From the NCBI GenBank assembly GCA_017651265.1, contig JAGCDO010000001.1, positions 4,442 to 68,441 on the forward strand: a stretch of DNA of 64,000 bases, in the 5' to 3' direction. The notes under the pieces are model-generated. The model was not told where the DNA came from and made no database searches. It saw nothing but the letters and a program-made list of their open reading frames with translations. The translations under genes and the position numbers were made by a program. How positions within the stretch are numbered: the first letter of the stretch is position 1; every line of letters starts with the position of its first letter. Source of the stretch: Prevotella sp. Its GTDB lineage: Bacteria > Bacteroidota > Bacteroidia > Bacteroidales > Bacteroidaceae. Shown here one piece after another: positions 1 to 64,000 of the stretch.

Positions 1-1013
1 AGGATTACAGTAAGAAACACAGGATCTACGATAAACCCATCACCAAGAACTGGTTCTTCCGACTGGTGTACGAGGTGCTGCTGCCTGTGATGGCACTGCT
101 CTCCATCCCCCTGAGCATCTATATGGCTGCCGATGTGTTCAACCTGAGTACCCTCACCTGGCAGTACTTCACGATGCCGTTCGTCAATGCGAAGAATTTC
201 CGTGTGAGTCTGTTCAGTCTCATCCAGGTGGCCGAGCTGTATTTCTTGTTCAAATACGTAAACTCCGTATGTCTGGAACTGCTACACCTGCATTTCAAGG
301 GGAAGAACTACCGTACGAATGCCAGTTCACGCGAGGTAATGGGAAAGAACGTCATGCAGGTACTGGTATGGGGTGCTTGGCTGCTCATCAGCTTGTCGGT
401 CTTCCATATCGGTGGTAAATGGCTGGCATATATCGCTACCGGTCTCTCCACTGGTGTCGGTTTCGCTTCGAAGGATATCCTCGAGAACCTTTACTATGGC
501 ATCAACCTCATGGCAGGACGAGTAAAGGTAGGCGACTGGATTGAGTGTGACGGCATCAAGGGAAAGGTGGCAAGCATCAGCTATACCAGTACGATGCTGG
601 AGGCTATCGACGGATCCATCATCGCCTTCACGAACTCGCAACTGTTCACGAAGAACTATAAGAACCTTACGAAGAACCACGGTTATGTGCTGTCACTGAT
701 TCCTTTCGGCGTGGCCTATGGCTCCAATATGAAGGACGTGACCACAATCATTGAGGAGGCAGTGAACGGCTTGAATCATCCATATCTGGACCCATCCAAG
801 CAGGTAAAAGTGGTGTTCACGGAGTTTGGCGACAGCAGCATCAACTTCCAGCTACTCTGCTGGGTGGATGCGGTAAAACAAATCTATGTGGTATCAGATG
901 TGATGCAGTGCATCTACAATACGCTCGATGCCCATAACATCTCCATCCCGTTCCCGCAGTGCGATGTGCATGTGAAAGAAGCTTTGCAGGCATCAACTAG
1001 CACTGCTAGTTAA
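1..1013 (+). CDS. Mechanosensitive ion channel family protein (MscS-like), 5'-truncated by the window edge
   Basis: The frame is open from base 3 to the TAA at 1011-1013; the listed GTG at 66 is internal. It shows the MscS pore/beta-domain pattern GVGFASKDILENLYYGINLMAGRVKVGDWIE..GIKGKV..SYTSTMLEAIDGS. The last codons (QASTSTAS) are encoded by the ACTAG repeat array. Confidence 0.85.
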   Translation, partial: DYSKKHRIYDKPITKNWFFRLVYEVLLPVMALLSIPLSIYMAADVFNLSTLTWQYFTMPFVNAKNFRVSLFSLIQVAELYFLFKYVNSVCLELLHLHFKGKNYRTNASSREVMGKNVMQVLVWGAWLLISLSVFHIGGKWLAYIATGLSTGVGFASKDILENLYYGINLMAGRVKVGDWIECDGIKGKVASISYTSTMLEAIDGSIIAFTNSQLFTKNYKNLTKNHGYVLSLIPFGVAYGSNMKDVTTIIEEAVNGLNHPYLDPSKQVKVVFTEFGDSSINFQLLCWVDAVKQIYVVSDVMQCIYNTLDAHNISIPFPQCDVHVKEALQASTSTAS

Positions 1014-1064
1014 TCTAGTAACCCTAGTAATACTAGTTACACTAGCACCACTAGCGCTACTAGC
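995..1064. repeat. Tandem 9-bp-period ACTAGY word array, left flank of the four-helix-bundle gene
   Basis: Read directly: ACTAGCact GCTAGTtaa TCTAGTaac CCTAGTaat ACTAGTtac ACTAGCacc ACTAGCgct ACTAGCaat. Bases 1050-1065 match 1882-1897 at 15/16 (ACTAGYGCTACTAGCA). Confidence 0.8.
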
Positions 1065-1075
1065 AATACAGCCCT

Positions 1076-1822
1076 CTACCCCCTACCCCTCGCCTGCGCC
1101 AGCAGCACCTCCAAATGACGTTTCTCGTTTAGAAGTTGCTCTATCTGCTGCTCTAAAATCGGCACCTGCTGACGCAGGTGCTTATTTTCTTCATGTAAAC
1201 GCGTGGTTTCGTTTTGCAGGCGCTTGTTTTCCTCACGCAGGCGCTTCAGTTCTTCTTCCTGGCCTTTGCGGTAACCTGTACGAGCGGCATACATCCGTTC
1301 CTTGATACCACCCTGGGTAACAAACTGCTTATCAAGGGCAGTCAAGTAGGTTTTCATCATCTTGTCTGTCATATGGAGCAAGGTGAGGGCGATATTGCAC
1401 AATTCCTCATCGTTCCATTTGGTAAAGAACGGTTCGTAATCGGCAACAAGGTTATGGTTTCGGCAGAACTGCAGCATTTCATCATAGCGTGGGTGTTGTG
1501 TGTTCCATACATTGAGATGTCGGGTTTGCAAGTAGTCTTCGTAGTCGGCCCTAAGTTCTTTCAGTGAAGAACGGGCCACATTAAGTAGCTTCAGTTGCAA
1601 CTCTGTAGATGTGATACCATCGGCCAAACCCTCCACGATGTTTTGTTTTCCTGAACGTGCCGCCTGCAGCATCTGGTCTACGGTGCGGTCGCCCTTAGCG
1701 GGCAGGAAACGTTTAACGAAGTGGAATGTAAGGGCATATGCCACCTCTGTTTTCTGGTAGAAATAAAGGTTTCGAACCGGCACTTCGTTTTGAAGCACGC
1801 GTGGCAGTTCGTTGTTTTTCAT
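1076..1822 (-). CDS. Four-helix-bundle protein (23S rRNA intervening-sequence protein / Avd-like family) with a C-terminal coiled-coil suffix
   Basis: A 248-aa ORF. The N-terminal ~120 aa resemble the four-helix-bundle family (AYALTFHFVKRF..DQMLQAARSGKQNIVEG..ARSSLKELRADYEDYL). The tail is heptad-rich (EEELKRLREENKRLQNETTRLHEENKHLRQQ). The family was assigned from memory, not searched. Confidence 0.7.
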   Translation of the reverse strand: MKNNELPRVLQNEVPVRNLYFYQKTEVAYALTFHFVKRFLPAKGDRTVDQMLQAARSGKQNIVEGLADGITSTELQLKLLNVARSSLKELRADYEDYLQTRHLNVWNTQHPRYDEMLQFCRNHNLVADYEPFFTKWNDEELCNIALTLLHMTDKMMKTYLTALDKQFVTQGGIKERMYAARTGYRKGQEEELKRLREENKRLQNETTRLHEENKHLRQQVPILEQQIEQLLNEKRHLEVLLAQARGRG

Positions 1823-1853
1823 AATAATGTATTAATTTAATAAAGAATTATAG

Positions 1854-1913
1854 AACTAGTTATACTAGTTAAACTAGTTGTACTAGTGCTACTAGCACTA
1901 CTAGTTTTCTAGT
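1854..1913. repeat. Tandem 9-bp-period ACTAGY word array, right flank of the four-helix-bundle gene
   Basis: Read directly: aACTAGTtat ACTAGTtaa ACTAGTtgt ACTAGTgct ACTAGCact ACTAGTttt CTAGT. The ACTAGT core is self-complementary, so the two arrays are both direct and imperfect inverted repeats. Confidence 0.8.
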
Positions 1914-1923
1914 TTGTTATTCA

Positions 1924-3828
1924 TCAATCCAAGCTCTCGTAAACCGAGTGGTTGCTCTTGAACTCGGGAACGATGCTCTTCATCTCCTTCACCGTGTTCA
2001 TCACATCATAGTCATAGCTGTGAGCGATGAGCTGGTCGATGCTTTGCGACACCTGGTCAAAGTCATATTCGCGCACGCTGGCAATCTTGATCTTCTTGTT
2101 GAAGGTAGGTTTGGTAATCTCTTCGTTATTCAGCACCTCCTCGTAGAGCTTCTCGCCATCGCGCAGACCCGTATATTCAATCTGCACGTTCATGGCACCA
2201 CTCAGACGGATCATGCGCTTAGCTAAGTCGGCAATCTTCACCGGCTTACCCATATCGAAGACGAAGATCTCTCCACCCTTACCCATCGTACCGGCCTCCA
2301 GCACCAGCTTACAGGCCTCGGGGATGAGCATGAAATAGCGGAAGATATTCGGATGTGTCACAGTGACAGGACCGCCCTTACGGATCTGCTCACGGAACAA
2401 TGGAATCACCGAGCCATTAGAGCCCAGCACGTTTCCAAAACGCGTGGTTACGAACTGCGTATCACCCTTGATCTTTCCGTCCTTGATAGCCTTGTCGAGA
2501 CTCTGCACGTAGATCTCGCAGATACGCTTCGAGCAACCCATCACATTGGTGGGGTTCACCGCCTTGTCGGTAGAGATCATCACAAACTTCTCCACTCCAT
2601 ATTTCACGGCCAGGTCGGCAATGATTCTTGTACCATCAATATTGTTCTGCACAGCCTCACAGGGGTTATCCTCCATCATCGGCACATGCTTGTAGGCAGC
2701 AGCGTGGAATACATAGTGCGGACGGAACATCTTGAAGATTGCCTCCATCCTGGTCTTGTTACAGATTGTGGTAACGATGGTCTCCACCTTCACATGCGGG
2801 AATTCCTTCGCCATCATCAGTCGGATATCATGCTGCGGTGTCTCTGCCTGGTCAATCAGCACCATCTTGGCCGGGTCGAACTTCGCAATCTGGCGCACCA
2901 TCTCACTACCGATACTACCTGCAGAACCAGTTACCAATACGCGCTTTCCTTTCATCTGACTCTCCACGGAATGCAGATCCACCTTGATCTCATCGCGCGG
3001 CAACAGGTCCTCGATCTCCACTTCACGGAGCTGCGTCGTATTGATATCACTCTTTCCGTCCCATTGTACGGCCGGGTTCATGGTATAGATCTTCACACCC
3101 GCATCGATCAACCGGTCGATCATGGCCGGGTTGTTACTGAATGCCTCCTGCTTCAGCGGAGACACAAGGAGCGTACGCACGCCATTCTTCCGCATCACAT
3201 AAGGCAGCTTGGCATCGTTCTTGAACACGTTCACGCCCATGAGCATCTTTCCGATCATATCGGGAGCGTCGCTCACGAAACCAGACAGTTTGAAGCGTTG
3301 CGGTTTGTCGTTAATCACCGAACGGGCAATACCCATACCACCATTCTTCACACCATAGATATATACCGGTTTCACGATGGTCTCCCTGCCGGCGTAATCG
3401 TATATCCACTTCACACCAAGGCGAAGTGCGCTCATAATAATGGTTGATAGTATGAAGGTGAATACCAGGTTTTTAAGTCGGATTGGCTCAAGGAAAAAGT
3501 CAGCTTCGCACAAATGGAAGATCATGATCAGTATGATACCGATCAGGTTCGCAATGAGCACGCGGTGAAGGTCGGCAAACGAGGTATAACGCATCACCCC
3601 CATATACGTCTTCATGATACGGAAACCGACCATAAAGAAAAGCAGATAGAAACAAAGCGTACCTACTAAAGAACCGAAGTGTTTAGAAGTATAGACGGCA
3701 CCGTGATCCAATGTGTAACACACCAGTCCTGACCCCAAGATGATCAGACAGTCAATTAGCAGGATTCCCCAATAAGGCAGTGCACGTTTGGTGAAATACC
3801 AGTTTGCTAGTTTATCTATCAATTTCAT
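1924..3828 (-). CDS. Membrane-anchored NDP-sugar 4,6-dehydratase/epimerase (CapD / WbpM / PglF family polysaccharide biosynthesis protein)
   Basis: 634 aa with about 4 N-terminal hydrophobic helices, the Rossmann motif VLVTGSAGSIGSE, and the HAAAYKHVPMME signature typical of the CapD family. Confidence 0.9.
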   Translation of the reverse strand: MKLIDKLANWYFTKRALPYWGILLIDCLIILGSGLVCYTLDHGAVYTSKHFGSLVGTLCFYLLFFMVGFRIMKTYMGVMRYTSFADLHRVLIANLIGIILIMIFHLCEADFFLEPIRLKNLVFTFILSTIIMSALRLGVKWIYDYAGRETIVKPVYIYGVKNGGMGIARSVINDKPQRFKLSGFVSDAPDMIGKMLMGVNVFKNDAKLPYVMRKNGVRTLLVSPLKQEAFSNNPAMIDRLIDAGVKIYTMNPAVQWDGKSDINTTQLREVEIEDLLPRDEIKVDLHSVESQMKGKRVLVTGSAGSIGSEMVRQIAKFDPAKMVLIDQAETPQHDIRLMMAKEFPHVKVETIVTTICNKTRMEAIFKMFRPHYVFHAAAYKHVPMMEDNPCEAVQNNIDGTRIIADLAVKYGVEKFVMISTDKAVNPTNVMGCSKRICEIYVQSLDKAIKDGKIKGDTQFVTTRFGNVLGSNGSVIPLFREQIRKGGPVTVTHPNIFRYFMLIPEACKLVLEAGTMGKGGEIFVFDMGKPVKIADLAKRMIRLSGAMNVQIEYTGLRDGEKLYEEVLNNEEITKPTFNKKIKIASVREYDFDQVSQSIDQLIAHSYDYDVMNTVKEMKSIVPEFKSNHSVYESLD

Positions 3829-3897
3829 ATATTCTTAGTATTCGAGTTTTGAATGCCTTCCCTGCTGCTCGTTGCACCGTTCATGGGGAAAAGCATG

Positions 3898-3929
3898 CAA
3901 AAGTAATAAAATTACCAATATGTTCCAAA
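3898..3929 (-). promoter_or_regulatory. Bacteroidota-type promoter (TTTG-N20-TACTTTTG) upstream of the CapD-like gene
   Basis: Plus strand reads CAAAAGTA at 3898-3905 and CAAA at 3926-3929, with a 20-nt spacer. It lies about 70 nt upstream of the ATG at 3828. Confidence 0.5.
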
Positions 3930-3931
3930 TA

Positions 3932-3970
3932 TTTCTTTGAAAAACAACGAAAAGTGTTTTTTCAAAGAAA
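3932..3970. terminator. A+T-rich hairpin with 13-bp perfect arms between the aminotransferase and CapD genes
   Basis: TTTCTTTGAAAAA (3932-3944) pairs with TTTTTCAAAGAAA (3958-3970). The stem is weak and there is no clear U-tract, so terminator function is uncertain. Confidence 0.25.
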
Positions 3971-4020
3971 TAATCTTCCTTTTTTTTTGCTGTAATCTCA
4001 CACTGAGAAATGATTATTCT

Positions 4021-4058
4021 CACGCAGAGACGCAGAGAGCGCAGAGTTCACGCAGAGA
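4021..4058. repeat. CGCAGAG word array (about 9-bp period)
   Basis: Read directly: cacgcagagacgcagagagcgcagagttcacgcagaga. The word is related to the CGCAGAAAT words that build the MITE arms. Confidence 0.6.
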
Positions 4059-4090
4059 ATTTATAATTTTCCCACTGATAATGAATTTTT

Positions 4091-4206
4091 GTCCCGCAGA
4101 AATGGCGGAAATAGCAGAAAGGGGCTACGCCCCATGCCATGCGGATAGTATACAGGTTATCCAACAAGATAAAAAATTTCTGCTATTTCCGCCATTTCTG
4201 CGGGAC
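4091..4206. mobile_element. MITE-like element (116 bp) with perfect 30-bp terminal inverted repeats
   Basis: GTCCCGCAGAAATGGCGGAAATAGCAGAAA at 4091-4120 is the exact reverse complement of 4177-4206. There is no coding capacity. Related copies lie at 40249-40523 and 43026-43171, and solo arms at about 36642-36671 and 5668-5692. Confidence 0.7.
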
Positions 4207-4267
4207 CTAAAAAACAAAATTATCTGTGGGAGGTACAAAAAAAATCGGGCGGTGAAGCCCGATTGAA

Positions 4268-5578
4268 CTATGAAATGATGTTTTCTTTGATCTTTGCGAC
4301 GATATAAGCGACATCCTCATCGGTGACATACGGTCCCGCCGGCAGGCACATACCCACCTTGAAGATGGATTCGCTCACCCCGTTGACATACGCCACGCAG
4401 TCGCGATAAACAGGTTGACAGTGCATAGGCTTCCATACCGGACGTGCTTCGATGCCCGCTTGGTCGAGCGCCACACGCATCGCCTCCACGTTGTCGTTCG
4501 GCTGACAGTCGGTTACTGCTGTACTGGCTGCATGTATCACACCAGCAGCACCGCCCACAGCACCAGTAACGATGGTCTTATACGCATTCTCTTGTCCCTT
4601 CACCTTCACATCCGGATCCAAAGTAATCGTGCACAACCAATAATTACTATCAAATAACTTTGAACCTTGAACGCAGCTCTGCTGCTCTTGAACGGCCGTC
4701 AGGCCTTTTAAACTTTCATTAGGCTGCCCGTGCACCTTGATTCCAGGAACATCTGCCAGCAACGCTTCATAGAGCGCCTGCACATGCTTATGATGGTCGA
4801 TATGATCATTCACGACAGTCATCTGTCCCCGACCGATACCGGCACAGATATTACTCATGCGGTAGTTATAACCGATGGTCTCATGCTGATAGTAAGGATA
4901 CGACTCACGAGCCTGTGTGGCCAGCCACATCACCTTTCTCCAGCTTTCCTCATCAGGACAGATCAGGGCGCCACCACCCGAGGTGGTAATCATCTTGTTA
5001 CCGTTGAAGCTCAGTACGCCGTATTGTCCGAAGGTTCCCAGTATCTGACCGTTATAGCGTGAGCCGAAGCCCTCTGCTGCATCTTCTACGACAGGAATCT
5101 CATACTTATTGGCAATCTCCATGATACGGTCTATCCGATAAGGCATACCATAGAGGGCAACGGGAACAATGGCTTTGGGTTTCTTACCCGTCTTGGCGAT
5201 ACGGTCTTGAATGGCTGTTTCCAACAAATCGGGATCCATGTTCCACGTATCAGGTTCAGAATCAATAAACACGGGTTTGGCGCCAAGATAGGTTATTGGG
5301 TGTGAAGAGGCGCAGAACGTGAAACTCTGCACAATCACTTCATCTCCAGGGCCAACACCTGCGGCCAACAATCCGAGATGAACGGCAGCCGTTCCAGAAC
5401 TGAGGGCAACCACCCTCTTATCTTCTCCCACGAATTCCTCAAGGTCTTTTTCAAAACCATTTACGTTAGGTCCGAGTGGCACCACCCAATTGGTATCGAA
5501 AGCCTCCTTGATGAAACGTTGTTCAGCACCGTCCTCACTCATGTGCGCCAAGCACAGGTAAATTCTTTTGTCAGCCAT
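4268..5578 (-). CDS. DegT/DnrJ/EryC1/StrS-family PLP-dependent NDP-sugar aminotransferase
   Basis: 436 aa. The motif LSFNGNKMITTSGGGAL carries the PLP lysine. It has the N-terminal IYLCLAHMS..FIKEAFDTNWV and the C-terminal ARPVWKPMH pattern of sugar aminotransferases. It carries an extra in-frame repeat-derived segment (see 4656-4717). Confidence 0.9.
   Translation of the reverse strand: MADKRIYLCLAHMSEDGAEQRFIKEAFDTNWVVPLGPNVNGFEKDLEEFVGEDKRVVALSSGTAAVHLGLLAAGVGPGDEVIVQSFTFCASSHPITYLGAKPVFIDSEPDTWNMDPDLLETAIQDRIAKTGKKPKAIVPVALYGMPYRIDRIMEIANKYEIPVVEDAAEGFGSRYNGQILGTFGQYGVLSFNGNKMITTSGGGALICPDEESWRKVMWLATQARESYPYYQHETIGYNYRMSNICAGIGRGQMTVVNDHIDHHKHVQALYEALLADVPGIKVHGQPNESLKGLTAVQEQQSCVQGSKLFDSNYWLCTITLDPDVKVKGQENAYKTIVTGAVGGAAGVIHAASTAVTDCQPNDNVEAMRVALDQAGIEARPVWKPMHCQPVYRDCVAYVNGVSESIFKVGMCLPAGPYVTDEDVAYIVAKIKENIIS
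4656..4717 (-). repeat. In-frame composite repeat insert inside the aminotransferase CDS (CAAAGTT-type words flanking a GC-rich core)
   Basis: The sense strand reads GAAAGTTTAAAAG-gcctgacggccgttcaagagcagcagagctgc-GTTCAAGGTTCAAAGTT and encodes ESLKGLTAVQEQQSCVQGSKL. The architecture matches the insert at 38110-38176. Confidence 0.6.
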
Positions 5579-5614
5579 ATATGAAATCTCTCTTTTCTTT
5601 CATGTTTATCGACG

Positions 5615-5646
5615 CAAAAGTACTGCTTTTCCTCGAAACATACAAG
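5615..5646 (-). promoter_or_regulatory. Weak promoter candidate proximal to the aminotransferase gene (-7 box only)
   Basis: CAAAAGTA at 5615-5622 gives TACTTTTG on the minus strand. The -33 position reads CAAG/GAAA rather than CAAA. Confidence 0.25.
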
Positions 5647-5764
5647 CATTTCCCCATTTTTTTCTTTCATTTCACGCAGAAATACAGAAATGCTATTAGT
5701 AATTGAACAAAATACCCAAACATCTAACCCAATGTGCTTGAAATGCCCTGCTGCAAAGAATTTG

Positions 5765-5827
5765 ATAAGGGTTAGATGATGGCTAAACATATCCCGTACA
5801 TATCCCGTAGATTTCCCGTAGATTTCC
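5765..5827. repeat. Left arm of a long inverted repeat (GGGTTAGATG block plus three 11-bp CCCGTAGATTT-type words)
   Basis: Bases 5799-5827 (CATATCCCGTAGATTTCCCGTAGATTTCC) match the reverse complement of 6288-6316 at 27/29. The flanking GGGTTAGATG pairs with CATCTAACCC at 6327-6336. Confidence 0.8.
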
Positions 5828-5840
5828 AACAATAACATTT

Positions 5841-5983
5841 CCTTGGTCCCTTGGCCATTTACATTAAAGATTGAACAATAAATCTTTGGTCCCTTGGTTC
5901 TTTGGTCTAAATAAATATTGGTCCCTTGGTTCTTTGGTCTAAAAAAAACTTTGTTCTTTTGTTCTTTGGTCTTACCTTGGTTC
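5841..5983. repeat. Array of TTGGTC/CTTTGGTC words (about 8-bp period)
   Basis: Read directly: ccttggtcccttggcc...ctttggtcccttggttctttggtctaaataaatattggtcccttggttctttggtct...ttgttcttttgttctttggtcttaccttggttc. A related block (cctttgaccgtcgtccttgttctttgatctaaataaaa) recurs at 6396-6440 in direct orientation. Confidence 0.7.
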
Positions 5984-6014
5984 AAAGGTACTAAATAATC
6001 CTGAGACGACCAAA
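5983..6014 (-). promoter_or_regulatory. Consensus Bacteroidota promoter (TTTG-N20-TACCTTTG) inside the IR-bounded segment, pointing toward the aminotransferase/CapD genes
   Basis: Plus strand reads CAAAGGTA at 5983-5990 and CAAA at 6011-6014, with an exact 20-nt spacer. Confidence 0.45.
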
Positions 6015-6078
6015 AATCACCCCCTCATAGGGCGCAAAAATCTGTTAACAAACCACTGCCTTTCTGTTAAAAAACACT

Positions 6079-6152
6079 GAACGCCGTAGACGCTCCCAGT
6101 GAACGCCGCAAACGCTATCAGCGTTTGACGTTCCCGCTATTGGCGTTTGAGG
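6079..6152. repeat. Nested palindrome (GAACGCCGCAAACGCT-atc-AGCGTTTGACGTTC) with duplicated half-sites
   Basis: L1 is gaacgccgtagacgct (6079-6094). L2 is gaacgccgcaaacgct (6101-6116). R2 is agcgtttgacgttc (6120-6133). R1 is ggcgtttgagg (6142-6152). Confidence 0.7.
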
Positions 6153-6281
6153 CACTTTTCACCAGAAACTGCCATAGTTTCCAACGCAAACTGCCATAGT
6201 TTTCTTCATTTCATTTTCTCGTAACATCGTAACATCGTTATTTCGTAATTACGGGATTACGTTAGAACGACGACTCTGACT

Positions 6282-6340
6282 CTTACGGGAGATCTACGGG
6301 AAATCTACGGGAGATGTTTGAGCAACATCTAACCCTCCTC
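6282..6340. repeat. Right arm of the long inverted repeat (three 11-bp CTACGGGAnAT words plus CATCTAACCC)
   Basis: cttacgggagatctacgggaaatctacgggagatg...catctaaccctcctc is the reverse-complement partner of 5765-5827. The arms are separated by 454 bp. Confidence 0.8.
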
Positions 6341-6450
6341 AAACCCTTTACACATCGATGTTTCGCGAATTTTACGGGAAATGTTAGGTAAAATACCTTC
6401 GTCCTTTGACCGTCGTCCTTGTTCTTTGATCTAAATAAAACATCGGTTCT

Positions 6451-6482
6451 TTTGCCTTATTCCTTTTTTTTCCGTAATTTTG
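6451..6482 (+). promoter_or_regulatory. Bacteroidota-type promoter (TTTG-N20-TAATTTTG) upstream of the GT2 gene
   Basis: TTTG at 6451-6454 and TAATTTTG at 6475-6482, with a 20-nt spacer, about 35 nt upstream of the ATG at 6517. Confidence 0.5.
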
Positions 6483-6510
6483 CAAGCGATTAGGAAGGCA
6501 ACGAAAAGAA

Positions 6511-7362
6511 TTGTATATGAATGATTTGAAGATAAGTGTAATCATGTCGATCTATAAGAGTGATGTACCCGAATATGTGCGCATCGCTCTGGATAGTTTA
6601 CTTAACCAGACACGACTGCCGGATGAGATCGTGATTGTGGCCGACGGTCCTGTTCCTGCGAAGCTGGAACAGGAAGTTCAAAGTTCAAAGTTCTAAGTTC
6701 AAAGTTTAAAGTTACCCGTGGAGGTGACATACCTGCCGCAGGAGAAGAACGGGGGGCTGGGCGAGGCAATGAGGATTGCCGTGGAGGCAGCGAAGTATCC
6801 GTACCTGGCGCGCATGGACTCGGATGACATCTGTCTGCCCGACCGTTTCGAGAAGCAGATGAAGTGCTTCGAGGAGGATCCTGAACTGAGCATCGTGGGT
6901 GGTATGATCACGGAGTTCGATGGGGAACCGGAGAACATCATTGCAGAGCGTATCCTGCCGTTGGATGATGCAGGCATCAAGAAGATGATGCGAGGACGAT
7001 GTGCCGTGAACCATGTTACGGTAATCTTCAAGAAGGAGGATCTGCTCAGGAGCGGGAACTACCAACCGTTCTGGAAGCAGGAGGACCACTACCTATGGGC
7101 ACGAATGGTGGAGCATGGGTGTAAGTTCCGTAACATCCCTGACATTGTGGTGAACGTGCGGTCGGGTAAGGACCAGCTGGCGCGACGAGGCGGATGGCGA
7201 TTCTATAAGAGCGTGGTGCGCGTATTCTGGTACATGTATAAACATAAGCTGATTTCCTTCGGCTATTTCTTGTATATCTGCGCGGTGCGCGGCATCGTGC
7301 AGCTACTCATGCCGAACTGGCTGAGGACGTGGGTGTACATGAAGTTCCTGAGAAAGAGCTGA
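6511..7362 (+). pseudogene. Family-2 glycosyltransferase interrupted by an in-frame TAA inside a heptamer array
   Basis: ORFs 6511-6696 and 6718-7362 are in the same frame. The N part shows ISVIMSIYKSD..LDSLLNQT. The C part shows NGGLGEAMRIAVE..YLARMDSDDI (GT-A DxD). The only break is the TAA at 6694-6696. The probable true start is the ATG at 6517. Confidence 0.7.
6674..6715 (+). repeat. Six tandem heptamers (AAGTTCA family, 42 nt) inside the GT2 gene
   Basis: aagttca aagttca aagttcT aagttca aagttta aagttac. The variant third unit creates ttc-TAA. A consensus unit would read KFKVQSS with no stop. Confidence 0.85.
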
Positions 7363-7466
7363 GTTTTAGAAGAAGAACATGTTTTTAGACATAATAACAT
7401 AAGAACATAATACCAAAGAACCAAAATAGATACCACTGACTCCAGTTTGACTACAACATATAACAA

Positions 7467-7501
7467 CAACAGCAACTACAATTTACATGTAGTTGCTGTT
7501 G
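7467..7501. terminator. 14-bp perfect-stem hairpin between convergent GT2 (+) and GT4 (-) genes
   Basis: CAACAGCAACTACA (7467-7480), loop atttaca, TGTAGTTGCTGTTG (7488-7501). There is no strong U-tract on either strand. Confidence 0.45.
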
Positions 7502-7528
7502 CTATATATAGGTATTATTACCTGTAGT

Positions 7529-8620
7529 TTATCGAATGTTTACACTGCTATTAGGAATAACCTGATTAATCAGTTTCATCCATTCGTTCACAATCGTATC
7601 GATCTGGAACAACGATGCTTTCTTCCGATTCGCCTCCCCCATCTGCTTCATCAGTTCTTCATCCTGAATCAGTTTCTCCAGTGCATCAGTCATTCCTTGC
7701 TCATCACCAATATCCACGAGCAATCCATTCACACCATCCCGAATGAGTTCATCTGTGCCCGACACCTTAGTAGAAATGATGGGCAGTCCAACACATATCG
7801 CCTCAATCATTGAATTGCTCATGCCTTCGTAGTCACTCGACAAGCAGAAAATCTTTGATTTCTGCAACTCATCAATCACTTTCTCCGTCCTTCCCGGCAA
7901 TAACACTCTCTCTGTCAATTGTAAATTATCAATTGTCAATTGGAGGCTTTGCCTCCTCGGTCCTTCCCCATAGATTACCAACTTCCAATCCGGATACTTC
8001 TCAGCAATTTTGGCAAACACCCGTATCATCATCTCCTGATTCTTCTGCGGGAACAAGCGTGCCACCGATATTATCCTAGGTTTCTCGGAATTATCCATTT
8101 TCATTTTTCCATTTTCAATTGAAGAAGCAAGGGCTTCGTCTTTGACTGGATTATAAATCACGGACGTTTTCTTCTGAATTGTTTGGGGAAAGTAATCCTT
8201 GATGGTCTTTGTCTGAACCACCAACCAATCAGCATAAGGAAGTAATAACCGTTTCAGCAAATTGCGTTTCCATGTCATAGCCGATGGATCTAACCGTTCT
8301 GAAGCAATCACAGGAATCTTTGTTCCCAACAAGGCTGCGATGGTAAAACAATATACCCCCTCTGTAAAGGCAATCACCACATCTGGCTTCTCCTGTTTGA
8401 TGTACTTTCGTAACCAGAACACCTCAGTGAGACGGTTCTTAGTTTGTTGCATAGCCAATGTAACCTTAACTTCTGGATGGAGCTTATAATATACATCATT
8501 GAATTTCAGGCATATAATCTCCATCTGATAACCCTGTTCCGCCATCTTATTAGCCAGCAGAGATACCACCCGCTCAGCACCTCCGGAACCTAATGATGCT
8601 AAAGTAAAAACAATTTTCAC
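7529..8620 (-). CDS. Glycosyltransferase family 4 (GT-B)
   Basis: 363 aa. N-terminal MKIVFTLASLGSGGAERVV. C-terminal domain has FCLSSDYEGMSNSMIEAICVGLPIISTKVSGTDELI (the E-x7-E region). It contains a CAATTGA heptamer run at 7914-7941. Confidence 0.85.
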   Translation of the reverse strand: MKIVFTLASLGSGGAERVVSLLANKMAEQGYQMEIICLKFNDVYYKLHPEVKVTLAMQQTKNRLTEVFWLRKYIKQEKPDVVIAFTEGVYCFTIAALLGTKIPVIASERLDPSAMTWKRNLLKRLLLPYADWLVVQTKTIKDYFPQTIQKKTSVIYNPVKDEALASSIENGKMKMDNSEKPRIISVARLFPQKNQEMMIRVFAKIAEKYPDWKLVIYGEGPRRQSLQLTIDNLQLTERVLLPGRTEKVIDELQKSKIFCLSSDYEGMSNSMIEAICVGLPIISTKVSGTDELIRDGVNGLLVDIGDEQGMTDALEKLIQDEELMKQMGEANRKKASLFQIDTIVNEWMKLINQVIPNSSVNIR

Positions 8621-8635
8621 TTGTATAAAAGTGGC

Positions 8636-9679
8636 TTAATTAAGATTTGGTTTTTTTGCACCTAACATGACATGTGCAAGCCATGGACTCAGTCTTATTA
8701 TTTCACTCAGCAGCAAACAGAGAGAGATGATTCCTGCTGCAATAATAAGACTTACAAAAAACTCAATTACAGGATTCTCTGCCAACTGCAAGAACCTTCC
8801 CACCATATCCAAATGCCTTGGCAAAAGGAAATAATGAATCATATATATGTCCAAGGTCCTGATTCCTATCTGTTGAAAGATCCGTCCACAAAAAGTTTCT
8901 TTAGAGAAAAAAGATTGTTTTTTCCTGAAAAAAGTAAAAGAAAGAAACGTACCTGAAAGGCCTAAAACAAGGACATTGATACCATAACTGACATGAGCAA
9001 CTTCATTACGACACATGAATGTCAATAAGAAAACAGCAAGCAACACAGCAACCACGAATTGGTTATCTGTGAGACGAACGAAGATATCGAAATACTTTCT
9101 TACCATTATTCCAATCACAAAGAACAGGAAATACCACCATTGGGAAAAACTCAAGCCATTATAAAAGTATCCAAACAATCCTGAAACATCACCTACAGGT
9201 TTTAAACTTGAACAAAAGACGAGGAATGCTAGAATTGAAAGAATCACATCCAAGAGTCTGTCTTTCATTCGAATTTTCACAAGAAATCTCTGTAAGATAG
9301 CATAAAAGACAAAGAAGAAAAAGAGAACTATTGTAAACCAATATCCTGCTTTCCATTCATTCAAAATCGTATTTCGAATATTTAATTCGAAAACGTAAAT
9401 GCTCAGAAGCATGAACAAACAAGAAGGAACTATTAGCTGTTTGAACTTATCTCTACAAATGTATAGGATATCATGCCTCTCCTTCTTTTGACTGTTCCCC
9501 CTATAACAACACCATCCACTAACAAAAAAGAACAGAGGCAACATAAAGAAATTAAAGATATGATAATAGCTCTTCGATAGAACCATTCCATAACTGAACA
9601 TTCCTAAATGATACAAGACAACTAGTATCATACAGAAACCTCTTAAGGCATCAATATACTCAATACGTTGCTTTGCCAT
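8636..9679 (-). CDS. Acyltransferase family 3 (AT3) integral-membrane O-acyltransferase
   Basis: 347 aa and polytopic. N-terminal RIEYIDALRGFCMILVVLYH is the AT3 R/H motif. It is a clear paralog of 28938-29975, sharing RTLDIYMIHYF.LPRHL...NPVIEFF...RLSP.L.H. Confidence 0.85.
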   Translation of the reverse strand: MAKQRIEYIDALRGFCMILVVLYHLGMFSYGMVLSKSYYHIFNFFMLPLFFFVSGWCCYRGNSQKKERHDILYICRDKFKQLIVPSCLFMLLSIYVFELNIRNTILNEWKAGYWFTIVLFFFFVFYAILQRFLVKIRMKDRLLDVILSILAFLVFCSSLKPVGDVSGLFGYFYNGLSFSQWWYFLFFVIGIMVRKYFDIFVRLTDNQFVVAVLLAVFLLTFMCRNEVAHVSYGINVLVLGLSGTFLSFTFFRKKQSFFSKETFCGRIFQQIGIRTLDIYMIHYFLLPRHLDMVGRFLQLAENPVIEFFVSLIIAAGIISLCLLLSEIIRLSPWLAHVMLGAKKPNLN

Positions 9680-9701
9680 ATTATAGCGAGAACTATCTCA
9701 A

Positions 9702-9980
9702 CTATTTAAACAGATTTCTAACCCAGAACAAAGGCTTTGCTATCCATGGATGACGGAACACCTTCAATTCGACTACAGTCAAATCGCCATAAGTATTAAA
9801 AGTATGAATACTGAACGCCTCATTCATTGGCAAGATTCTTCTTACTTCTTTCATCTTTACGGTTTCATCTTCTTTTATAATCTGTTGGATGCTTAGTGCT
9901 TGCCCATAAGTGAAATTGTTTTCTTGAGCAACCCTATATAGCTGACCGTTGTATTCAAAGAAATAACATGATTGTGTTTT
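9702..9980 (-). pseudogene. Start-less gene remnant (about 92 codons open between stops)
   Basis: The minus-strand frame reads ..EYNGQLYRVAQENNFTYGQALSIQQI..ILPMNEAFSIHTFNTYGDLTVVELKVFRHPWIAKPLFWVRNLFK*. It is bounded upstream by TGA (9981-9983) with no plausible start. It may be the C-terminus of a lost locus gene. Confidence 0.3.
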
Positions 9981-9985
9981 TCAAT

Positions 9986-10537
9986 TTAAACACCAGGAAT
10001 TATGATGTCTTTTTTATGTTCAAACTTATCATCGGGCAATGAAAGCAACATACGCTTTTTCTTTTCACCTGTCATCCCAAATGTTCCTGTATCATATTTC
10101 TCTTTTAATCGTTTATAGAAATCTTCTGTTTTACCAATAAACTTCGCCGGATTACCTGCCACCATGCACCCATCAGGAACATTCCTAGTAACAACACTAC
10201 CCGCACCAACAATACATAGTTCTCCGATTTTCACTCCAGGCATTATCATGCAGTTCGATTCAATTGAAGTAAAACTACCAACCGATATTTTACCAAAATG
10301 ATCTAATGTTGGATCATTGTAATATACCCTCAAAGGCAACACTCCTCCATGTGTGAAAAAACTTGTATTTCGGGCTATTCTAACATTGTTACCAATAATT
10401 ATTAAATACGGTTCAGATCCATACGATGTGGAAGAATCTATGTGGCAGTTGTCTCCAACAATAACACCAATTCTTTTCGCGTAAGATTCTGGTGTCATCA
10501 ATAATTTGCAAATGAAGTTTAAAATTCTTTTAAGCAT
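9986..10537 (-). CDS. Hexapeptide-repeat (left-handed beta-helix) O-acetyltransferase
   Basis: 183 aa. Repeating [LIV]-G-x4 hexapeptides (IGVIVGDNCHIDSS..IIGNNVRIA..IGELCIVGAGSVVTRNVPDGCMVAGNPAK). Confidence 0.85.
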   Translation of the reverse strand: MLKRILNFICKLLMTPESYAKRIGVIVGDNCHIDSSTSYGSEPYLIIIGNNVRIARNTSFFTHGGVLPLRVYYNDPTLDHFGKISVGSFTSIESNCMIMPGVKIGELCIVGAGSVVTRNVPDGCMVAGNPAKFIGKTEDFYKRLKEKYDTGTFGMTGEKKKRMLLSLPDDKFEHKKDIIIPGV

Positions 10538-10612
10538 TTTAATTATAAAAAGTATGTGAGTTTATAAAAATGAGTAACTAAGTAAAAAGTATTATTAGTT
10601 CTAGCTTTTCCG

Positions 10613-11176
10613 CTAATCTTGGTTACCGACTTTATATCTTTTTCTTACGAAAGCTCCGGGATTGTCATAGTGCAACACTTTTGCTGGAACACCTGCTGCT
10701 GTTGCCTTAGATGGAATGTCCCGTGTTACCACTGCTCCGGCACCTATCGTGACATCATCACCAATGGTAACATCCTCAACAATGCATACACTCGGACCTA
10801 TCCACACATTATCACCTATCTTTGCAGCCTTACCTTTATTAGAACCAATGGTAGTAAAAGAACCAATATTACAATTATTCCCAATAACAGTAGTTTCGTT
10901 GATAATAATCCCAACGCCATGGCTCAAAAATAGCCCATATCCTATTTTTGTTCGCCAAGGAATCTCAATTCCGTATCTTCGCGACATCATCCGATGCTTA
11001 AACTCAGCTAATGGCCATAACCACCCATCTCGTTTCATGGTCAATCTCAGCCAGAACTGATAGGCAAATTTATGATTGAGAAAAGTGTATGTAAGCACTT
11101 TGAAAGCTGAACGACCTGTCCTACTATATCTAACATAATCACTTAGGATATACTCCCAACAATCTTTATATGTCAT
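10613..11176 (-). CDS. Serine-acetyltransferase-like (CysE/WcaB-type) hexapeptide acetyltransferase
   Basis: 187 aa. Helical N-domain followed by [50 protein letters not shown]. Confidence 0.8.
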
Positions 11177-11188
11177 ATCATAGATCTT

Positions 11189-12265
11189 TTAACCAACCCA
11201 CATTCCTGTAATCATGTTATTCCATAAGAAATATGTCAATAGCCCACAAGTTCCAAATAGTGCAATCAATCTATAACTCTTGGGCAGATAGAAAATAAGA
11301 GAAGGTATGATGGCAAATTCCAATGTGGCAAACTGAGAACTCGTTCTACCTGACAACGCTGTAAAAGAACAGAATGTGATTAGAATCAGTGTTGAATACC
11401 AATACCCATTTCTGAAAACATAATAGTATTTATACCTTGGTGATAGTTGTTTTTCTAAAGATACATATATCAACAAAAGAATTGATTGGAAATAGATCAT
11501 CGGATTTGCTAATCCCAACGCTTTTGAAACATAGCCTCCCTGTACATAAGTGGTTGCCATGTTAAAGTCATAGGCAGTATCAGTAACAAAAATGGATATC
11601 GGTCCTTGGAAAAAAGCACCTAAGATAAAAGCAATACCCAAGCCTATATATATATGTTTACGTTTAAGCGTCAGATAGTTATGAATAAAATAAAAAGGTA
11701 TGGCTATCAAAGCACTATGATGTAACTGGTATGCAAAGAATATAACAATCAGGAAACGTAATAAGTCTTTTTTATAGATATACTGCAACCCCAAAAGAAT
11801 AATCACATAACTCAAGCCTGCGCGTATCTGAATAAGATTCCTGCCGCAAAAGAATCTTGCAATGTAACAAAATAGTCCTAATACAGGATAGAGTGAGTAT
11901 TTTCTGAGATCTTTAAACAAGAAGAACATGGTTAAACTTGATATGACTAAGAAATATACCCTCACATCTTTTGAAAATGATTTAATAATCACAGATAAAA
12001 GATGAAACCCTCGCTCATCATAACCTTTGGGAACAGATGAGAGAGTATACCCAGAAAGCGTAGGAGTAATATCATCACTTAAATAGAATTCAACGTACTT
12101 GAAAGTGTCCATCCAATAGAGACTGCGATACCCTGCTCCTATGGCTAAGATCACACACACAAAGGCTAAGACATAGACTCTCTGTTTTCCTTTTGACATA
12201 TCAACCGTTGTTGCCAAAAAGAACCCTAAGACAAACAATACTAAAAGAACTGTATTACTAATCAT
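11189..12265 (-). CDS. EpsG/Wzy-like polysaccharide polymerase (polytopic membrane protein)
   Basis: 358 aa with about 10 hydrophobic segments and no soluble domain. Its position within the GT block fits. The family call rests on overall resemblance only. Confidence 0.55.
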   Translation of the reverse strand: MISNTVLLVLFVLGFFLATTVDMSKGKQRVYVLAFVCVILAIGAGYRSLYWMDTFKYVEFYLSDDITPTLSGYTLSSVPKGYDERGFHLLSVIIKSFSKDVRVYFLVISSLTMFFLFKDLRKYSLYPVLGLFCYIARFFCGRNLIQIRAGLSYVIILLGLQYIYKKDLLRFLIVIFFAYQLHHSALIAIPFYFIHNYLTLKRKHIYIGLGIAFILGAFFQGPISIFVTDTAYDFNMATTYVQGGYVSKALGLANPMIYFQSILLLIYVSLEKQLSPRYKYYYVFRNGYWYSTLILITFCSFTALSGRTSSQFATLEFAIIPSLIFYLPKSYRLIALFGTCGLLTYFLWNNMITGMWVG

Positions 12266-13370
12266 TACTATTCCTCTTCATTTTATTCAACATTTTCTCC
12301 CATAGAGACATTACATGACCTAATGAATAAAGATGTGATCGATCAAGAGCATTCTGCTGAGCTGTTTTTCTGTATTCATCATCATTCATCATCTTCCATA
12401 GTCCTTCAGCCAGGGATTGAACATCTTGCGGGTTACATACGATACCTGTTTCCTCACCTGCTAAGATATCTCTCACCCTACCTTTGAAATCCGTTGCTAC
12501 AAGAGCACATCCCTGACTCATTGCTTCTAGTAACGACATGGGCAAGCCTTCAGAACGACTGCTAAGGCAAAAGATCTCTGATTCACGATATAGCCTTTGC
12601 ATATCTGAACAGAATCCCAAGAAATCGACATGATCCTCTACGTGGTATTCTTTACAAAGGTTACTTAAATGTAACATACCTTCCTCGGTTCCCTCACCTG
12701 CTATTTTCAATCTCCAAGAAGGATCAAAGTCTTTCTTATGCACTAACAAGCTCCATGCTTCTATCAAGATATCGAATCCTTTTACATACCAATTATAAAT
12801 CCTACCTACTGCCAAAACCTGCTTCTGCTTATTCAGGTCAGCTAATCTCCCCTCATAAGAAGGGAATGATAATGGATTCGGCATTACCACAGCATGTGCG
12901 TATTTATCGCCCCACACCTTTTTATCCTGTTCTGTTAGAACTGTAATAAAACGAAAACGATGGTCTATCCATTTTCTGGTAAACCTCAGCAAAGGTTTCA
13001 TGGGATAACCAGGAATTCTTTCAAAAGCAGAGTGTTCTGTAAGGACAACCGGAACCTTCATTCCTAACGTAGCCAAGCGTGAAAGATAGGAACAAAATGT
13101 CATTATACCAATAATCACATCAGGCTGGTTTTCTTTCACATACAAACGAAACCACCTTAGAGACGTCATCCATTTAACTATTGTACTCTTTTTTGTGGGT
13201 GCTATCGGCAGTAGTTTCACTTGGGGCCCAGGATCAAAACTAATCTTCTGATCGGTATGAGTCACTACCGTCACCTCATGTCCTCTTTCTGAAAAGCCTT
13301 TAGCAAGCATGGAGGCCACTCGTTCAGCACCTCCATTGGTAAGAGTTGGGCTAACGATAAAAATCTTCAT
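12258..13370 (-). CDS. Glycosyltransferase family 4
   Basis: 370 aa. MKIFIVSPTLTNGGAERVASML and FCLSSRSEGLPMSLLEAMSQGCALVATDF. It overlaps both neighbours by 4-8 nt, indicating translational coupling. Confidence 0.85.
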   Translation of the reverse strand: MKIFIVSPTLTNGGAERVASMLAKGFSERGHEVTVVTHTDQKISFDPGPQVKLLPIAPTKKSTIVKWMTSLRWFRLYVKENQPDVIIGIMTFCSYLSRLATLGMKVPVVLTEHSAFERIPGYPMKPLLRFTRKWIDHRFRFITVLTEQDKKVWGDKYAHAVVMPNPLSFPSYEGRLADLNKQKQVLAVGRIYNWYVKGFDILIEAWSLLVHKKDFDPSWRLKIAGEGTEEGMLHLSNLCKEYHVEDHVDFLGFCSDMQRLYRESEIFCLSSRSEGLPMSLLEAMSQGCALVATDFKGRVRDILAGEETGIVCNPQDVQSLAEGLWKMMNDDEYRKTAQQNALDRSHLYSLGHVMSLWEKMLNKMKRNSND

Positions 13371-14515
13371 TTCTTTCCTTCAATTAAATTCAAAATCCTC
13401 CGTACATAGTTCTCCCACGTATATGACTCCACCGCCTGGTGGGCTTCCAGACACATGTCATCATATTGAGATGTTGATAAAACGGAAAGGATGTCATCTG
13501 CCACGCCGCTAACGGAAAAATCCCTGTTATAACTCCCAAATGGGATGTTTTCACCAAATTCATGTACAAACTCTTGGTAGGGAGATACAACTATAGGAGT
13601 GTAGAAATACATTGCCTCGACAGTAGATGAATAAGCGGCCCATTTAGGCATGACATTCACTAAAACAGATGCCTCCATCAGCAACTTATAATAAAGCGAA
13701 CGCTCTTCTTCGATATCTTTACGTAGAAAACCGTGACAACGTACATAGTTCGGCAAGGTTTCAGCAAAGTCATTCTCTGCTATACCTATCATATCCAACT
13801 CCACATGTTGATCTGTTTCATGTATCTTGTCAACAGCTTCCAAAAGGATCCGTGCAGCCTCCATATAACTGGTTTTCCGTCCTATAAACAGCACCTTGCG
13901 CGAATTCCTCTTTCTCTCTATCAGCCCACTTGCATCCAACTTTCCATCATAAAATGAATTAATTACATTTCCACCTAAGAAGCAGACCCGTGCATCAGGT
14001 AGCTCTCGTTGTATCTTTTCTGCCTGTAATTGAAAAATGCTTACCACATAATCTGCCTTTCGAAGCGCCTCATGTTCGCGTTTGATACAACCTATGTATG
14101 GTTTTTGGGGTAGATTCTTTAATGAGATGGTAACATCTGTTGTCCAATCACTTAGTAACAGAGATGGTATATCTGAATAACGATTAGTGTGCTGATATCC
14201 AATGAAAAAGCAATAATCGGCAGTTGCCCATCGATGTACTGCTTTCTTAATTCGTCTTTCAGATAGCCAGTGACTAAGCCATGAGTATCCATAATACACA
14301 GGTTCATAATGAATTGGCTTTAGAAGGAACTTCATCGGCCTACGATAGCATTTATCCCAGAGCTTCCCGAAGAACCGATTACTTAGGTTTACCTTATGAA
14401 GTTTGATGCCCTGCCGTTCCAGCTCGCGACTAAACAGGAATGGAATGTTAGACCAAGTAGATGCATCGTCGGCAGAGCCACTTGAAAAGAAAATGATTTC
14501 TCTAATTGCTTTCAT
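13367..14515 (-). CDS. GT-B fold glycosyltransferase (divergent GT1/GT4-like)
   Basis: 382 aa. The C-terminal half shows VLFIGRKTSY...VLVNVMPKWAAYSSTVEAMYFYTPIVVSP. The N-terminus resembles that of 16993-18084. Confidence 0.6.
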   Translation of the reverse strand: MKAIREIIFFSSGSADDASTWSNIPFLFSRELERQGIKLHKVNLSNRFFGKLWDKCYRRPMKFLLKPIHYEPVYYGYSWLSHWLSERRIKKAVHRWATADYCFFIGYQHTNRYSDIPSLLLSDWTTDVTISLKNLPQKPYIGCIKREHEALRKADYVVSIFQLQAEKIQRELPDARVCFLGGNVINSFYDGKLDASGLIERKRNSRKVLFIGRKTSYMEAARILLEAVDKIHETDQHVELDMIGIAENDFAETLPNYVRCHGFLRKDIEEERSLYYKLLMEASVLVNVMPKWAAYSSTVEAMYFYTPIVVSPYQEFVHEFGENIPFGSYNRDFSVSGVADDILSVLSTSQYDDMCLEAHQAVESYTWENYVRRILNLIEGKK

Positions 14516-14516
14516 C

Positions 14517-15743
14517 CTATATCCCCATCTGCTGATAGATCTCCCGTCTGTTTTGGCTTAAAGCCTTCATGCTGTACTGTTCCTTTACCACCTTGTAAGC
14601 TTCAGCCGTGAGTCTTTGTCTGCACTCCTCTTTTTCAAGAGAAATGATACCATTTACGAACTCATCAGGATTGTCTCCAATCATACAAGCTACCCCATTA
14701 CCTAAAGGCAGTCCTTCAACACCTATAGAAGTTGTCACCACCGGAACCCCCATTGATGCAGCTTCCAGGATTTTCATTCTTATGCCGCTACCTTCAAGTA
14801 TCGGAACAATCATCGTAGTGCCAGACAATGTAGCTGCAAGATCATCAACAAAACCCATAAACTCAATACCATCATAACAGTTCTGCCATACCTTTCTTGT
14901 GCTTTCGCTCCATTTCCCAACTATCCGCAAACGATAATCGCGCTGTTTTGACTTAAGAACGGGCCAACAGTAGTCCAAAAACCATAAAAGGCCTTGAGAA
15001 TTGGGTGTGTGATACTCCGGACCAACAAAAGACAAAACATGAGAACTGTTCTCTATAACCTGACCGCCTATCCGATGTTGTTTAACAATAGCAAAAGAAG
15101 AATAAACTGGAACACGCACTCCTGCTTCTTGCAACTTCAACCTATCTATGTCCGACAACGTGATAACACCATCATAGCGATTCAACATTCCGATTTCAAG
15201 AATACGTTTCATTTCCACAGTTGCCTGATTAAAACTATTGTGGGTATTCATGGCTTTCAATTTCAACTCATTGCGTATAAACCGTAGTTCGTGATGCACG
15301 AATACCTTTTTTACGTTATCAGGGATACTGAGCACAAGAGGCAGAGATTCCATCATTTCCAGTTGCACCAGATCAATAGATTTCTCTTGTATAACTTGGT
15401 TTACAAATTCCATATAACCCGCCATCGGAAGATGGTAATCTGCCCAACACATATCCTTCCATTCTTGCATTCCGCCCAAAACCTTTGACTCCACTATACT
15501 CTCCAGCGCTTTGAACTTATGCAACCTGTTCGGGGTATAGTAATAAGGTAGTATCTCTACGTTTTCCAATAGTCGAGCCAGTTCCTGTCTCTCTTTCGGA
15601 TGATGGTCCTTTCTTCCCTCAAAGTAAACGATACTTACTCGATAATCATGGCGTACAGCCTCTATACCATTGAAGATTGCCTGGGCGCCTCCACTATCCA
15701 ACGGGTATATCAGATGAGGAAAAACAACTAAAAGATTCTTCAT
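14517..15743 (-). CDS. Glycosyltransferase family 4
   Basis: 408 aa. YPLDSGGAQAI and GSGIRMKILEAASMGVPVVTTSIGVEGL. Confidence 0.8.
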   Translation of the reverse strand: MKNLLVVFPHLIYPLDSGGAQAIFNGIEAVRHDYRVSIVYFEGRKDHHPKERQELARLLENVEILPYYYTPNRLHKFKALESIVESKVLGGMQEWKDMCWADYHLPMAGYMEFVNQVIQEKSIDLVQLEMMESLPLVLSIPDNVKKVFVHHELRFIRNELKLKAMNTHNSFNQATVEMKRILEIGMLNRYDGVITLSDIDRLKLQEAGVRVPVYSSFAIVKQHRIGGQVIENSSHVLSFVGPEYHTPNSQGLLWFLDYCWPVLKSKQRDYRLRIVGKWSESTRKVWQNCYDGIEFMGFVDDLAATLSGTTMIVPILEGSGIRMKILEAASMGVPVVTTSIGVEGLPLGNGVACMIGDNPDEFVNGIISLEKEECRQRLTAEAYKVVKEQYSMKALSQNRREIYQQMGI

Positions 15744-16996
15744 TATCTAATGGTTTCATCAAAAATCTTTGCCAAGATCTGCTTGTGCTTGGCAGCCACT
15801 GAATCGTATGAACAATACTCCTCTACAAACGACCGGGCTCTTGATGCTATACGCTGATAACGTTCTTCATCCGCAAATATCCACTCGATGCCCCGTGTCA
15901 AATCGTCCACATCCTTATAATTTGCCAAATAGCCTGTTTCTTCTGTATGAATCAAATCGGGAATACCTCCCACATTGAATCCCACACATGGAACGCCACA
16001 TGCCATTGACTCTATAATCACGTAACCAAATGCTTCTGCCATCGATGGTATCACAAACACATCTGCTGCATTATATGCTTTCACAAGTGCTTCCTGATCG
16101 GTCAGTCTGCCCAAGAAAGTGGCTTCCATGCTGATTCCTTCCAGATCTTGCCTTCCCCCTTGTCCAAAGACCAAAGCCTGATACTTATCTTTAGAGAGTT
16201 TTGCTAAAGCTTTCTTTAAGTAAGAAAAGCCTTTGTAGGGGCTATTGACGACATCTGCACTGAACAGAATGGTCTTTTTGTTCTCATCAAGACCTAATTC
16301 CTTTTTCACAGATTTCTTATCCATCGGGCGGAAGATATTAGTATCCAACGAGTTGGGTATCACGAAGCAACTCTTGTCATGAAAAAGACTACTTCGTCTT
16401 GCACAACCAGTTAACCAATTACTTGGCGACATGCCATAGAAGTTCTGGTATTTCTCCCAAGCATGCTTCTTTTTCCTTAACTGCCAAGAAGATAACCCAT
16501 GCCCACCCAAATACCTGGTAAACTTACAATTCATACAGTCCCTTTCATATTCCGTGCATTCAAAAGAATGATGACATCCTCCGGTAATGGGGAACATATC
16601 ATGCATATACCAAATCACAGGTTTTCCCATATCCAACAGTTCCCGAATCCCTTGATAATTCAGCGTTTTATAAACGGTCTGAACATAAATGACATCCGCC
16701 TCTTGAACCAAAGGATGGTCTTTAATGGAAAAGCCAGAAAGCAAGAGATCAAAATCGCCCCAAGGCTTTCCAACCTTCCTCAAGAGGGCACCAATCTTGT
16801 TATTTATATGATACAAGAACTCCTCATAGCTGTGTTGATGGGGAATCACTGTCACGTGAGCCAATGGATGTTTCCCTGGGACTAATACCAACAGATGGGA
16901 CTCTATTCCATTCTGGTTAAAAGCCTGATTGAGTCTAACAGCTGCCTGCGCAGCCCCTCCCCCATCACAATATGTACTGATATGAACTACTTTCAT
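15743..16996 (-). CDS. Glycosyltransferase family 4
   Basis: 417 aa. MKVVHISTYCDGGGAAQAAVRL and VFVIPSMAEAFGYVIIESMACGVPCVGFNVGGIPDLI. Confidence 0.8.
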   Translation of the reverse strand: MKVVHISTYCDGGGAAQAAVRLNQAFNQNGIESHLLVLVPGKHPLAHVTVIPHQHSYEEFLYHINNKIGALLRKVGKPWGDFDLLLSGFSIKDHPLVQEADVIYVQTVYKTLNYQGIRELLDMGKPVIWYMHDMFPITGGCHHSFECTEYERDCMNCKFTRYLGGHGLSSWQLRKKKHAWEKYQNFYGMSPSNWLTGCARRSSLFHDKSCFVIPNSLDTNIFRPMDKKSVKKELGLDENKKTILFSADVVNSPYKGFSYLKKALAKLSKDKYQALVFGQGGRQDLEGISMEATFLGRLTDQEALVKAYNAADVFVIPSMAEAFGYVIIESMACGVPCVGFNVGGIPDLIHTEETGYLANYKDVDDLTRGIEWIFADEERYQRIASRARSFVEEYCSYDSVAAKHKQILAKIFDETIR

Positions 16997-18084
16997 TGCT
17001 TACTCATAAGACCTTCTATCATAGTAACGGTTTTGTCCCAGTTGTAGTTTTGGATCGCAAAGATTTGGCCTTCTTCACCCATCTTCTTCAATCTATCTTC
17101 GTCCTTCAGTGCATCAATCAAGACATCTGCCAAAGATTTAGGATCTGCCTGATCTACCACAAAGCCATACTTCCCATTTCCCGAGAATTCAGGAACAGCG
17201 AAACGATTCAGACCGACAATAGGAGTCTTATTGGCTAATGCTTCTAAGTATGTAAGTCCTAAAGGCTCCCATTGCGCTGGCATGACATAAAGCGTACTCT
17301 CACGGAACAGCTCAACAGTCTTTGACCTGGGATAGCCGTCATAATAATCAACTCCCTCTTGTTCCTCTCCGGAACAACCAACAACAGCCAGCCTGGCATC
17401 AGGGATAACCTTTCTCACCAAGGGCATAGCCTCCAACACCAAGGGAAGTCCTTTACGCCACTTCGTGTTTGATCGTAACACAATGAGCAACAGATGACGG
17501 GAGTAATCCTTTTCTTCTTTCAAGGGAGAAATGTTGGCTCCACATCGCACATTATGAATCAACTGCTCTTGAATGCCGTATTCATGAATCAGGTAATCCT
17601 TCACCCACTGATTGGCTGTAAAGATACCCGTCATCTGCCGAAGCGATTGGATATCATTCTTTATATATCGCGTCATCACCATTTTCTGCCATGGGGAAGG
17701 ATGTTCCAATCGTTCAAAAACTGGGGGTAAGACTGAATCAAGATAGCAGTAATAACGTTTTGAGGAATCCACCCCTTTCCCTATACAATGTTGGTCAATG
17801 AAAAGGACTGCATCAGCCTGGCTCTTTTTCAACATCCGATGCGTTTTTTTCTTCAAGTATCCATAGAGTATGGGCTGCCTGAAATACCAAGGAATAGCCA
17901 ATTTGATCATCACCCAATGAACAGCATAGGTAAAGCGGTCATAAAGCAGCCGGAGATTAAACGACCTGACTTCTTCAAATCCGCCATTATCCGTTAGACG
18001 GTCATAGATATTCTTGGGGGTTCCCGACCATGTCTTAGGATTCTTTGCTTCCCCCCTGGAAACAACCAATAGTTTGGATTTCAT
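16993..18084 (-). CDS. GT-B fold glycosyltransferase (GT4-like)
   Basis: 363 aa. LYVMPAQWEPLGLTYLEALANKTPIVGLNRFAVPEF. Confidence 0.65.
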   Translation of the reverse strand: MKSKLLVVSRGEAKNPKTWSGTPKNIYDRLTDNGGFEEVRSFNLRLLYDRFTYAVHWVMIKLAIPWYFRQPILYGYLKKKTHRMLKKSQADAVLFIDQHCIGKGVDSSKRYYCYLDSVLPPVFERLEHPSPWQKMVMTRYIKNDIQSLRQMTGIFTANQWVKDYLIHEYGIQEQLIHNVRCGANISPLKEEKDYSRHLLLIVLRSNTKWRKGLPLVLEAMPLVRKVIPDARLAVVGCSGEEQEGVDYYDGYPRSKTVELFRESTLYVMPAQWEPLGLTYLEALANKTPIVGLNRFAVPEFSGNGKYGFVVDQADPKSLADVLIDALKDEDRLKKMGEEGQIFAIQNYNWDKTVTMIEGLMSKQ

Positions 18085-18830
18085 ACCCCAGCTACTGTTT
18101 TTTTGAGATATTCAGTGTATTCTTGTGGAATACCGCAAAAGATTACGTCATCCCGTTGAATCAGATGGATGTGTATATTCTTTCCCTTACGTATCAATTC
18201 ATTATAAAGAGGTGCCACATAGTACTCTTTAATACGATCAGTTGTGTAAAGACCAGATGCGCCATACGCCTCCTTGAAATCTGCTGACTTCCTGAAATAA
18301 TAAATACCAGTAGAGCAGTAACGGGAGATTTCCCTCTTCTCCGCTGTTTCCACGACTCTTGTGCTATCCTCCGACTCTGTTCTTGCATACGACCAATTGG
18401 CTCCGCAACCAGCAAAGACTTCCAGATATCCATCCCATTGATCTATCTCTTCCGGGAATTTGAATCCAGGACGGAAGGTATCTATATTAAAGATCAAGAT
18501 GGATGATTCATTTGGAACGCAAGCCCTCTCAAGCCCCAGCAAGACTGTTTCGGCCTGTCCCTTTGTAGGTTGATCCAAAACCACCACATTGTATGATTTG
18601 ATACCCAACAATTCACACTCTTTTTCAATGAATGTTTTTGTATCAAACACATTTCTCGCAATAAAGACAAAACGCGCTTCATCAAAATACCGTTCAAAAC
18701 TACTGACAGCCAGATTGAACAAGCTTTTGTCATGAGCATATAACATGTACTTGGGCAAGGTAAATCCAGCCTTCGTAAACCGTGAGCTGAGCCCTGCCAT
18801 GGGAATAACAATGACGGGTTGATTATTCAT
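18081..18830 (-). CDS. Sugar/alcohol-phosphate nucleotidyltransferase (GT-A-like NTP-transferase fold)
   Basis: 249 aa. The N-terminal VIVIPMAGLSSRFTKAGFTLPKYML matches the G-x-G-x-R nucleotide-binding loop of NDP-sugar pyrophosphorylases. Confidence 0.65.
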   Translation of the reverse strand: MNNQPVIVIPMAGLSSRFTKAGFTLPKYMLYAHDKSLFNLAVSSFERYFDEARFVFIARNVFDTKTFIEKECELLGIKSYNVVVLDQPTKGQAETVLLGLERACVPNESSILIFNIDTFRPGFKFPEEIDQWDGYLEVFAGCGANWSYARTESEDSTRVVETAEKREISRYCSTGIYYFRKSADFKEAYGASGLYTTDRIKEYYVAPLYNELIRKGKNIHIHLIQRDDVIFCGIPQEYTEYLKKTVAGV

Positions 18831-20367
18831 GATTATCTAATTGTAAATAAAGTCTTAATGCATTGGCAAGAAGTGCTTTCTGCCGAAGGGGATTGTCATG
18901 GTGCAAGGGGAGCATAGACAAGAACAAGTGAATGACCAAAGGAAGTACGGACAACTCCTGTAATGAATACCCGGCAAAGGTCATGTTTTCAAATATACGC
19001 TGCACGGTATGAACTGTTTCATTCTCGAACACCCTAAAGTTGATTTGATAAGGGTTTGACTCCTCGTACGAGAACCTACCTCCTATGATAAAATCATATA
19101 ATCCGATGATAGAATGAGCCATCTTCGCCACATCATACCTTAAATCGCCAAACACACTTAACTCTCCTTCTGATGTGATTCCCCGTGGATCTATCACTTT
19201 GATACCTTTCGACTTAAAATCGTAAAGAATATTACTGAAACAAAAATCTCCATGCATCAGCGTGACAAAGTCAAGGTTGTCCGTATCAATCATGTCCGAT
19301 GTCCTTTGGCAAATCTTCCTTAGAGAGGGAACTGAAACACCATTCAACTCCCAGTCATGATCCAAGTCGATTCCCTGCTGTGAAGCATAAAGGGTTAGGC
19401 GCGATAGTGTTTTCTCTGCGAACAACTTCCGGTTTTGAGAGGCGACTGCTAACCGATTTTCCGGTTTGAACCTTGATTCATCACTTAAGAAGGCATTACA
19501 AGCCTTCAGGATATCATTCCATACATAGGGAGGATTCTTGGCAAAGACAAAGAGGTTTGCCAATGAACTGAGATAGTAGTATTCCATTTGATAATAGCCC
19601 ACTTCCCCATTCTCTCCAGCATCCCATACTGCAGGGGCATAGTGCTTCATCTCCATTGGCAGAGATTGCAGCCAATTGGCTTCAGCCGCCATCTTTATTT
19701 TATCGGCACTCCGCTTTGTGATACTATTAGGCGTAGCGACCAAACTATTAAACACACGTTCAGTGGTCATCTTAGAAATGGAGCGGTAATAGGTATTAGC
19801 CAACCCAAAGTCCTTCCAAGTGCTATTCTTTATGCGTTGGATGGGATTTTGCTGGTTATATTTTTCTACCCCCTTTATGAACTGATAATTACACTGGGTA
19901 ATGCACCGGATTAACTGTTGCTGCGAACTAAAACTAAAGAAACCGGAAAATATCTCTCCACTTCCCACCATGGTTTCTGCCCAGGCATAGTCGTCTTCTA
20001 CATTTGCCACCGTACAACTGTCTGGAACAAAATCCAGTTTGTCGAACAGGGTATCACCATGCAGTAAGAATAAAGGCTCATCGTATCGACTTACCATATT
20101 TAAGGAAAAGACGACAGACTGCCCCAACGACAATCCTATTGGGACGTACACTACTTCGACCTGAACTTCCTGAAGAAATATCTTATCTCCTTCTTCCAAC
20201 TCATAATCGGCAGGAAGCGACAATACAACATGTTCATCTGGTGGAACTAGTTTCAGTTGATGCATATATAACCTTTTGTTCTGTACAGGCAGCATCGCCG
20301 GAGGCAGCTTACCAAACTCAGAAACCAAGGCCGGACTGACGTATGCAGCTGAAGTTATAAGAATCAT
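18823..20367 (-). CDS. Two-domain protein: degenerate nucleotidyltransferase-like N-domain plus APH/choline-kinase-fold phosphotransferase
   Basis: 514 aa. The N-part has FGKLPPAMLPVQNKRLY. The C-part has LMHGDFCFSNILYD....KVIDPRG, matching the H-x-D-x4-N catalytic loop and metal-binding D of aminoglycoside/choline kinases. Confidence 0.65.
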   Translation of the reverse strand: MILITSAAYVSPALVSEFGKLPPAMLPVQNKRLYMHQLKLVPPDEHVVLSLPADYELEEGDKIFLQEVQVEVVYVPIGLSLGQSVVFSLNMVSRYDEPLFLLHGDTLFDKLDFVPDSCTVANVEDDYAWAETMVGSGEIFSGFFSFSSQQQLIRCITQCNYQFIKGVEKYNQQNPIQRIKNSTWKDFGLANTYYRSISKMTTERVFNSLVATPNSITKRSADKIKMAAEANWLQSLPMEMKHYAPAVWDAGENGEVGYYQMEYYYLSSLANLFVFAKNPPYVWNDILKACNAFLSDESRFKPENRLAVASQNRKLFAEKTLSRLTLYASQQGIDLDHDWELNGVSVPSLRKICQRTSDMIDTDNLDFVTLMHGDFCFSNILYDFKSKGIKVIDPRGITSEGELSVFGDLRYDVAKMAHSIIGLYDFIIGGRFSYEESNPYQINFRVFENETVHTVQRIFENMTFAGYSLQELSVLPLVIHLFLSMLPLHHDNPLRQKALLANALRLYLQLDNHE

Positions 20368-20780
20368 TTTACTAAAGAACGAATATACTCTTTTTCTTTT
20401 TTCAGCATTTCATCGATCTGCTCCAATGACATGGAATGGAACTCAGAAGGGCGAATGCTTTTGTCATCAATGTAGAAGCCCGTAAAGCCGCACCAAGGCT
20501 TTCCCACGATGATTTCATCGTAAGGAACCTGATACCGATTTAGCCAATTCACAATATTAGGCAATGTATGCACATTAATCTTGCCTACTTGTCCTTCGTA
20601 TGTTCTCATTTGCCTACTGGAATGAATCACAATGAGGAAGCCCTCCTCCTTGTATTTCCTTAACAAATCAATAGTTTCTTGAATGGGTTTACTATTCTGA
20701 TAATCACCCTTCTCTGTGACAGAGATGGTATCATCAAGATCAACTACCAACTTCTTTACTTTATTCAAATCTTCTGCCAT
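20364..20780 (-). CDS. Small HAD-superfamily phosphatase
   Basis: 138 aa. LVVDLDDTIS is the DxDxT motif I, and a downstream SSR...GKP..IDD pattern follows. Confidence 0.65.
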   Translation of the reverse strand: MAEDLNKVKKLVVDLDDTISVTEKGDYQNSKPIQETIDLLRKYKEEGFLIVIHSSRQMRTYEGQVGKINVHTLPNIVNWLNRYQVPYDEIIVGKPWCGFTGFYIDDKSIRPSEFHSMSLEQIDEMLKKEKEYIRSLVK

Positions 20781-20807
20781 ATTTCAATGATTAAATAAAT
20801 ATCTAAA

Positions 20808-21836
20808 TTAAAATCTTTCGTATAAATAACGCACAAGCAAAGGTATCGATATACCTACAATAGTATAAAGGATCCACCAACCTATTATAGAAAAGCCATG
20901 GATAACTGGCAACTCTGCCAATCTCGCAAATTGGAGACCAAATACCATCACAATCAATAATGAGACCAATTTGAAAGCTAAAAAGTGCCAGGTTAGGATA
21001 TCCAACGTATGGTTACCGCAATAAATGAGTATTCTAATTGGGCATCCATCATGCTTTTGAATATGATCTGAGATGGAAAATGTCACAATGATTCCGCTAA
21101 GGGCACATATAACATAAGGTATTAACGTTAAATGGTTAAAATGCAACATACTTGCTGCCATAAGAACACTCCCTAGAGCAACTACAATAAACGACAAGCC
21201 ACAGATTGACCACGAGAAAACCGACTTAATTTGATGGACTGCAAAACAATGGCCTGCCATCAGAAAGAAAGAAGCCAAAAACTCCCTTGCACTAATATCA
21301 AAGAAAGGTGCTCGCCATTGAAAAAAGGAGAAAGCAAATGTAATAACTAAAAGGAACATTGCTCCCACAAAACTATTCTTGATGACTTTCAAAACAATAA
21401 AGAAAAACAAAGAACCCCATAACAAGGAATTCATAAACCAATATCCTCCCAATAAAGGTTCGAAATCCTTCATCATGACTACATTGTGAATCAACTTATA
21501 AAAACTATCTGAAAGACTATAATTTCTTGTTATAGCACCATATTGCTCATTATAAATATTTAAAGAAAAAAAGAGATTATGCAACAAAACAAATACTACA
21601 CTCCACTTGACAATAGGTCTATATACCCCGTCTATCCTTCTTTTTAAAAAAGTCAAGCTATCATTAAGATACTTGATCTTGAAACAATAGCCGCTCATGA
21701 AAAAGAACAAGGGCATGATAAAAATGCGAACAAAATGATTAAGCCATACAGGACATCCACTATGCTGCAACACCATTAACATAATCGCCAAAGCTTTGGC
21801 AATAGTAACACTATTGTCTCTTTCTTGTATTGCCAT
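20808..21836 (-). CDS. Acyltransferase family 3 (AT3) membrane O-acyltransferase
   Basis: 342 aa and polytopic. N-terminal RDNSVTIAKALAIMLMVLQH. Confidence 0.75.
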   Translation of the reverse strand: MAIQERDNSVTIAKALAIMLMVLQHSGCPVWLNHFVRIFIMPLFFFMSGYCFKIKYLNDSLTFLKRRIDGVYRPIVKWSVVFVLLHNLFFSLNIYNEQYGAITRNYSLSDSFYKLIHNVVMMKDFEPLLGGYWFMNSLLWGSLFFFIVLKVIKNSFVGAMFLLVITFAFSFFQWRAPFFDISAREFLASFFLMAGHCFAVHQIKSVFSWSICGLSFIVVALGSVLMAASMLHFNHLTLIPYVICALSGIIVTFSISDHIQKHDGCPIRILIYCGNHTLDILTWHFLAFKLVSLLIVMVFGLQFARLAELPVIHGFSIIGWWILYTIVGISIPLLVRYLYERF

Positions 21837-21853
21837 TCTTTACTAATAGAACT

Positions 21854-22558
21854 CTAATACAACCTACATGAATACCCATCGAATTCATACGTCATCGGCT
21901 GGGGACGTTCATTCACTTTCTTTGCAGGAATACCAGCAACGACAGCATAAGGTTCCACATTTTTAGTAACAACACATCCTGCACAACATACAGCGCCTTC
22001 TCCTATTCTTACTCCTGGCAAAACAATTACATTACACCCTAACCAGACGCGATCTCCAATTTCAACATGCATTTGTTCATTAGACATATTACATTCAAAA
22101 TTAGGATCCCTATGATCATGTTGCAAGGTGTAAATCGATACATTTGATGAGATGTTCACATGTCTGCCAATAGACAATCCACACCTTGCATCGAGAATGG
22201 CATGGTCTCCTATAATGCTTCCTTCACCCACTGTCAAATTTGTTGGATAACGTATTTCTGTTCCCACATGGAAAACGACATTCTTACCTATTGAAACACC
22301 TAATGCTTTATATATCCACTTCCGAAGATGAAGAGAGGGTAATCTGGACACTTGAAATAGCATATATCGTTCCCATCCTCCACGACACAATTTCTCAAAC
22401 AAGATATAGGGATAAGCGAACAATTTGTATGGCATTCCATATTTGCGATGCTTTTTCATATATGCCTGCACCATCTGAAAAGGAAACAGCAAGACTATTA
22501 GTATCCATTTCAAATAGATAAGAAGGACAAGAACCAGAATAATGTGAACAAGACCCAT
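21854..22558 (-). CDS. Membrane-anchored hexapeptide-repeat acetyltransferase (WcaF-like)
   Basis: 234 aa. An N-terminal hydrophobic helix is followed by IGKNVVFHVGTEI..VGEGSIIGDHAILD..IGDRVWLGCNVIVLPGVRIGEGAVCCAGCVVTKNV. Confidence 0.8.
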   Translation of the reverse strand: MGLVHIILVLVLLIYLKWILIVLLFPFQMVQAYMKKHRKYGMPYKLFAYPYILFEKLCRGGWERYMLFQVSRLPSLHLRKWIYKALGVSIGKNVVFHVGTEIRYPTNLTVGEGSIIGDHAILDARCGLSIGRHVNISSNVSIYTLQHDHRDPNFECNMSNEQMHVEIGDRVWLGCNVIVLPGVRIGEGAVCCAGCVVTKNVEPYAVVAGIPAKKVNERPQPMTYEFDGYSCRLY

Positions 22559-22567
22559 TGCCGAAAA

Positions 22568-23506
22568 CTATTTATTAAGACGATTACTAATCCAACTTGC
22601 CAATTTCACCCAAATGGACGGATTCCATTCAGTCAATATCTCTTTCTGCAACGCTTTGTTGTCCTTGAAAATTTCATCTCTGTATTTGATGAAAGTAATA
22701 TTGTATTTCTTTACCCTAAAAGCATTCCACTTACTAATCAGATGATGCTCTTCAAGATATTTGAGAATCTGAACGTCTTGTTTGTAAGAACTGCCGGAAA
22801 TGAAATTTGTTGCTGTCGTGTTATCACCATGCATTCTATGGTAATTTAATGGTATGTCTTCGAAAGACACTCCACCTTTCCCACATAATAAGATCCAGAA
22901 CAACCTATCGCCAGAACTGCGGTAATTCATATAATCGCCACTTATCTGTAAAGCCCCCTCTCTTTTAAAGAGAACAGAACTGGCATTGGTAATATCATTA
23001 TGCCACATTAGGAAATTATCGATAAACTCCCTGCCTGTATAAAACCCTCGGAAATGTTTGGTACAAGTGAAGCCTCCACTCTTCTCTCCTTTCTCATTAA
23101 TAATCTGAGAACGGCAAAAAGCAATGACTGCGTCTGGATGCTCTCTATACTTTTCCACCATGGTGGCTAAGAAATCGGGAGAACAGGCATCATCGCTTTC
23201 CGCTATCCATATCAAATTACCTTGTGCAAGCTGAATTCCCTTATTCCACTGTTTGAAAGGCGAACCAGAATTCTGTTCATTCCTTACGACCATTTTCAAC
23301 CGTGGTTCTTCCCTATACTGATTAATCACCTCCATGCTATTATCGGTGGAACAATCATCAAGGATGATCAGCTCGAAATGGGTATAAGTCTGCTTGAGGA
23401 TACTATCTAACCTTTCACGCAGGAACTCTTCGTGATTATAATTAGGGACAATGACGCTAACAAAAGGAGTTTCTTTCATTCTTTTATAATTATTGCCTAC
23501 ATTCAT
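22568..23506 (-). CDS. Glycosyltransferase family 2
   Basis: 312 aa. FVSVIVPNYNHEEFLRERLDSILKQTY..ELIILDDCSTD and WIAESDD (DxD). Confidence 0.85.
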   Translation of the reverse strand: MNVGNNYKRMKETPFVSVIVPNYNHEEFLRERLDSILKQTYTHFELIILDDCSTDNSMEVINQYREEPRLKMVVRNEQNSGSPFKQWNKGIQLAQGNLIWIAESDDACSPDFLATMVEKYREHPDAVIAFCRSQIINEKGEKSGGFTCTKHFRGFYTGREFIDNFLMWHNDITNASSVLFKREGALQISGDYMNYRSSGDRLFWILLCGKGGVSFEDIPLNYHRMHGDNTTATNFISGSSYKQDVQILKYLEEHHLISKWNAFRVKKYNITFIKYRDEIFKDNKALQKEILTEWNPSIWVKLASWISNRLNK

Positions 23507-23507
23507 G

Positions 23508-25412
23508 TCATAACCTTCTTCTTACACCTTTCAATAAACGTCTAACAAAACGATTACTGGCCGACCGATATAATTGGCCTCTTCGGTATAATAAGAATAA
23601 CCTATCTTTAATTGGTATAGTTTTATTAGATAAAGCCAAAGCATTTTCTAACTTATTGACAACGGCTGAGGAACTCATGTAATCTTCAAAGGTTATACTC
23701 TTCAGAGCTGTGGAAACACGTCCCACATACTCCGAACGTGGGAATAATCTCTTTAACAAAAGGGAACACTCGTAACTATCAATTTTATGCCGTTTATCAA
23801 CATTGATTCCACCTAAGTAACGGGAACAAGGTTTATTCAAATCAGAGATAGAGCAGGACCACCCAAAATCAATTAAGGATACAGAACACCCACCATTGGT
23901 TTCACTTACAAGGATATTACCTGCCATTATATCACGGTGAACAATTTGATGCTCAACAAGATATTTCAAAACGCCAATGATAGAGCTAACGAATGACTGT
24001 ATATACCTGAGAGTTAAATGATGCTGGACACAAAAGAACTGATCAACAGGAATACCAGGAACCCGTGATTCCTCTATCAAAGACAAATTATTACCAAGTT
24101 CTTCAAATCTAATAATGCTTGGAACGACATGGCTGCCATCCAAAGCCTTCAGAATACTGCACTCATTTTCCAGCAACCAGTCTGTTCCTATCTTTACAAA
24201 GCTATTGTCTTTTTTGAATACTGCACTATAAAAATGACCAAATGGTTCCTCAAAGAAATCAAGTTGTTTGATACATTCACCGTGCCGAAAAGCAATTTCT
24301 GAGTATTGCAGATTCTTTTTGTTATACAAAACCGACTTATCATCGGGTCGTACAAATTCATAATTCCTTGGCAACATGAATTGGTCCAATAACCTGACAG
24401 CATCCTCTACTTCCTTACTAAATGTGACATTGATGGTCTCACCGTAACTAGCTAATTTGGGGAAATAATCAGGTTTAATCTCCCACTTTTGTATATATGC
24501 ATGATACAGTAAGGAATAGAACTGGTGCTCTGGTGACGGTATATAGAACAAGTCCTTGCTCATTACCCTCGTTTTCAAAATATCCTGTTCCCATTTAGGA
24601 CAATAATAATTATCCTGTACATAGCGGAAATCAAAGGGGACATCTTTTCCTGCAATATTAATAATATGATATACTCGGTATGATTCCTTGAAAACAGGAC
24701 GGGCAAGGGTCAAATAAGCTGCATAATTCTTGTTAGCCACCAACAAATCGATATCGCCATGTCCTTCAACGGTATATTCTTCCGGAAGAACTTCATGGTT
24801 ACGCAACACCACATATTCAATCGTATTGTTCAACACATAGAACAACTCGGAAATGGAATGATAGCCACCAACACCGAGACAATTGTGTTTCCACTCATCT
24901 TCTTCAGGTAACCCTGTTCTTTCAATTGAAAGATCTGCCAGATTGAACTTCCGGCAAAAATCTTCGGTATTCTTACCGAAAAGGATGGTCAAGTCCTTAT
25001 TGGTTTCCCATGCATCGTCACTACTATGGATGCGATGACCACCGCCCACCATCTCACGATAAGCATATTTTTTATCAAACACCCGTGTATTTACTTTTCT
25101 AACACCACCAGATGTCTCACGTTCCTCAAAAAGTGGATGGTCGTCTTTTAAGATGATTGCTGTGAATTCACCATCTCCACATACATTCACTTTATTCTCA
25201 AGAATACGACGATAGTCGTTTCGTTCTCTATGGCACTGGGAATGAGAATAGAACACAAAGAAATTGTCTAAGAACTTTTCTTTCTCCCAGCTGCAACGGA
25301 ATACTTTTAGAATAGTAAAGTCTTTCTGAAGGTCATCAAGGATATAGTCTTTATATGACAGAGCCTTCGACCATATGATCATTAAGTGAATTATTGAATC
25401 CTTATTATTCAT
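23508..25412 (-). CDS. Multidomain protein with a C-terminal protein-kinase-like domain (HRD..N / DFG) and a central GHGDIDLLV segment; function unknown
   Basis: 634 aa. The catalytic-loop-like IVHRDIMAGNILV is followed 12 residues later by LIDFGWS. The central YVVLRNHEVLPEEYTVEGHGDIDLLV resembles nucleotidyltransferase-fold metal sites. I could not assign the N-terminal ~150 aa. Confidence 0.55.
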   Translation of the reverse strand: MNNKDSIIHLMIIWSKALSYKDYILDDLQKDFTILKVFRCSWEKEKFLDNFFVFYSHSQCHRERNDYRRILENKVNVCGDGEFTAIILKDDHPLFEERETSGGVRKVNTRVFDKKYAYREMVGGGHRIHSSDDAWETNKDLTILFGKNTEDFCRKFNLADLSIERTGLPEEDEWKHNCLGVGGYHSISELFYVLNNTIEYVVLRNHEVLPEEYTVEGHGDIDLLVANKNYAAYLTLARPVFKESYRVYHIINIAGKDVPFDFRYVQDNYYCPKWEQDILKTRVMSKDLFYIPSPEHQFYSLLYHAYIQKWEIKPDYFPKLASYGETINVTFSKEVEDAVRLLDQFMLPRNYEFVRPDDKSVLYNKKNLQYSEIAFRHGECIKQLDFFEEPFGHFYSAVFKKDNSFVKIGTDWLLENECSILKALDGSHVVPSIIRFEELGNNLSLIEESRVPGIPVDQFFCVQHHLTLRYIQSFVSSIIGVLKYLVEHQIVHRDIMAGNILVSETNGGCSVSLIDFGWSCSISDLNKPCSRYLGGINVDKRHKIDSYECSLLLKRLFPRSEYVGRVSTALKSITFEDYMSSSAVVNKLENALALSNKTIPIKDRLFLLYRRGQLYRSASNRFVRRLLKGVRRRL

Positions 25413-25422
25413 TACAATATTA

Positions 25423-26880
25423 TTAATATCCCTTAAGTTTATTCTTTACTATACTCATAATCTCATATAACGAATCATCTTTACGAATATATGCCATCAT
25501 AAAATAACACAGCATCCCAACAGGAATACCCACTAGTAACTTCATGGCAGGGGCGGCAACTAAACGCATACTCAAATATACGACAGCCCCCATCAGCAAG
25601 GAGTTGCTTAACATCGGGAGAAGTATTTTTATCTGACGACTAAGTCCATATCCTACAATCTTATTGGTATAATAGCAATTGATAAAATATACAATCACGG
25701 AATACAATGCCTTTCCCACCATCATCCAGATAATACCCAAAGGAAGACTGGCGAACAATAAAAGAAGCCCAATGGGTTTCTTAATAAACTCCAACTTAAA
25801 TGAAATATCTGTTCTTCCCTTAGCATACAAAATATTCATGTTGAATCCATTCAATGGGAAAAACATATATCCCACGCAAAGAATGCGCATATAAGGCACA
25901 CAAGGCAACCACTTGGCTCCGATTAGAACTTCAATTAATGGCTCTGCACAGACGATAAGACCAACCAATAACGGATATAATATAAAGAATGGTACTTTCA
26001 GTAGTTTCTCGTATGCACTAATTAAACGATCATTATCATTCTGCAATTTCACCAAAATGGGGAAATTCACACGTAAAGCAACATCATTAATGATATTACT
26101 GGGCATGGCAGCATACCCGTTGGCACGATTATAAAAACCTACAGCAGTAGGGCTGAAGCCCTTTCCGATAACCAAAGTATACAAATTTCCATAAATACAA
26201 TTAATGATGCCAGAACCTAACATGTTGCCACCATAGCTGAAAAGACTGCGAAATGACTTTCGGGAAAAACCGATTGTAGGTCTCAATCCGGAACATATCC
26301 ATACGATAATTCCTGAAATCAATGCACTGGCTATTCCCTGAAAGACCAATGCCCAGATGCCAAAACCGAAATAGGCAAGCAAAACACCTGTCAGTCCTGC
26401 TGTAAAAGTACCAACCAAGGAAATCTTGGACAGCGTGCTGAACCGTAAATCAATGTTCAGCTTAGCGAAATGGATACTGGTAAAGCCACGAATAATAAAA
26501 GTCAGTGCTGAAACATATATAATTGTTTTTAAGAGAGGTTCATTATAAAAGGCCGCTATACTGGGTGCAAAGATAACAAATAGGCCATATATAGTGAGGG
26601 ATGACACGATATTAAAGACAAAAACGGTGGAGAAATCTTCGCGCGTCCTGTTTTGCCGTTGAATCAAAGCGCTGGAAAAGCCAGAATCTGCCAATACCAT
26701 AGCCAACCCAAAGAAAATGGCAAGCATTCCGACAAGTCCGTAGTCGCCGGGAGCCAACATACGGGCAAGGTACAATTCTACTATAAATGTCATCACATGG
26801 TTCACTGATATTTCTATCAATTTCCATGTGGCACCACTGACTGCTTTATCCCTTAACGAACCTTCTGGCATATCAAACAC
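25423..26880 (-). CDS. wzx: Wzx-type oligosaccharide flippase (MOP/PST family polysaccharide biosynthesis protein)
   Basis: 485 aa with about 12-14 TM segments. The N-terminal KAVSGATWKLIE...VELYLARMLAPGDYGLVGM is typical of PST flippases. Confidence 0.8.
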   Translation of the reverse strand: MFDMPEGSLRDKAVSGATWKLIEISVNHVMTFIVELYLARMLAPGDYGLVGMLAIFFGLAMVLADSGFSSALIQRQNRTREDFSTVFVFNIVSSLTIYGLFVIFAPSIAAFYNEPLLKTIIYVSALTFIIRGFTSIHFAKLNIDLRFSTLSKISLVGTFTAGLTGVLLAYFGFGIWALVFQGIASALISGIIVWICSGLRPTIGFSRKSFRSLFSYGGNMLGSGIINCIYGNLYTLVIGKGFSPTAVGFYNRANGYAAMPSNIINDVALRVNFPILVKLQNDNDRLISAYEKLLKVPFFILYPLLVGLIVCAEPLIEVLIGAKWLPCVPYMRILCVGYMFFPLNGFNMNILYAKGRTDISFKLEFIKKPIGLLLLFASLPLGIIWMMVGKALYSVIVYFINCYYTNKIVGYGLSRQIKILLPMLSNSLLMGAVVYLSMRLVAAPAMKLLVGIPVGMLCYFMMAYIRKDDSLYEIMSIVKNKLKGY

Positions 26881-26899
26881 CTAATTGAGAAAATAGTAT

Positions 26900-27952
26900 T
26901 CAACACACTGTCTTCTTTAGGAACGGTATTTGGGCAATAATACCAGTTACAACGTATGAAGAAACAAATACGATTATCGTATAGATTATGAGCCAGTAAC
27001 CGGGATGAAAAGTCCGTGAATCAACCCCGAAACTGGAAGAGAATACATACATCACCAACATGTGCACTACATATACTCCTAAACTCATCTTAGACAGGAA
27101 TAGCACGATACGACGTAGATTTTGACGAATGCTCATACAATGACTCTGTGCAAATACAAATAGTGCCGCAGTTATAAAATAGATAAAAGGGGTCTTGTAA
27201 CTGTAATAATAGCCATCTGGATGATACCCCTGAAGAGCAGGAATATATGTAAACAATAATAAAAGGAAAACACTCATTATTCCAAGGATATAAACCATCT
27301 TCCGATAACGGCTATTTAAAGGATGTACTACCAAAAAATGTCCCAAAACAAAAAAATAAGAATAGCCCATGGCCATACTGAACTTAACCCTCTCACCCAG
27401 ATCTGTGAATATCTGAAAATAATTATCACTCGTCTTTTCTATCACAAACATAAACAATGGGACGACCACAGATACGAAAAAAGATAAAAAGATGAAATAT
27501 ATTTCCACTTTCTTGTCTTTTACAATCATCCAAAACAGCGGGAGACACATATATAAGCCTATCAGCATTTTCAAGAACCAAAGATGCAATGGGCCTGATA
27601 TAACAACACCTATGAAACCTAACAAGTTCGTATTACTGCCTATTCTAAAAGATGCATAAACAGCAGACCATACAAGATAGACAAGTAAAATCCTCCAAAT
27701 ATACTTCTTATATAACTTTTCTATGGTAATGTCATCCCGCTGAAGGAACAAGGCTCCTGAGATCATGATAAACACTGGTACACACCAGCGGGTCATCTGC
27801 CCAAAGAAATTCCGGAAAACCCATTCTGAAGAATAAAAGGATTCATCAAAATACTCGGCTGACACATGCAACAAAACCACAGCGAAAGCAGAGGCTATGC
27901 GCAAGATATCAAAAGCCCAAATTCTTTCTTCCTTCATCACCATAACACTCAA
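26900..27952 (-). CDS. Acyltransferase family 3 (AT3) membrane O-acyltransferase
   Basis: 350 aa and polytopic. ERIWAFDILRIASAFAVVLLHVSA. Confidence 0.8.
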   Translation of the reverse strand: MSVMVMKEERIWAFDILRIASAFAVVLLHVSAEYFDESFYSSEWVFRNFFGQMTRWCVPVFIMISGALFLQRDDITIEKLYKKYIWRILLVYLVWSAVYASFRIGSNTNLLGFIGVVISGPLHLWFLKMLIGLYMCLPLFWMIVKDKKVEIYFIFLSFFVSVVVPLFMFVIEKTSDNYFQIFTDLGERVKFSMAMGYSYFFVLGHFLVVHPLNSRYRKMVYILGIMSVFLLLLFTYIPALQGYHPDGYYYSYKTPFIYFITAALFVFAQSHCMSIRQNLRRIVLFLSKMSLGVYVVHMLVMYVFSSSFGVDSRTFHPGYWLIIYTIIVFVSSYVVTGIIAQIPFLKKTVC

Positions 27953-28905
27953 TTATCTTCACTTTGCCTTTTGGCGAAACATTTCTTCTGCAATTCAACA
28001 ATTGCTGGAAGTAATACAAGATTTGCTAAAATGAGGATATAAGCAGCGACATCCATTTTTAACCACTTACACACTATACATACACATAAGATCACAAACC
28101 AATGATAAATATAGAATTGCAAAGAATACTTGCCTATGTATATGAGAGGTTGACTAACTACATATTTCACGATGTACTTGCTAAGATTATTTAATGCAAC
28201 AATACCGAAGATAGAAAAAAGATACCACTGCAAACCTCCTACAGTTATATTCATCGTATGCATATCAACGCTGGAGTAACACAACATAAACATCACTGCA
28301 TATAAGAAAAGCGAAACGAAAAACACGAAGTGGAGATACTGATATTTTCTCAACCGATAGCCACAGTACATAAATAAACAACCTGCCATGATATTTCCCC
28401 ATAAGTATGGGATGTCTCCAAAGATAGGAAATCCTACTAAATGCTTTTTAGCATTATAATGGAACAACAGCAATAAAACACATAGAGCAGCGATAGCCCA
28501 CCAATAATTCCTTACCAACTTGAACAAGCACAAAGCGAGAAACAAAGATACTAAGAACCACAAGTGCTGACTACCAGGGAAAGAGCCCAACATGACAAAT
28601 TCTTTGATCGATAGTTTCCAGTTAACCGTTCCATTGAGTATAAGATACAATACAAATCCTACTACAGAAAAGATAAGGAACGGTCTGATTAACTTTGAAT
28701 AGCCATTCTTTAAAGTGTCACTCCAGTTCCTTTCTTTATAGAACATTCCAGACTTATAATAAAACCATGCCATGTAGAAAGGGAACAAATCCGTCAAAAA
28801 AGAACACCATTTACTTCCTGAAAAGAATCGTATATGCATCAAGATCATAGACACGATCATCAGGCCAGCAGCAAAATCTATTGAACAATCCCTTTTCATG
28901 AACAA
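27949..28905 (-). CDS. Acyltransferase family 3-like membrane protein
   Basis: 318 aa and polytopic. RDCSIDFAAGLMIVSMILMH is a divergent AT3 N-motif. It overlaps its neighbour by 4 nt. Confidence 0.65.
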   Translation of the reverse strand: MFMKRDCSIDFAAGLMIVSMILMHIRFFSGSKWCSFLTDLFPFYMAWFYYKSGMFYKERNWSDTLKNGYSKLIRPFLIFSVVGFVLYLILNGTVNWKLSIKEFVMLGSFPGSQHLWFLVSLFLALCLFKLVRNYWWAIAALCVLLLLFHYNAKKHLVGFPIFGDIPYLWGNIMAGCLFMYCGYRLRKYQYLHFVFFVSLFLYAVMFMLCYSSVDMHTMNITVGGLQWYLFSIFGIVALNNLSKYIVKYVVSQPLIYIGKYSLQFYIYHWFVILCVCIVCKWLKMDVAAYILILANLVLLPAIVELQKKCFAKRQSEDN

Positions 28906-28937
28906 AACTATGGCAAGTATCTATTGGGGTTACGTTC

Positions 28938-29975
28938 TTATTTCTCTCCCAGTAAATAATGGGATAATAGAGGACTAAGTCTAACGATATTACCTATCAA
29001 AATTGAAACGAAGATAATCAACAAGACTATTGCGGACGTGATGAAGAACTCTATCACAGGGTTTACATTATCCGAAAAGAATTGACCCAAACATTTTAGA
29101 TGCCGTGGAAGTATGAAATAGTGAATCATGTAGATATCCAAGGTTCTCTTACCGATATATTGCATGGTTCTACCCAATAATCTATCCTGAGAGAAAGAAT
29201 GCTGATATTTATAGAAAAATGCGAAGATAATCCATACACTCACTCCACCATATAGGATAGCTCCAACAGGTTTCCACATAGGAAGATTAATGTAATCGGA
29301 AAATAATACCATCAAGAAGAAAACAATGATAACCACAGCCATCACTATAGATTGCTCAATAAGTTTCTTCACTGCTAAGATATGCTTTCTCATTAAAACA
29401 CCCATAGTAAAGAATACATATAACCGCCAATGCTTCATTCCTAAATACTGGAACAAATCAGCCCCGATTTGTGTCTTTTCCATGATTGTATGAGAGAAGC
29501 TCAGACAATAGATAAGTAAAGCAATAACTAATAGAAAAATACTTTGATAGCTACTCTTTGCATACCTAACTACCGTCATTGTCAAAGTATAGATAACAAA
29601 AAAGAAAAACAATTGAACCGTAAACCAATACCATGAAGTGGAGATACCCCATAATGGATCAAAGCTAAAAGCAATATTCCAAAGATTTGCTAACTGCCAA
29701 CACAAAACGAGACAAAATACAACAGATGGTATGATAAGTTGCACGAACTTTCTCTTCCATATTCCAACAATACTTTTGCGCGTCCAGGAAAAGTCTTTTT
29801 TATATGCAACGAAACCACTGACAAAAAAGAACAATGCCAGGAAAAAGTTTACCAGAATATGATCAAACGATTTACTTGAATCGGTTTTGTAACAATATGT
29901 CCAAACATGCGAATACACAACAAGGTACATGCAAAAACCTCGAAGTGCATCAATATATTCTATTCGTTTGTTCAT
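28938..29975 (-). CDS. Acyltransferase family 3 (AT3), paralog of 8636-9679
   Basis: 345 aa. KRIEYIDALRGFCMYLVVYSH and RTLDIYMIHYFILPRHL..NPVIEFF..RLSPLLSH. Confidence 0.85.
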   Translation of the reverse strand: MNKRIEYIDALRGFCMYLVVYSHVWTYCYKTDSSKSFDHILVNFFLALFFFVSGFVAYKKDFSWTRKSIVGIWKRKFVQLIIPSVVFCLVLCWQLANLWNIAFSFDPLWGISTSWYWFTVQLFFFFVIYTLTMTVVRYAKSSYQSIFLLVIALLIYCLSFSHTIMEKTQIGADLFQYLGMKHWRLYVFFTMGVLMRKHILAVKKLIEQSIVMAVVIIVFFLMVLFSDYINLPMWKPVGAILYGGVSVWIIFAFFYKYQHSFSQDRLLGRTMQYIGKRTLDIYMIHYFILPRHLKCLGQFFSDNVNPVIEFFITSAIVLLIIFVSILIGNIVRLSPLLSHYLLGEK

Positions 29976-30901
29976 TGTTGCGTTGATAAGACAGGCTTTA
30001 AATGCTTAACAATTAGATTAGAATAAAACACAGAACCTTCATTATTAGTATGATATGGATTATCATACAAGAATTTATTAGGAACTGCTGATTCTTTTGC
30101 ATCAAAAAGCTGGTTAATACCTCTTTCTTCCATGAAACCAGCCAGCCGTTCAATGGCAAGTCTATCTGATTGATATTTCAACTGATGTCTTACTGAGGGT
30201 ATGATATATACTGTACACCCACGCTTCTTGATCTTGTTTAAACGATCGGCTATTGAAATTAAATATGTAGTGTTATTTGAAACGTAATCTGTCGAATCAA
30301 TTTTGCCCTTCCCAGGATATTGATAGGGTTCCTTTTCAGGCTTTATGATATCACCATACTCATCGATGCTATTCAATGTATAGAATTGAGTATCTTTCCC
30401 TGTCCATTTACTTTTTAAATAGTTTATCTTCCCTTTTAACAAAGGAAAAATGCCAGATACTACACAAGCTTTGTTAGGATAACTCAACTCAAAGAATTTA
30501 CTTGGATAATAATCAACTAAATATGGTACACTATAGGCATCGCTTCCTCCTTGTCCTACCCCCAAAAAGGAACTAAATGAGAAAAGAACGACATCCCCCT
30601 TTCTTGAATGTTTCAATGCATCGTTCAGATTTAAATCAACCCCCAGCCCTGCATGCAATCCCAAATTGGCAACATTAATCTTCAGACTGTCTTGAAGTAA
30701 CTTGGAATTAATAGACATGGCCACCTCGCTACCACCAAGAATTAAAAGGCGTTGCCCTTTCATGGTATCCAAACGGTTATACTTTAATGCATATCCCTTA
30801 TAATAACCATTGGGATTAGAAGGTAAAGAAAAGGCTATTATTGCAGGAAGGATATAAGCAAATAAGACCAGCAACAATAGGTATTTCAAGAACTTATTCA
30901 T
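29972..30901 (-). CDS. DltD-like / SGNH-like extracytoplasmic acyl-transfer protein with an N-terminal membrane anchor
   Basis: 309 aa. The anchor is FLKYLLLLVLFAYILPAIIAF. LLILGGSEVAMS resembles the DltD G-S-S-E serine motif. The C-terminal YDNPYHTNNEG resembles the DltD D..H block. It lies immediately downstream of the MBOAT gene. Confidence 0.5.
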   Translation of the reverse strand: MNKFLKYLLLLVLFAYILPAIIAFSLPSNPNGYYKGYALKYNRLDTMKGQRLLILGGSEVAMSINSKLLQDSLKINVANLGLHAGLGVDLNLNDALKHSRKGDVVLFSFSSFLGVGQGGSDAYSVPYLVDYYPSKFFELSYPNKACVVSGIFPLLKGKINYLKSKWTGKDTQFYTLNSIDEYGDIIKPEKEPYQYPGKGKIDSTDYVSNNTTYLISIADRLNKIKKRGCTVYIIPSVRHQLKYQSDRLAIERLAGFMEERGINQLFDAKESAVPNKFLYDNPYHTNNEGSVFYSNLIVKHLKPVLSTQQ

Positions 30902-30903
30902 TG

Positions 30904-32325
30904 TTAGAACTGGAAATAAATGAATTCGTTTCGGCCAAAATTACCAAATAACATGATTATATATGCTAATGCAATAGATGATATCGTATAGAATGACAAG
31001 AAATGCCGTTCGGCAAGTGATGTCTTTTTATACTCTATTGCATACTCTATCACAAAGAGCATGAAGAGAAAGAAGAGAATCCTTTTGTTATTCAAAAACA
31101 CCAATGCTCCATTAAGGTCTGTAAATATACGTTGTATAACAGTAAAACCATCACTTACTGTATTGGCACGGAAGAAAACTAATGCCAACATTACAAGGAA
31201 GAAAGTGACGATGCGGTTGAGCCAAAGCCACCATTCCTTTTTCTTCAATTTGTATTTCTTTTCAAACTTTTTCTGTCGTTTCTCTTTCAAGATACAAACT
31301 ACCAGATATATACCAAATATCGAGAATGATATGACATAAGTCCAATTAGCGCCATGCCAAAAACCAGAAAGGAAGAAGGTAAAGAAAATGCAAAAGCACC
31401 ACCATTTCTGACTTGTACTGCTACCAACCAAAGGATAATACACATAATCCATGAACCATGTGGTTAAAGAGATGTGATTGCGTTTCCAAAAGTCTTGAAC
31501 TGATACAGAAAAGAAATACGGACGACGGAAATTATCCATGAGTTTATAGCCCATTACGGCAGCACTACCAATAGCGATAAAGGAATAACCGGCAAAATCG
31601 CCATAAAGCTGAAAACAGAAGAAGATACTTGCCATTAACGCGCTTCCTCCTGAAACCTGCGTGTCAAGATGATTATAAACGCTATTTACCAAAGGAGCAA
31701 GATTATCAGCAATCACCAGTTTAAGGAAATAGCCCCATAACATCAAGGTAACTCCTTTTATGGCCATTTCCCCATTGAACTTATGTTTTAAATGAAACTG
31801 TTGGAGCAAATTGGTTGATCTTTCTATTGGACCTGCGACTAATTGGGGAAAGAATGACACGAAAAGGGCATAGGTAAAAAAGTCTTTTTCAACCTTTACT
31901 GACTTGTAGTAAACGTCAATAGAATAACCAAGTGCCTGGAAGGTGTAAAAAGAGATACCTACAGGCAATAATACTTTAAATTCGGGTATATGGATGGATA
32001 CACCTGCAACACTCATCAATGTAGTAATGTTGTCTGCAGCCCAATTGAAATACTTAAAGAAAAACAATATGGAAAGGTTGGCTACGATAGATATAGCAAG
32101 GATCGTTTTCTTTCGATTTTCGTATTTATCGATACCCAAAGAGGCTAAATACGTGATAACTGTACTTGCTAAAAGCAAGAGTGCATACACAGGTTCCCAG
32201 TTCATATAGAAATAGTAGCTTGCAACGAGCAAGAACATATTTCTCCATTTCAAAGAGGGTATTGCATAATACAAGATGCAAACGACAGGAAAAAAAAGAA
32301 GAAAGTCTAACGAATTAAATAACAT
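30904..32325 (-). CDS. MBOAT-family membrane-bound O-acyltransferase (DltB/AlgI/PatA-like)
   Basis: 473 aa and polytopic. FWKRNHISLTTWFMDYVYYPL and SGFWHGANWTY carry the conserved MBOAT histidines. Confidence 0.9.
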   Translation of the reverse strand: MLFNSLDFLLFFPVVCILYYAIPSLKWRNMFLLVASYYFYMNWEPVYALLLLASTVITYLASLGIDKYENRKKTILAISIVANLSILFFFKYFNWAADNITTLMSVAGVSIHIPEFKVLLPVGISFYTFQALGYSIDVYYKSVKVEKDFFTYALFVSFFPQLVAGPIERSTNLLQQFHLKHKFNGEMAIKGVTLMLWGYFLKLVIADNLAPLVNSVYNHLDTQVSGGSALMASIFFCFQLYGDFAGYSFIAIGSAAVMGYKLMDNFRRPYFFSVSVQDFWKRNHISLTTWFMDYVYYPLVGSSTSQKWWCFCIFFTFFLSGFWHGANWTYVISFSIFGIYLVVCILKEKRQKKFEKKYKLKKKEWWLWLNRIVTFFLVMLALVFFRANTVSDGFTVIQRIFTDLNGALVFLNNKRILFFLFMLFVIEYAIEYKKTSLAERHFLSFYTISSIALAYIIMLFGNFGRNEFIYFQF

Positions 32326-32328
32326 GAC

Positions 32329-33336
32329 TTACTTAATAGTTAACATGGTTCCACCCCAAGATAATCCTACGCCAAAACCAGATATCATCACTTTATCACC
32401 TTTCTTAATAGAACCATTATCAATACAATCTTTTAGACCAATCAATACTGTTGACGAGACTGTATTGCCAGTGTTAGATAGGTTTATGAAAAATTTGTCT
32501 TTGGGCAAGAGACAAAATTTACGTATGGTACTTAACATAAATTTGTTAGCCTGATGGAAAACATAATAGTCTATTTCGTCCTTCTTCAGTTCATTCTTAT
32601 CTAGAATATCGTTCATCATGGCCGGAACTGCATCTAGGGTGAAATTGAAAATGGCTCCCCCATTCATGTATAGATAATCATCATACCATATATGTTCCTC
32701 TTCATCTTCAACAAACTTGCCTGTCGGAGACTTTTGACGAGATGCACCAGTCTTGACAATCAAGTTGCTTGCCCCACTACCATCAGTACCCAAAGAAAAC
32801 TCACCAATCTCGGCAAAGCCCTCGGTAGAAATCAGACAAGCGGCTGCTCCATCGCCAAAAATAGAACGATTACTCTTATCTGATGGATGAAGGTATTTGT
32901 TATAAGTTTCTGCTGTTAACAGAAGGACATTGTGGGCTATCCCTGCAGATATCAACCCCTTAGCCATAGCCATACCATATATGCAGCCTGAGCATCCAAG
33001 ATTATAATCAAAAGCGCCTGCTGATGTTGGAATACCAAGTCGGTCTTGTAAAACACAAGCAGTAGAAGGAAGGAAATAATCAGGACTCTGCGTACAGAGC
33101 ATGATGAAATCAATTGTCTTAGGATCTACATCATATTCCTCGAAAAGTCTAAGAGCTGCCTTTTCTGCCAAATCACCAGCCGTTTCATTGTCAGCTGCAA
33201 TATGTCGAGAGTCCACTCCAACCTTTTGTGCCACTTTGTCAACACTCCACTCTGGGAACTCTTTCACGAGTTCCTCATTAGTTACCACCTTTTCTGGTAG
33301 ATAATACGAAATTGCTTTTATATATGCCATAATCAA
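32329..33336 (-). CDS. 3-oxoacyl-ACP synthase III (FabH-like KASIII)
   Basis: 335 aa. Cys in NLGCSGCIYGM, His in VFHQANKFM, Asn in SNTGNTVSSTV: a complete C-H-N triad. Confidence 0.85.
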   Translation of the reverse strand: MIMAYIKAISYYLPEKVVTNEELVKEFPEWSVDKVAQKVGVDSRHIAADNETAGDLAEKAALRLFEEYDVDPKTIDFIMLCTQSPDYFLPSTACVLQDRLGIPTSAGAFDYNLGCSGCIYGMAMAKGLISAGIAHNVLLLTAETYNKYLHPSDKSNRSIFGDGAAACLISTEGFAEIGEFSLGTDGSGASNLIVKTGASRQKSPTGKFVEDEEEHIWYDDYLYMNGGAIFNFTLDAVPAMMNDILDKNELKKDEIDYYVFHQANKFMLSTIRKFCLLPKDKFFINLSNTGNTVSSTVLIGLKDCIDNGSIKKGDKVMISGFGVGLSWGGTMLTIK

Positions 33337-33337
33337 C

Positions 33338-34081
33338 TCAGCTTCCCCCCCCTGATATTTTCACATTACTTCCTGTCATCCAAGTGGATGCATCTGATAA
33401 CATATAAACTGCGAGATTCGCAATATCCTCAGGCTGCCCATAGCGTTTGAGGGGATAACGTTTTTCATCTTCTTTCAGCTGTTCTTCGTCAACAGCTTCA
33501 TTCTGTATCAAATCTGTCCACACCATCGCAGGACTAATACAGTTAACCCTAATATTTCTTGGAGCCAACTCTAATGATAGACAATTAGCGTATGATATGA
33601 TGGCTCCCTTAGAAGCACTGTACATGGAATTACCCATACTGGGTGACCATGAGGCAATGGATGCTATAAAGACAATAGAGGCACCCTTGTTTATTTTCTT
33701 TTGCCGAAGAATTTCTGCTTGAAGCAACACAGGAGCTTTGAAATTGACATCCATCACTTGGTTTAAACTTGAGTCTGTTAAATCTTTGCACGGCATTCGT
33801 TGCCCAACTCCAGCACAATGTACTATTCCATCCAGTTTGGGGAGTTTAGCCACTAGACTTACGACTTGATTCTTATCTGTCAAATCGCCAGGTAATACGA
33901 TATGCCCACCTCCCTCCATCATGGAGAAGGTTTCTTGAAGTTTAGCAGTATTGCGCCCATTGACAATGACTGCTGCTCCCATCCTACTGCAGACTATGGC
34001 TATACCACGGCCAATACCAGATGACGAACCAGTTATTAGAATTGTTTTCCCGGAAAGCGAAAAAGGGTTATAATCAGCCAT
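33338..34081 (-). CDS. Short-chain dehydrogenase/reductase (FabG-like 3-oxoacyl-ACP reductase)
   Basis: 247 aa. ITGSSSGIGRGIA (the TGxxxGxG motif) and the catalytic YSASKGA (YxxxK). Confidence 0.85.
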   Translation of the reverse strand: MADYNPFSLSGKTILITGSSSGIGRGIAIVCSRMGAAVIVNGRNTAKLQETFSMMEGGGHIVLPGDLTDKNQVVSLVAKLPKLDGIVHCAGVGQRMPCKDLTDSSLNQVMDVNFKAPVLLQAEILRQKKINKGASIVFIASIASWSPSMGNSMYSASKGAIISYANCLSLELAPRNIRVNCISPAMVWTDLIQNEAVDEEQLKEDEKRYPLKRYGQPEDIANLAVYMLSDASTWMTGSNVKISGGGS

Positions 34082-34309
34082 TTATTTCGAGGCAATTAGA
34101 TTATAAAGATCCTCAACTGTTTTGCAGGAACGGACTTCCCTTCCTGTAATGGTCTTACCATATATGGTCTTAGACATAGCTATCAAACTCATAGCTGTTA
34201 AAGATGACCACTCGTCGAGTTCCTGATACTCTGTATCTGCCTGAATATCACTGGCCTCAACATCATCAAGTTGTTCTGCAAAATTCTCGATAAAACTTTT
34301 TAAATCCAT
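34082..34309 (-). CDS. Dedicated acyl carrier protein
   Basis: 75 aa and acidic. ELDEWSSLTAMSLIAM is the phosphopantetheine Ser context (usually DSL). It has the ..TVEDLYNLI tail common to polysaccharide-locus ACPs. Confidence 0.75.
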   Translation of the reverse strand: MDLKSFIENFAEQLDDVEASDIQADTEYQELDEWSSLTAMSLIAMSKTIYGKTITGREVRSCKTVEDLYNLIASK

Positions 34310-34421
34310 AGTTATACTGTTTATAATAATATTATTTTTTCAACACCCCACCCAGCGCTTCGCACACTCTTTCCCAACGATGCAAAAGGAATTGCAGATG
34401 AGCTGAGGTAAAGGAAAGGCA

Positions 34422-35150
34422 TCATAACTTGTAATATAAGTAACCGATGAGCTCGTGGAGGAGGGTTTGCCAGTTATTCATGACGGTAAAGGAGAACAGG
34501 GAGTTGCGTTTCCCCTTTTCCATGATGATGCAGTCGGTGGCATAGGGGTCCACGGGGATTCCGGCTTGCTCGAAGGTCATCACTGCGCGACGCATGTGTT
34601 CGGCAGAGGTGATGAGTAAGGGGCGGGCGCTCTTTAGGGAGTCGCCTAACTGCTCCAAAAGGAACTGGGCATTCTCGCGGGTGGTGGTGGCTTTATTCTC
34701 TAAGATCAGATCTGTGGGGGCCACGCCTAATCGTTCGATGTATTTGCGCATGCCGATGGGGTTGCCTGACTTGTCGTCGGGATTATCGGGGATGCGGTTA
34801 CTGCCGTCGGAAGCTAATACTATTTTCTTGATGGCCCCTTTATGATAGAGCTGGATTCCTTCCAAGAGGCGGTCAACATGTTTGCTAAAATCTGGTCGAT
34901 CGCGTTCCTCATCCCATTCTCCAAATCCGCCGAGGACAATGCCGTAGTGATAGGTTGTTCCTGGTTTAATCTCTGTTGTCAAGCCGTCGGCCCAGATATT
35001 TGACAAGAGGTTGTAGATGGGACGGCAGGTGAAGAACAGGGCGAGAGTAACTGCTGTTGCAATGAGGGTGTTCCGTGTGCGGCGTTTGCTGCGGAACAGG
35101 TAGGCTGCCAGGAGCAGGAGAAGAAGATAGAATACCGGAGAGGTGATCAA
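34422..35150 (-). CDS. YdcF/ElyC (DUF218) family protein
   Basis: 242 aa. An N-terminal TM helix is followed by GIVLGGFG...ILENKATTTRENAQF...LLITSAEHMRRA. Only a TTG start (35150) is available, and the frame stays open through the upstream heptamer array. Confidence 0.75.
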   Translation of the reverse strand: MITSPVFYLLLLLLAAYLFRSKRRTRNTLIATAVTLALFFTCRPIYNLLSNIWADGLTTEIKPGTTYHYGIVLGGFGEWDEERDRPDFSKHVDRLLEGIQLYHKGAIKKIVLASDGSNRIPDNPDDKSGNPIGMRKYIERLGVAPTDLILENKATTTRENAQFLLEQLGDSLKSARPLLITSAEHMRRAVMTFEQAGIPVDPYATDCIIMEKGKRNSLFSFTVMNNWQTLLHELIGYLYYKL

Positions 35151-35184
35151 GATGAGAGATGAGATGAAAGATGAGAGATGAAAG
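35150..35184. repeat. GATGAGA/GATGAAA heptamer array abutting the YdcF start
   Basis: Read directly: gatgaga gatgaga tgaaa gatgaga gatgaaa. Confidence 0.7.
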
Positions 35185-35198
35185 GTCTAAGGAGTGTA

Positions 35199-35296
35199 TG
35201 GAGCAAAGACTTCTTTTCCTTTCCTACTTATTGAAGCAGGATGACATGAAAACAGAAACGCCTCCACGTAGGAGCTTTTATAAGCTCGCAGAACGA
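35199..35296 (-). ncRNA. Conserved ~100-nt leader element, copy A (candidate cis-regulatory RNA or small repeat element)
   Basis: It aligns along its length with 40017-40115. The shared core is TCCTACTTATnGAAGCAGGATGnCATGAnAACAGnnACGCCTCC. A downstream hairpin differs by compensatory changes (GAGCTT/AAGCTC here, GAACCC/GGGTTC there) and is followed by GCAGAAC in both. Confidence 0.4.
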
Positions 35297-35453
35297 TCAT
35301 CTGTCAACAATAACTGGGTGAAACAATGGACTATAAGAATTGTGCATGAAACGATGTTCATGTACTAGTAATACTTAATTATTGTCTTCTTATGTATATC
35401 ATGATACCATGAGGAACGATGCCTTGCCAATATTTCCCAGTCGAATTTCGGTG

Positions 35454-35485
35454 CAAAATTAATACTTATATATGATATAACCAAA
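35454..35485 (-). promoter_or_regulatory. Bacteroidota-type promoter (TTTG-N20-TAATTTTG) about 300 nt upstream of ydcF and the polysaccharide operon
   Basis: Plus strand reads CAAAATTA at 35454-35461 and CAAA at 35482-35485, with a 20-nt spacer. Confidence 0.5.
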
Positions 35486-35511
35486 TATTATTGGGGATAA
35501 TAGCGGTATCT

Positions 35512-36567
35512 TCAATCATCAGCTAGATTCATCTTTTTAATATGAATGAATCTTAAAAGTCTTCCAGATACGCTCCTGTCCATATTATCAATAAATGCAT
35601 CAAGAATGCGCACTTTTCCGTTTAAGGGGACGATATCATAATCTGCAATAATTGCCGGTATCAATGTGCTCGAACCTTGATGAAGCAAGATCTCGTCTCC
35701 GGTACTTCTTACTCGAATCTTGCAATCTCCTTCTATGCACATAGAGATGATAAAGCTGTCATACTTTAAAAGGTTACGATGGAAAGACCTTGTGAGTTCA
35801 ATGATACGAACATCAAAACACGGAGAGTCGACAACTTGAATGGCTTGGTCTTTTGACTCTTTGTAATCAGTTGTGTAGTTCTTTTCCACATGATAGTCGA
35901 GGGCTTTTGCTGCGAGATCGGTATGCAGCTCTCTGGGTTTGCCATCTAAGCCAAGACGATGATAGTCGTAGATACGGTATGTTACGTCAGATGACTGCTG
36001 AACCTCTGCCAACAAGATACCTCCACAAATGGCATGAACACGACCAGCAGGGAGGAAGAAGACATCACCGGCTTTGACTTGATGATCAGCAAGAACTTCT
36101 GTGATGGTTCCATCGGCTATTCTTTGGCGGTATTCCTCTGGGGTTATCTGTTTTTTGAATCCAGCATAAAGATGGCTGCCTTTATCTGCCTTGATGATAT
36201 ACCATACTTCAGACTTCCCCATTTTGCCATGTTCACGCATGGCCATCTCATCATTAGGATGAACCTGAATGCTAAGGTCTTGTTTGGCATCGATGAACTT
36301 TGCCAACAGGGGCAGCTGTCCGTGAAACGCTTTACTGACCTTCTTTCCTAATATTGGTTCTGGATATTCACTCGTAACAGAAATGATATCCCTGCCTGCC
36401 CATACTCCATTACTGATGATGCTCGGACTGCTGTCAACTGCACTTACTTCCCAACTTTCGCCAATAGGTTCACTGGAAGGTTCAAGACCTTTGTACGCCC
36501 TTAACTGGTTACCGCCCCATACAACGGTGTGTAGGTTAGGTTGGAAAAGTAATGGGTAGAAGTTCAT
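35512..36567 (-). CDS. manA: Mannose-6-phosphate isomerase, class I
   Basis: 351 aa. LSIQVHPNDEMA and GKSEVWYII zinc-ligand motifs, and the HAICGGILLAEVQQSSD block. Confidence 0.85.
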   Translation of the reverse strand: MNFYPLLFQPNLHTVVWGGNQLRAYKGLEPSSEPIGESWEVSAVDSSPSIISNGVWAGRDIISVTSEYPEPILGKKVSKAFHGQLPLLAKFIDAKQDLSIQVHPNDEMAMREHGKMGKSEVWYIIKADKGSHLYAGFKKQITPEEYRQRIADGTITEVLADHQVKAGDVFFLPAGRVHAICGGILLAEVQQSSDVTYRIYDYHRLGLDGKPRELHTDLAAKALDYHVEKNYTTDYKESKDQAIQVVDSPCFDVRIIELTRSFHRNLLKYDSFIISMCIEGDCKIRVRSTGDEILLHQGSSTLIPAIIADYDIVPLNGKVRILDAFIDNMDRSVSGRLLRFIHIKKMNLADD

Positions 36568-36641
36568 TATGTATCAGGATCGCCGATGGCGAGACATTGA
36601 ACAAAATTATAGTCAAAATTGAACAGAATAATTATTTTGCG

Positions 36642-36671
36642 GTCCCGATGAAATGGCGGAAATGGCAGAAA
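36642..36671. repeat. Solo arm of the CCCGCAGAAATGGC MITE family
   Basis: gtcccgatgaaatggcggaaatggcagaaa has no matching inverted partner nearby. Confidence 0.5.
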
Positions 36672-36782
36672 GATCTAGTGCATGTTTTGAGCATGGCAGG
36701 CATCAACGATGGTAATGGTGTCTCCTTCTATCGTATAGGCAAAGTACCACTTGTCGGTGTTGGCTTGATAATGTATTTCATA

Positions 36783-36956
36783 TCAGCCAACTGCGTAAAT
36801 GTCATCGATCTCCTTGGCTATGACATCATACAACTGCTCAGGTGTCATATCCCGGAATACTTTCTGGGATGGGTTGAACACGGTGGGAGCTGCTGGAGCG
36901 GGTTCCTTGAGGGAATCGCTCTGGGGCTCAATGGGTGGATAGGGTTTCTTTGGCAT
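36783..36956 (-). CDS. Small ORF (57 aa), possible antitoxin-like remnant
   Basis: MPKKPYPPIEPQSDSLKEPAPAAPTVFNPSQKVFRDMTPEQLYDVIAKEIDDIYAVG. It is followed by a frameshifted fragment (MKYIIKPT../..KWYFAYTIEGDTITIVDACHAQNMH*) that resembles the two ends of a ParE/RelE-type toxin. Confidence 0.2.
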   Translation of the reverse strand: MPKKPYPPIEPQSDSLKEPAPAAPTVFNPSQKVFRDMTPEQLYDVIAKEIDDIYAVG

Positions 36957-36991
36957 GATAGTAAATTCGGTCTAAGGGACTCGGGCAAAGG

Positions 36992-37582
36992 TCAAAGGGA
37001 GGGGTAGCGGCGTTGGATGACTTGCCAGTCGATGATCTGCCAGAGGGCGGTGAGATGGGCGGCACGACGGTTTTGGTAGTCCAGATAGTAGGCGTGCTCC
37101 CAGACATCGAAGGTGAGGAGAGGGGTGAGACCTTTTGCGATTGGGTTGGACGCTCCTGGCTCCTGGGTGATGACCAAGGTTCCATCTGCTTCTGCTGACA
37201 GCCATACCCAGCCTGAGCCGAAAAGACTGACGCCCTTTGACTCAAAGTCGGTCTTGAAGGCATCTATACTACCCCACTGCTTGATGATCTGTGCGGCAAG
37301 GGCACCTGTGGGTTCGTGGGCTGCGTCGCTGACTGCACGGAACTGTTTGAAATACAGCTCGTGGTTGAGTATCTGACCGGCATTGTTGAAGATGGCTCCG
37401 GCGGGAGCATTTTTCACGATGTCTTCAAGTGACATGCCTTCGTACTCACTCCCCGGGAGGAGCTTATTGAGGTTATCTACGTAGGCCTGCAGGTGCTTGC
37501 CATGATGAAACGACAGGGTCTGGGCACTGATCACAGGATCTAATGCTTCCTGCTGATACGGAAGGTTGAGTAATGTAAACAT
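36992..37582 (-). CDS. sod: Fe/Mn superoxide dismutase
   Basis: 196 aa from the ATG at 37582 (MFTLLNLPY..). SFHHGKHLQAYVDNLN, AGQILNHELYF and DVWEHAYYLDYQNRR metal-ligand motifs. The listed 299-aa ORF has a Pro/Ser-rich extension that overlaps the upstream gene. Confidence 0.9.
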   Translation of the reverse strand: MFTLLNLPYQQEALDPVISAQTLSFHHGKHLQAYVDNLNKLLPGSEYEGMSLEDIVKNAPAGAIFNNAGQILNHELYFKQFRAVSDAAHEPTGALAAQIIKQWGSIDAFKTDFESKGVSLFGSGWVWLSAEADGTLVITQEPGASNPIAKGLTPLLTFDVWEHAYYLDYQNRRAAHLTALWQIIDWQVIQRRYPSL

Positions 37583-37598
37583 ATCGGTAAGGTTTAAG

Positions 37599-38378
37599 TT
37601 ATGTTGTGGGACCGGTGTAGGTTTGTTTGACGGCCTCGTAGCTCTCGAGGGTGCCGATGTCGTAACGGTGACCGGGCATCTCGTAGGTATAGACGGTGGT
37701 CTGGGTGGAGAGCCAGGCGATGAAGCTGCCGGGGGCGTCGACGCCACAGCCGCTGTCGATGCCTTTCTTGATGAGTCGGGCGTCTTGACGGGTGTAGTAG
37801 TAGAAGGCAGGGATGCACCAGTGGCTCTTGGGGTTGGCGGGTTTCTCCTCCATGGAGAGGATACGTCCGTCGGCATCGATCTCGGCGACACCGGTCTTGT
37901 GCAACCGTGCCTCGTCGTGCTCGTAGTAGCGCATCACACAGGTGACGTTCTTCTCTTTGGCAAAACGGATGAAGTGACCCAAGCTGAAGTCGAGGAGGTT
38001 GTCGCCGGCCATGACGAGGAGGTCATCGTCTAAGTGGAGCTGGTCGATGGCGAACTGGATGTCCTTCACGGCGCCGAGACGAGATTCATTGGACGACGTT
38101 CCGTCGTCCAAAACTTTGAACTTTGCGCTCGGCTCTGCCGCTTTGCTCTGCAAAGAACTTTGAACTTTGAACTTTAATTCGGCCCACTGTGCAAAGATGG
38201 GGGCGAACTTGTGGTTGCTGATGATGATGTATTCATCGATGAGTCCGGTTTGGGACATGTCGTCGATGAGCCAGTCGAGGATGGGCTTGCCTGCTACTTC
38301 CAGCAGGGGCTTGGGGAAGTTCTGGGTTAGGGGGTATAGGCGGGTTGCATATCCCGCTGCTAATATAACACATTTCAT
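37599..38378 (-). CDS. NDP-sugar pyrophosphorylase (sugar-1-phosphate nucleotidyltransferase)
   Basis: 259 aa. MKCVILAAGYATRLYPLTQNFPKPLL (G-x-G-x-R loop) and VMAGDNL. It carries an in-frame repeat insert (ELKFKVQSSLQSKAAEPSAKFKVL). Confidence 0.8.
   Translation of the reverse strand: MKCVILAAGYATRLYPLTQNFPKPLLEVAGKPILDWLIDDMSQTGLIDEYIIISNHKFAPIFAQWAELKFKVQSSLQSKAAEPSAKFKVLDDGTSSNESRLGAVKDIQFAIDQLHLDDDLLVMAGDNLLDFSLGHFIRFAKEKNVTCVMRYYEHDEARLHKTGVAEIDADGRILSMEEKPANPKSHWCIPAFYYYTRQDARLIKKGIDSGCGVDAPGSFIAWLSTQTTVYTYEMPGHRYDIGTLESYEAVKQTYTGPTT
38110..38176 (-). repeat. In-frame composite repeat insert inside the nucleotidyltransferase CDS
   Basis: The sense strand reads AAAGTTCAAAGTTCAAAGTTC-tttgcagagcaaagcggcagagccgagcgc-AAAGTTCAAAGTTTT. 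Confidence 0.7.
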
Positions 38379-38430
38379 CTTATCAAATTGTAAAATGGTT
38401 TATGTCACACAGAAAACAGGTTTTTTATTA

Positions 38431-38635
38431 CGCACACAGATCTTAACCATCTTCACAGATATGGAGTATATACATTGGTAACTAAAACCTGTGAGATCTG
38501 TGAGATCTATGGGATCTATGAGGGTAAAGAGTGACTTTTCATTCGCACACAGATCTTAACCATCTTCACAGATATGGGGTATACACATGGTAACTATGAA
38601 TCTGTGGGATCTGTGAGATCTGTGTGAGGTTAAAA
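38431..38635. mobile_element. Two tandem ~95-bp MITE-like units with CACACAGATCT / AGATCTGTG arms
   Basis: Units at 38431-38527 and 38543-38635 share cgCACACAGATCTTAACCATCTTCACAGATATGGrGTATAyACAT.GGTAACTA...CTGTGrGATCTGTGAGATCT. GTGTGAGGTTAAA recurs three times (38621-38678), and the last copy supplies the kinase stop codon. Confidence 0.6.
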
Positions 38636-38674
38636 ATACTATCAGTGTGAGGTTAAAAAAAAGTCTGTGTGAGG

Positions 38675-39856
38675 TTAAAGGGTTACGCCGTTGGCGCTGT
38701 CGCAGATATACACTTGATACTTATCTTTCAGATGGGGGAAGGAGGTGAGGTAGAGGTTGGTGACGTGGCGGGTGATGGATTCTTCGTAGGCGGGATCGAT
38801 GAGGGCCATGCAGCAGCCCTTGAAACCGGCGCCGGAGAAACGACCGCCATAGATGCCATCGGTTTGGGTCATGATCTCGTAGAGACGGATCTGCTCGGGG
38901 GCACCTGACTCCCAGTTATGGATGCTGCTCCAACCGGATTCGAAGGAGAGCTTGCCGTAGGTCTCGATATCGCCTCGGCGCCATGCCTCGGCTCCTTTCT
39001 CCACACGATCGAACTCGGTGTACCAGTGCTCACAACGCTTGGCCCAGGGATCGGGCAGACGGTTCTTGTACTGCTCGTAGATCTCACAGGGGACATTACG
39101 GGCATTGGCCTCGTTGAACTTTCCGTACTCCATACCGGCAAGGGCCTGGAGGGCATAGACGCCTGCACGGAGCTCATCGACACGCATGTTGTATTTGGAG
39201 CCCGCCAGACTGTGTTCCAGTCCAGAGAAAAAGATGGCGATCTTGTAGGGTTTCATCGCGGGGTGCTGCGGAATCAGCTCGTAATGGTTGTCCTTGGTAT
39301 CGAGATAGAGCAGGTGGTTCTTCTTACTGAGCACCTCGCAGCTCTGATCGAGCTTACCCACGCTGACTCCCACGTAGTTGAGCTCGGCATCGTAGGCGAT
39401 ATCGATGATCTCCTGCTGGGAGAGCTGGATATTGTTCACCTTACAGAGGGCGGTGAGGAAGCTGATGATGACGGCCGCACTAGAGGAGAGCCCGCCAATG
39501 GGCAGGGAACCCTCGATGACACCACAGAGGCCCACTGACAGTCGGTGCTGCTTAGACAGCGACAGGGTGGCTCCACGGAGGTAGTCGGCCCAGTCGTTCT
39601 GCTTCTGCGCAGGTACGGAGGCGATATGCCACTGAGCTCGTTTGGGGAACTGCAGGGAGGCCATCTCCACTACCCCATTCTGCTTGGGGGAATAGGCGAT
39701 GTGGATACCTTTGTCGATGGCCAGACCAGTGATCTTTCCGAGGTTATGGTCGGAATGGGCACCAATGGGACAGATACGGTAGGGACAGAACGCGGTGCCT
39801 TCGGGGTCACGTTTGTATATCTCAAAGAATTTGTTTACGCAATTCATATATCTCAC
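38675..39856 (-). CDS. GHMP-family sugar-1-kinase (galactokinase family; substrate uncertain)
   Basis: 393 aa. The GHMP ATP motif is LPIGGLSSSAAV. The N-terminal YRICPIGAHSDHNLG is a variant of the galactokinase signature. Confidence 0.75.
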   Translation of the reverse strand: MRYMNCVNKFFEIYKRDPEGTAFCPYRICPIGAHSDHNLGKITGLAIDKGIHIAYSPKQNGVVEMASLQFPKRAQWHIASVPAQKQNDWADYLRGATLSLSKQHRLSVGLCGVIEGSLPIGGLSSSAAVIISFLTALCKVNNIQLSQQEIIDIAYDAELNYVGVSVGKLDQSCEVLSKKNHLLYLDTKDNHYELIPQHPAMKPYKIAIFFSGLEHSLAGSKYNMRVDELRAGVYALQALAGMEYGKFNEANARNVPCEIYEQYKNRLPDPWAKRCEHWYTEFDRVEKGAEAWRRGDIETYGKLSFESGWSSIHNWESGAPEQIRLYEIMTQTDGIYGGRFSGAGFKGCCMALIDPAYEESITRHVTNLYLTSFPHLKDKYQVYICDSANGVTL

Positions 39857-39871
39857 ACAGAAAACAGATTA

Positions 39872-39895
39872 AACCTCACACAGATCTCACAGATC
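39872..39895. repeat. 24-bp perfect inverted-repeat partner of 38608-38631
   Basis: AACCTCACACAGATCTCACAGATC is the exact reverse complement of GATCTGTGAGATCTGTGTGAGGTT at 38608-38631. Confidence 0.85.
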
Positions 39896-40016
39896 TCACA
39901 GATTATTAAAATGTCCCGCTGAAATAACAGAAAGGACAGAAAGGATTTATCTTTAGAAAGAAATTTGTATAATTAAAATAATTATACCACAAATGATTAT
40001 TTTGGCTTTACAGCCG

Positions 40017-40115
40017 GGAGGCGCAGACATACTTTTTTTATCCTACTTATGGAAGCAGGATGGCATGACAAACAGGTACGCCTCCGCATGGGAACCCGAT
40101 GGGTTCGCAGAACAA
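40017..40115 (-). ncRNA. Conserved ~100-nt leader element, copy B
   Basis: See 35199-35296. Here a long-range GGAGGCG (40018-40024) / CGCCTCC (40080-40086) pairing can enclose the ATCCT..AGGAT hairpin. It lies 13 nt downstream of the promoter at 40131-40162. Confidence 0.4.
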
Positions 40116-40130
40116 TACTTATTTTGGATG

Positions 40131-40162
40131 CAAAATTAGTATAATTTTGGGAGAATGCCAAA
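40131..40162 (-). promoter_or_regulatory. Bacteroidota-type promoter (TTTG-N20-TAATTTTG) for the kinase, nucleotidyltransferase and sod operon
   Basis: Plus strand reads CAAAATTA at 40131-40138 and CAAA at 40159-40162, with a 20-nt spacer. The spacer shares TGGGAGAATGCCAAA with the GH3 promoter. Confidence 0.5.
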
Positions 40163-40248
40163 TAAATAAAGGGAAGAAACGGAAAAGAAGGGAAAAACAG
40201 AAAGGTTTTTGTGGTTTGGTCACACAGATAACTGTTTTTTTTATTATT

Positions 40249-40523
40249 TCCCGCAGAAATAGCAGAAATCGCAGAAAGACCATGCGGTATGAAGCATTTT
40301 TCAGATTTATAGATGTTACTTGAAGTTTATTGAAAATGTATTTTCATAAGACTTCATGAAACCTCTATTTGTATATTCTATGAATATAGCCAACCACTCC
40401 GTGGTTACAATCTGAAAAAATATCTGCCATTTCTGCGATCTGACTATCGTCTTCCTCCTCCTCGCTCGACAAAGCTTATACAAGTATCACTTTGTTCTCG
40501 CTCGTTCGTCGGTTCTGCGGGAC
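40249..40523. mobile_element. MITE of the CCCGCAGAAAT family, enlarged by internal insertions
   Basis: The left arm is TCCCGCAGAAATAGCAGAAATCGCAGAAAG (40249-40278). The right arm is split into CTGCCATTTCTGCGAT (to 40439) and TTCTGCGGGAC (40513-40523) by about 73 bp. The interior is homologous to the 43026-43171 copy plus an extra ~60 bp. Confidence 0.6.
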
Positions 40524-40529
40524 ATAAAA

Positions 40530-41849
40530 CTAATCGCGGCGGAAGAGGTCGCGGGTGTAGACCTTGGACTCTACGTCGTCGAGGACGGAATCGTAGCGGT
40601 TGGCGATGATGGCATCGCTCTGGGCCTTGAACTTGGCAAGGTCGTTCACCACAAGACTGCCGAAGAAGGTGGTGCCGTCCTGGAGGGTGGGCTCATAGAT
40701 GATGACCGTGGCTCCCTTGGCCTTGATGCGCTTCATGACACCCTGGATGCTGCTCTGACGGAAGTTGTCGGAGTTGGACTTCATGGTGAGACGGAACACG
40801 CCGATGGTGACCTGCTTCTCCACGGCCTGGTCGTAGCGACTGCCCGTGGTATAGTCGTAGTAACCGGCCTTCTTCAGCACCTGGTCGGCAATGAAATCCT
40901 TACGGGTGCGGTTACTCTCGACAATGGCCGACATCATCTGCTGCGGCACATCCTCGTAGTTGGCCAACAGCTGCTTCGTGTCCTTGGGCAGACAGTAGCC
41001 ACCATAGCCGAACGACGGGTTGTTATAGTGTGTACCGATACGCGGATCGAGTCCGATACCCTGAATAATAGCCTGGGAATCCAGTCCTTTTACCTCGGCA
41101 TAGGTGTCGAGTTCGTTGAAATAACTCACACGCAGGGCGAGATAAGTATTGGCGAAGAGCTTCACAGCCTCGGCCTCTTTCATGCCCATGAAAAGAACGG
41201 GAATTCCCTTATCAGCGTTCTCGGGATGACCGATGGCGCCTTCGACCAAGAGGGAGGCGAAAGTCTCGGCAGCCTTCTTCATCTTCTCCACATCGGTAAC
41301 CTTGCGGATGGCCTCGTTCTCCTCTTTATAGCCGCTGATTTCCTTGGGATAGCCCACGATGATGCGCGAGGGATAGAGGTTGTCGTACAAGGCCTTACTC
41401 TCACGAAGGAACTCGGGAGAGAAGAGGAGGTTGAACTGCTTGACTCCCTTCTGGGCGTACTTGAGGTACAGACTGCGACAGTAACCCACGGGGATGGTGC
41501 TCTTGATGACCATCACGGCATTGGGGTTCACCGAAAGGACCAGATTGATAACATCCTCGATGTGATGGGTGTCGAAGAAGTTCCGCAAGGGGTCGTAGTT
41601 GGTGGGTGCGGCTATGACGACATAGTCGGCATCCTTATAGGCCGCAGCACCATCGAGGGTGGCGGTGAGGTTGAGCTCCTTCTCGGCGAGATACTTCTCG
41701 ATGTAGTCGTCCTGAATGGGGGAACGACGGTTGTTGATCATGTCAACCTTCTCGGGGATGACATCTACTGCTGTTACTTGATTGTGTTGGGAGAGTAATG
41801 TCGCTATGGATAGGCCGACATACCCTGTTCCTGCTACTGCTATTTTCAT
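40530..41849 (-). CDS. ugd: UDP-glucose 6-dehydrogenase (nucleotide-sugar dehydrogenase family)
   Basis: 439 aa. [14 protein letters not shown] Rossmann start and the catalytic [11 protein letters not shown]. Confidence 0.85.
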
Positions 41850-41854
41850 CTTTT

Positions 41855-41882
41855 AACTATGAACTATGAACTATGAACTTTA
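41855..41882 (-). repeat. Heptamer array (sense CATAGTT x3) filling the fmt-ugd intercistronic spacer
   Basis: Plus strand reads aactatg aactatg aactatg aacttta. It runs from the fmt stop (41880-41882) to 5 nt before the ugd ATG (41849). Confidence 0.8.
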
Positions 41883-42866
41883 ATAGAGGGCGCAGCCCTG
41901 AAGAGCGCGGAATCCATTGAGGAAGTCACGGGCGGACATGCGTTTCTTGCCTGTGAGCTGGAGCTCCAGGAGTTCCAGGAGTTCGCCTTGTACCGCTACG
42001 TACAGATGCTTGTTCTCTTCTTTGAGTGCGCCTGTTGCCAGACTGGTGGTGAGGGCGGTTTTGGCGGTCTTGAAGATCTTCAGGACCGTACGCTTACCGT
42101 CTTCTGAGACAAGGGTGGTCCATGCACCGGGATAGGGAGAGAGACCGCGGATGAAGTCGTACACTTGCTTGGCCGACTGCTCCCAGTTGATCTCGCAGGT
42201 CTCCTTGAAGATCTTCGGGGCGGGATGGAGCTCCTTGTTCGTGTTGTCTTCCTGGGAGAGCTGTTCCTGAGCGATGGTGTTCACCTGACCGTCATGATCG
42301 ATGATCAGGTTGACGGTGTCGAGACAGATCTCTGCTCCGAGGTGCATCAAGGCATCATAGACATACTCCACATCGGCCTCATCGGGGATGGACATCGGTT
42401 TCTGCAGGATGATCCTGCCCGTGTCGATCTCATAGTCGAGGAAGAAGGTGGTGACACCTGTGGTGGTCTCGCCGTTGATGATGGCCCAGTTGATGGGTGC
42501 TGCCCCACGGTACTGCGGTAACAGGGAGGCATGGACATTAAAGGTGCCGAAGCGGGGCATGGCCCATACCACCTCGGGAAGCATGCGGAAAGCCACCACG
42601 ATCTGGAGGTCGGCTTGATAGCTGCGCAGTTCCTCCACGAAGGCGGGATCCTTCATCTTTACCGGTTGCAGTACGGGGATTCCGTGTGCCAGGGCATACT
42701 TCTTCACCTCCGGGGGTTGAAGGGTGTCCTGATGGCGTCCCACGGGCTTATCGGGCTGGGTGACAACCGCCACGACATTGTAGTGGTTCTCCACCAGGGC
42801 TTGCAGGGTTCCCACCGCGAACTCGGGGGTTCCCATGAATACGATTCTGAGGTCTTCTTTTATCAT
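41880..42866 (-). CDS. fmt: Methionyl-tRNA formyltransferase
   Basis: 328 aa. LRIVFMGTPEFAV, NVHASLLPQYRGAAPINWAIING. Confidence 0.9.
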   Translation of the reverse strand: MIKEDLRIVFMGTPEFAVGTLQALVENHYNVVAVVTQPDKPVGRHQDTLQPPEVKKYALAHGIPVLQPVKMKDPAFVEELRSYQADLQIVVAFRMLPEVVWAMPRFGTFNVHASLLPQYRGAAPINWAIINGETTTGVTTFFLDYEIDTGRIILQKPMSIPDEADVEYVYDALMHLGAEICLDTVNLIIDHDGQVNTIAQEQLSQEDNTNKELHPAPKIFKETCEINWEQSAKQVYDFIRGLSPYPGAWTTLVSEDGKRTVLKIFKTAKTALTTSLATGALKEENKHLYVAVQGELLELLELQLTGKKRMSARDFLNGFRALQGCALY

Positions 42867-42873
42867 CTGGGTG

Positions 42874-42905
42874 CAAAGTTACGATTAAGTGAGCGAAAAA
42901 CCAAA
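42874..42905 (-). promoter_or_regulatory. Bacteroidota-type promoter (TTTG-N20-TAACTTTG) ending 7 nt from the fmt ATG
   Basis: Plus strand reads CAAAGTTA at 42874-42881 and CAAA at 42902-42905, with a 20-nt spacer. This implies a leaderless or near-leaderless fmt mRNA. Confidence 0.4.
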
Positions 42906-43025
42906 TTTTGGAGCAGCGAAAACAAAGAAATGCTTGCATTCCATTTGTTGAGTCGTGACAAAATAAGGCCAAAGGCCAAATTTAATTGTGTATTTATTTC
43001 TCACAGAAAAATGTTTTATTTTTTA

Positions 43026-43171
43026 GTCCCGCAGAAATGGCAGAAATCGCAGAAATTTGCCATGCGGGATGAAGCTTTTTCAGATTTATATATGATACTT
43101 GAATATAGCTAACCACTATGTAGTTACAACTTGAAACAAAATTTCTGCGATTTCTGCTATTTCTGCGGGAG
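43026..43171. mobile_element. MITE of the CCCGCAGAAAT family (146 bp)
   Basis: TCCCGCAGAAATGGCAGAAATCGCAGAAA (43027-43055) matches the reverse complement of TTTCTGCGATTTCTGCTATTTCTGCGGGA (43142-43170) at 28/29. Confidence 0.7.
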
Positions 43172-43195
43172 ATAAAAAAACGATGAGAAATTGTT

Positions 43196-43771
43196 TCACA
43201 GGGGGTGGTGGAAGGTAAGATGAAGGGATGAAGGGGTGACGGAGACTTGGAGGTTTTCTTTGTTGTTAGGCCACAACTTACTGCCCAGCCAGTATGACAG
43301 TTCCGTGGAGAGAATGCCGATGGCAGCACCAGCTGCCACATCATCCCAGTGATGGCGGTTACGACGGACCCTGTCGCACGAGACCGCTGTAGCCACAGCA
43401 TATCCTCCTATACCGATCCACGGACTAACATCCTTGTACTCCTTATAAAGGACATGGGCTCCTGAGAATGCAATGGCAGCATGACCGGAAGGAAAAGCAT
43501 GACGGTCGGTACCATCAGGACGAGTATCATGAATGGTGTTCTTCAGGGTATAGGTGGTGGCAGCTGTAATCAGCGTGGAAACACCAGCATTCAAGAGAAG
43601 ATGCTGCCAGTCGTCCCTGCTCTGCACACCGAATGCCTTTAGTGCGACTGTCGCTCCCAGCGGAACCAGTCGCAGGTAGTCGTCTGGTCCATCGCCCTTG
43701 TACTCCTTCTGGGCGAATGCGGAGCTTGAGACAACTATACAAACAATAATCGATAATAATACTCTTTTCAC
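43196..43771 (-). CDS. PAP2-family phosphatase (secreted or membrane-associated)
   Basis: 191 aa with a signal peptide. Motifs KNTIHDTRPDG, PSGHAA and SCDRVRRNRHHWDDV (KxxxxxxRP / PSGH / SRxxxxxHxxxD). GTG start. Confidence 0.8.
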   Translation of the reverse strand: MKRVLLSIIVCIVVSSSAFAQKEYKGDGPDDYLRLVPLGATVALKAFGVQSRDDWQHLLLNAGVSTLITAATTYTLKNTIHDTRPDGTDRHAFPSGHAAIAFSGAHVLYKEYKDVSPWIGIGGYAVATAVSCDRVRRNRHHWDDVAAGAAIGILSTELSYWLGSKLWPNNKENLQVSVTPSSLHLTFHHPL

Positions 43772-43785
43772 TTTTGATTGAGTTT

Positions 43786-43920
43786 ACCCCACCCCACCTT
43801 CGGCACCCCTCCCCTTAAGGGGCGGGGAGTGGCAGACTTCCCGACGTTCCATTCCCTTTGCAGGGACGGGGAGTTACAGACTTCCCGACGTACCCTTCCC
43901 TTTGGAGGGGCGGGGAGTCG
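43786..43920. repeat. Cluster of three GC-rich palindromic (REP-like) units
   Basis: CCCCTCCCCttaaGGGGCGGGGAGTggcAGACTTCCCGACGT / tccattCCCTTTgcaGGGACGGGGAGTtacAGACTTCCCGACGT / aCCCTTCCCTTTggaGGGGCGGGGAGT. It fills the ClC-PAP2 spacer. Confidence 0.8.
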
Positions 43921-43922
43921 AA

Positions 43923-45731
43923 TTATTCGGCAGACAAGTCTGCAACCATCTGACGGTATGTGGCGTACATGTGGGTGCGGGAGATGTAGCCAATGAAATG
44001 GTTATCGGTGTTCAGCACGGGCAACATCTGTGCATGGGTGCGGTCGAACTGCGCCATCACCTCCTCCATCGAGTCGTTCACACCGAGGATGGCAGATGGC
44101 TGAGACATCAGCTGAGCCACCGTGAAATGCTGATAGAGTTCGGAACGGAACACCACATGACGGATCTTGGTGATATCCACCTCACCGAGGAAGTTTCCCG
44201 CATCATCGAGCACCGGTAGCTGGTTCGACTTACTCCTACTCAGGGCATGCACCAAGGCCCCCAGCTTCATATCGGTATTCACCGCAGTATAGGTATGGTC
44301 GATGATGCTCTTCAACGACATCAGCGTGAGCACAGCCTTATCGGTATGGTGCGTGATGAGTTTTCCTTCGCGTGCCAATCGCATACCGTAGATGCTATGG
44401 GGTTCGAAGATGATGATGGTGAGATAGGCAAAGATGCTTACCACCATCAAGGGGATGAACAGCTGATAGCCGCCGGTTAGTTCGGCAATGAGGAAGATAC
44501 CCGTGAGCGGTGCATGCATCACACCAGCCATCACCGCTGCCATACCCAGCATGGCGAAGTTCCCCTCAGGGATATACACCCCGATCTGCTCGATGTTCCA
44601 CACACGGGCAAAGAGGAAACCGGCGAAGGCTCCGATGAACAACGACGGAGCGAAGGTACCACCACAACCGCCACCACCATTGGTGGCAGAGGTAGCAAAC
44701 ACCTTGGTGAGCAGCACCAGAGCGATGTACAGCACGAGCAGCTGACCATTACCATAGAACAGGGAGTTGTTCAGTACCATGTTCCAATCGGCCTCGGTCT
44801 TACCGTTCAGCAGGATATTGATGCTACCGTAGCCCTCACCATAGAGCGACGGGAAGAGGAAGATGAGCGTACTGAGAACCACACCGCCCAATACCAGCTT
44901 GGCATAGTGGTTTTCGCCCAACTTGGCAAAGATATTCTCGCAGGCCGTCATGGTACGGATGAAGTATAAACTCACCAGTCCGCCGAACACGCCCAGCAGG
45001 ATATACGCCGGTACCCGATCCAGCTGCCACGAGGTTACATTGGTGAAGACGAACAGGGAGTCGCTACCATTGAACACATAGCTGAACAGCACAGCCGTGA
45101 CACTTGCCACCAGGATCGGTAACAGCGAGGCCATGGTCAGATCGATCATCAGTACCTCGAGCGTGAAAACCAGTCCTGCGATCGGCGCCTTGAAGATACC
45201 AGCGATGGCTGCTGCCGCACCACATCCCACGAGGAGCATCAGCGTACGGTTGTCCATCTTGAACACCTGTCCGAGGTTACTGCCGATGGCAGAGCCCGTC
45301 AGCACGATAGGTGCCTCTGCTCCCACTGAACCACCGAAGCCGATGGTGATGGCAGACGCGATGACCGAGCTCCAGCAGTGATGACCACGGAGTCGGCTTT
45401 GCTTACGGGAAATGGCATAGAGAATACGGGTAATACCATGTGAGATATTATCCTTAACGACATGTCGTACAAACAAGGAAGTCAGATAGATACCGATTAC
45501 CGGATACAACAGATACAGCCAGTTGATGGACGAGATATCAAAGTCGGCCATGAGCAGTTTCCCGATCTCATCAATGATCCAGTGGAGCACATAGGCAGCC
45601 ACTGCCGCGAAGAAGCCCACGAAGAAACTAAGCAGAAGGGTGAACTGCTTATCGGTAATATGCTTCTCACGCCATTGCAGGAAACGCTGCAAGGGCGTGT
45701 GATGACTGATATCGGTATGTTGATCTGTCAT
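43923..45731 (-). CDS. ClC-family chloride channel/antiporter with C-terminal CBS pair
   Basis: 602 aa. GGSVGAEAPIV, GGGCGGTFAPSLFIGA and LTGGYQL selectivity-filter regions. The C-terminal ~140 aa are CBS-like. Confidence 0.85.
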   Translation of the reverse strand: MTDQHTDISHHTPLQRFLQWREKHITDKQFTLLLSFFVGFFAAVAAYVLHWIIDEIGKLLMADFDISSINWLYLLYPVIGIYLTSLFVRHVVKDNISHGITRILYAISRKQSRLRGHHCWSSVIASAITIGFGGSVGAEAPIVLTGSAIGSNLGQVFKMDNRTLMLLVGCGAAAAIAGIFKAPIAGLVFTLEVLMIDLTMASLLPILVASVTAVLFSYVFNGSDSLFVFTNVTSWQLDRVPAYILLGVFGGLVSLYFIRTMTACENIFAKLGENHYAKLVLGGVVLSTLIFLFPSLYGEGYGSINILLNGKTEADWNMVLNNSLFYGNGQLLVLYIALVLLTKVFATSATNGGGGCGGTFAPSLFIGAFAGFLFARVWNIEQIGVYIPEGNFAMLGMAAVMAGVMHAPLTGIFLIAELTGGYQLFIPLMVVSIFAYLTIIIFEPHSIYGMRLAREGKLITHHTDKAVLTLMSLKSIIDHTYTAVNTDMKLGALVHALSRSKSNQLPVLDDAGNFLGEVDITKIRHVVFRSELYQHFTVAQLMSQPSAILGVNDSMEEVMAQFDRTHAQMLPVLNTDNHFIGYISRTHMYATYRQMVADLSAE

Positions 45732-46372
45732 TTCCTGATAATCGTAACCACTCCCTCACGGGTGAGTTTGATGATGCTCGACGGCGTGTGGGGATTATGC
45801 TCCTGTCGGCGTGACATACAGACATAATCCACCGCATCGAGGAGCTGCTGACTGATGTCGCAGTAGTTTTGGGCGGGTGGTTCGCCACTGATGTTCGCAC
45901 TGGTGCTGACCAGTGGTTTCTGGAAGCGGTAGCAGAGCTGCTGCGAGAACGGTTCGCGGGTGATGCGCATGGCTATACTGCCATCTTCAGCGATCAGGTT
46001 CGGTGCCAGGTTCACGGCTCCGTCGAGGATCACCGTGGTGGGCTTGGTAGCCAGTTCCATGATATCCCATGCCACCTCGGGGACATTACGCACATAGCGC
46101 TGCAGACGGACATCACTGTCAACCAGACAGATCATCGCCTTTGAATCATCACGCTGCTTGATCTCATACACCCGTGATACGGCAGCGGCATTGGTCGCGT
46201 CACAACCAATGCCCCAAACGGTATCGGTGGGGTAAAGAATCACCCCACCCTCTCGCAGCACCTTTACCGCTGCCTCTATATCCTTAGAATAGTCCAATTG
46301 TTTTTTACTTTGAACTTGGAACTTTGAACTTTGAACTTTAACTTCGTTAACTGTCAACTTTATAGCTCCCAA
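45728..46372 (-). CDS. tsaC: L-threonylcarbamoyladenylate synthase (TsaC/YrdC/Sua5 family)
   Basis: GGVILYPTDTVWGIGCDATN and STSANISGEP. Only a TTG start is available. The N-terminal ~25 aa (..VKVQSSKFQVQSKK..) are encoded by a heptamer array, so the start is uncertain. Confidence 0.8.
   Translation of the reverse strand: MGAIKLTVNEVKVQSSKFQVQSKKQLDYSKDIEAAVKVLREGGVILYPTDTVWGIGCDATNAAAVSRVYEIKQRDDSKAMICLVDSDVRLQRYVRNVPEVAWDIMELATKPTTVILDGAVNLAPNLIAEDGSIAMRITREPFSQQLCYRFQKPLVSTSANISGEPPAQNYCDISQQLLDAVDYVCMSRRQEHNPHTPSSIIKLTREGVVTIIRK
46307..46346 (-). repeat. Heptamer array (sense CAAAGTT family) inside the 5' end of tsaC
   Basis: Plus strand reads actttga acttgga actttga actttga actttaa cttcg. 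Confidence 0.8.
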
Positions 46373-47340
46373 CCAATAGCAGAAGCACCGAGTACGGCGG
46401 CAGATGCACCATCGAGACCGCTGACCAGGAACTTAGCCTTTCCCTTGAACACCTTCAGTACATGCTCGTCGTAGCTGCGCTTGATGGGATCCATGATCAG
46501 ATTACCAGCCTTGGTCATACCTCCGAAGAAGATGAACGCCTCAGGAGAAGAGAAGGCAGCAAAGTCGGCACAGGCCTCACCCAACATATGACCCGTAAAC
46601 TCGTAGATCTCCTTAGCCAGTCGGTCGCCCTTACCAGCTGCGATAGACACATCCAAAGATGTGATCTTCTCGGGATCCATCTCACGGAGCAAAGAGGGCT
46701 CCTGGGTAGTAGCCAACAACTCACGAGCCGTGCGTGCCACACCCGTAGCCGAGCAGTAAGCCTCCAGACAACCTGTACGTCCGCAGCCGCAGGTACGACC
46801 GCCTTCGCGTACCATCGTGACATGTCCCAGCTCACCGGCAAAGCCGTCGCTACCATACAGCAGCTGTCCGTTTACCACGATACCTGATCCCACACCTGTT
46901 CCCAGTGTGATCACGATGAAGTTCTTCATACCACGAGCCACACCATAGATCATCTCACCGATGGCAGCAGCATTGGCATCGTTGGTCAGTCCTACGGGAA
47001 TGTCATTCAACCGCTCGCTGAACAGCTTAGCCAGAGGTACCACACCATTGTGTGCCCATGCCAGGTTCGGTGCGAACTCAATCGTACCATTATAGAAGTT
47101 TCCATTAGGGGCACCGATACCCATGGCCTTGATCTTCTCGATACCGCCCACCTGGTCGATAATCACCTGAAGAGCCTCCACACAAGCATCAACATAGTCC
47201 TCTACCTTGTCGTACCCCTGTGTCTTGATGGCGGTGGTAGCCTTGATCTCACCACGTGAGTCAACAATGCCGAACACGGAGTTCGTACCTCCTAAATCCA
47301 AGCCGATTACATACGGCTTCATCTCTGTCTGATTATTCAT
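46360..47340 (-). CDS. ROK-family sugar kinase (glucokinase-like)
   Basis: 326 aa. IGLDLGGTNSVFGIV, GELGH and the zinc motif CGCGRTGCLEAYCS. Confidence 0.85.
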   Translation of the reverse strand: MNNQTEMKPYVIGLDLGGTNSVFGIVDSRGEIKATTAIKTQGYDKVEDYVDACVEALQVIIDQVGGIEKIKAMGIGAPNGNFYNGTIEFAPNLAWAHNGVVPLAKLFSERLNDIPVGLTNDANAAAIGEMIYGVARGMKNFIVITLGTGVGSGIVVNGQLLYGSDGFAGELGHVTMVREGGRTCGCGRTGCLEAYCSATGVARTARELLATTQEPSLLREMDPEKITSLDVSIAAGKGDRLAKEIYEFTGHMLGEACADFAAFSSPEAFIFFGGMTKAGNLIMDPIKRSYDEHVLKVFKGKAKFLVSGLDGASAAVLGASAIGWEL

Positions 47341-47448
47341 TTCTATGTATGTTTTGAATGTTTATGGGGCAAAGTTAGTGTTTTTTTTTGAAATGTCGTA
47401 ATGGAATAGCATAAAATATACAAAAAAAGTAGTACCTTTGCACCCGAT

Positions 47449-48126
47449 ATGCTACCATTTGACTTTCATATTGACATCGTAAACCTGATATTCAAGGGAA
47501 TACTGATTGGAATCATCGCCAGTGCGCCGATGGGACCAGTGGGTATTTTGTGTATCCAGCGCACGCTGAACAAAGGAAGGTGGTACGGCTTCGTGACAGG
47601 CATCGGTGCTGCCGTCAGCGACATTTTCTATGCCTTGATTACCGGTTTCGGTATGTCATTCGTGATGAACATGGTGAACAACTCCCGATACCAATTCCTG
47701 TTGCAGATACTTGGTAGTATCCTGCTGTTGGCCTTCGGTATCTACTGCTACCGCAGTAATCCGATGAAGAACATGCATGTGAGCGGGAAGCAGAAGGGTA
47801 CGCTGATACACAACGGCGTGACAGCCTTCTTCGTCACCTTCTCCAATCCTCTGATCATCTTCCTGTTTATCGCCTTGTATGCCCAGTTCTCGTTCGTGGT
47901 GCCCAACCATCCCGTGGAGATGTGCCTGGGTTATCTGAGTATTCCGTTTGGGGCTCTGCTGTGGTGGTATGGTCTGACGTGGCTGGTGGATAAGATCCGA
48001 GGCATCTTCGATACCAGCGGCATTCTTATAATAAATAAGGTAATCGGTTCGGTAGTGATCATCTTCTCCCTCATCGTGCTCTTCGGAACGGTGTTTAACT
48101 TGTATAAGTTGCCGAACTATTATTAA
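47449..48126 (+). CDS. LysE-family amino-acid exporter
   Basis: 225 aa with 6 TM segments. GILIGIIASAPMGPVGILCIQRTL. A -7 box TACCTTTG lies at 47433-47440. Confidence 0.75.
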   Translation: MLPFDFHIDIVNLIFKGILIGIIASAPMGPVGILCIQRTLNKGRWYGFVTGIGAAVSDIFYALITGFGMSFVMNMVNNSRYQFLLQILGSILLLAFGIYCYRSNPMKNMHVSGKQKGTLIHNGVTAFFVTFSNPLIIFLFIALYAQFSFVVPNHPVEMCLGYLSIPFGALLWWYGLTWLVDKIRGIFDTSGILIINKVIGSVVIIFSLIVLFGTVFNLYKLPNYY

Positions 48127-48130
48127 GGAA

Positions 48131-48169
48131 AGCCCCTCCCCGACCCTCCCCGAAGGGAAGGGGGAATCG
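48131..48169. repeat. GC-rich palindromic (REP-like) unit
   Basis: agCCCCTCCCCgaCCCTCCCCgaaGGGAAGGGGGaatcg, immediately after the LysE stop. Confidence 0.7.
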
Positions 48170-48196
48170 AAGGTGCGGTGGAGTGAAGAATGATTT

Positions 48197-48227
48197 GTGG
48201 AATGTGGAGTGTGGAGTGTGGAGTGAG
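48197..48227. repeat. GTGGAGT heptamer array
   Basis: gtggaat gtggagt gtggagt gtggagt gag. The same word family occurs inside the GH3 CDS at 52725-52759. Confidence 0.8.
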
Positions 48228-48443
48228 ATTACCACTGAGATTATGACATTACGCGCCAGTCACTTGGGCGTGAGCCGACAAAGAATACAAGCCGCCCCTT
48301 TGATGGGGCGAGCTTACCTTAATGAACGAGCGACGAGAAGGAGCGGTTAAGCCTTCCCATATAGGGGAAGGTTTGGTTAGGGTGGATGTTTCTTTTGCCT
48401 CTTTTCTTTGCGCCAAAGAAAAAGAGGAAGTAAAAAAGAAGTT

Positions 48444-49028
48444 ATGTTCGTATCAAGAGAATTAAGAAAGAAGAATATTGCGGAGTACCTGCTGTATATG
48501 TGGCAGGTGGAAGATCTGTTGCGGGCTTACGACTGCTCGTTGGGGAGGATCCGACGGGAGTATATCGACCGGTTTGACTATACCGATGAACAGAAGGAGG
48601 AGATGGCCGACTGGTATGGCGACCTGATCAGGATGATGAACCAAGAGGGCTGTCGGCTGACCGGTCATCTGCAGATCAACAAAATCGTGATGCAGCAACT
48701 GGAGGAGCTGAATGCCGAACTGCTCGACGGTACGGATCATCCGTTCTATACAAGCGAATACTATAAGGTGCTGCCGTATATCGTGGAACTCCGTAGACGA
48801 GGAAAGAGGAGCCTCACCCCCATACCCCCTCCCCAAGAGGAAGGGGGAAACCGAGGAGAAACGAAGGAGGAATCGGAGATCGAGACGTGCTTCAACGCCC
48901 TCTATGGCATGATGATGCTGCGACTGCAGAAGAAAGAGGTGAGTCCTGATACACAGCATGCCATTAAGGAGATTACCACCTTTATCGGGATGCTGAATGA
49001 CGAGTTTATGAAAGTTCATAGTTCATAG
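48444..49028 (+). CDS. DUF4924-like conserved hypothetical protein
   Basis: MFVSRELRKKNIAEYLLYMWQVEDLLRAYDCSL.. resembles the Bacteroidota DUF4924 family (from memory). The ATG at 48444 is preferred over the listed TTG at 48408. It carries an in-frame REP-like insert. Confidence 0.65.
   Translation: MFVSRELRKKNIAEYLLYMWQVEDLLRAYDCSLGRIRREYIDRFDYTDEQKEEMADWYGDLIRMMNQEGCRLTGHLQINKIVMQQLEELNAELLDGTDHPFYTSEYYKVLPYIVELRRRGKRSLTPIPPPQEEGGNRGETKEESEIETCFNALYGMMMLRLQKKEVSPDTQHAIKEITTFIGMLNDEFMKVHSS
48810..48856 (+). repeat. REP-like GC-rich palindrome inserted in-frame in the DUF4924-like CDS
   Basis: AGCCTCACCCCCATACCCCCTCCCCaagagGAAGGGGGAaaccgagg, encoding SLTPIPPPQEEGGNRG. Confidence 0.7.
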
Positions 49029-49056
49029 TGCATAGTGCATAGTTCAAAGTTCAAAG
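49024..49056 (+). repeat. Heptamer array (CATAGTG/CATAGTT/CAAAGTT) filling the DUF4924-rfbD spacer
   Basis: catagtg catagtg catagtt caaagtt caaag. It contains the upstream TAG stop (49026-49028) and ends at the rfbD ATG (49057). Confidence 0.85.
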
Positions 49057-49911
49057 ATGAATATACTGATTACTGGATGTAAAGGACAGCTTGGCAACGA
49101 GATGCAGTTGCTGGAGCAAGAGAATACACAGCATGTGTGGTTCAACACCGACGTGGATGAACTGGATATCACCAACCAACTGGCGGTGGAACAGTTCGTG
49201 GCACAGAATAAGATCGACGGTATAGTGAACTGTGCCGCCTATACCGCCGTGGACAAGGCGGAGAGTAACAAGGAGTTGTGTACCACGCTGAACACGGTGG
49301 CTCCTGCCTATCTGGCTGCAGCTGTTGGGAAACGTGGCGGATGGATCATTCAGATCTCTACCGACTATGTGTTCAACGGAACAAAGCATACCCCGTATGT
49401 GGAGACTGATACACCCTGTCCTGACAGCGTGTATGGCAGTACGAAGCTGGCTGGTGAACTGGGTGTGCAGAAGTTCTGTAAGGACAGTGTCATCATCCGT
49501 ACGGCATGGCTGTATTCCACCTTCGGAAACAACTTCGTGAAGACCATGATACGACTGGGCAAGGAGAAGGAGCAGCTGGGTGTGATCTTCGACCAAATCG
49601 GTACGCCGACCTACGCCCGTGACCTGGCACAAGTCATCATGACCATCATCAACAAGGGTATCATCCCTGGTGTGTATCATTTCTCGAACGAAGGAGTGAT
49701 CAGCTGGTACGACTTCACCAAGGCTATCCACCGCATCGCAGGTATTACGACCTGTAAGGTAAGGCCCTTGCATACCGAGGAATACCCCACCCCAGCTAAC
49801 CGTCCGCACTTCTCGGTGCTCGACAAGACAAAGATCAAGGAAACATACAAAATAGAAGTCCCCTACTGGGAAGAAAGCCTCAAAGATTGCGTAAGCAAAT
49901 TGAACTTTTAG
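49057..49911 (+). CDS. rfbD: dTDP-4-dehydrorhamnose reductase
   Basis: 284 aa. MNILITGCKGQLGNE, ISTDYVFNG, YGSTKLAGE. Confidence 0.9.
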   Translation: MNILITGCKGQLGNEMQLLEQENTQHVWFNTDVDELDITNQLAVEQFVAQNKIDGIVNCAAYTAVDKAESNKELCTTLNTVAPAYLAAAVGKRGGWIIQISTDYVFNGTKHTPYVETDTPCPDSVYGSTKLAGELGVQKFCKDSVIIRTAWLYSTFGNNFVKTMIRLGKEKEQLGVIFDQIGTPTYARDLAQVIMTIINKGIIPGVYHFSNEGVISWYDFTKAIHRIAGITTCKVRPLHTEEYPTPANRPHFSVLDKTKIKETYKIEVPYWEESLKDCVSKLNF

Positions 49912-50038
49912 AACAGCGAGAGCAGAACCAAGCTTGCTTGAGTTTTGCCGAGTCGTGACAAAAGTCAACGTAGTTAAAGTTGAAAATTGAGAGGTATGAT
50001 TACCTTCATGATTAAATAAGTGATAAGATAAGAATATT

Positions 50039-51658
50039 GTGAATCAAGAAATAGAAAGAAGACGCACTTTTGCGATCATTTCGCACCCTGACGCCGGTAA
50101 GACCACCCTGACGGAGAAGTTCCTGCTGTTTGGTGGACAGATCCAGGTGGCCGGTGCGGTGAAGAGTAATAAGATCAAGAAGACAGCTACCTCCGACTGG
50201 ATGGATATCGAGAAACAACGTGGTATCTCGGTATCTACCTCTGTCATGGAGTTTGACTATACACCAGAGGAGTCGGGCATTGAATATAAGGTGAACATCC
50301 TCGATACCCCGGGTCACCAGGACTTTGCCGAGGATACCTATCGCACACTGACGGCCGTGGATTCCGCTATTATCGTGGTGGACGGAGCGAAAGGTGTGGA
50401 GGCACAGACACGCAAGCTGATGAATGTGTGTCGCATGAGGAACACTCCGGTGATTATCTTCATCAACAAGATGGACCGCGAAGGACGTGATCCGTTCGAC
50501 CTCCTCGATGAACTGGAACACGAACTGGAGATCAAGGTACGACCGCTGTCGTGGCCGATCAACCAGGGAGCGAAGTTCAAGGGAGTGTATAATATCTATG
50601 AGGAGAAGCTCGACCTGTTCACACCTGACAAGCAGCGGGTGACGGAGAAGGTAGAGGTAAGCCTCACCCCCAACCCCTCTCCAACGGGCGAGGGGAGTTC
50701 TCACCCGTATGTTGATGATGTGATTGGAGAGCAAGATGCTGAGAAATTGCGTGAGGATCTGGAACTGGTGGATGGTGTGTATCCTGCCTTTGACGTGGAG
50801 ACCTACCGTTCGGCTGAGGTGGCACCGGTATTCTTCGGCTCTGCCCTGAACAACTTCGGTGTACAGGAACTGCTGAACTGCTTCGTGGAGATCGCACCGA
50901 GTCCGAAGCCCACCAAGGCAGAGGAGCGCATGGTATCGCCCGAAGAGCAGAAGTTCACAGGTTTCATCTTCAAGATTACCGCGAATATCGATCCTAACCA
51001 TCGTTCATGTATCGCCTTCTGTAAGGTGTGTAGCGGAAAGTTCGTACGTAACCAGCCCTACCTGCTTGTACGACAAGGTAAGACCGTACGCTTCTCCTCC
51101 CCTACCCAATTCATGGCACAGCGAAAGAGTACCATCGAGGAGGCATGGCCCGGCGACATCGTCGGTCTGCCCGACAATGGTATCTTCAAGATCGGTGATA
51201 CCTTGACTGAGGGTGAAGAACTGCATTTCCGCGGTCTGCCCTCCTTCTCACCCGAGATGTTCAAATATATTGAGAACGACGACCCGATGAAGGCCAAGCA
51301 GCTCAACAAAGGCATCGACCAGCTCATGGACGAGGGTGTGGCGCAGATGTTCGTCAACCAGTTCAACAACCGGAAGATTATCGGTACCGTGGGACAGCTG
51401 CAGTTCGAGGTAATCCAGTACCGCTTGGAGAACGAGTATAATGCCAAGTGTCGTTGGGAACCCGTACACCTGTACAAAGCCTGCTGGATTGAGTCGGATG
51501 ACGAAAAAGAGCTGGAGGCATTCAAGAAACGCAAGTACCAGTATATGGCCAAGGACAAGGACGGACGCGATGTATTCTTAGCCGACAGCGGTTATGTGCT
51601 GCAGATGGCTCAGCAGGACTTTGAGCATATCAAGTTCCACTTTACGAGTGAGTTTTAA
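50039..51658 (+). CDS. prfC: Peptide chain release factor 3
   Basis: 539 aa. [26 protein letters not shown] (G1), DTPGHQDF (G3), NKMDR (G4). GTG start. It contains an extra in-frame segment of about 15 aa derived from a REP-like element. Confidence 0.9.
50660..50706 (+). repeat. REP-like GC-rich palindrome inserted in-frame in prfC
   Basis: AGCCTCACCCCCAACCCCTCTCCaacgggcGAGGGGAGttctcaccc, encoding [16 protein letters not shown]. The first 20 nt nearly match the copy at 48810. Confidence 0.75.
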
Positions 51659-51660
51659 TT

Positions 51661-51693
51661 AAGAAGCAAGAAGCAAGAGGCAAGAGGCAAGAG
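51661..51693 (+). repeat. Heptamer array (AAGAAGC/AAGAGGC) filling the prfC-upxY spacer
   Basis: aagaagc aagaagc aagaggc aagaggc aagag. It starts 2 nt after the prfC stop and ends at the ATG at 51694. Confidence 0.85.
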
Positions 51694-52269
51694 ATGATGG
51701 ATGAGAAGCCGATATACGATGAGGGGGCGCTGAACGATCAGGACACCACTCCCTGGTATGGCGTACAGCTGTTTGGCTTGCGCCAGAAAGAGATGACTGA
51801 CTATCTCACGGAGAAGGGGGTGGAGAGTTTCGTTCCCATGCAGAACGTGGACTTCATCGACCGTGAGGGGAAGCGCAGGCATGAGCTGCGCCCTGTCGTC
51901 TCGAACCTGCTGTTCATCAAGAAGCAGATGGACGACAAGGAGTTACAGTCGCTTCTCGAAGACCGTTACCAAGGACATTTCTATATCATCCGCAAGAGTC
52001 GTGGTAGCATCGTATTCTACCAGATTCCCGCACGACAGATGCAGGAGTTCATGATTATGTGTAATCCTGACCTCCTCATGAAGAAGTTCCTCAGCGAAAG
52101 CGAAGCCAAACTAAAGAAAGGCGACCGTGTGGTGGTGACACACGGTCCGCTGAAAGGCTTGTCGGGTCGACTGGTTCGGTCGAGCGGCAAGTACTACCTT
52201 CTGAAAGAGATTCCCGGCATGGCCGTGATGATGAAGGTAACCCGTTGGTGCTGTCAGAAGGCGGAATAA
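51694..52269 (+). CDS. UpxY-family (NusG-like) transcription antiterminator
   Basis: 191 aa. NGN-like WYGVQLFGLRQKEMTDYLTEKGVESFVPMQ...RPVVSNLLFI and the KOW motif KKGDRVVVTHGPLKGLSGRLV. Confidence 0.75.
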   Translation: MMDEKPIYDEGALNDQDTTPWYGVQLFGLRQKEMTDYLTEKGVESFVPMQNVDFIDREGKRRHELRPVVSNLLFIKKQMDDKELQSLLEDRYQGHFYIIRKSRGSIVFYQIPARQMQEFMIMCNPDLLMKKFLSESEAKLKKGDRVVVTHGPLKGLSGRLVRSSGKYYLLKEIPGMAVMMKVTRWCCQKAE

Positions 52270-52271
52270 AT

Positions 52272-54722
52272 TTATTCCACCCTGCTCTCTGAGAAATAAT
52301 ATTCGCGCAACGGTTTACTAACCGCCTTTCCCGTCAAGGTTACTATCTCCTGCAGACGGATATCCGTTGATGATGCCCCTACCTTAATGATATAGGTACC
52401 GGGGAGGATATTCCATTGGCGCTGCTGTTCATGACTATAGAAGCCCAGTTGCTCGGTATAGAGCTTCACCTTCACCGTCTTGGTCTGCCCTGGTTCCAAC
52501 GCTACTCTGGCAAAGCCCTGCAGTTGGATGGGACGGATAGACTGGTCGGCTGTTGAAGGCGACAGATATACCTGCGTAATCTCGTCGGCCTTCATCTTTC
52601 CTGTATTCGTCACTTCGAACGAAAGGTTCACCTCCTTGGCGGTTGTCTTCACCTCTTTATCCACCTTCAGATTCTTATATTCGAATGTTGTATAGCTCAA
52701 TCCGTAGCCAAACGGCCACTGAATGAGTGAGGAGTTTGGAGTGTGGAGTGTGGAGTGAGAAACAAGAGATGAAGGATTGTTATAACAGATGGGGGTATTG
52801 ATCTCGGTATTCGGATAGCTCACAGAGAGCTTGGCCGACGGAGATACCTTACCAAAGAGGATATCAGCCACGGCATTACCACCCTCCTCACCAGGATACC
52901 AGGCTTGGATGACTGCCGCACATTTCTCGGCAATACCAGAAATAACCTGTGCCCTACCGCCGAATACCACCAACACCACAGGCTTACCTGTTGCCAGCAA
53001 CTCGTTGACATACTGTTCCTGCTTACCCGGCAGACGGAGTCCTTGGCGGTCGCGGTTCTCTCCGCAGAGCATCACGTTCTCGCCCACCGCAGCAATGATT
53101 ACATCTGCCTGTTGGGCCAATCGGAGAGCCTCAGCCTTATCGGCTTTCTCGCCTGAATTGACCTTACGGTGCAGGATATCATAGTCCCAGGCACGCTCAT
53201 CACCGCCTTTGTTGAAGATGGTTTCGATCTCTTCGGTCCAGTCGCAGCCGCGGGAGTATGAGAGGATGGGGTTGGTGGGATCACTAGGCTTGATGGGCGA
53301 AGTGGAGTTTAGATAGTTGTTCATTCCTTCGAGGAGCGTGACGACATGCGGCTGGTCCATCTTGTCGACATCCTCCAACATCTTCCAGAAATACGACATG
53401 GCAGGATAACTGTAGTCGCCGCACATGGCCCACATGGAGTTGGCGTTGGGTCCTGTAAGGAAGATTCTCAAAGTTGACAGTTGAGAGTTGACAGTTGACA
53501 ATTGAGAGTTGAGAGGAGAGAGAGGCAGAATACCGTTGTTCTCAAGCAATACGATGGATTGCGTGGCGATATCGTAAGCCGTCTGGCGCTCCTCGGGAGT
53601 ATCGAGTTGGATTTGTTCTGTGGTATACAGATAGGGATCCTTATCGAACAGACCAGCACGGAACTTATACTTGAGCACGTTCTTCACAGCACGTTCCAAT
53701 GTCTCAGGCTTCACCAGTCCTTTATCAATGGCCTCCTGCAGATACTTGTAGTTGGCACCATGCGGGAAATCAACATCGCAGCCCCCATTGATGGCAGCTG
53801 CCGCCTTCTCTACCGGACTCTGCAAACCAGGAATCTGGTCGATAGCGGTATAGTCGCTCACCACCATTCCGTCGAAGCCGAGATAGTCGCGAAGGATATC
53901 TTTGAGAATCTTACCGTTGGTCACACAGTTCACGGTGTCGCCCTTTTCATCAAGCATGGCATGATAGCCAGGCATCACGGCCTTACTATCTGTAAGACGG
54001 ATCATGGTTTCGTGGGGCATCAGGATCTCTTCCATGAGTTCCTTCTCCTTGGCATCACCTCCGCCACCATAACCCAGGTAATGTTTGGAGCAGGTACCTA
54101 CCCCTTTCTTGAGGTCGCCTTGCTGCAAGCCTTTGACAAACGCTGTGCCCATGGCAGCAGACAGGTAGCCATCCTCACCGTACGATTCCTCCAATCGGTT
54201 AAAGCTCGGTGTGCGACACACATCGACCATCGGCGAAAGCGACAACACACCACCCATCTTACGCATGGCAATACCCGTTTGAAGGGTCTTCAGTTCCGCC
54301 AGTTCGGTATTGAACGAACAAGCCTGTCCGATCTGCTGGGGATAGATGGTAGCACCCAAGGTGTTCACACCCGACAGCACCTCTTCGTGGAACAAGGCCG
54401 GAATACCATTGGGCGTATGATTCATCAGCCAGTCCTGGACGGCAGCCACACGGTCGCGCAGCACATTGGGATCCATAGGTTTCTGACTGGCAAACTGTGA
54501 GAAGTGTCCGATGCCGTTTGGAATCAGCTGTCGGCACTTCGTGGTGTCAAGCTTTCCCTGCTCATCGAAGAGGTCGTCCATATACATACTTCTCAACTGG
54601 GCAATTCGCTCCTCCTGCGACATCCTGTCGTAGAGCTTGTCAACCTGATTATCTATTTCCGAGGTTTTAGTAGTACAACCTACCAATAGTGCAATGGCAC
54701 ATATAACCGTTAGTCTTTTCAT
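52272..54722 (-). CDS. Glycoside hydrolase family 3 beta-glucosidase/xylosidase-type lipoprotein
   Basis: 816 aa. Lipoprotein signal MKRLTVICAIALLVGC. GFDGMVVSDY (nucleophile Asp region), KHYLGYGG, and the C-terminal FGYGLSYTTFEY. It carries two in-frame heptamer-derived inserts. Confidence 0.9.
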   Translation of the reverse strand: MKRLTVICAIALLVGCTTKTSEIDNQVDKLYDRMSQEERIAQLRSMYMDDLFDEQGKLDTTKCRQLIPNGIGHFSQFASQKPMDPNVLRDRVAAVQDWLMNHTPNGIPALFHEEVLSGVNTLGATIYPQQIGQACSFNTELAELKTLQTGIAMRKMGGVLSLSPMVDVCRTPSFNRLEESYGEDGYLSAAMGTAFVKGLQQGDLKKGVGTCSKHYLGYGGGGDAKEKELMEEILMPHETMIRLTDSKAVMPGYHAMLDEKGDTVNCVTNGKILKDILRDYLGFDGMVVSDYTAIDQIPGLQSPVEKAAAAINGGCDVDFPHGANYKYLQEAIDKGLVKPETLERAVKNVLKYKFRAGLFDKDPYLYTTEQIQLDTPEERQTAYDIATQSIVLLENNGILPLSPLNSQLSTVNSQLSTLRIFLTGPNANSMWAMCGDYSYPAMSYFWKMLEDVDKMDQPHVVTLLEGMNNYLNSTSPIKPSDPTNPILSYSRGCDWTEEIETIFNKGGDERAWDYDILHRKVNSGEKADKAEALRLAQQADVIIAAVGENVMLCGENRDRQGLRLPGKQEQYVNELLATGKPVVLVVFGGRAQVISGIAEKCAAVIQAWYPGEEGGNAVADILFGKVSPSAKLSVSYPNTEINTPICYNNPSSLVSHSTLHTPNSSLIQWPFGYGLSYTTFEYKNLKVDKEVKTTAKEVNLSFEVTNTGKMKADEITQVYLSPSTADQSIRPIQLQGFARVALEPGQTKTVKVKLYTEQLGFYSHEQQRQWNILPGTYIIKVGASSTDIRLQEIVTLTGKAVSKPLREYYFSESRVE
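52725..52759. repeat. GAGTGTG/GAGTGAG heptamer run inside the GH3 CDS
   Basis: gagtgag gagtttg gagtgtg gagtgtg gagtgag, encoding ..SLVSHSTLHTPNSS.. just before the conserved WPFGYGLSYT. Confidence 0.75.
53472..53513. repeat. Six tandem heptamers (AGTTGAC/AGTTGAG, 42 nt) inside the GH3 CDS
   Basis: agttgac agttgag agttgac agttgac aattgag agttgag, encoding LNSQLSTVNSQLST between ..NNGILPL and ..RIFLTGPNA. Confidence 0.8.
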
Positions 54723-54752
54723 ACGATGTGATCATGATTTGGTTTTAGAAGG

Positions 54753-54784
54753 CAAAAATAAGCATAATCTGGGAGAATGCCAAA
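54753..54784 (-). promoter_or_regulatory. Bacteroidota-type promoter (TTTG-N20-TATTTTTG) for GH3
   Basis: Plus strand reads CAAAAATA at 54753-54760 and CAAA at 54781-54784, with a 20-nt spacer containing TGGGAGAATGC. Confidence 0.5.
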
Positions 54785-54829
54785 GAAACGGACAAAAAAC
54801 TCCCTTTTTCTGGAATTATGCCAGGATTA

Positions 54830-54861
54830 TTTGGTAATTCCTGTCAGATTATGTATCTTTG
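54830..54861 (+). promoter_or_regulatory. Bacteroidota-type promoter (TTTG-N20-TATCTTTG) for GH43
   Basis: TTTG at 54830-54833 and TATCTTTG at 54854-54861, with a 20-nt spacer. It lies inside the listed ORF extension, which supports the ATG at 54890 as the true start. Confidence 0.5.
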
Positions 54862-54889
54862 TCAAGCAATTAAAACATCAAGTATTAAC

Positions 54890-56635
54890 ATGAAACGTAT
54901 TATTCTATCTATCACTATTTTACTTTTGCAGATCCATGCGGTCTCCTTACATGCCCAAAGCATAGCCAAGAATTACAAAGCAGATAACAACAACAATCCC
55001 ATCAGTGCCAGTGTGTTCTGTGCCGATCCTACGGCTTTGGACTATAACGGACGATTGTACGTCTATGGTTCCAATGACCACCAGCAGTTCATCAAGAACA
55101 ACAAGAAAGACGGGAATGGCTATGGGGATATCAAGTCGTTGGTGGTATTGTCAACCGATGACATGGTGAACTGGACCTTCCATGGAACGATTGACGTGCA
55201 GAAGATCTGTTCGAAATGGACGGGTAACCCATGGTACAAAGGCTTTATGAACTCATGGGCACCATCGGTGACCTGGCGCACCACCGAGGATGGCAAGGAG
55301 GAGTTCTTCCTGTACTTTGCCAATACCAGTCATGGTGTGGGTGTATTGAAGGCCGATTCACCGATTGGTCCGTGGACATCACCACTGAACCATTCCATGA
55401 TTAACCGGGATACCCCAGGCGTGCTTCCCTGTTCATGGATCTTCGACCCCGGTGTGGTGATTGATGAAAACGGTACGGGATGGATCTCCTTCGGTGGTGG
55501 CGATCCCAATGAACAAGGTAATACCCTACAGCCCAACAACGCCCTCTTTGCCAAGCTCGATGCGTCAATGACGGCTCTTGATGGCAAGCCCGCCAGGATT
55601 CCTGCACCCTATCACTTCGAGGCCAGCGAACTGAACATCATGAACGGTAAGTTCGTCTATACCTATTGCTCTTCGTGGGCGGAACGCAAGGATGCCGAAT
55701 GGAACACATACAAGCAAGAACAGAACATCAAAATCGGTAAACCCAACACCTGTACGATGTGCTATATGGTATCCGACGATCCGATGAATCCCGACTCTTG
55801 GGAATATAAAGGCGTTTGCGGAAAGCATCCCGGATTCCCCTCGCCCAACAACCATTCCCATCTGCACAAGTTCCAGGGCAACTATTACTATCTCTACCAT
55901 TGGGCTCCCCTGATGAAGAGTATGCAGGACGGGAAAGCCATCGACAGCAGTTGCGACGGCTACCGCTCCATCTGCGTCAATATGGCTACGGTAGATGAGG
56001 GAACGCAGAAAATCAGTTCGGTCAATCAGAACCTTACCGGTGTCACCGCTATCAAGAACCTGAACCCCTACGATCTGCAGCAAGCTGAGACAACAGCCAA
56101 CAGCGGCGGGGTGATGTACGAGGACTACAAAAACATCGAAAAGGATACAAAGATCAGTGCTCTCGGTAATGATGCTTCCAGAAACCTGCAGGTAGCCATG
56201 AAACCAGGTGCTTGGACCATGGTACGCAATGCCGACTTCGGTGAAGCGGGAGCACAATCGTTCAAGTTCACTGCTCAGGGAACCGGTACTTTGGAGATCC
56301 GTCTCGACAAGAAGACCGCGGAGCCAGCTGCCACCATCGCGTTCTCTTCTACTTCCATGGAAGAGCATGACACGAACATTGATCCTACTCCATTCAAAGG
56401 TGTTCATGATGTCTATTTCGTCTTCACCACTGCCGAGAAGGTGCAGTTCGATGCCTGGCAGTTCAGTGCAGAGCAGACCACCGGCATTCAGCAGGTTGTT
56501 CCTACACAGTCATCTGACAGTAAGTTGTACGATCTCTCCGGTCGCCGCATCAACAACAACACCTCAAAGGGCATTGTTATTGAGCAAAGCACGGATGTGA
56601 ACGGTAAGAAACAAAGTAGGAAGATTCTTCGCTAG
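54890..56635 (+). CDS. Secreted GH43-family glycosidase with a CBM6-like module and a T9SS C-terminal sorting domain
   Basis: Signal peptide MKRIILSITILLLQIHAVSLHA. GH43-like CADPTALDYNGRLYVYGSND and NSWAPSV. A CBM-like segment follows (QAETTANSGGV..GAWTMVRNADFG). The tail KLYDLSGRRINNNTSKGIVIEQSTDVNGKKQSRKILR is T9SS type. Confidence 0.8.
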   Translation: MKRIILSITILLLQIHAVSLHAQSIAKNYKADNNNNPISASVFCADPTALDYNGRLYVYGSNDHQQFIKNNKKDGNGYGDIKSLVVLSTDDMVNWTFHGTIDVQKICSKWTGNPWYKGFMNSWAPSVTWRTTEDGKEEFFLYFANTSHGVGVLKADSPIGPWTSPLNHSMINRDTPGVLPCSWIFDPGVVIDENGTGWISFGGGDPNEQGNTLQPNNALFAKLDASMTALDGKPARIPAPYHFEASELNIMNGKFVYTYCSSWAERKDAEWNTYKQEQNIKIGKPNTCTMCYMVSDDPMNPDSWEYKGVCGKHPGFPSPNNHSHLHKFQGNYYYLYHWAPLMKSMQDGKAIDSSCDGYRSICVNMATVDEGTQKISSVNQNLTGVTAIKNLNPYDLQQAETTANSGGVMYEDYKNIEKDTKISALGNDASRNLQVAMKPGAWTMVRNADFGEAGAQSFKFTAQGTGTLEIRLDKKTAEPAATIAFSSTSMEEHDTNIDPTPFKGVHDVYFVFTTAEKVQFDAWQFSAEQTTGIQQVVPTQSSDSKLYDLSGRRINNNTSKGIVIEQSTDVNGKKQSRKILR

Positions 56636-56762
56636 GCAAAGTACTCCATGACACCATGGCTCTTATCAATTGTGTCGCCATATCAGAGACAAGTTCCGCC
56701 TGCCTTGAAGGTAGTGGGAAATAGAAAGAGATTGATGACGAAACTATAATGTTTATGAAATC

Positions 56763-57887
56763 TTAATTATTGTATTTTTTGCCGTTTTTGATGACCAAAC
56801 CCTTATAGGATGTATTCACTTTCTGACCAGCAAGGTTATATATAGTCTTTTCAGATTTCTGAGCTGCATGCACAGTTGTAATGGCTGTTTCTTTGGTCTT
56901 ACTCTCATATATTTCATATATTTCGATACTCTTAACAACGGTGGTTCCTACAACCCAACCGGTTTGTAGAAAGACACTACATTCTTCCAAACCATCTACG
57001 ACATCGGATTCTCCTGCAAAAGCAGTGAATAGGACATCTATTACTTGGAAGTCATCACTGGCTGGTACAGGAATTTGACACACGAAATTGGTATTAATGG
57101 TACCCATAATTATCTGATATATCCCGTCGGAAGGGACTTTCAAAGTTAAGCGAACAACATAATCGTGATTCTGTTCAAGTAAAAAGCCACCAGCTATGCA
57201 AGTTTGGGGGTGGTAGCATACTTCCTGTTTCTGAGGATTGGAAATGGCTAAGCCTTCTTCTGTTGATACCCATATTCCTTCTGGGGCATCATACACAATA
57301 TAAGGAACACCAGACCAATCCTTTTCAAAAATCAAAGGAGATTCTGGTTTGCTGTCACCTAAAGTATTTTCGAATACCTCCACCTCTTTAAGAAGTGTGG
57401 TACCATTAACCCACTGGGTTTTTATTACGACATGACCATCCCCACCTACATTTTTCGCGAACTCAGGAAAATCAACATCAATCACCTGGAAGTCGTCTCC
57501 TCCTCTTACAAGAACTTCATTTTCGATATAGTTTTCCCAACTACCAATTTGTACTTTATACGCGCCTTTGTCTTTATTCGTAGATTTATGAGGAATCTTA
57601 ACAGTCAGACGAACGACATAATTGTGTTTATTCTGAAAAGAAAGGCAGTCATCGGTAAGAACCATCATGGATTTCCAAATCCGATGATCCCACGGACTTG
57701 GATTGGTAAGAGCTAAACCTTCTGGGGTCGTTTCAACAATTAATGGATTGTCTCCTGTAGGCATATAATTAGGAGCAGTTCCCTCATAGTTCACCTTAAG
57801 AAGCGAAACCCATCCTTCACTCGAAACCTGAGCATTTATGCTCAAAGATACTAAAAGAGCTGCAAAGCAGAGTAAAAGATTCTTCAT
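56763..57887 (-). CDS. Secreted protein with two tandem ~170-aa beta-rich (CBM-like) repeats and a T9SS C-terminal sorting domain
   Basis: Signal peptide MKNLLLCFAALLVSLSINAQ. Internal duplication: ..HNYVVRLTVKIP..DDFQVIDVDF..VNGTTLLKEVEVFE matches ..HDYVVRLTLKVP..DDFQVIDVLF..VVGTTVVKSIEIYE. The tail is TIYNLAGQKVNTSYKGLVIKNGKKY. Confidence 0.65.
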   Translation of the reverse strand: MKNLLLCFAALLVSLSINAQVSSEGWVSLLKVNYEGTAPNYMPTGDNPLIVETTPEGLALTNPSPWDHRIWKSMMVLTDDCLSFQNKHNYVVRLTVKIPHKSTNKDKGAYKVQIGSWENYIENEVLVRGGDDFQVIDVDFPEFAKNVGGDGHVVIKTQWVNGTTLLKEVEVFENTLGDSKPESPLIFEKDWSGVPYIVYDAPEGIWVSTEEGLAISNPQKQEVCYHPQTCIAGGFLLEQNHDYVVRLTLKVPSDGIYQIIMGTINTNFVCQIPVPASDDFQVIDVLFTAFAGESDVVDGLEECSVFLQTGWVVGTTVVKSIEIYEIYESKTKETAITTVHAAQKSEKTIYNLAGQKVNTSYKGLVIKNGKKYNN

Positions 57888-57961
57888 AATTCAATATTTC
57901 TTTAAAGTTTTAAATAATTAGAGACGGGAACAAAGACTCCAACACATAGGTAATTGTCGTG

Positions 57962-58324
57962 CTATACCACTTTCATCTTACCGTTTTTGAAACGGAAAAT
58001 GTAATAACCGTCATCAACAAGAACTCCTTGAAAATACTGTTGATAACGCTCGAAACGCATGCCGTAATCCGTTTCTTGAAATCTGTCGAGGGCAAAGCTG
58101 TCGGTTTTACATTTTATACATGTACTATTAAAGAAGTCAACAGCTGTTGCTGGAATATTGGGATCTGTCGCTGCATATCTAACTGATTTAATCCTCCCGT
58201 TACTGTTCTTCTCAACCATGGTAAAATCAGGTTGAGACAAATTCGAATGTCCATCATTCATTCTGAATTGTGCATGTATTGATAAAGCCATCATCAAGAA
58301 AAAAAGGATAGAATTCTTTTTCAT
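57962..58324 (-). CDS. Small secreted protein resembling a protease propeptide (FTP/PepSY-like); possibly a truncated gene
   Basis: 120 aa from the ATG at 58324 (MKKNSILFFLMMALSIHAQ..). ..FALDRFQETDYGMRFERYQQYFQGVLVDDG.. resembles N-terminal propeptides of secreted metalloproteases. The ORF part upstream of 58324 is repeat-derived. Confidence 0.35.
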   Translation of the reverse strand: MKKNSILFFLMMALSIHAQFRMNDGHSNLSQPDFTMVEKNSNGRIKSVRYAATDPNIPATAVDFFNSTCIKCKTDSFALDRFQETDYGMRFERYQQYFQGVLVDDGYYIFRFKNGKMKVV

Positions 58325-58490
58325 ATTCAGCATTATTAATAATCTCTCTGCAAATATAAAAAAAAAAGGATTACCTTCCCCCAAAAAAGAACTTTTTTTT
58401 TCTTTTCGGATCAAAGCACAGATGTAAACGGGAAGAAACAAAGCAGGAAGATTCTTCGTTAAGAAGATTTTCAAGCATTGAAACAGAATG

Positions 58491-58644
58491 TTCCCAACAT
58501 GGGAACAAAATATTCCCAACATGGGAACAAAGTATTCCCAACGTGGGAACAAAGTGTTTCTGACGTATAAACAAAGTGTTTGTAGCGTATAAACAAAGTG
58601 TTTGTAGCGTGTAAACAGAGTGTTCGTAGCCTAAAAACACTTTT
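58491..58644. repeat. Seven head-to-tail 22-bp units with internal dyad symmetry
   Basis: ttcccaacatgggaacaaaata / ttcccaacatgggaacaaagta / ttcccaacgtgggaacaaagtg / tttctgacgtataaacaaagtg / tttgtagcgtataaacaaagtg / tttgtagcgtgtaaacagagtg / ttcgtagcctaaaaacactttt. Confidence 0.85.
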
Positions 58645-58648
58645 GAAC

Positions 58649-58683
58649 AAAATAGAGACGCCACAAATGTGGCGTCTCTATTG
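58649..58683 (-). terminator. Rho-independent terminator after the sigma/anti-sigma/lipoprotein operon
   Basis: A 12-bp perfect stem TAGAGACGCCAC (58653-58664) / GTGGCGTCTCTA (58669-58680) is followed on the minus strand by TTTTG. It lies 20 nt after the stop at 58703. Confidence 0.8.
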
Positions 58684-58702
58684 ATACATGATGTGGTATC
58701 TT

Positions 58703-59785
58703 TTACCGACGACGTTTGGAAATCAGGAAGCTGCCGATGGCGATGAGGATAACAAGAAGTGTTAAGATGTAGGCCCAGATATGGGTGACATGCGAGGTGG
58801 CAGTGATGACATAGTCTTGTGGAATGAGTCGCTCACCGGTGAAGGGATAGAAGACCGTTCCGTCGGGTTGCAGCGTTCCATTGCCTGTGTCGGTGACCTT
58901 TCCTGGCATCGTGAGGGTGTAGGGTACGTTGAACCATAAGATGTTCAGACTGTTAGTAAGCTCCTTGTTCAGTTCCTTTCCGCAAGGTGTCTCGTCATCG
59001 AAGAAGATGGCATAGGCATCTGAGTGGAAGAACGACTGCATGACTTCTTGGGGATTGACATCGAGGATGTCTTTCTGACCTTTCAACACATGGTGAGCCA
59101 AAGAGTCACGAAGTTCCACGAAGCGCTCACGACTGACGGGCGGATTGGCAATGGAGTCGTAGTGACTGACGATAAAGTCGAAACTGGTCTGAAAGAGATT
59201 ATCGTTGAGCCATTTGTTCACGAAGGGCTCCATCCCCTCAATCTTCTGTAAAGCCTCGGCACCGCTCATTCCTTCAACCATATTCGGCTGACCTGTGAAC
59301 CAATAGCTGACGATGTCCTTGTCGGCATAGTTCGTGGGAGCAATCTTGAAGGTGTCGCCCACGCAGTAGAATACCTCAGTGTAGGTGTATTCGGTATAGA
59401 ACCAGCGGAAATGTTTCTCCACTTTGGCCGTTGAGCGCAGACGGGTACCGTTGAGTAGCAAGGGAGTTTCTTTGCACATATCTTCCGGGGTGCGGAACGG
59501 ACGGGAGAAGGTAGTGGTAACCGTGTCGCCTTCCATCTCGGTATGTGTTCCCATGAAAGCTCTTTGGTTCAGGCAGGAGGGAATGGGCTGGGCCAACACC
59601 GCTCCTTCGCCTTGCATCATGGAATCACGTTCTTCCTTCGACATGATGGTACTGTAACTGATCTCACGTTCACAACTGCCATCCTTGTTGACGATGGTAT
59701 GCATCTTCACGTTGGCATCTTCCTGACAGGATGTAAGAAGCAGGACTGCTCCTAATACGATTCCGAAATAACTACTTGTTTTCAT
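58703..59785 (-). CDS. Hypothetical lipoprotein with a C-terminal TM anchor
   Basis: 360 aa. Lipobox LLLTSC, a C-terminal hydrophobic helix and KRRR. No family recognised. It overlaps the upstream anti-sigma-like gene by 14 nt. Confidence 0.6.
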   Translation of the reverse strand: MKTSSYFGIVLGAVLLLTSCQEDANVKMHTIVNKDGSCEREISYSTIMSKEERDSMMQGEGAVLAQPIPSCLNQRAFMGTHTEMEGDTVTTTFSRPFRTPEDMCKETPLLLNGTRLRSTAKVEKHFRWFYTEYTYTEVFYCVGDTFKIAPTNYADKDIVSYWFTGQPNMVEGMSGAEALQKIEGMEPFVNKWLNDNLFQTSFDFIVSHYDSIANPPVSRERFVELRDSLAHHVLKGQKDILDVNPQEVMQSFFHSDAYAIFFDDETPCGKELNKELTNSLNILWFNVPYTLTMPGKVTDTGNGTLQPDGTVFYPFTGERLIPQDYVITATSHVTHIWAYILTLLVILIAIGSFLISKRRR

Positions 59786-60215
59786 AACGCATTTGTCTTA
59801 ATTGGGTGTAACTGATGAGTTGATCTCGTTGCTGACGGCTTGTGTACACATCCTTTAGGGTGCTGCCAGATGAGAAATGAGAGATATGATGAGGTACTTC
59901 ATTCGATGGGATATCCGGTGCTGATACGGAACTCTGCTGATAGAAGAACAATCCGACGAGCCAGATGGCTGCGATGGACGAGATAACACGCAGGGTGATC
60001 AGGATGGCAGATGGTTTCTTATTCCGTTTTGCCATGATGGCATCGTATTCAGCCTCTCCGAGAGTCAGTTCGCCAAGCATCATACGAACGGCTTGCCACT
60101 CTTCAGATGGATCCTGACACTGTTGGATAGCCAGAGCCAGTTGGTTCTCTTCCGCTGGCGATGTCTCGCCTGCAAGATACTTATCGATGAGTTTCTGTAT
60201 GTCCTTGTTTGTCAT
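59772..60215 (-). CDS. Small single-pass membrane protein, probable anti-sigma factor
   Basis: 147 aa. It is translationally coupled (4-nt overlap) to the ECF sigma gene. It has an N-terminal cytoplasmic helix region and one TM segment (ILITLRVISSIAAIWLVGLFFY). Confidence 0.45.
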   Translation of the reverse strand: MTNKDIQKLIDKYLAGETSPAEENQLALAIQQCQDPSEEWQAVRMMLGELTLGEAEYDAIMAKRNKKPSAILITLRVISSIAAIWLVGLFFYQQSSVSAPDIPSNEVPHHISHFSSGSTLKDVYTSRQQRDQLISYTQLRQMRYENK

Positions 60216-60736
60216 TGCTTCATCCTCCTCATTAGTTCTGTGAATACTTTCTTTCGTGCTGTAGAGACCATGACGGCGACTGAGGCCTTGGGTATGCCGG
60301 TCTGCTTAGAGACTTCCTCTGCCGAGAGACCTTCAACCGCCCGCATCTCAAAGAGCTGTCGTTCTCGCGGCTTCAACAGGTCGATGGTCTCCGTCAGCAT
60401 CCGTTGTGTTTCTTTCGCCTCCAGCTGCACTTGCGGATCGTGTGGACTAGCTGTCTGATGACGGTCGATAGTCCTATCAGAAAGCGGTTCCTTCGACGGG
60501 TCGGCTACATGCTGCTGTTTCCGATACATGCTCACGCAGCAGTTCTTTGCCACTCGTACAGCCAAGGCTTCAATGTTTCGCTCGGCATCGATATGCTCAC
60601 AGTAGCGCCAGAGCTGGATCATTGCCTCTTGGGCTGCATCCTCAGCATCGTCCTTGGAACCGAAGAAGTCGAGTCCGACTTTCAGTACTCTCTGGCGCAA
60701 CTGCGCGGCGATATGTTCAAATTCTGAGCGTGTCAT
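60212..60736 (-). CDS. ECF-subfamily RNA polymerase sigma-70 factor
   Basis: 174 aa. The sigma-2 region is DAEDAAQEAMIQLW. The sigma-4 HTH region is LKPRERQLFEMRAVEGLSAEEVSKQTGIPKASVAVMVSTARKKV. Confidence 0.85.
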   Translation of the reverse strand: MTRSEFEHIAAQLRQRVLKVGLDFFGSKDDAEDAAQEAMIQLWRYCEHIDAERNIEALAVRVAKNCCVSMYRKQQHVADPSKEPLSDRTIDRHQTASPHDPQVQLEAKETQRMLTETIDLLKPRERQLFEMRAVEGLSAEEVSKQTGIPKASVAVMVSTARKKVFTELMRRMKQ

Positions 60737-60933
60737 ACACCTATAATACGCAGTAAAGTGTATTTTATTAAGTTGGAAACGAAATTTTTTTTCTTTTTGG
60801 TTTCCTTTGGGCAGAATTCTCCCTTATTTCATCTGATCCAACAGGTTTGCCAGTCCTTCAAGATCGCGGGCATCGACATTCAAATCCAGCAGATCGCCGT
60901 CACGGTTGAAGAGTTTGTAGGTGGGAAATGCCC

Positions 60934-63900
60934 TTACTTCCTTTCCGCAGGATTCTGCAACTGGAAGCCCTCCTGGAGATCAGGTTTCTGGAATGAGTAC
61001 TCAATACTCTCCACGATAATAGAATGAGGTACGATGTAACTAATCACCGTATTATAGTCGTAATGCGAATGATTGCTGATGAACTCTTCCTTGGAAGCTG
61101 CCGTCACATGCATGAGGGCACTACGGGAAGGATTCGGAATCTCACTAACTCTGACAATCTCCTCTTTGCCAGTATTCACATCTACGCGAACCAGATACTT
61201 CCAGCAATCCTTCGGTGCTTTAACAATATACGCATGATCAAGACCAGCCTTCTTAGCCTCCTTGAGGAAGATGCGCTTCATTGATGCCTGAGGAACGCAC
61301 TTGTCTATGCCCACATGAATGATACCTGGAGTACACTTTGATACTGGAGAACTGAACAGGAAACGCTCATTACCAGTAGATTCCATAGCACCGATAGCAG
61401 GATGACGCCCCGTGAGAAGAGTCTTCAGGATACCATTCTCGATGATTGGGAGCGACTTCTTAGGAACCACGCCGTCAACATCCACCTTATAGTTTGCCAA
61501 AAGTTTCTGTCCCTTGTACTCAGGAGTATCAGCCCACTGGGAAATACTCATCTTGGTATCAAGAATACGCTTGCCAAGCATCATACTGCTGACGGCACTG
61601 CCCTTTTGCATATCACGAGAGGCGATACAACTTGTCTGAACAACCTGATGCGAGATAGCCTCAACAACAGACTCATCCTCAATCATTATCGGACCTACAT
61701 AGAACTCCTTCACCACCGGAGCGTCTGCCTTCTTCATGAAAAGTTCACAGAACTCCCTAGTACGCTGCTTCAGCTCATCAAGCGAAGGCAACTCATCAAT
61801 ACGCCTTGCAAACACCTCAAACTGATCATGCAGGGTTGAACCGTCACAGGTCGTGATGTTTCCATTTATGTTAAGTTTTATCTCAGGACGCGCAAAACGA
61901 AGTTTCTGTCCTTCGGAAGTAAAGCGGTAGATATCCTTTGTATCCACATTAAAAAGCACATCAGAATCAAATATACGAGGATAATCAGCAAAGATAGCTG
62001 ACAACTCAGCTGCATACCTTATCATCAAAGCTGTATCAATAGGAGTCACGGCACTCTCCTCTATGTATTCACTTGCAGGAAGCTCAAGCATCTCTGGAAT
62101 CTGGAGATCCTCCTCTGGCAGAGGATTCACCTTTCGCATACTGGCCTTAGCTCCCATGTTATTGAGAGCCATCTTGTAACTGCGGTCACTGATAATCCAG
62201 AATCCACGGCGTATCATATCATAGTCAGTCTCGTTTGGAATGCCGAAATTCATTTCATTATTATTCACATCCATCATACTTGTCGTCATCTTGTCGCCAA
62301 GTGACAAATTGACAAAGCCACGATTCTGACTCTTACCATAATTAATGCGGTACACACCACCAAGTGAAGCCGACACATAGGCAATGTTACCATGAATAAA
62401 CCTGTAGTCAACGAAGTAAGGAAGAGGGAGATTGGCTAAGTGCAGACTATCCTTCGTGCGCTTCATCTCATCCTCCATTGCCTTGAAGATAATCTCACCC
62501 GTATCCTTACCAGCATCCCTACCGTATGTCTTGGTATATTCAGGAAGCTTCAGGGCTGGTGCTACCATCTTCTGATTATTGCTACGCTGTGTCTCTACCT
62601 TGGAAACATATATATAAGGTGAGGTGGCAGATATTGGAACCCAGCCAGACTCCGCGCCACAGGAACCTGTAAACGTAGATGGAGTATCACCAGCAGCCGT
62701 GATGTTAGAGAACATTGCCAAAGGTGTACCAATAAGATTAACTCCACGCACAAGTTCGTCCTTACGACCGTCCACATAAATCCTGAACACCTCCACAGGA
62801 GTCACGTTGAAGGCATTGACATTATCAAGAAAAGTAAAACCGCTCGTCACCGTGCGGAAGAAATAGCCATACTCCTTACCTTGCTTTTTTGCCTCCTTGA
62901 TAAGCATCTCGCGAAGCTGAGCCTCGGTATATGGCTGGTTGGTCTCAACAACCAGATTAGATTGTCGTGACACAGGATCATTGCCACCAGCAGCCCTTCC
63001 ATGGCCATTGCTGACTGGGAACCCGTCAATCGGAATGCGACACGTAAGGAAATCCTTCAGCACGCCATTCTCAACATTCTGCACTCGGCGAGCCTTAACT
63101 CCCTCGTCATCATATTTATACGAGCCATTGAGAGCCTGCTTGCCGTAGTAATTCTGCGTAGGGTCACAATACACGCTGAAAGAAGCAGGCAGAACCCTCT
63201 CGCCTACCATGTGCTTAAAGGTCTCACCACCCTTCTTCATGCGATGACTCTCAAGACGATGACCGAAGATCTCATGGAAGAACACACCACTTGCAGAACC
63301 TGAAAGAATAGCAGGACCGGCATAAGGATCGGCAAGAGGAGCATCACGAAGCGCAAGCAGACGATTCACGATATCATGCGCCTTAGCTACAAGCACCTCC
63401 TCGGAAGGAAGTTCAGCCTCACTGAAACCAAAGAAATCCTCATACAGAGGGCATTGCATACCATCGGTAGCAAGAACCATGGCTTGCAGCATAATACGGA
63501 CACAACGGCGGTTCTGCACCACCGATGTGCCATCCGAGTTTACAATATACGTCCTGATTGTCCCAAATTCAATATTTGCAGAACCATCTTCGAGCATACG
63601 GCACTCCTTGAACACGCTGCTCACCTTGTTGAGTTTGTTCTTCCACGCTAAGGTATCTACCATCCATGGCGAGAGAGCAGCCTCATAGTATGACTCAACA
63701 GGAGCATCTGAGAAGCATGGTGACTTATCCTCGAACTGTGCATCCGTCCTTGACTTCGCCACAGCCTCCTCATAGCGTTTCACAGCCGTGCGGTATCTAT
63801 TCATAGAAGCGTACCATATCTCATCACGATACTGGCGCAACGGCCCTCCAGATATAGCCACGCCATTACCTTGAGCACCTCTGTTATTCGCTTGCTCTAT

Positions 63901-64000
63901 GCCCTGGTTCTCAAACTTATAGTTATCGAGTTCCTTGCTGCCTATGCGTATGTTCGGCACAATGAAACGACTATGATCGTCATTTACAGACGCCGAACCA
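60934..64000 (-). CDS. Fused TldD-like plus PmbA-like metallopeptidase; N-terminus beyond the window
   Basis: The frame is open to base 64000. The first half has the TldD-type HEIFGHRLESHR motif. The second half (~470 aa) looks like the paired PmbA-type module. More than 1008 aa lie in one ORF. Confidence 0.7.
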   Translation of the reverse strand, partial: GSASVNDDHSRFIVPNIRIGSKELDNYKFENQGIEQANNRGAQGNGVAISGGPLRQYRDEIWYASMNRYRTAVKRYEEAVAKSRTDAQFEDKSPCFSDAPVESYYEAALSPWMVDTLAWKNKLNKVSSVFKECRMLEDGSANIEFGTIRTYIVNSDGTSVVQNRRCVRIMLQAMVLATDGMQCPLYEDFFGFSEAELPSEEVLVAKAHDIVNRLLALRDAPLADPYAGPAILSGSASGVFFHEIFGHRLESHRMKKGGETFKHMVGERVLPASFSVYCDPTQNYYGKQALNGSYKYDDEGVKARRVQNVENGVLKDFLTCRIPIDGFPVSNGHGRAAGGNDPVSRQSNLVVETNQPYTEAQLREMLIKEAKKQGKEYGYFFRTVTSGFTFLDNVNAFNVTPVEVFRIYVDGRKDELVRGVNLIGTPLAMFSNITAAGDTPSTFTGSCGAESGWVPISATSPYIYVSKVETQRSNNQKMVAPALKLPEYTKTYGRDAGKDTGEIIFKAMEDEMKRTKDSLHLANLPLPYFVDYRFIHGNIAYVSASLGGVYRINYGKSQNRGFVNLSLGDKMTTSMMDVNNNEMNFGIPNETDYDMIRRGFWIISDRSYKMALNNMGAKASMRKVNPLPEEDLQIPEMLELPASEYIEESAVTPIDTALMIRYAAELSAIFADYPRIFDSDVLFNVDTKDIYRFTSEGQKLRFARPEIKLNINGNITTCDGSTLHDQFEVFARRIDELPSLDELKQRTREFCELFMKKADAPVVKEFYVGPIMIEDESVVEAISHQVVQTSCIASRDMQKGSAVSSMMLGKRILDTKMSISQWADTPEYKGQKLLANYKVDVDGVVPKKSLPIIENGILKTLLTGRHPAIGAMESTGNERFLFSSPVSKCTPGIIHVGIDKCVPQASMKRIFLKEAKKAGLDHAYIVKAPKDCWKYLVRVDVNTGKEEIVRVSEIPNPSRSALMHVTAASKEEFISNHSHYDYNTVISYIVPHSIIVESIEYSFQKPDLQEGFQLQNPAERK

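Follow-up and report, generated by a model that had tools for sequence, protein, structure and literature searches.

The GT2-family glycosyltransferase gene of the 64,000-nucleotide window, the whole stretch of Prevotella sp. DNA analyzed here, is interrupted by a stop codon that probably marks a private loss-of-function allele, or else an error of the assembly or consensus, rather than one state of a programmed slipped-strand ON/OFF switch. The sole OFF allele differs from the ON alleles by an A-to-T substitution at position 6694, with no unit of the surrounding heptamer array gained or lost. A variable number of repeat units, the defining feature of a contingency locus, was looked for at GT2 and not found. 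The population data describe a repeat of fixed length that is translated and carries a private point mutation. A non-triplet repeat in a surface-polysaccharide gene is not in itself a phase-variation switch.

The GT2 gene is the only plus-strand gene within a polysaccharide-biosynthesis cluster encoded on the minus strand, according to the listing of its neighbors in the window (Table 1). The array is composed of the units AAGTTCA (starting at 6674), AAGTTCA (6681), AAGTTCT (6688), AAGTTCA (6695), AAGTTTA (6702), and AAGTTAC (6709), and Tandem Repeats Finder assigns it a period of 7, 5.7 copies, 90% matches, and a score of 66. Its coordinates and sequence agree with the initial annotation, which had located six in-frame heptamers in the variable linker that separates the N-terminal (nucleotide-binding) region from the DxD motif. 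The same annotation had traced the stop codon to one variant unit. AAGTTCT is indeed the only unit that creates a stop, but three of the six units depart from AAGTTCA. The frame from 6517 to 7362 is open apart from the TAA, as had been claimed: the TAA is the single stop among 281 codons and is in frame with both the ATG at 6517 and the downstream frame ending at 7360–7362. Six-frame translation of the heptamer word reproduced the proposed peptide KFKVQSS in the three sense frames and TGA in each antisense frame. The normal allele consists of four AAGTTCA units followed by AAGTTTA and AAGTTAC, and encodes EVQSSKFKVQSLKL; a tract of six 7-nt units, four of them perfect in this allele, is therefore present inside the reading frame.

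Membership of the protein in the GT2 family is established by two profiles above their curated thresholds, PF00535 (80.1 bits, cut-off 23.3) and PF13641 (35.4 bits, cut-off 27). The protein matches no named equivalog (EpsE, TuaG, or others), as the best NCBIfam hit is EpsE-like with 75 bits against a cut-off of 450. The closest PDB match is chondroitin synthase K4CP (2z86/2z87, E 4e-10). The DxD motif is DSDD, residues 101–104, and is invariant across 29 homologues. In the structure model, strands and helices alternate in the N-terminal half, and the DxD motif follows a Rossmann-like β-α-β region. Array residues 53–66 form the C-terminal two-thirds of helix 48–63 and the loop preceding strand 69–73, with pLDDT of 82–93. 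In this model, the translated heptamer tract is structured, occupying a helix and a loop of the GT-A fold that are predicted with confidence. We propose that the normal 42-nt tract is a translated heptanucleotide simple-sequence repeat that would supply the end of helix 2 and the next loop, and that the change of base 6694 in unit 3, which turns Lys-60 (AAA) into TAA, would cut the enzyme before the DxD motif. The N-terminal remnant is predicted to retain strand 1, helix 1, strand 2, and half of helix 2, without the DxD motif, which suggests a loss of enzyme function. The mechanical list of reading frames begins this remnant at TTG 6511, which extends it to 61 residues. None of the four possible split products, including those of 59, 61, and 214 residues, is recorded in a collection of 15 billion proteins. 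A protein of 214 residues beginning with VEVTYLPQ (P0124) was considered as a second natural split allele and rejected, because its gene begins 45 nt from the end of a contig broken inside the array, which makes it an artefact of contig-end truncation. P0122 and P0123, from contigs of 1.4 and 0.9 kb, are probably truncations too. The host of the interrupted GT2 is a rumen Prevotella-type bacterium.

Table 1 Positions of the GT2 gene, its parts, and the sister heptamer arrays in the window.
Feature	Position	Strand	Basis
GT2-family (GT-A fold) glycosyltransferase gene, 281 codons, interrupted at codon 60	6517..7362	+	translation, Pfam
Array of six heptamers, residues 53-66 (EVQSSKF*VQSLKL)	6674..6715	+	sequence, Tandem Repeats Finder
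TAA stop, codon 60; T at 6694 private to the window, A (AAA, Lys) in all other alleles	6694..6696	+	
N-terminal remnant ORF, 59 aa from ATG 6517	6517..6696	+	translation
C-terminal remnant ORF, 214 aa from GTG 6718; DxD motif and C-terminal half	6718..7362	+	
In-frame sister element in NTP-transferase gene: AAGTTCA units, GC-rich core 1, three AAGTTCA units; peptide ELKFKVQSSLQSKAAEPSAKFKVL	38112..38175	-	
Intergenic array, sense TAGTTCA, 3.6 units; fills gap between formyltransferase stop and UDP-glucose dehydrogenase start	41855..41879	-	
Intergenic array, sense AAGTTCA, between ROK-kinase stop and TTG start of Sua5/YrdC gene	46307..46344	-	
Intergenic TGTGGAG array adjoining conserved GC-rich element 48134-48170	48196..48225	+	
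Intergenic array of AGTTCAT/AGTGCAT/AGTTCAA units, abutting ATG of RmlD-like reductase gene	49013..49056	+	
Intergenic array AAGAAGC/AAGAGGC, fills gap between RF3 stop and ATG of NusG-like gene	51661..51693	+	
Second in-frame array of the GH3 gene, plus-strand word GGAGTGT	52725..52757	-	
In-frame array in loop of GH3 beta-glucosidase, sense GTCAACT/CTCAACT, peptide SPLNSQLSTVNSQLSTL	53472..53515	-	

All 11 other aligned loci have A at 6694 and the identical six units. When the window is compared with loci L019, L023, and L027, position 6694 is the lone mismatch in 17,362, 12,914, and 7,975 nt, respectively. The exact 281-residue protein with Lys-60 was found on 23 contigs from NCBI and ENA. 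Because loci L019–L028 were collected by exact protein identity, the retrieval itself guarantees that their array length is constant. Therefore, the test was repeated through the neighboring GT4 gene, a retrieval unbiased with respect to the state of GT2, and the sets collected by similarity were relied on. The five contigs that were fetched via GT4 and reach GT2 all contain the intact 281-residue gene. Alleles with 16 silent differences encode the identical GT2 protein, the loci having been retrieved by protein identity. No frameshift or stop occurs among 67 other GT2 alleles with both anchors (57 of which came from similarity retrieval), and their linkers range from 78 to 279 nt, every one a multiple of 3. 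Within the species cluster, the GT2 alleles do not differ in unit number, and the array measures 42 nt throughout the consensus assemblies and contigs.

These alleles speak against the slipped-strand ON/OFF switch suggested by the initial annotation, as ON and OFF differ by A or T at 6694 and all 67 others are in frame and free of stops. The accompanying suggestion of a decaying glycosyltransferase may hold only for this single genome. Judged by the refuting conditions that the annotation itself set, its idea still stands: full-length alleles exist, in the form of all the other alleles, and orthologues have an array at the site.

Orthologues carry a 42-nt period-7 array at the same site of GT2 with other unit words and sometimes with added inserts, and the frame is always kept. 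The words found at the site across orthologues are AAGTTCA, AAGGTTA, AAGTGTA, and AAATTGA. Inserts are located exactly at the array site in loci L005, L045, L052, L053, L059, L066-70, L081, L087, L091, and L096, and those of L079 and L083 resemble core 1, a GC-rich element that is also present in other arrays. The array of the window itself is without a core. The preservation of 42 nt while the unit word changes indicates a constraint on length, not the use of length changes. The tract is held at six units (14 codons), as changes other than by multiples of three units would break the frame.

No public indexed run contains more than 96% of the words of the locus, a maximum that fits one SNP. 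Logan contigs from four runs each differ by one letter near 6689–6698. These are 31-mer contigs that break inside the array, where the differing letter and minority length variants are unreadable; the perfect 28-nt run of the normal allele is beyond the resolution of 31-letter words, and the letter at 6694 was read from longer assemblies. When JGI metagenome contigs were scanned with exact flanks for length variants, no matches were obtained, as the strain is unrepresented there, and protein-guided retrieval was used instead.

The T at 6694 may itself be a consensus, polishing, or assembly error of the source genome, the gene being intact in reality. We consider this a serious possibility, although short of an even chance. 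Hundreds of near-identical AAGTTCA arrays in the community would make such an error likely, and over 17 kb an independent assembly departs from the window at 6694 alone. The depth of words across the array is about 70 to 1,600 times that of the flanks in four metagenomes, which makes mis-recruited reads plausible. Public indexed runs yielded no T-bearing words; one such search, with a 60-nt query, sampled only three words, and the lone array word that it matched in soil, peat, and water samples is non-specific. The array at 49013 is 14 units shorter in the window than in a near-identical twin contig, and this could also be an assembly collapse. On the other hand, the window represents a distinct strain or assembly and shows further bona fide differences from the twin contig: a patch of nine SNPs at 47850–48000, and differences at 46126 and 61657–61663. 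Furthermore, the stop-creating AAGTTCT-AAGTTCA pair, AAGTTCTAAGTTCA, occurs once in the window and in none of the 343 fetched loci, leaving no obvious donor for mis-recruited reads.

The window contains nine period-7 arrays of at least three units, compared with none or one for each of the periods 4–6 and 8–12, and 106 kb of other Prevotellaceae species contain just one. The GT2 array is far beyond chance, and is one of a lineage-wide population of heptamer arrays. Four intergenic arrays stop 0–9 nt before a start codon, the one at 46307 being located 9 nt upstream of the TTG. In the twin contig, the array at 41855 has one unit fewer; position 41854 is a further site with a T private to the window. 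The array at 49013 is extended in the twin contig by 14 AAGTTCA units (149 versus 51 nt) between flanks of 100% identity, and is 36 to 129 nt long in other strains. The stretch at 51661 measures 41, 48, 55, or 69 nt across strains, corresponding to 5, 6, 7, or 9 units. Elsewhere, the 46307 site is empty (19–20 nt), or filled with arrays of other words or with an array accompanied by core 1 or core 2. The GC-rich element adjoining the array at 48196 is flanked in other strains by two to four GAGGAAG units on the left and up to four TGTGGAA units, or none, on the right. Heptamer arrays span about 0.5% of the sequence and account for four of the eight independent differences between the window and the twin contig. 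Near-identical strains differ by entire units in intergenic arrays built from the word of the GT2 array, so slippage of this word does take place in the organism. In RNA folding, the intergenic arrays do not outperform shuffled sequences, which makes a structural-RNA role unlikely.

The in-frame arrays of the GH3 gene also differ between strains. At 53472, six strains have an empty site (14 nt), and others have an AAGTTCA-type array of 47 nt or a stretch of 77 nt that includes core 1; each added length (33, 39, or 63 nt) is divisible by 3. The stretch at 52725 measures 41 nt and its empty form 11 nt, so the two differ by 30 nt. We propose that slippage and exchange between arrays give rise to the heptamer arrays and drive their turnover, and that in coding DNA only those that are stop-free in orientation and in frame in length would survive. 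Slippage is the presumed generator of the arrays, which are probably also mutational hot spots with a raised rate of point mutation. The four perfect units of the normal GT2 allele may be enough for rare slippage. AAGTTCA was considered as a special, universally conserved word and rejected on account of a control word: the exact four-unit AAGTTCA array occurs in at least 120 stretches from many phyla, and the composition-matched, stop-free control (ACAAGTT)x4 has at least 120 matches with a similar phylum spread, both counts being lower bounds that are not comparable with each other.

Small GC-rich cores travel between the arrays, often in frame within genes. A stretch of 57 nt of the NTP-transferase element at 38112 recurs with 100% identity as an insert in the aminotransferase gene of other strains. 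As a dispersed repeat, core 1 has 35 occurrences in about 15 rumen Prevotellaceae/Bacteroidales genomes. It is nearly always flanked by GAACTTT units, and 13 of the 35 occurrences are in open frames. Strains differ in whether the aminotransferase and GH3 sites are occupied or empty. The description of a dispersed, in-frame, multicopy element with presence/absence polymorphism applies to the cores and not to the GT2 array. Core 2 folds into a hairpin (-28.8 kcal/mol, z -2.4), and core 1 folds no better than its shuffles (z -0.4).

An inverted repeat of 69 nt with 81% complementarity (5752-5820 / 6284-6352) is located upstream of GT2. A Bacteroidales-type invertible promoter was considered for the gene and rejected, as the repeat is present but the loci and contigs examined gave no sign of inversion. 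None of the 10 strain loci is inverted in the upstream segment. No strand-changing joints were seen in contigs, and in four runs one contig crosses the left arm in the orientation of the window.

It is very improbable that GT2 is a slipped-strand contingency locus, in which the gain and loss of units would turn the enzyme ON and OFF and the stop allele would represent one of the states. In its favor, the length of the 7-nt unit is not divisible by 3, four units are perfect in the normal allele, and slippage of the same word occurs in intergenic arrays of the genome. GT2 is part of a surface-polysaccharide cluster, and the array is maintained at its site across species. However, none of the 67 alleles is out of frame, the length is always 42 nt within the species cluster and stays so in orthologues while the word changes, the encoded peptide is a confidently modeled helix, and the sole known OFF allele is a substitution. 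An explanation in which the array is kept for a role at the level of nucleic acid, as a landing pad for cassettes or as an RNA or DNA site of a repeat-binding protein, and coding is secondary, is unlikely, although less so. It gains from the array-flanked cores common to unrelated loci, including the 57 identical nucleotides and the 35 copies of core 1 between GAACTTT units, and from the GT2 orthologues with inserts exactly at the array site. The four intergenic arrays close to start codons follow a pattern reported for TAACTGA repeats (PMC4679880). The variation of the unit word among orthologues is against a sequence-specific binding site. In other phyla, none of 52 arrays of the AAGTTCA word is located near a start codon. 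The GT2 array of the window has no core, and no recombinase, transposase, or binding protein was identified.

We speculate, with some doubt, that the GT2 tract is a docking site of an undescribed system confined to rumen Prevotellaceae and related Bacteroidales, in which arrays serve as homology pads and cassettes are copied between them by recombination. If so, cassettes such as core 1, core 2, and others would enter surface helices and loops of enzymes in frame. GT2, the aminotransferase, NTP-transferase, and GH3 would be targets, together with operon stop-to-start junctions. Such a system would produce strain-level length hypervariability of proteins and of intergenic leaders, and would functionally resemble Rickettsia palindromic elements (RPEs) but be built on simple-sequence arrays.

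In our preferred reading of a private mutation or an error, the GT2 copy of the window is to be annotated as a pseudogene or a possible assembly error in a species that has the intact enzyme. Heptamer arrays are unusually abundant in this rumen Prevotellaceae lineage, are translated in several enzymes, and vary in unit number at operon junctions. The lineage provides a tractable natural system for two questions open in the literature: why period 7 is favored, and whether arrays in front of start codons affect expression. Heptamer arrays also interrupt short-read assemblies and can be a source of consensus errors in metagenome-assembled genomes from the rumen.

Surface-polysaccharide clusters are the typical setting of phase-variable glycosyltransferases. 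The GT2 gene resembles these in having a non-triplet tandem repeat in a glycosyltransferase gene for surface polysaccharide, where the gain or loss of one unit would shift the frame. In contrast to them, the GT2 tract shows no length polymorphism in the alleles compared, is OFF by substitution, contains only four perfect units, and encodes a structured helix. An example of the phase-variable kind is SSR-mediated LPS phase variation in Haemophilus influenzae (PMC2651432), which involves tetranucleotide tracts in LPS genes.

The arrays also resemble the heptamer repeats that are over-represented in bacteria, for which polymerase slippage has been proposed (PMC4692102; PMC4679880). These include TAACTGA repeats of Beggiatoaceae, Cyanobacteria, and some Bacteroidetes (PMC4679880), GGGAATC and GGGGA(T/C)T repeats of Xanthomonas and Nostoc (PMC4692102), and the STRR heptamers of Calothrix as cited in PMC4692102. 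Rumen Prevotellaceae are not among the hosts in PMC4679880 and PMC4692102. The words differ as well, being AAGTTCA, TAGTTCA, CAGTTGA, AAGAGGC, TGTGGAG, and others here; the window arrays share none of the described words TAACTGA, GGGAATC, CCCCAGT, TTGGTCA, and CAACAGT, and the likeness is one of kind, not of sequence. Also unlike the described repeats, roughly half of the present arrays lie in frame within enzyme genes and are translated, and some carry small GC-rich cores common to several loci. The shared features are many heptamer arrays per genome without enrichment of other periods, differences in length and sequence between close relatives, and the position of many arrays just upstream of start codons. 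In both cases, every word can be translated in one orientation and is rich in stops in the other, and arrays occasionally occur inside reading frames.

RPEs are selfish repeats inserted in frame in protein-coding genes. They have no sequence relationship to the cores described here, which are shorter (about 30–70 nt), are embedded in heptamer arrays, and form a clear hairpin only in core 2; the GT2 array of the window is coreless. Like RPEs, core 1 and core 2 are found in frame in unrelated enzyme genes with presence and absence among strains (GH3, aminotransferase, and GT2 orthologues), are located in surface-type segments, and never introduce stops.

The lone plus-strand gene within the minus-strand polysaccharide cluster encodes, when read through, a GT2 glycosyltransferase, which matches PF00535 with 80 bits against a cut-off of 23.3 and carries a DSDD motif at residues 101–104. 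Its closest solved relative is the chondroitin synthase K4CP, and no named NCBIfam equivalog was reached for the product. The other genes of the cluster encode a CapD-like dehydratase, a DegT-type aminotransferase, several GT4 enzymes, an acyltransferase, hexapeptide transferases, and EpsG. All relatives are Prevotellaceae metagenome-assembled genomes from rumen or gut, the best species-representative genome being 86% identical. Bovine and other gut metagenomes make up the public runs in which the locus is present. Low-depth GT2 fragments occur in rumen metatranscriptomes, with DNA carry-over as a possible source.

Translation confirmed that the frame from ATG 6517 to the stop codon at 7360–7362 has a single break, a TAA at 6694–6696. 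The codon spans the junction of units 3 and 4, taking one base from the former and two from the latter, in an array of six heptamers (AAGTTCA, AAGTTCA, AAGTTCT, AAGTTCA, AAGTTTA, AAGTTAC), to which Tandem Repeats Finder assigns period 7, 5.7 copies, and 90% matches. The initial annotation described a single variant unit; one unit alone indeed makes the stop, but three differ from AAGTTCA. Six-frame translation bore out its reading that the sense orientation gives a KFKVQSS-type peptide, and the antisense orientation a TGA, in all frames.

The stop is a private A-to-T substitution. Full-length alleles exist: 23 contigs in NCBI and ENA encode the exact 281-residue protein, with Lys where the window has the stop, and the records include none of the four split products that could arise. 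Base 6694 is A in all 11 aligned loci. Their arrays uniformly contain AAGTTCA four times, then AAGTTTA and AAGTTAC, with a length guaranteed by retrieval through identity to the intact GT2 protein. It is also the sole mismatch between the window and three independent assemblies, which match over 17,362, 12,914, and 7,975 nt when base 6694 is set aside. To avoid selection for the intact protein, retrieval was repeated via the neighboring GT4 gene. The GT4 protein is present on eight contigs, of which the five reaching GT2 have the 281-residue gene and the other three stop short. Any indexed public run contains at most 96% of the locus words, as predicted for one SNP, and Logan contigs from four runs each have one letter unlike the window, within about 6689–6698. 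The unit pair AAGTTCT-AAGTTCA is found once in the window and in 0 of 343 fetched loci. A protein match considered as a second split allele (P0124) was rejected, as its contig breaks off within the array.

The array had been proposed to act as a slipped-strand ON/OFF switch, or to mark a decaying gene. Alleles were sampled by similarity from species-representative genomes and JGI metagenomes, and the linker was extracted between conserved DG[PS] and N.GLG anchors, which were allowed to be in different frames. None of the 67 non-window alleles has a frameshift or stop in the linker. GT2 shares the non-triplet intragenic repeat with classical contingency loci, whereas their defining feature, a variable unit number, was not found at GT2. 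The switch reading is thus not supported for this gene. Two readings of the private change are left, a real null allele and an assembly error, and we lean slightly towards the former. An AlphaFold model was built from 29 homologues; its overall quality is mediocre (mean pLDDT 63), but the N-terminal half is confident. In the model, array residues 53–66 form the C-terminal two-thirds of helix 48–63 and the loop before strand 69–73 (pLDDT 82–93), so that the break at codon 60 falls midway through helix 2 and precedes the DxD motif. Neither fragment is predicted to be a functional enzyme.

Orthologues at 55–98% identity share the linker length, 96 nt between the anchors, and the position of a period-7 pattern. 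The words are AAGTTCA in the window's own species cluster and AAGGTTA/AAGTTCA, AAGTGTA, and AAATTGA in the comparison loci L013, L004, and L002, respectively. More distant orthologues have linkers of 78–90 nt without an array. Additional in-frame inserts at the exact array site extend the linker of some orthologues to 138–279 nt. The orthologue arrays and inserts show that the GT2 array is not a one-off insertion, a possibility that the initial annotation had raised. It is old, and its sequence turns over while the length is kept in frame. The GT2 finding as posed is ordinary. More interesting as a lead is the repeat biology around it, in which heptamer arrays are translated, arrays at operon junctions vary by whole units, and cassettes are shared.

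The window contains nine period-7 arrays of at least three units, compared to 0–1 for each other period from 4 to 12. In 106 kb of other Prevotellaceae species, the one period-7 array is the GT2 array of L013. The heptamer words of the window are few and related. Roughly half of the arrays lie in enzyme genes, where they are translated in frame: those of GT2, NTP-transferase, GH3 (two sites), GT4 (weaker), and the aminotransferase (degenerate). The remaining arrays fill stop-to-start gaps, with their end 0–9 nt ahead of the start codon. Word depth over the GT2 array is about 70 to 1,600 times the flank depth in four metagenomes, which indicates a great abundance of such arrays in rumen communities.

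Heptamer arrays, associated genes, and other repeats of the window
Feature	Position	Strand	Word or sequence	Description
GT2 array	6674-6715		AAGTTCA	
Aminotransferase gene	4268-5578	-		
Aminotransferase loop	4650-4710		encodes ESLKGLTAVQEQQSCVQGSKLF	hypervariable, in frame
Cassette in NTP-transferase gene	38112-38168; array at 38155		AAGTTCA	57 nt; array, core 1, array
41855 array	41850-41882		TAGTTCA	separates formyltransferase and UDP-glucose dehydrogenase genes
46307 array	46307		AAGTTCA	
GC-rich element	48127-48230		CCCCTCCCCGACCCTCCCCGAAGGGAAGGGGG	conserved; after LysE gene
48196 array	48196		TGTGGAG	
49013 array	49013-49056		AAGTTCA (part), TAGTTCA	
51661 array	51656-51696		AAGAAGC/AAGAGGC	fills entire gap from RF3 stop to NusG-like gene start
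GH3 beta-glucosidase gene	52272-54722	-		
GH3 loop array, in frame	52725-52757		TGTGGAG	
GH3 loop array, in frame	53472-53515		CAGTTGA/GAGTTGA	
69-nt inverted repeat	5752-5820 / 6284-6352		tandem 11-mers, TCCCGTAGATT / its complement	81% complementary, 463 nt apart; symmetric between divergent aminotransferase and GT2 genes
32-nt tandem repeat	5877-5972		TTGGTCCCTTGGTTCTTTGGTCTAAATAAATA	three copies, in 940-nt region upstream of GT2
Related copy of 32-nt repeat	6410-6441			
22-nt tandem repeats	6034-6220		e.g. CACTGAACGCCGTAGACGCTCC	
Separate 22-nt-period array	58480-58639			
9-nt tandem arrays	43030-43056 / 43141-43167; 4096-4120 / 4176-4198; 38492-38624 / 39879-39903; 40253-40277		CGCAGAAAT vs ATTTCTGCG; ATCTGTGAG vs CACAGATCT	short, intergenic, paired in inverted orientation
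Segment inverted in related strain	1-980			L021 1099-2077; mechanosensitive-channel gene and neighbor differ in order and orientation

The sister arrays were compared via unique flanking anchors in up to 14 related strains, and they do slip. The 51661 array has 5, 6, 7, or 9 units depending on the strain, and GAGAGGT-type units occur there in two strains. At 49013, the near-identical twin contig (ENA ERZ27256962 k141_1570754) has 149 nt compared to 51 nt in the window, a difference of 14 perfect AAGTTCA units immediately before the ATG of an RmlD-like gene, and the flanks are 100% identical. The array may truly have expanded or contracted, or it may have collapsed in the assembly of the window or of the twin contig. 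Elsewhere among the strains, this site is occupied by AAATTGA units (36 or 43 nt), by other words, or by cores. Identical variant units side by side, for example AGTGCAT AGTGCAT at 49013, would typically point to duplication of a unit by slippage. The 41855 array is one unit shorter in the twin contig, and the 46307 site is empty in several strains. A second private base of the window at an array edge is T at 41854, which is G in four other loci. At the GH3 coding sites, some strains have no array (14 and 11 nt), and others have arrays of different words, even in opposite orientation at the same site. Filled sites are longer by 30, 33, 39, or 63 nt, always a multiple of 3, and the protein has 770 to 824 residues depending on the strain.

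Four of the eight independent differences between the window and the twin contig are in or at the edge of heptamer arrays, which make up about 0.5% of the sequence. This suggests that the arrays are mutational hot spots for unit number and, probably, for base substitution. The change at 6694 is best seen as one such event. Nine SNPs relative to the twin contig cluster within 150 nt of a LysE-family gene (47850–48000) in an 18-kb stretch that is otherwise identical, and look like a short recombination tract.

Small GC-rich cores are located between array units. The NTP-transferase cassette recurs with 100% identity as an aminotransferase gene insert in other strains (L020 8184–8240), and its core 1, CGCTCGGCTCTGCCGCTTTGCTCTGCAAAG, is identical in these two unrelated genes. 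The aminotransferase loop in L020, L022, and L024 consists of an array and core 1 copies, making the protein 11 residues longer than that of the window; in L021 the site is a pure AAGTTCA array, ESSKFKVQSSQLF. Core 1 was also seen in L036, within the GH3 loop, and in L031, where it precedes the Sua5 gene. The exact 22-mer was found in 30 stretches (L344–L373) from about 15 rumen Prevotellaceae/Bacteroidales genomes and nowhere else, with up to 5–6 loci per genome. It is flanked nearly always by GAACTTT units, and 13 of 35 occurrences are in a frame open for ±150 nt on the stop-free strand. Judging from the peptides rather than a DNA alignment, the GT2 orthologues of L079 and L083 appear to have a core-1-like insert at the window's array site. 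A second core of about 70 nt forms a good hairpin (−28.8 kcal/mol, z −2.4); core 1 does not in the same folding test. Copying of cores between arrays by homologous recombination would be the most economical mechanism for their spread, with a true mobile element as the alternative. The GC-rich element after the LysE gene is flanked in other strains by 2–4 GAGGAAG units on the left and 0–4 TGTGGAA units on the right. In-frame inserts of GT2 orthologues include PSPSLKGRGE-like peptide motifs, and this similarity suggests that the element may be translated there.

No inversion at the 69-nt inverted repeat between the aminotransferase and GT2 genes was seen in contigs of four runs or in ten strain loci, and its layout may represent a regulator-binding arrangement. 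The segment 6065–6200 has 10–25 times the local depth in metagenomes, and is therefore a dispersed repeat.

Heptameric repeats are over-represented in many bacterial genomes according to a 2007 survey, which, as cited in PMC4692102, offered polymerase-footprint slippage as an explanation. AAGTTCA was rejected as a specially conserved word, since the composition-matched control word ACAAGTT behaves alike: exact four-unit arrays of each were found in at least 120 stretches from many bacterial phyla. In other phyla (L104–L183, L224–L303), arrays of the two words reach 30 units, and 33 of 85 AAGTTCA arrays are in long open frames in the stop-free orientation. GGGAATC-type repeats are known from Xanthomonas and Nostoc (PMC4692102). 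For the TAACTGA repeats of Beggiatoaceae, Cyanobacteria, and five Bacteroidetes, most copies precede a start codon by a few nucleotides, one orientation is translatable, and no function is known (PMC4679880). The arrays of the window are of the same kind as these families. However, they use other words, belong to a lineage outside the hosts listed in PMC4692102 and PMC4679880, and are translated in a large fraction.

Follow-up and report, generated by a model that had tools for sequence, protein, structure and literature searches.

A proposed acylation cassette and its polysaccharide locus

Only the D-alanylation of Gram-positive teichoic acids is so far known to follow a route from a carrier protein through an MBOAT pair to a polymer outside the cell. 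The Prevotella locus considered here raises the question of whether such a pair could be served by a different donor, in that an acyl carrier protein (ACP), a ketoreductase (KR) and a beta-ketoacyl-ACP synthase III (KAS III) are encoded beside a membrane acyltransferase of the MBOAT type and an anchored partner protein. We analyzed the whole 64-kb stretch of DNA containing these genes, referred to as the window, taking as our starting point an earlier sequence-only reading that had proposed a Dlt-like acylation cassette fed by a mini fatty-acid synthase.

The five open reading frames lie on the minus strand with intergenic gaps of -4 to +3 nt. From position 34309 downward they encode a dedicated ACP of 75 aa (34082..34309), a FabG-like short-chain dehydrogenase of the 3-oxoacyl-ACP reductase type with 247 aa (33338..34081), a FabH-like KAS III of 335 aa (32329..33336), an MBOAT of 473 aa (30904..32325), and a protein of 309 aa with an N-terminal membrane anchor (29972..30901), which we call the partner. 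The five-gene set described previously is thus real in its domain matches, coordinates and strand, and what had been called a 27-kb operon is a same-strand array of 26 genes spanning 26.8 kb (7529-34309). A DUF218 gene is the upstream neighbor of the ACP gene, 112 bp away, and may be co-transcribed with the cassette.

Three AT3 acyltransferase genes directly follow the cassette, as had been reported, and the first of these (28938..29975, minus strand; Acyl_transf_3, E 1.6e-26) shares 4 nt with the partner gene. It belongs to a family (F5) that is kept in the window and in loci L001 and L082 and was not found after the cassette in L103, L110, L118 or L138; this gene travels with the cassette only within the window's own lineage. 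The remaining same-strand genes (7529..28905), judged by their domain matches, would build the acceptor glycan. They include Wzx (25423-26880), an EpsG-type Wzy polymerase (11189-12265), three hexapeptide transferase genes (21854-22558, 10613-11176 and 9986-10537), seven glycosyltransferases, four more AT3 genes, giving five in the window in total, and two kinase-like genes, all on the minus strand. The GC content of the locus is 35-43%, compared with 46-54% in its flanks, and the setting is a capsule locus of a gut or rumen Prevotella.

A carrier protein with a ketoreductase, a KAS III and no ligase

The ACP (MBO7577393.1, annotated 'acyl carrier protein [Prevotella sp.]') matches Pfam PP-binding marginally, at 21.2 bits against a cut-off of 20.8, and scores under the cut-offs of the NCBIfam ACP models. 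It does not match the DltC-specific model; it is a carrier protein, and membership of the DltC family is not demonstrable. The predicted phosphopantetheine site, Ser36 in the motif WSS36L, is invariant among 61 homologues. The KR has strong matches to adh_short_C2 (E 7.8e-51) and to the KR domain (E 1.2e-13), contains the motifs TGSSSGIG and Y154xxxK158, reaches 154 bits with the FabG models, short of their equivalog cut-offs, and in related loci is always positioned between the ACP and KAS III.

KAS III contains the Pfam domains ACP_syn_III and ACP_syn_III_C and exceeds the cut-off of the NCBIfam FabH subfamily NF006829 (274 bits against 249), and scores below that of TIGR00747 fabH (242 against 292). 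Its best PDB relative is a paralogue, 3gwa (E 1e-97), with E. coli FabH (1hn9) matching only at E 6e-39, and its relatives at 85-97% identity form more than 120 clusters. The Cys-His-Asn triad is intact, as claimed from the sequence, with Cys115, His261 and Asn291 in the FabH-type motifs LGC115SGC, FH261QAN and TGN291TVS, and this argues for decarboxylative condensation.

A DltA-type ligase is missing, also as claimed: none of the 26 operon genes matches the AMP-binding Pfam model, and the AMP-binding signature PS00455 is absent from every ORF segment of at least 60 aa in the 64-kb window. The operon and the window contain no dehydratase or enoyl reductase, so synthesis would be expected to stop at a short 3-hydroxyacyl-ACP after one round; there is likewise no elongating KAS I/II within or near the cassette.

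The MBOAT and its SGNH-fold partner

The MBOAT matches its Pfam model with 61 bits, and both of the expected histidine motifs are present, His324 (FWHGA) being conserved in 100% and His284 (RNHIS) in 99% of 78 MBOATs. Its C-terminus, F468-I-Y470-F-Q-F473, is an FxYxxF acyl-shuttle motif found in 77 of the 78 related proteins, and no separate DltX was found, the dedicated ORF search covering lengths of 60 aa and more. By sequence the nearest PDB entries are DltB (6bug and 8jem, E about 4e-22), the sole solved structure that matches, but the score against the DltB equivalog TIGR04091 is 149 bits where the cut-off is 375, and on these scores the protein is a member of the superfamily and not a DltB equivalog.

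The partner has no sequence match in Pfam, NCBIfam or the PDB. Neither it nor any of 70 relatives matches Pfam DltD, and two of the 70 match the AlgX SGNH domain weakly. It belongs to a family of 5952 representative clusters in which G56-G57-S58, D103, G183-D184 and H284 are invariant. Of the GGSE and D..H blocks noted earlier, the serine and histidine elements therefore stand, but the second block is spaced D280-x-x-x-H284 and Asp280 is not conserved across the family. The AlphaFold model (pLDDT 88.6, pTM 0.87), with an N-terminal helix at residues 2-25, was compared with known structures using Foldseek and matches SGNH esterases and DltD with E values from 1.4e-4 to 8e-4 and probability about 1, at modest TM-scores of 0.34-0.45; the matches are RGAE (1deo), DltD (7dxm, 3bma and 6pfx), TesA, PatB and OatA-C. 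A DltD/SGNH-like fold had been set beforehand as a test of the sequence-only reading, and the model agrees with it. The partner is thus predicted to have an SGNH fold matching DltD and may have a DltD/PatB-like role, with Ser58 (GGS58E) and His284 as candidate catalytic residues. Its gene immediately follows an MBOAT gene in the window, as it does in nearly all of 80 genome loci.

The profile searches recover PP-binding (marginally), adh_short_C2, ACP_syn_III and MBOAT, but no DltD or SGNH sequence family. What survives of the proposed Dlt-like machine is the relay architecture and the DltD-like fold; at the level of families the resemblance fails, with the DltB score far under its cut-off, no DltD Pfam match and no DltX. 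By sequence criteria the MBOAT and its partner form a PatA/PatB-type pair and do not belong to the Dlt family, and only in function, by analogy, would the cassette be a Dlt-like relay with a mini fatty-acid synthase in place of DltA.

Linkage of the ACP-KR-KAS III triad to the MBOAT

We surveyed gene neighborhoods from two directions. In 80 loci selected by the partner family, ACP, KR and KAS III genes were sought within 8 kb, and 78 contain the MBOAT/partner pair with none of the three, which makes acetyl-CoA the probable default donor of such pairs, as it is for PatA. MBOAT-linked triad loci were found with KAS III as the anchor, and the counts that follow are to be read from that side and not from the side of the MBOAT clade. 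The ACP-KR-KAS III triad is present in many Prevotella glycan loci, with many different Wzx/Wzy systems, and is intact in all related loci that show its whole length. An acyltransferase gene stands directly beside it in 27 of 31 distinct contexts (hexapeptide 19, GNAT 5, MBOAT 3), and in this the triad acts like a donor module set next to its user; it is a portable acyl-donor module, mostly beside hexapeptide or GNAT transferases. Of 58 related loci, 38 have a hexapeptide gene immediately upstream of the ACP gene (position -1), and none of the MBOAT-type loci does. Among the hexapeptide proteins beside the triad, one class weakly matches the LpxD N-terminal domain (E 0.0018).

An MBOAT gene immediately follows KAS III in five of 70 KAS III-anchored loci, compared with 0 of 593 non-adjacent genes. 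The block of ACP, KR, KAS III, MBOAT and partner is kept in eight loci whose flanking genes differ, although these come from no more than three or four sub-lineages of Prevotella from rumen and gut. The partner in these loci is drawn from two very distant SGNH-like subfamilies while the other four genes stay together. The neighborhood survey suggested by the sequence-only reading thus recovers the five-gene set, but also shows that most MBOAT/partner pairs have no ACP and that most triads have a different neighbor.

Among the triad-linked MBOATs, seven are full-length; they share 65-91% identity and form a monophyletic clade, to which the closest of 70 MBOATs lacking an ACP is 46% identical. 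The MBOAT-linked ACPs likewise form a single clade and have Q29, R57, K63 and E8 in common: four signature positions in 75 columns, with an MBOAT-linked nearest neighbor in 7/7 cases. There are no signature positions in the KR (247 columns; nearest neighbor MBOAT-linked in 3/7) or in KAS III (332 columns; 2/7). These trees are neighbor-joining trees on short or very similar sequences, and the Fisher tests used ignore relatedness. The ACP, and not the KR or KAS III, co-varies with MBOAT linkage, and because its gene is the farthest from the MBOAT, simple linkage would predict the opposite order. A further locus (L064, Prevotella sp. SIG146) has the gene order FkbH, glyoxalase-like, ACP, MBOAT and a partner of the 309-aa family, and is an independent analogue in which an ACP is coupled to an MBOAT with a different loader.

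We favor a coupling between triad and MBOAT because of the eight-locus block, the single MBOAT clade, the covariation of the ACP and the L064 analogue. The conserved ACP-containing block and the ACP covariation also argue for the ACP as the donor for this MBOAT. Passage of a 3-hydroxyacyl group from the private ACP through the MBOAT to the glycan, as originally suggested, is the best-supported wiring, and its chemistry is a prediction.

Alternative explanations

An alternative explanation for the arrangement is that two independent modules stand side by side, an acetyl-CoA-using MBOAT/SGNH pair like PatA/PatB or AlgI/AlgJ/AlgX, and a triad serving another cytoplasmic acyltransferase, which could be one of the three hexapeptide proteins; adjacency would then be inherited synteny. 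We regard this as possible, if rather unlikely. The 78 pairs with no triad nearby are what it would lead us to expect, as are the use of acetyl-CoA by PatA and the lack of carrier proteins in non-Dlt pairs (PMC12148441), but in the block loci ACP, KR, KAS III and MBOAT stay together despite changed flanks and a swapped partner subfamily, the triad-linked MBOATs are a separate clade, and L064 provides a second coupling. Inherited synteny also does not predict that the distal ACP should track the MBOAT when the KR and KAS III do not. The triad is usually next to a hexapeptide or GNAT gene, as predicted for WfpG of Flavobacterium psychrophilum (PMC6519341), and the three hexapeptide and five AT3 genes in the window could in principle use its product; however, MBOAT-type loci lack the hexapeptide gene upstream of the ACP, the hexapeptide proteins of the window are generic relatives only 25-35% identical to the triad-adjacent ones, and no aminotransferase or dehydratase that would make an amino sugar for N-acylation was found in the locus.

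Two further readings concern the acyl chain. The coupling could be real and the ester a short acyl group other than 3-hydroxybutyryl, if the primer is propionyl-, isobutyryl- or a longer acyl-CoA, if KAS III is mainly a loading transacylase, or if the KR acts on a different keto group. FabH-family enzymes vary widely in primer choice, and KAS III here is far closer to 3gwa than to 1hn9 and under the TIGR00747 cut-off; moreover, locus L001 has two KAS and two KR genes and resembles the F. psychrophilum set predicted for dihydroxyhexanoyl chemistry. We nevertheless think this unlikely, since acetyl-CoA is the commonest FabH primer, the Cys-His-Asn residues are intact, and a single KAS and KR, with dehydratase and enoyl reductase both absent, leave a 3-hydroxyacyl group at the end of one round. 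Alternatively, the triad could prime a long-chain fatty acid or a lipid anchor (lipid A, a lipoglycan or a lipid-linked primer) unrelated to glycan decoration. Type II fatty-acid synthesis does begin with ACP, KAS III and KR, and rhizobia have dedicated ACPs for the very-long-chain acids of lipid A, but the enzymes of elongation are not in or near the cassette, and the triad occurs within many different Wzx/Wzy glycan loci, next to sugar acyltransferases. Given in addition that a short hydroxyacyl amide is present on the characterized glycan of F. psychrophilum and that a similar module lies in the adjoining cluster (PMC6519341), we consider a lipid role very improbable.

Taken together, we think it probable that the five genes form an MBOAT-SGNH system that depends on a carrier protein and adds O-acyl groups to the capsule or exopolysaccharide of its own locus.

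A predicted route for acyl transfer

In the favored wiring, Ser36 of the private ACP would be phosphopantetheinylated and the ACP malonylated by housekeeping enzymes, neither activity being encoded in the locus. KAS III would join an acyl-CoA primer, most simply acetyl-CoA, to malonyl-ACP, and the FabG-like KR would reduce the condensation product to a short (R)-3-hydroxyacyl-ACP, most simply 3-hydroxybutyryl-ACP from the chemistry of these families; we infer that the acyl group is probably 3-hydroxybutyryl. The acyl-ACP would dock at the cytoplasmic face of the MBOAT, and the predicted transfer from ACP to MBOAT would proceed with His324 and His284 helping to move the acyl group to Tyr470 of FIYFQF, by analogy with DltB/DltX and PatA. 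From there it would be handed to Ser58 on the periplasmic SGNH-fold partner, which is anchored in the membrane and would esterify a glycan hydroxyl on the Wzx/Wzy product.

Comparison with known systems

The Gram-positive Dlt system (DltA, DltC, DltB, DltX and DltD) resembles the cassette in having a small carrier protein of the phosphopantetheine-thioester kind beside an MBOAT and an anchored SGNH-fold transferase, and in the relay predicted here, from donor to MBOAT histidine, to the tyrosine of FxYxxF, to the SGNH serine and on to the polymer. In Dlt, the carrier DltC hands D-Ala to DltB, and the tyrosine of FxYxxF shuttles it to the SGNH protein (PMC12148441). The systems differ in that the DltA ligase loads the Dlt carrier whereas KAS III and KR would do so here, and in that Dlt uses a separate DltX microprotein; with FxYxxF fused to the MBOAT C-terminus, the cassette would need no DltX. 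In addition, the cassette sits in a Gram-negative host, would act on a Wzx/Wzy polysaccharide, and is predicted to transfer a hydroxy acid where Dlt transfers an amino acid.

PatA/PatB, AlgI/AlgJ/AlgX, WssH/WssI and Bacillus PatA1/PatB1 share with the cassette the invariant histidine and fused FxYxxF of the MBOAT and an adjoining gene for an extracytoplasmic SGNH-fold protein within a polysaccharide locus. PatA auto-acylates the FxYxxF motif when this is fused to the MBOAT, with acetyl-CoA as donor, and a 2025 mechanistic paper describes MBOAT/SGNH pathways other than Dlt as operating without a carrier protein (PMC12148441). The cassette differs from these pairs in that its block includes a private ACP and loaders, and in that no Pfam model covers the large family of its partner.

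LpxA and LpxD are hexapeptide acyltransferases that use (R)-3-hydroxyacyl-ACP, and are a precedent for ACP-fed acylation of sugars. They differ from the cassette in being soluble enzymes of lipid A synthesis, with long acyl chains carried on the housekeeping ACP, and they are not in the window cassette. A close precedent for the donor module is wfpC-wfpG of F. psychrophilum, encoding KAS, ACP, KAS, KR and a PglD-like acyltransferase, in which the ACP, KAS and KR set is predicted to synthesize the 3,5-dihydroxyhexanoyl group present on the O-antigen and WfpG to attach it, a pathway itself predicted from sequence and the known glycan structure (PMC6519341). Both are Bacteroidota glycan loci with a private ACP, KAS and KR and no dehydratase or enoyl reductase, and in both a short hydroxyacyl-ACP is predicted to be the direct glycan acyl donor; the same logic is seen in the 38 Prevotella loci with a hexapeptide transferase before the ACP. 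The F. psychrophilum pathway is predicted to use a soluble hexapeptide transferase, a cytoplasmic nucleotide amino sugar and an amide bond. A PglD-like or hexapeptide user is absent next to the triad in the window, where the neighbors are DUF218 upstream of the ACP and the MBOAT downstream of KAS III, and the adjoining MBOAT and periplasmic SGNH partner predict instead an ester formed outside the cytoplasm. We found no system in the literature matching the wiring of ACP, KR, KAS III, MBOAT and SGNH protein, in agreement with the original claim of novelty, but that claim needs narrowing: a mini fatty-acid synthase for glycan N-acylation has already been proposed in F. psychrophilum, and what is new is the wiring to the MBOAT.

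The cassette and its polysaccharide locus

Five minus-strand open reading frames at 29972–34309, separated by intergenic gaps of −4 to +3 nt, encode an ACP, a FabG-like ketoreductase (KR), a FabH-like KAS III, an MBOAT and a 309-aa partner protein (29972–30901), each present once within the window. The ACP (75 aa) only just clears the threshold of the PP-binding model (21.2 bits, cut-off 20.8), and its Ser36 (WSSL) is invariant across 61 homologues. The KR (247 aa) is a FabG-like SDR (adh_short_C2, E 8e-51) with TGSSSGIG and Y154xxxK158 motifs, and the KAS III (335 aa) matches FabH subfamily model NF006829 (274, cut-off 249) with Cys115, His261 and Asn291 each within a FabH-type motif. The MBOAT (473 aa) is recognised by Pfam (61 bits) but reaches just 149 with the DltB equivalog model against a cut-off of 375, and the partner has no match by sequence in Pfam, NCBIfam or the PDB; a lone hit to the nitrogenase Fe protein in the PDB (E 0.45) was dismissed as chance. 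The sequence-only reading held that an adenylating ligase is missing and that three AT3 genes follow directly downstream, and both points are borne out, with no AMP-binding signature anywhere in the 64-kb window and with the AT3 genes identified by domain annotation. A Prevotella sp. MAG has annotated proteins identical in sequence to the MBOAT (MBO7577390.1) and the ACP (MBO7577393.1).

The same-strand array extends to 7529 (26 genes, 26.8 kb), and the rest of it encodes a Wzx flippase, an EpsG-type polymerase, seven glycosyltransferases, two more AT3 proteins, three hexapeptide transferases and two kinase-like proteins; the locus has a GC content of 35–43%, against 46–54% in the flanks. There are thus nine acyltransferase genes within 7529–34309 (one MBOAT, five AT3 and three hexapeptide), which suggests that the glycan polymer is unusually heavily acylated. 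The kinase-like proteins and a HAD-like protein are encoded at 23508–25412, 18823–20367 and 20364–20780. One kinase-like protein (634 aa) has a Pkinase-like region at residues 415–526 and its gene is kept in the full-cassette relative L082; the other (514 aa) has a weak EcKL match, and the HAD-like protein (138 aa) is encoded alongside both.

Scans of the window for sigma-70 promoters and terminators gave counts no higher than the shuffle level, and no Bacteroidetes −7 box (TAnnTTTG) was found in the 112-bp gap 5′ of the ACP gene when 34310–35461 was examined. The nearest minus-strand −7 box (35454–35461) lies upstream of a DUF218/ElyC-like gene (34422–35150), which may therefore be co-transcribed with the cassette. 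L082 lacks the DUF218 gene, and a PMI homologue abuts the ACP gene there.

The MBOAT and its SGNH-fold partner

His284 (RNHIS), His324 (FWHGA) and Tyr470 of the MBOAT are at least 99% conserved, and the protein ends in FIYFQF, a match to the FxYxxF 'acyl shuttle' motif. PatA is acylated on the tyrosine of this motif, whereas in Dlt the motif is carried by a separate microprotein, DltX (PMC12148441). With the motif at the MBOAT's own end, its sequence identifies the MBOAT and partner as a PatA/PatB-type pair.

An AlphaFold model of the partner, built from an alignment of 70 sequences (pLDDT 88.6, pTM 0.87), has an N-terminal helix (residues 2–25) followed by an alpha/beta domain. Foldseek searches of the PDB with this model return exclusively SGNH-fold proteins as top matches, albeit with modest TM-scores (0.34–0.45). 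The best is rhamnogalacturonan acetylesterase 1deo (E 1.4e-4); DltD structures 7dxm, 3bma and 6pfx match with E values of 1.5e-4 to 8e-4 and a probability of about 1, and other matches include YxiM, TesA, sialate O-acetylesterase, PatB and the OatA C-terminal domain. None of 70 family members matches the DltD Pfam model in a scan with E up to 1, in which two gave weak AlgX SGNH-domain matches and five weak DUF6473 matches. The earlier description of the partner as DltD-like thus holds for how it is predicted to fold and to be anchored in the membrane, whereas by sequence it belongs outside the DltD family. Similarly, the D..H block noted in that description corresponds to D280-x-x-x-H284, of which the histidine is invariant and the aspartate is not. 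Also invariant are K40, G56-G57-S58, L82, G85, D103 and G183-D184. The family as a whole is without any Pfam model, even though a word-indexed search gives 416 matches and there are 5952 representative clusters at E ≤ 0.001.

A scan for this family with one genome per species yielded 80 loci spanning Bacteroidota, Firmicutes, Planctomycetota, Cyanobacteria, Spirochaetota and other phyla, and in almost all of them the partner gene is directly preceded by an MBOAT gene. This pair is not normally linked to an ACP. KR and KAS III genes occur in only one of the 80 loci (L001, closely related at 83% identity), and an ACP, sought with a sensitive triad-ACP profile and an approximate E. coli AcpP sequence, in only two (L001 and L064). 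Beside these, a 72%-identical homologue (L082) lies in a complete cassette, and a 30%-identical one (P0020 in L081) has the pair with the triad of ACP, KR and KAS III absent. In L003 and L004 an additional MBOAT, which branches as sister to the L064 clade, has no ACP. In a Sumerlaeota MAG (L066), an AMP-binding reading frame next to the MBOAT proved to be an acetyl-CoA synthetase gene on the opposite strand (4267–6231), divergent beside an ACP-less pair. Carrier proteins are reported to be absent from non-Dlt MBOAT/SGNH pathways because acyl-CoA is their donor (PMC12148441). The L066 neighbourhood is consistent with ordinary pairs taking their acyl group from acetyl-CoA.

The triad as a portable donor module

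The KAS III falls into more than 120 sequence clusters at 85–97% identity, compared with 19 close homologues of the 309-aa protein. We examined 88 KAS III-anchored loci from rumen and gut metagenomes, with genes in the fetched loci called by a greedy ORF picker. The ACP-KR-KAS III order is intact wherever the contig reaches far enough, in many different Wzx/Wzy loci, and the triad is not normally linked to an MBOAT. In 38 of 58 loci the ACP is directly preceded by a hexapeptide transferase gene (23 of 593 non-adjacent genes), and in some other loci the triad is flanked by GNAT acyltransferases. Overall, 27 of 31 distinct neighbour signatures include a directly adjoining acyltransferase (hexapeptide 19, GNAT 5, MBOAT 3), so the triad has the character of a portable acyl-donor module that is set beside the transferase using its product. 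This one conserved module is combined with at least three acyltransferase classes, which gives Prevotella a genetically simple way to diversify its capsules. This behaviour agrees with a published prediction for Flavobacterium psychrophilum, in which wfpC/wfpE (KAS), wfpD (ACP), wfpF (KR) and PglD-like wfpG are proposed to synthesise and attach the 3,5-dihydroxyhexanoyl amide of the O-antigen (PMC6519341).

Several of these neighbourhoods have further features. The locus most closely related to that of the window, L001, contains 3′ of its cassette (10520–16402) a second module, ACP-KAS3-KR-KAS3-KR, plus a third ACP, and the gene content of this module is that predicted for F. psychrophilum 3,5-dihydroxyhexanoyl. 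Triad-adjacent hexapeptide transferases of about 210–300 aa directly 5′ of the ACP in L095, L124 and L137 have in common a C-terminal extension of about 50 aa (consensus GF..TPEEIIE.EK...ER...L.KNY.KYF.NRI.EIK) that is lacking from generic hexapeptide acetyltransferases such as those of the window; the extension may be an ACP-docking element. In L090, L096, L101, L146 and others, a fusion protein of about 600 aa (ferredoxin-like, FrhB_FdhB_C and C-terminal hexapeptide) is encoded directly 5′ of the triad, usually with an aldo-keto reductase gene 3′ of KAS III. In L083 (8006–8980), and also in L084–L086 and L093, the triad is followed by a gene for a 324-aa protein with no Pfam match and then by a polysaccharide deacetylase gene; the 324-aa protein may be another transferase that uses acyl-ACP, of a class not yet recognised.

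Probable coupling of the triad to the MBOAT

In five loci (L103, L110, L118, L138 and L139) an MBOAT 65–78% identical to that of the window is encoded directly 3′ of KAS III. An MBOAT gene directly follows KAS III in 5 of 70 loci, compared with 0 of 593 background genes; Fisher P-values on such neighbour counts treat loci as unrelated. With the window, L001 and L082, the ACP-KR-KAS3-MBOAT block is kept in eight loci with unrelated flanking genes, representing three or four sub-lineages of a single genus. The block is followed by a TM-anchored partner from either of two very distant subfamilies, the 309-aa family or proteins of about 295–317 aa with GASR and DxxH motifs, which match the 309-family profile with E values of only 1e-12 to 2e-3. 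When 78 MBOATs are placed in a neighbour-joining tree, the triad-linked proteins of full length, seven in number and from loci collected through KAS III searches, group in one clade, and the closest ACP-less MBOAT is 46% identical.

Within the triad, MBOAT linkage is tracked by the ACP only. Four of 75 ACP positions are signatures of linkage (E8; Q29, H in others; R57, K in others; K63, E, V or D in others), compared with 0 of 247 in the KR and 0 of 332 in KAS III, and the nearest neighbour of an MBOAT-linked protein is itself MBOAT-linked in 7/7, 3/7 and 2/7 cases for ACP, KR and KAS III respectively. Given the gene order, simple linkage would predict the opposite ranking. Concordance over all transferase classes is 34/56 for ACP, 26/56 for KR and 16/56 for KAS III.

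In Prevotella sp. SIG146 (L064, 4038–8912) the arrangement differs: genes for an FkbH-like protein (579 aa) and a glyoxalase-like protein come first, next that for an ACP (PP-binding, E 1e-8), and then those for an MBOAT whose C-terminus is FIYFQF and for a 309-family partner. The set resembles another MBOAT-SGNH system supplied by a carrier protein, here with a loader of glycerate type, and provides an independent example of an MBOAT/partner pair combined with an enzyme that loads an ACP. A sulfatase/LTA-synthase-like gene follows that of the partner.

We consider it probable from these sequence comparisons that acyl-ACP made by the triad feeds the MBOAT and its partner. As expected from their families, KAS III would condense acetyl-CoA with malonyl-ACP (housekeeping FabD and PPTase being assumed) and the KR would yield (R)-3-hydroxybutyryl-ACP, at which the chain would stop for want of a dehydratase or enoyl reductase. 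Following the example of DltC/DltB/DltX/DltD and PatA/PatB, the acyl-ACP would dock on the MBOAT, and the acyl group would pass by way of Tyr470 to Ser58 of the periplasmic partner and then to a glycan hydroxyl.

The main alternative is that two independent modules lie side by side, each being found without the other in most loci, but with the conserved block and the ACP signature we regard this as rather unlikely. One candidate for the real acyl-ACP user is a window hexapeptide transferase; orthology gives this no support, the three proteins being only 25–35% identical to triad-adjacent ones. Nor is there among the locus genes an aminotransferase or dehydratase for an amino sugar that could be N-acylated. 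It is more doubtful still that the coupling is real with a different short acyl group transferred, and a lipid role for the triad, which recurs in Wzx/Wzy loci, is very improbable.

Extending the coupled arrangement beyond the window, we give roughly even chances to carrier-fed MBOAT-SGNH acylation being a general modular principle, in which exchangeable ACP loaders supply non-acetyl esters to Gram-negative extracytoplasmic glycans and the acyltransferase class that an ACP serves is set by a small number of residues on its surface (here Q29, R57 and K63). The loaders would then include DltA (D-Ala), KAS III with KR (3-hydroxyacyl) and FkbH (a glycerate-derived unit).

Comparison with known systems

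If the coupling is correct, the MBOAT tunnel and tyrosine shuttle can take other ACP-borne acyl groups, Gram-negative gut and rumen bacteria would have a means of adding hydroxyacyl esters to capsules already exported, and ACP-fed and CoA-fed MBOATs (about 46% identical) offer a natural pair for studying donor choice. We found no description in the literature of an MBOAT-SGNH system fed by an ACP/mini-FAS or by FkbH; the earlier statement that no characterised system is known to have this wiring stands as regards the whole, but the type of donor module had already been predicted in F. psychrophilum. The relay proposed for the window cassette is analogous to that of Dlt, with a mini-FAS replacing DltA, yet the cassette is not a Dlt system, as there is no DltA or DltX, the DltB model score is below cut-off and the partner has no DltD family match. 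The pair passes as a PatAB-type MBOAT-SGNH pair, with its donor as the exception. In the current view, an MBOAT is fed from a carrier protein in Dlt only and other bacterial MBOAT-SGNH systems use acyl-CoA (PMC12148441); the proposed wiring, a computational result, contradicts this recent and explicit generalisation that non-Dlt pairs have no carrier protein.
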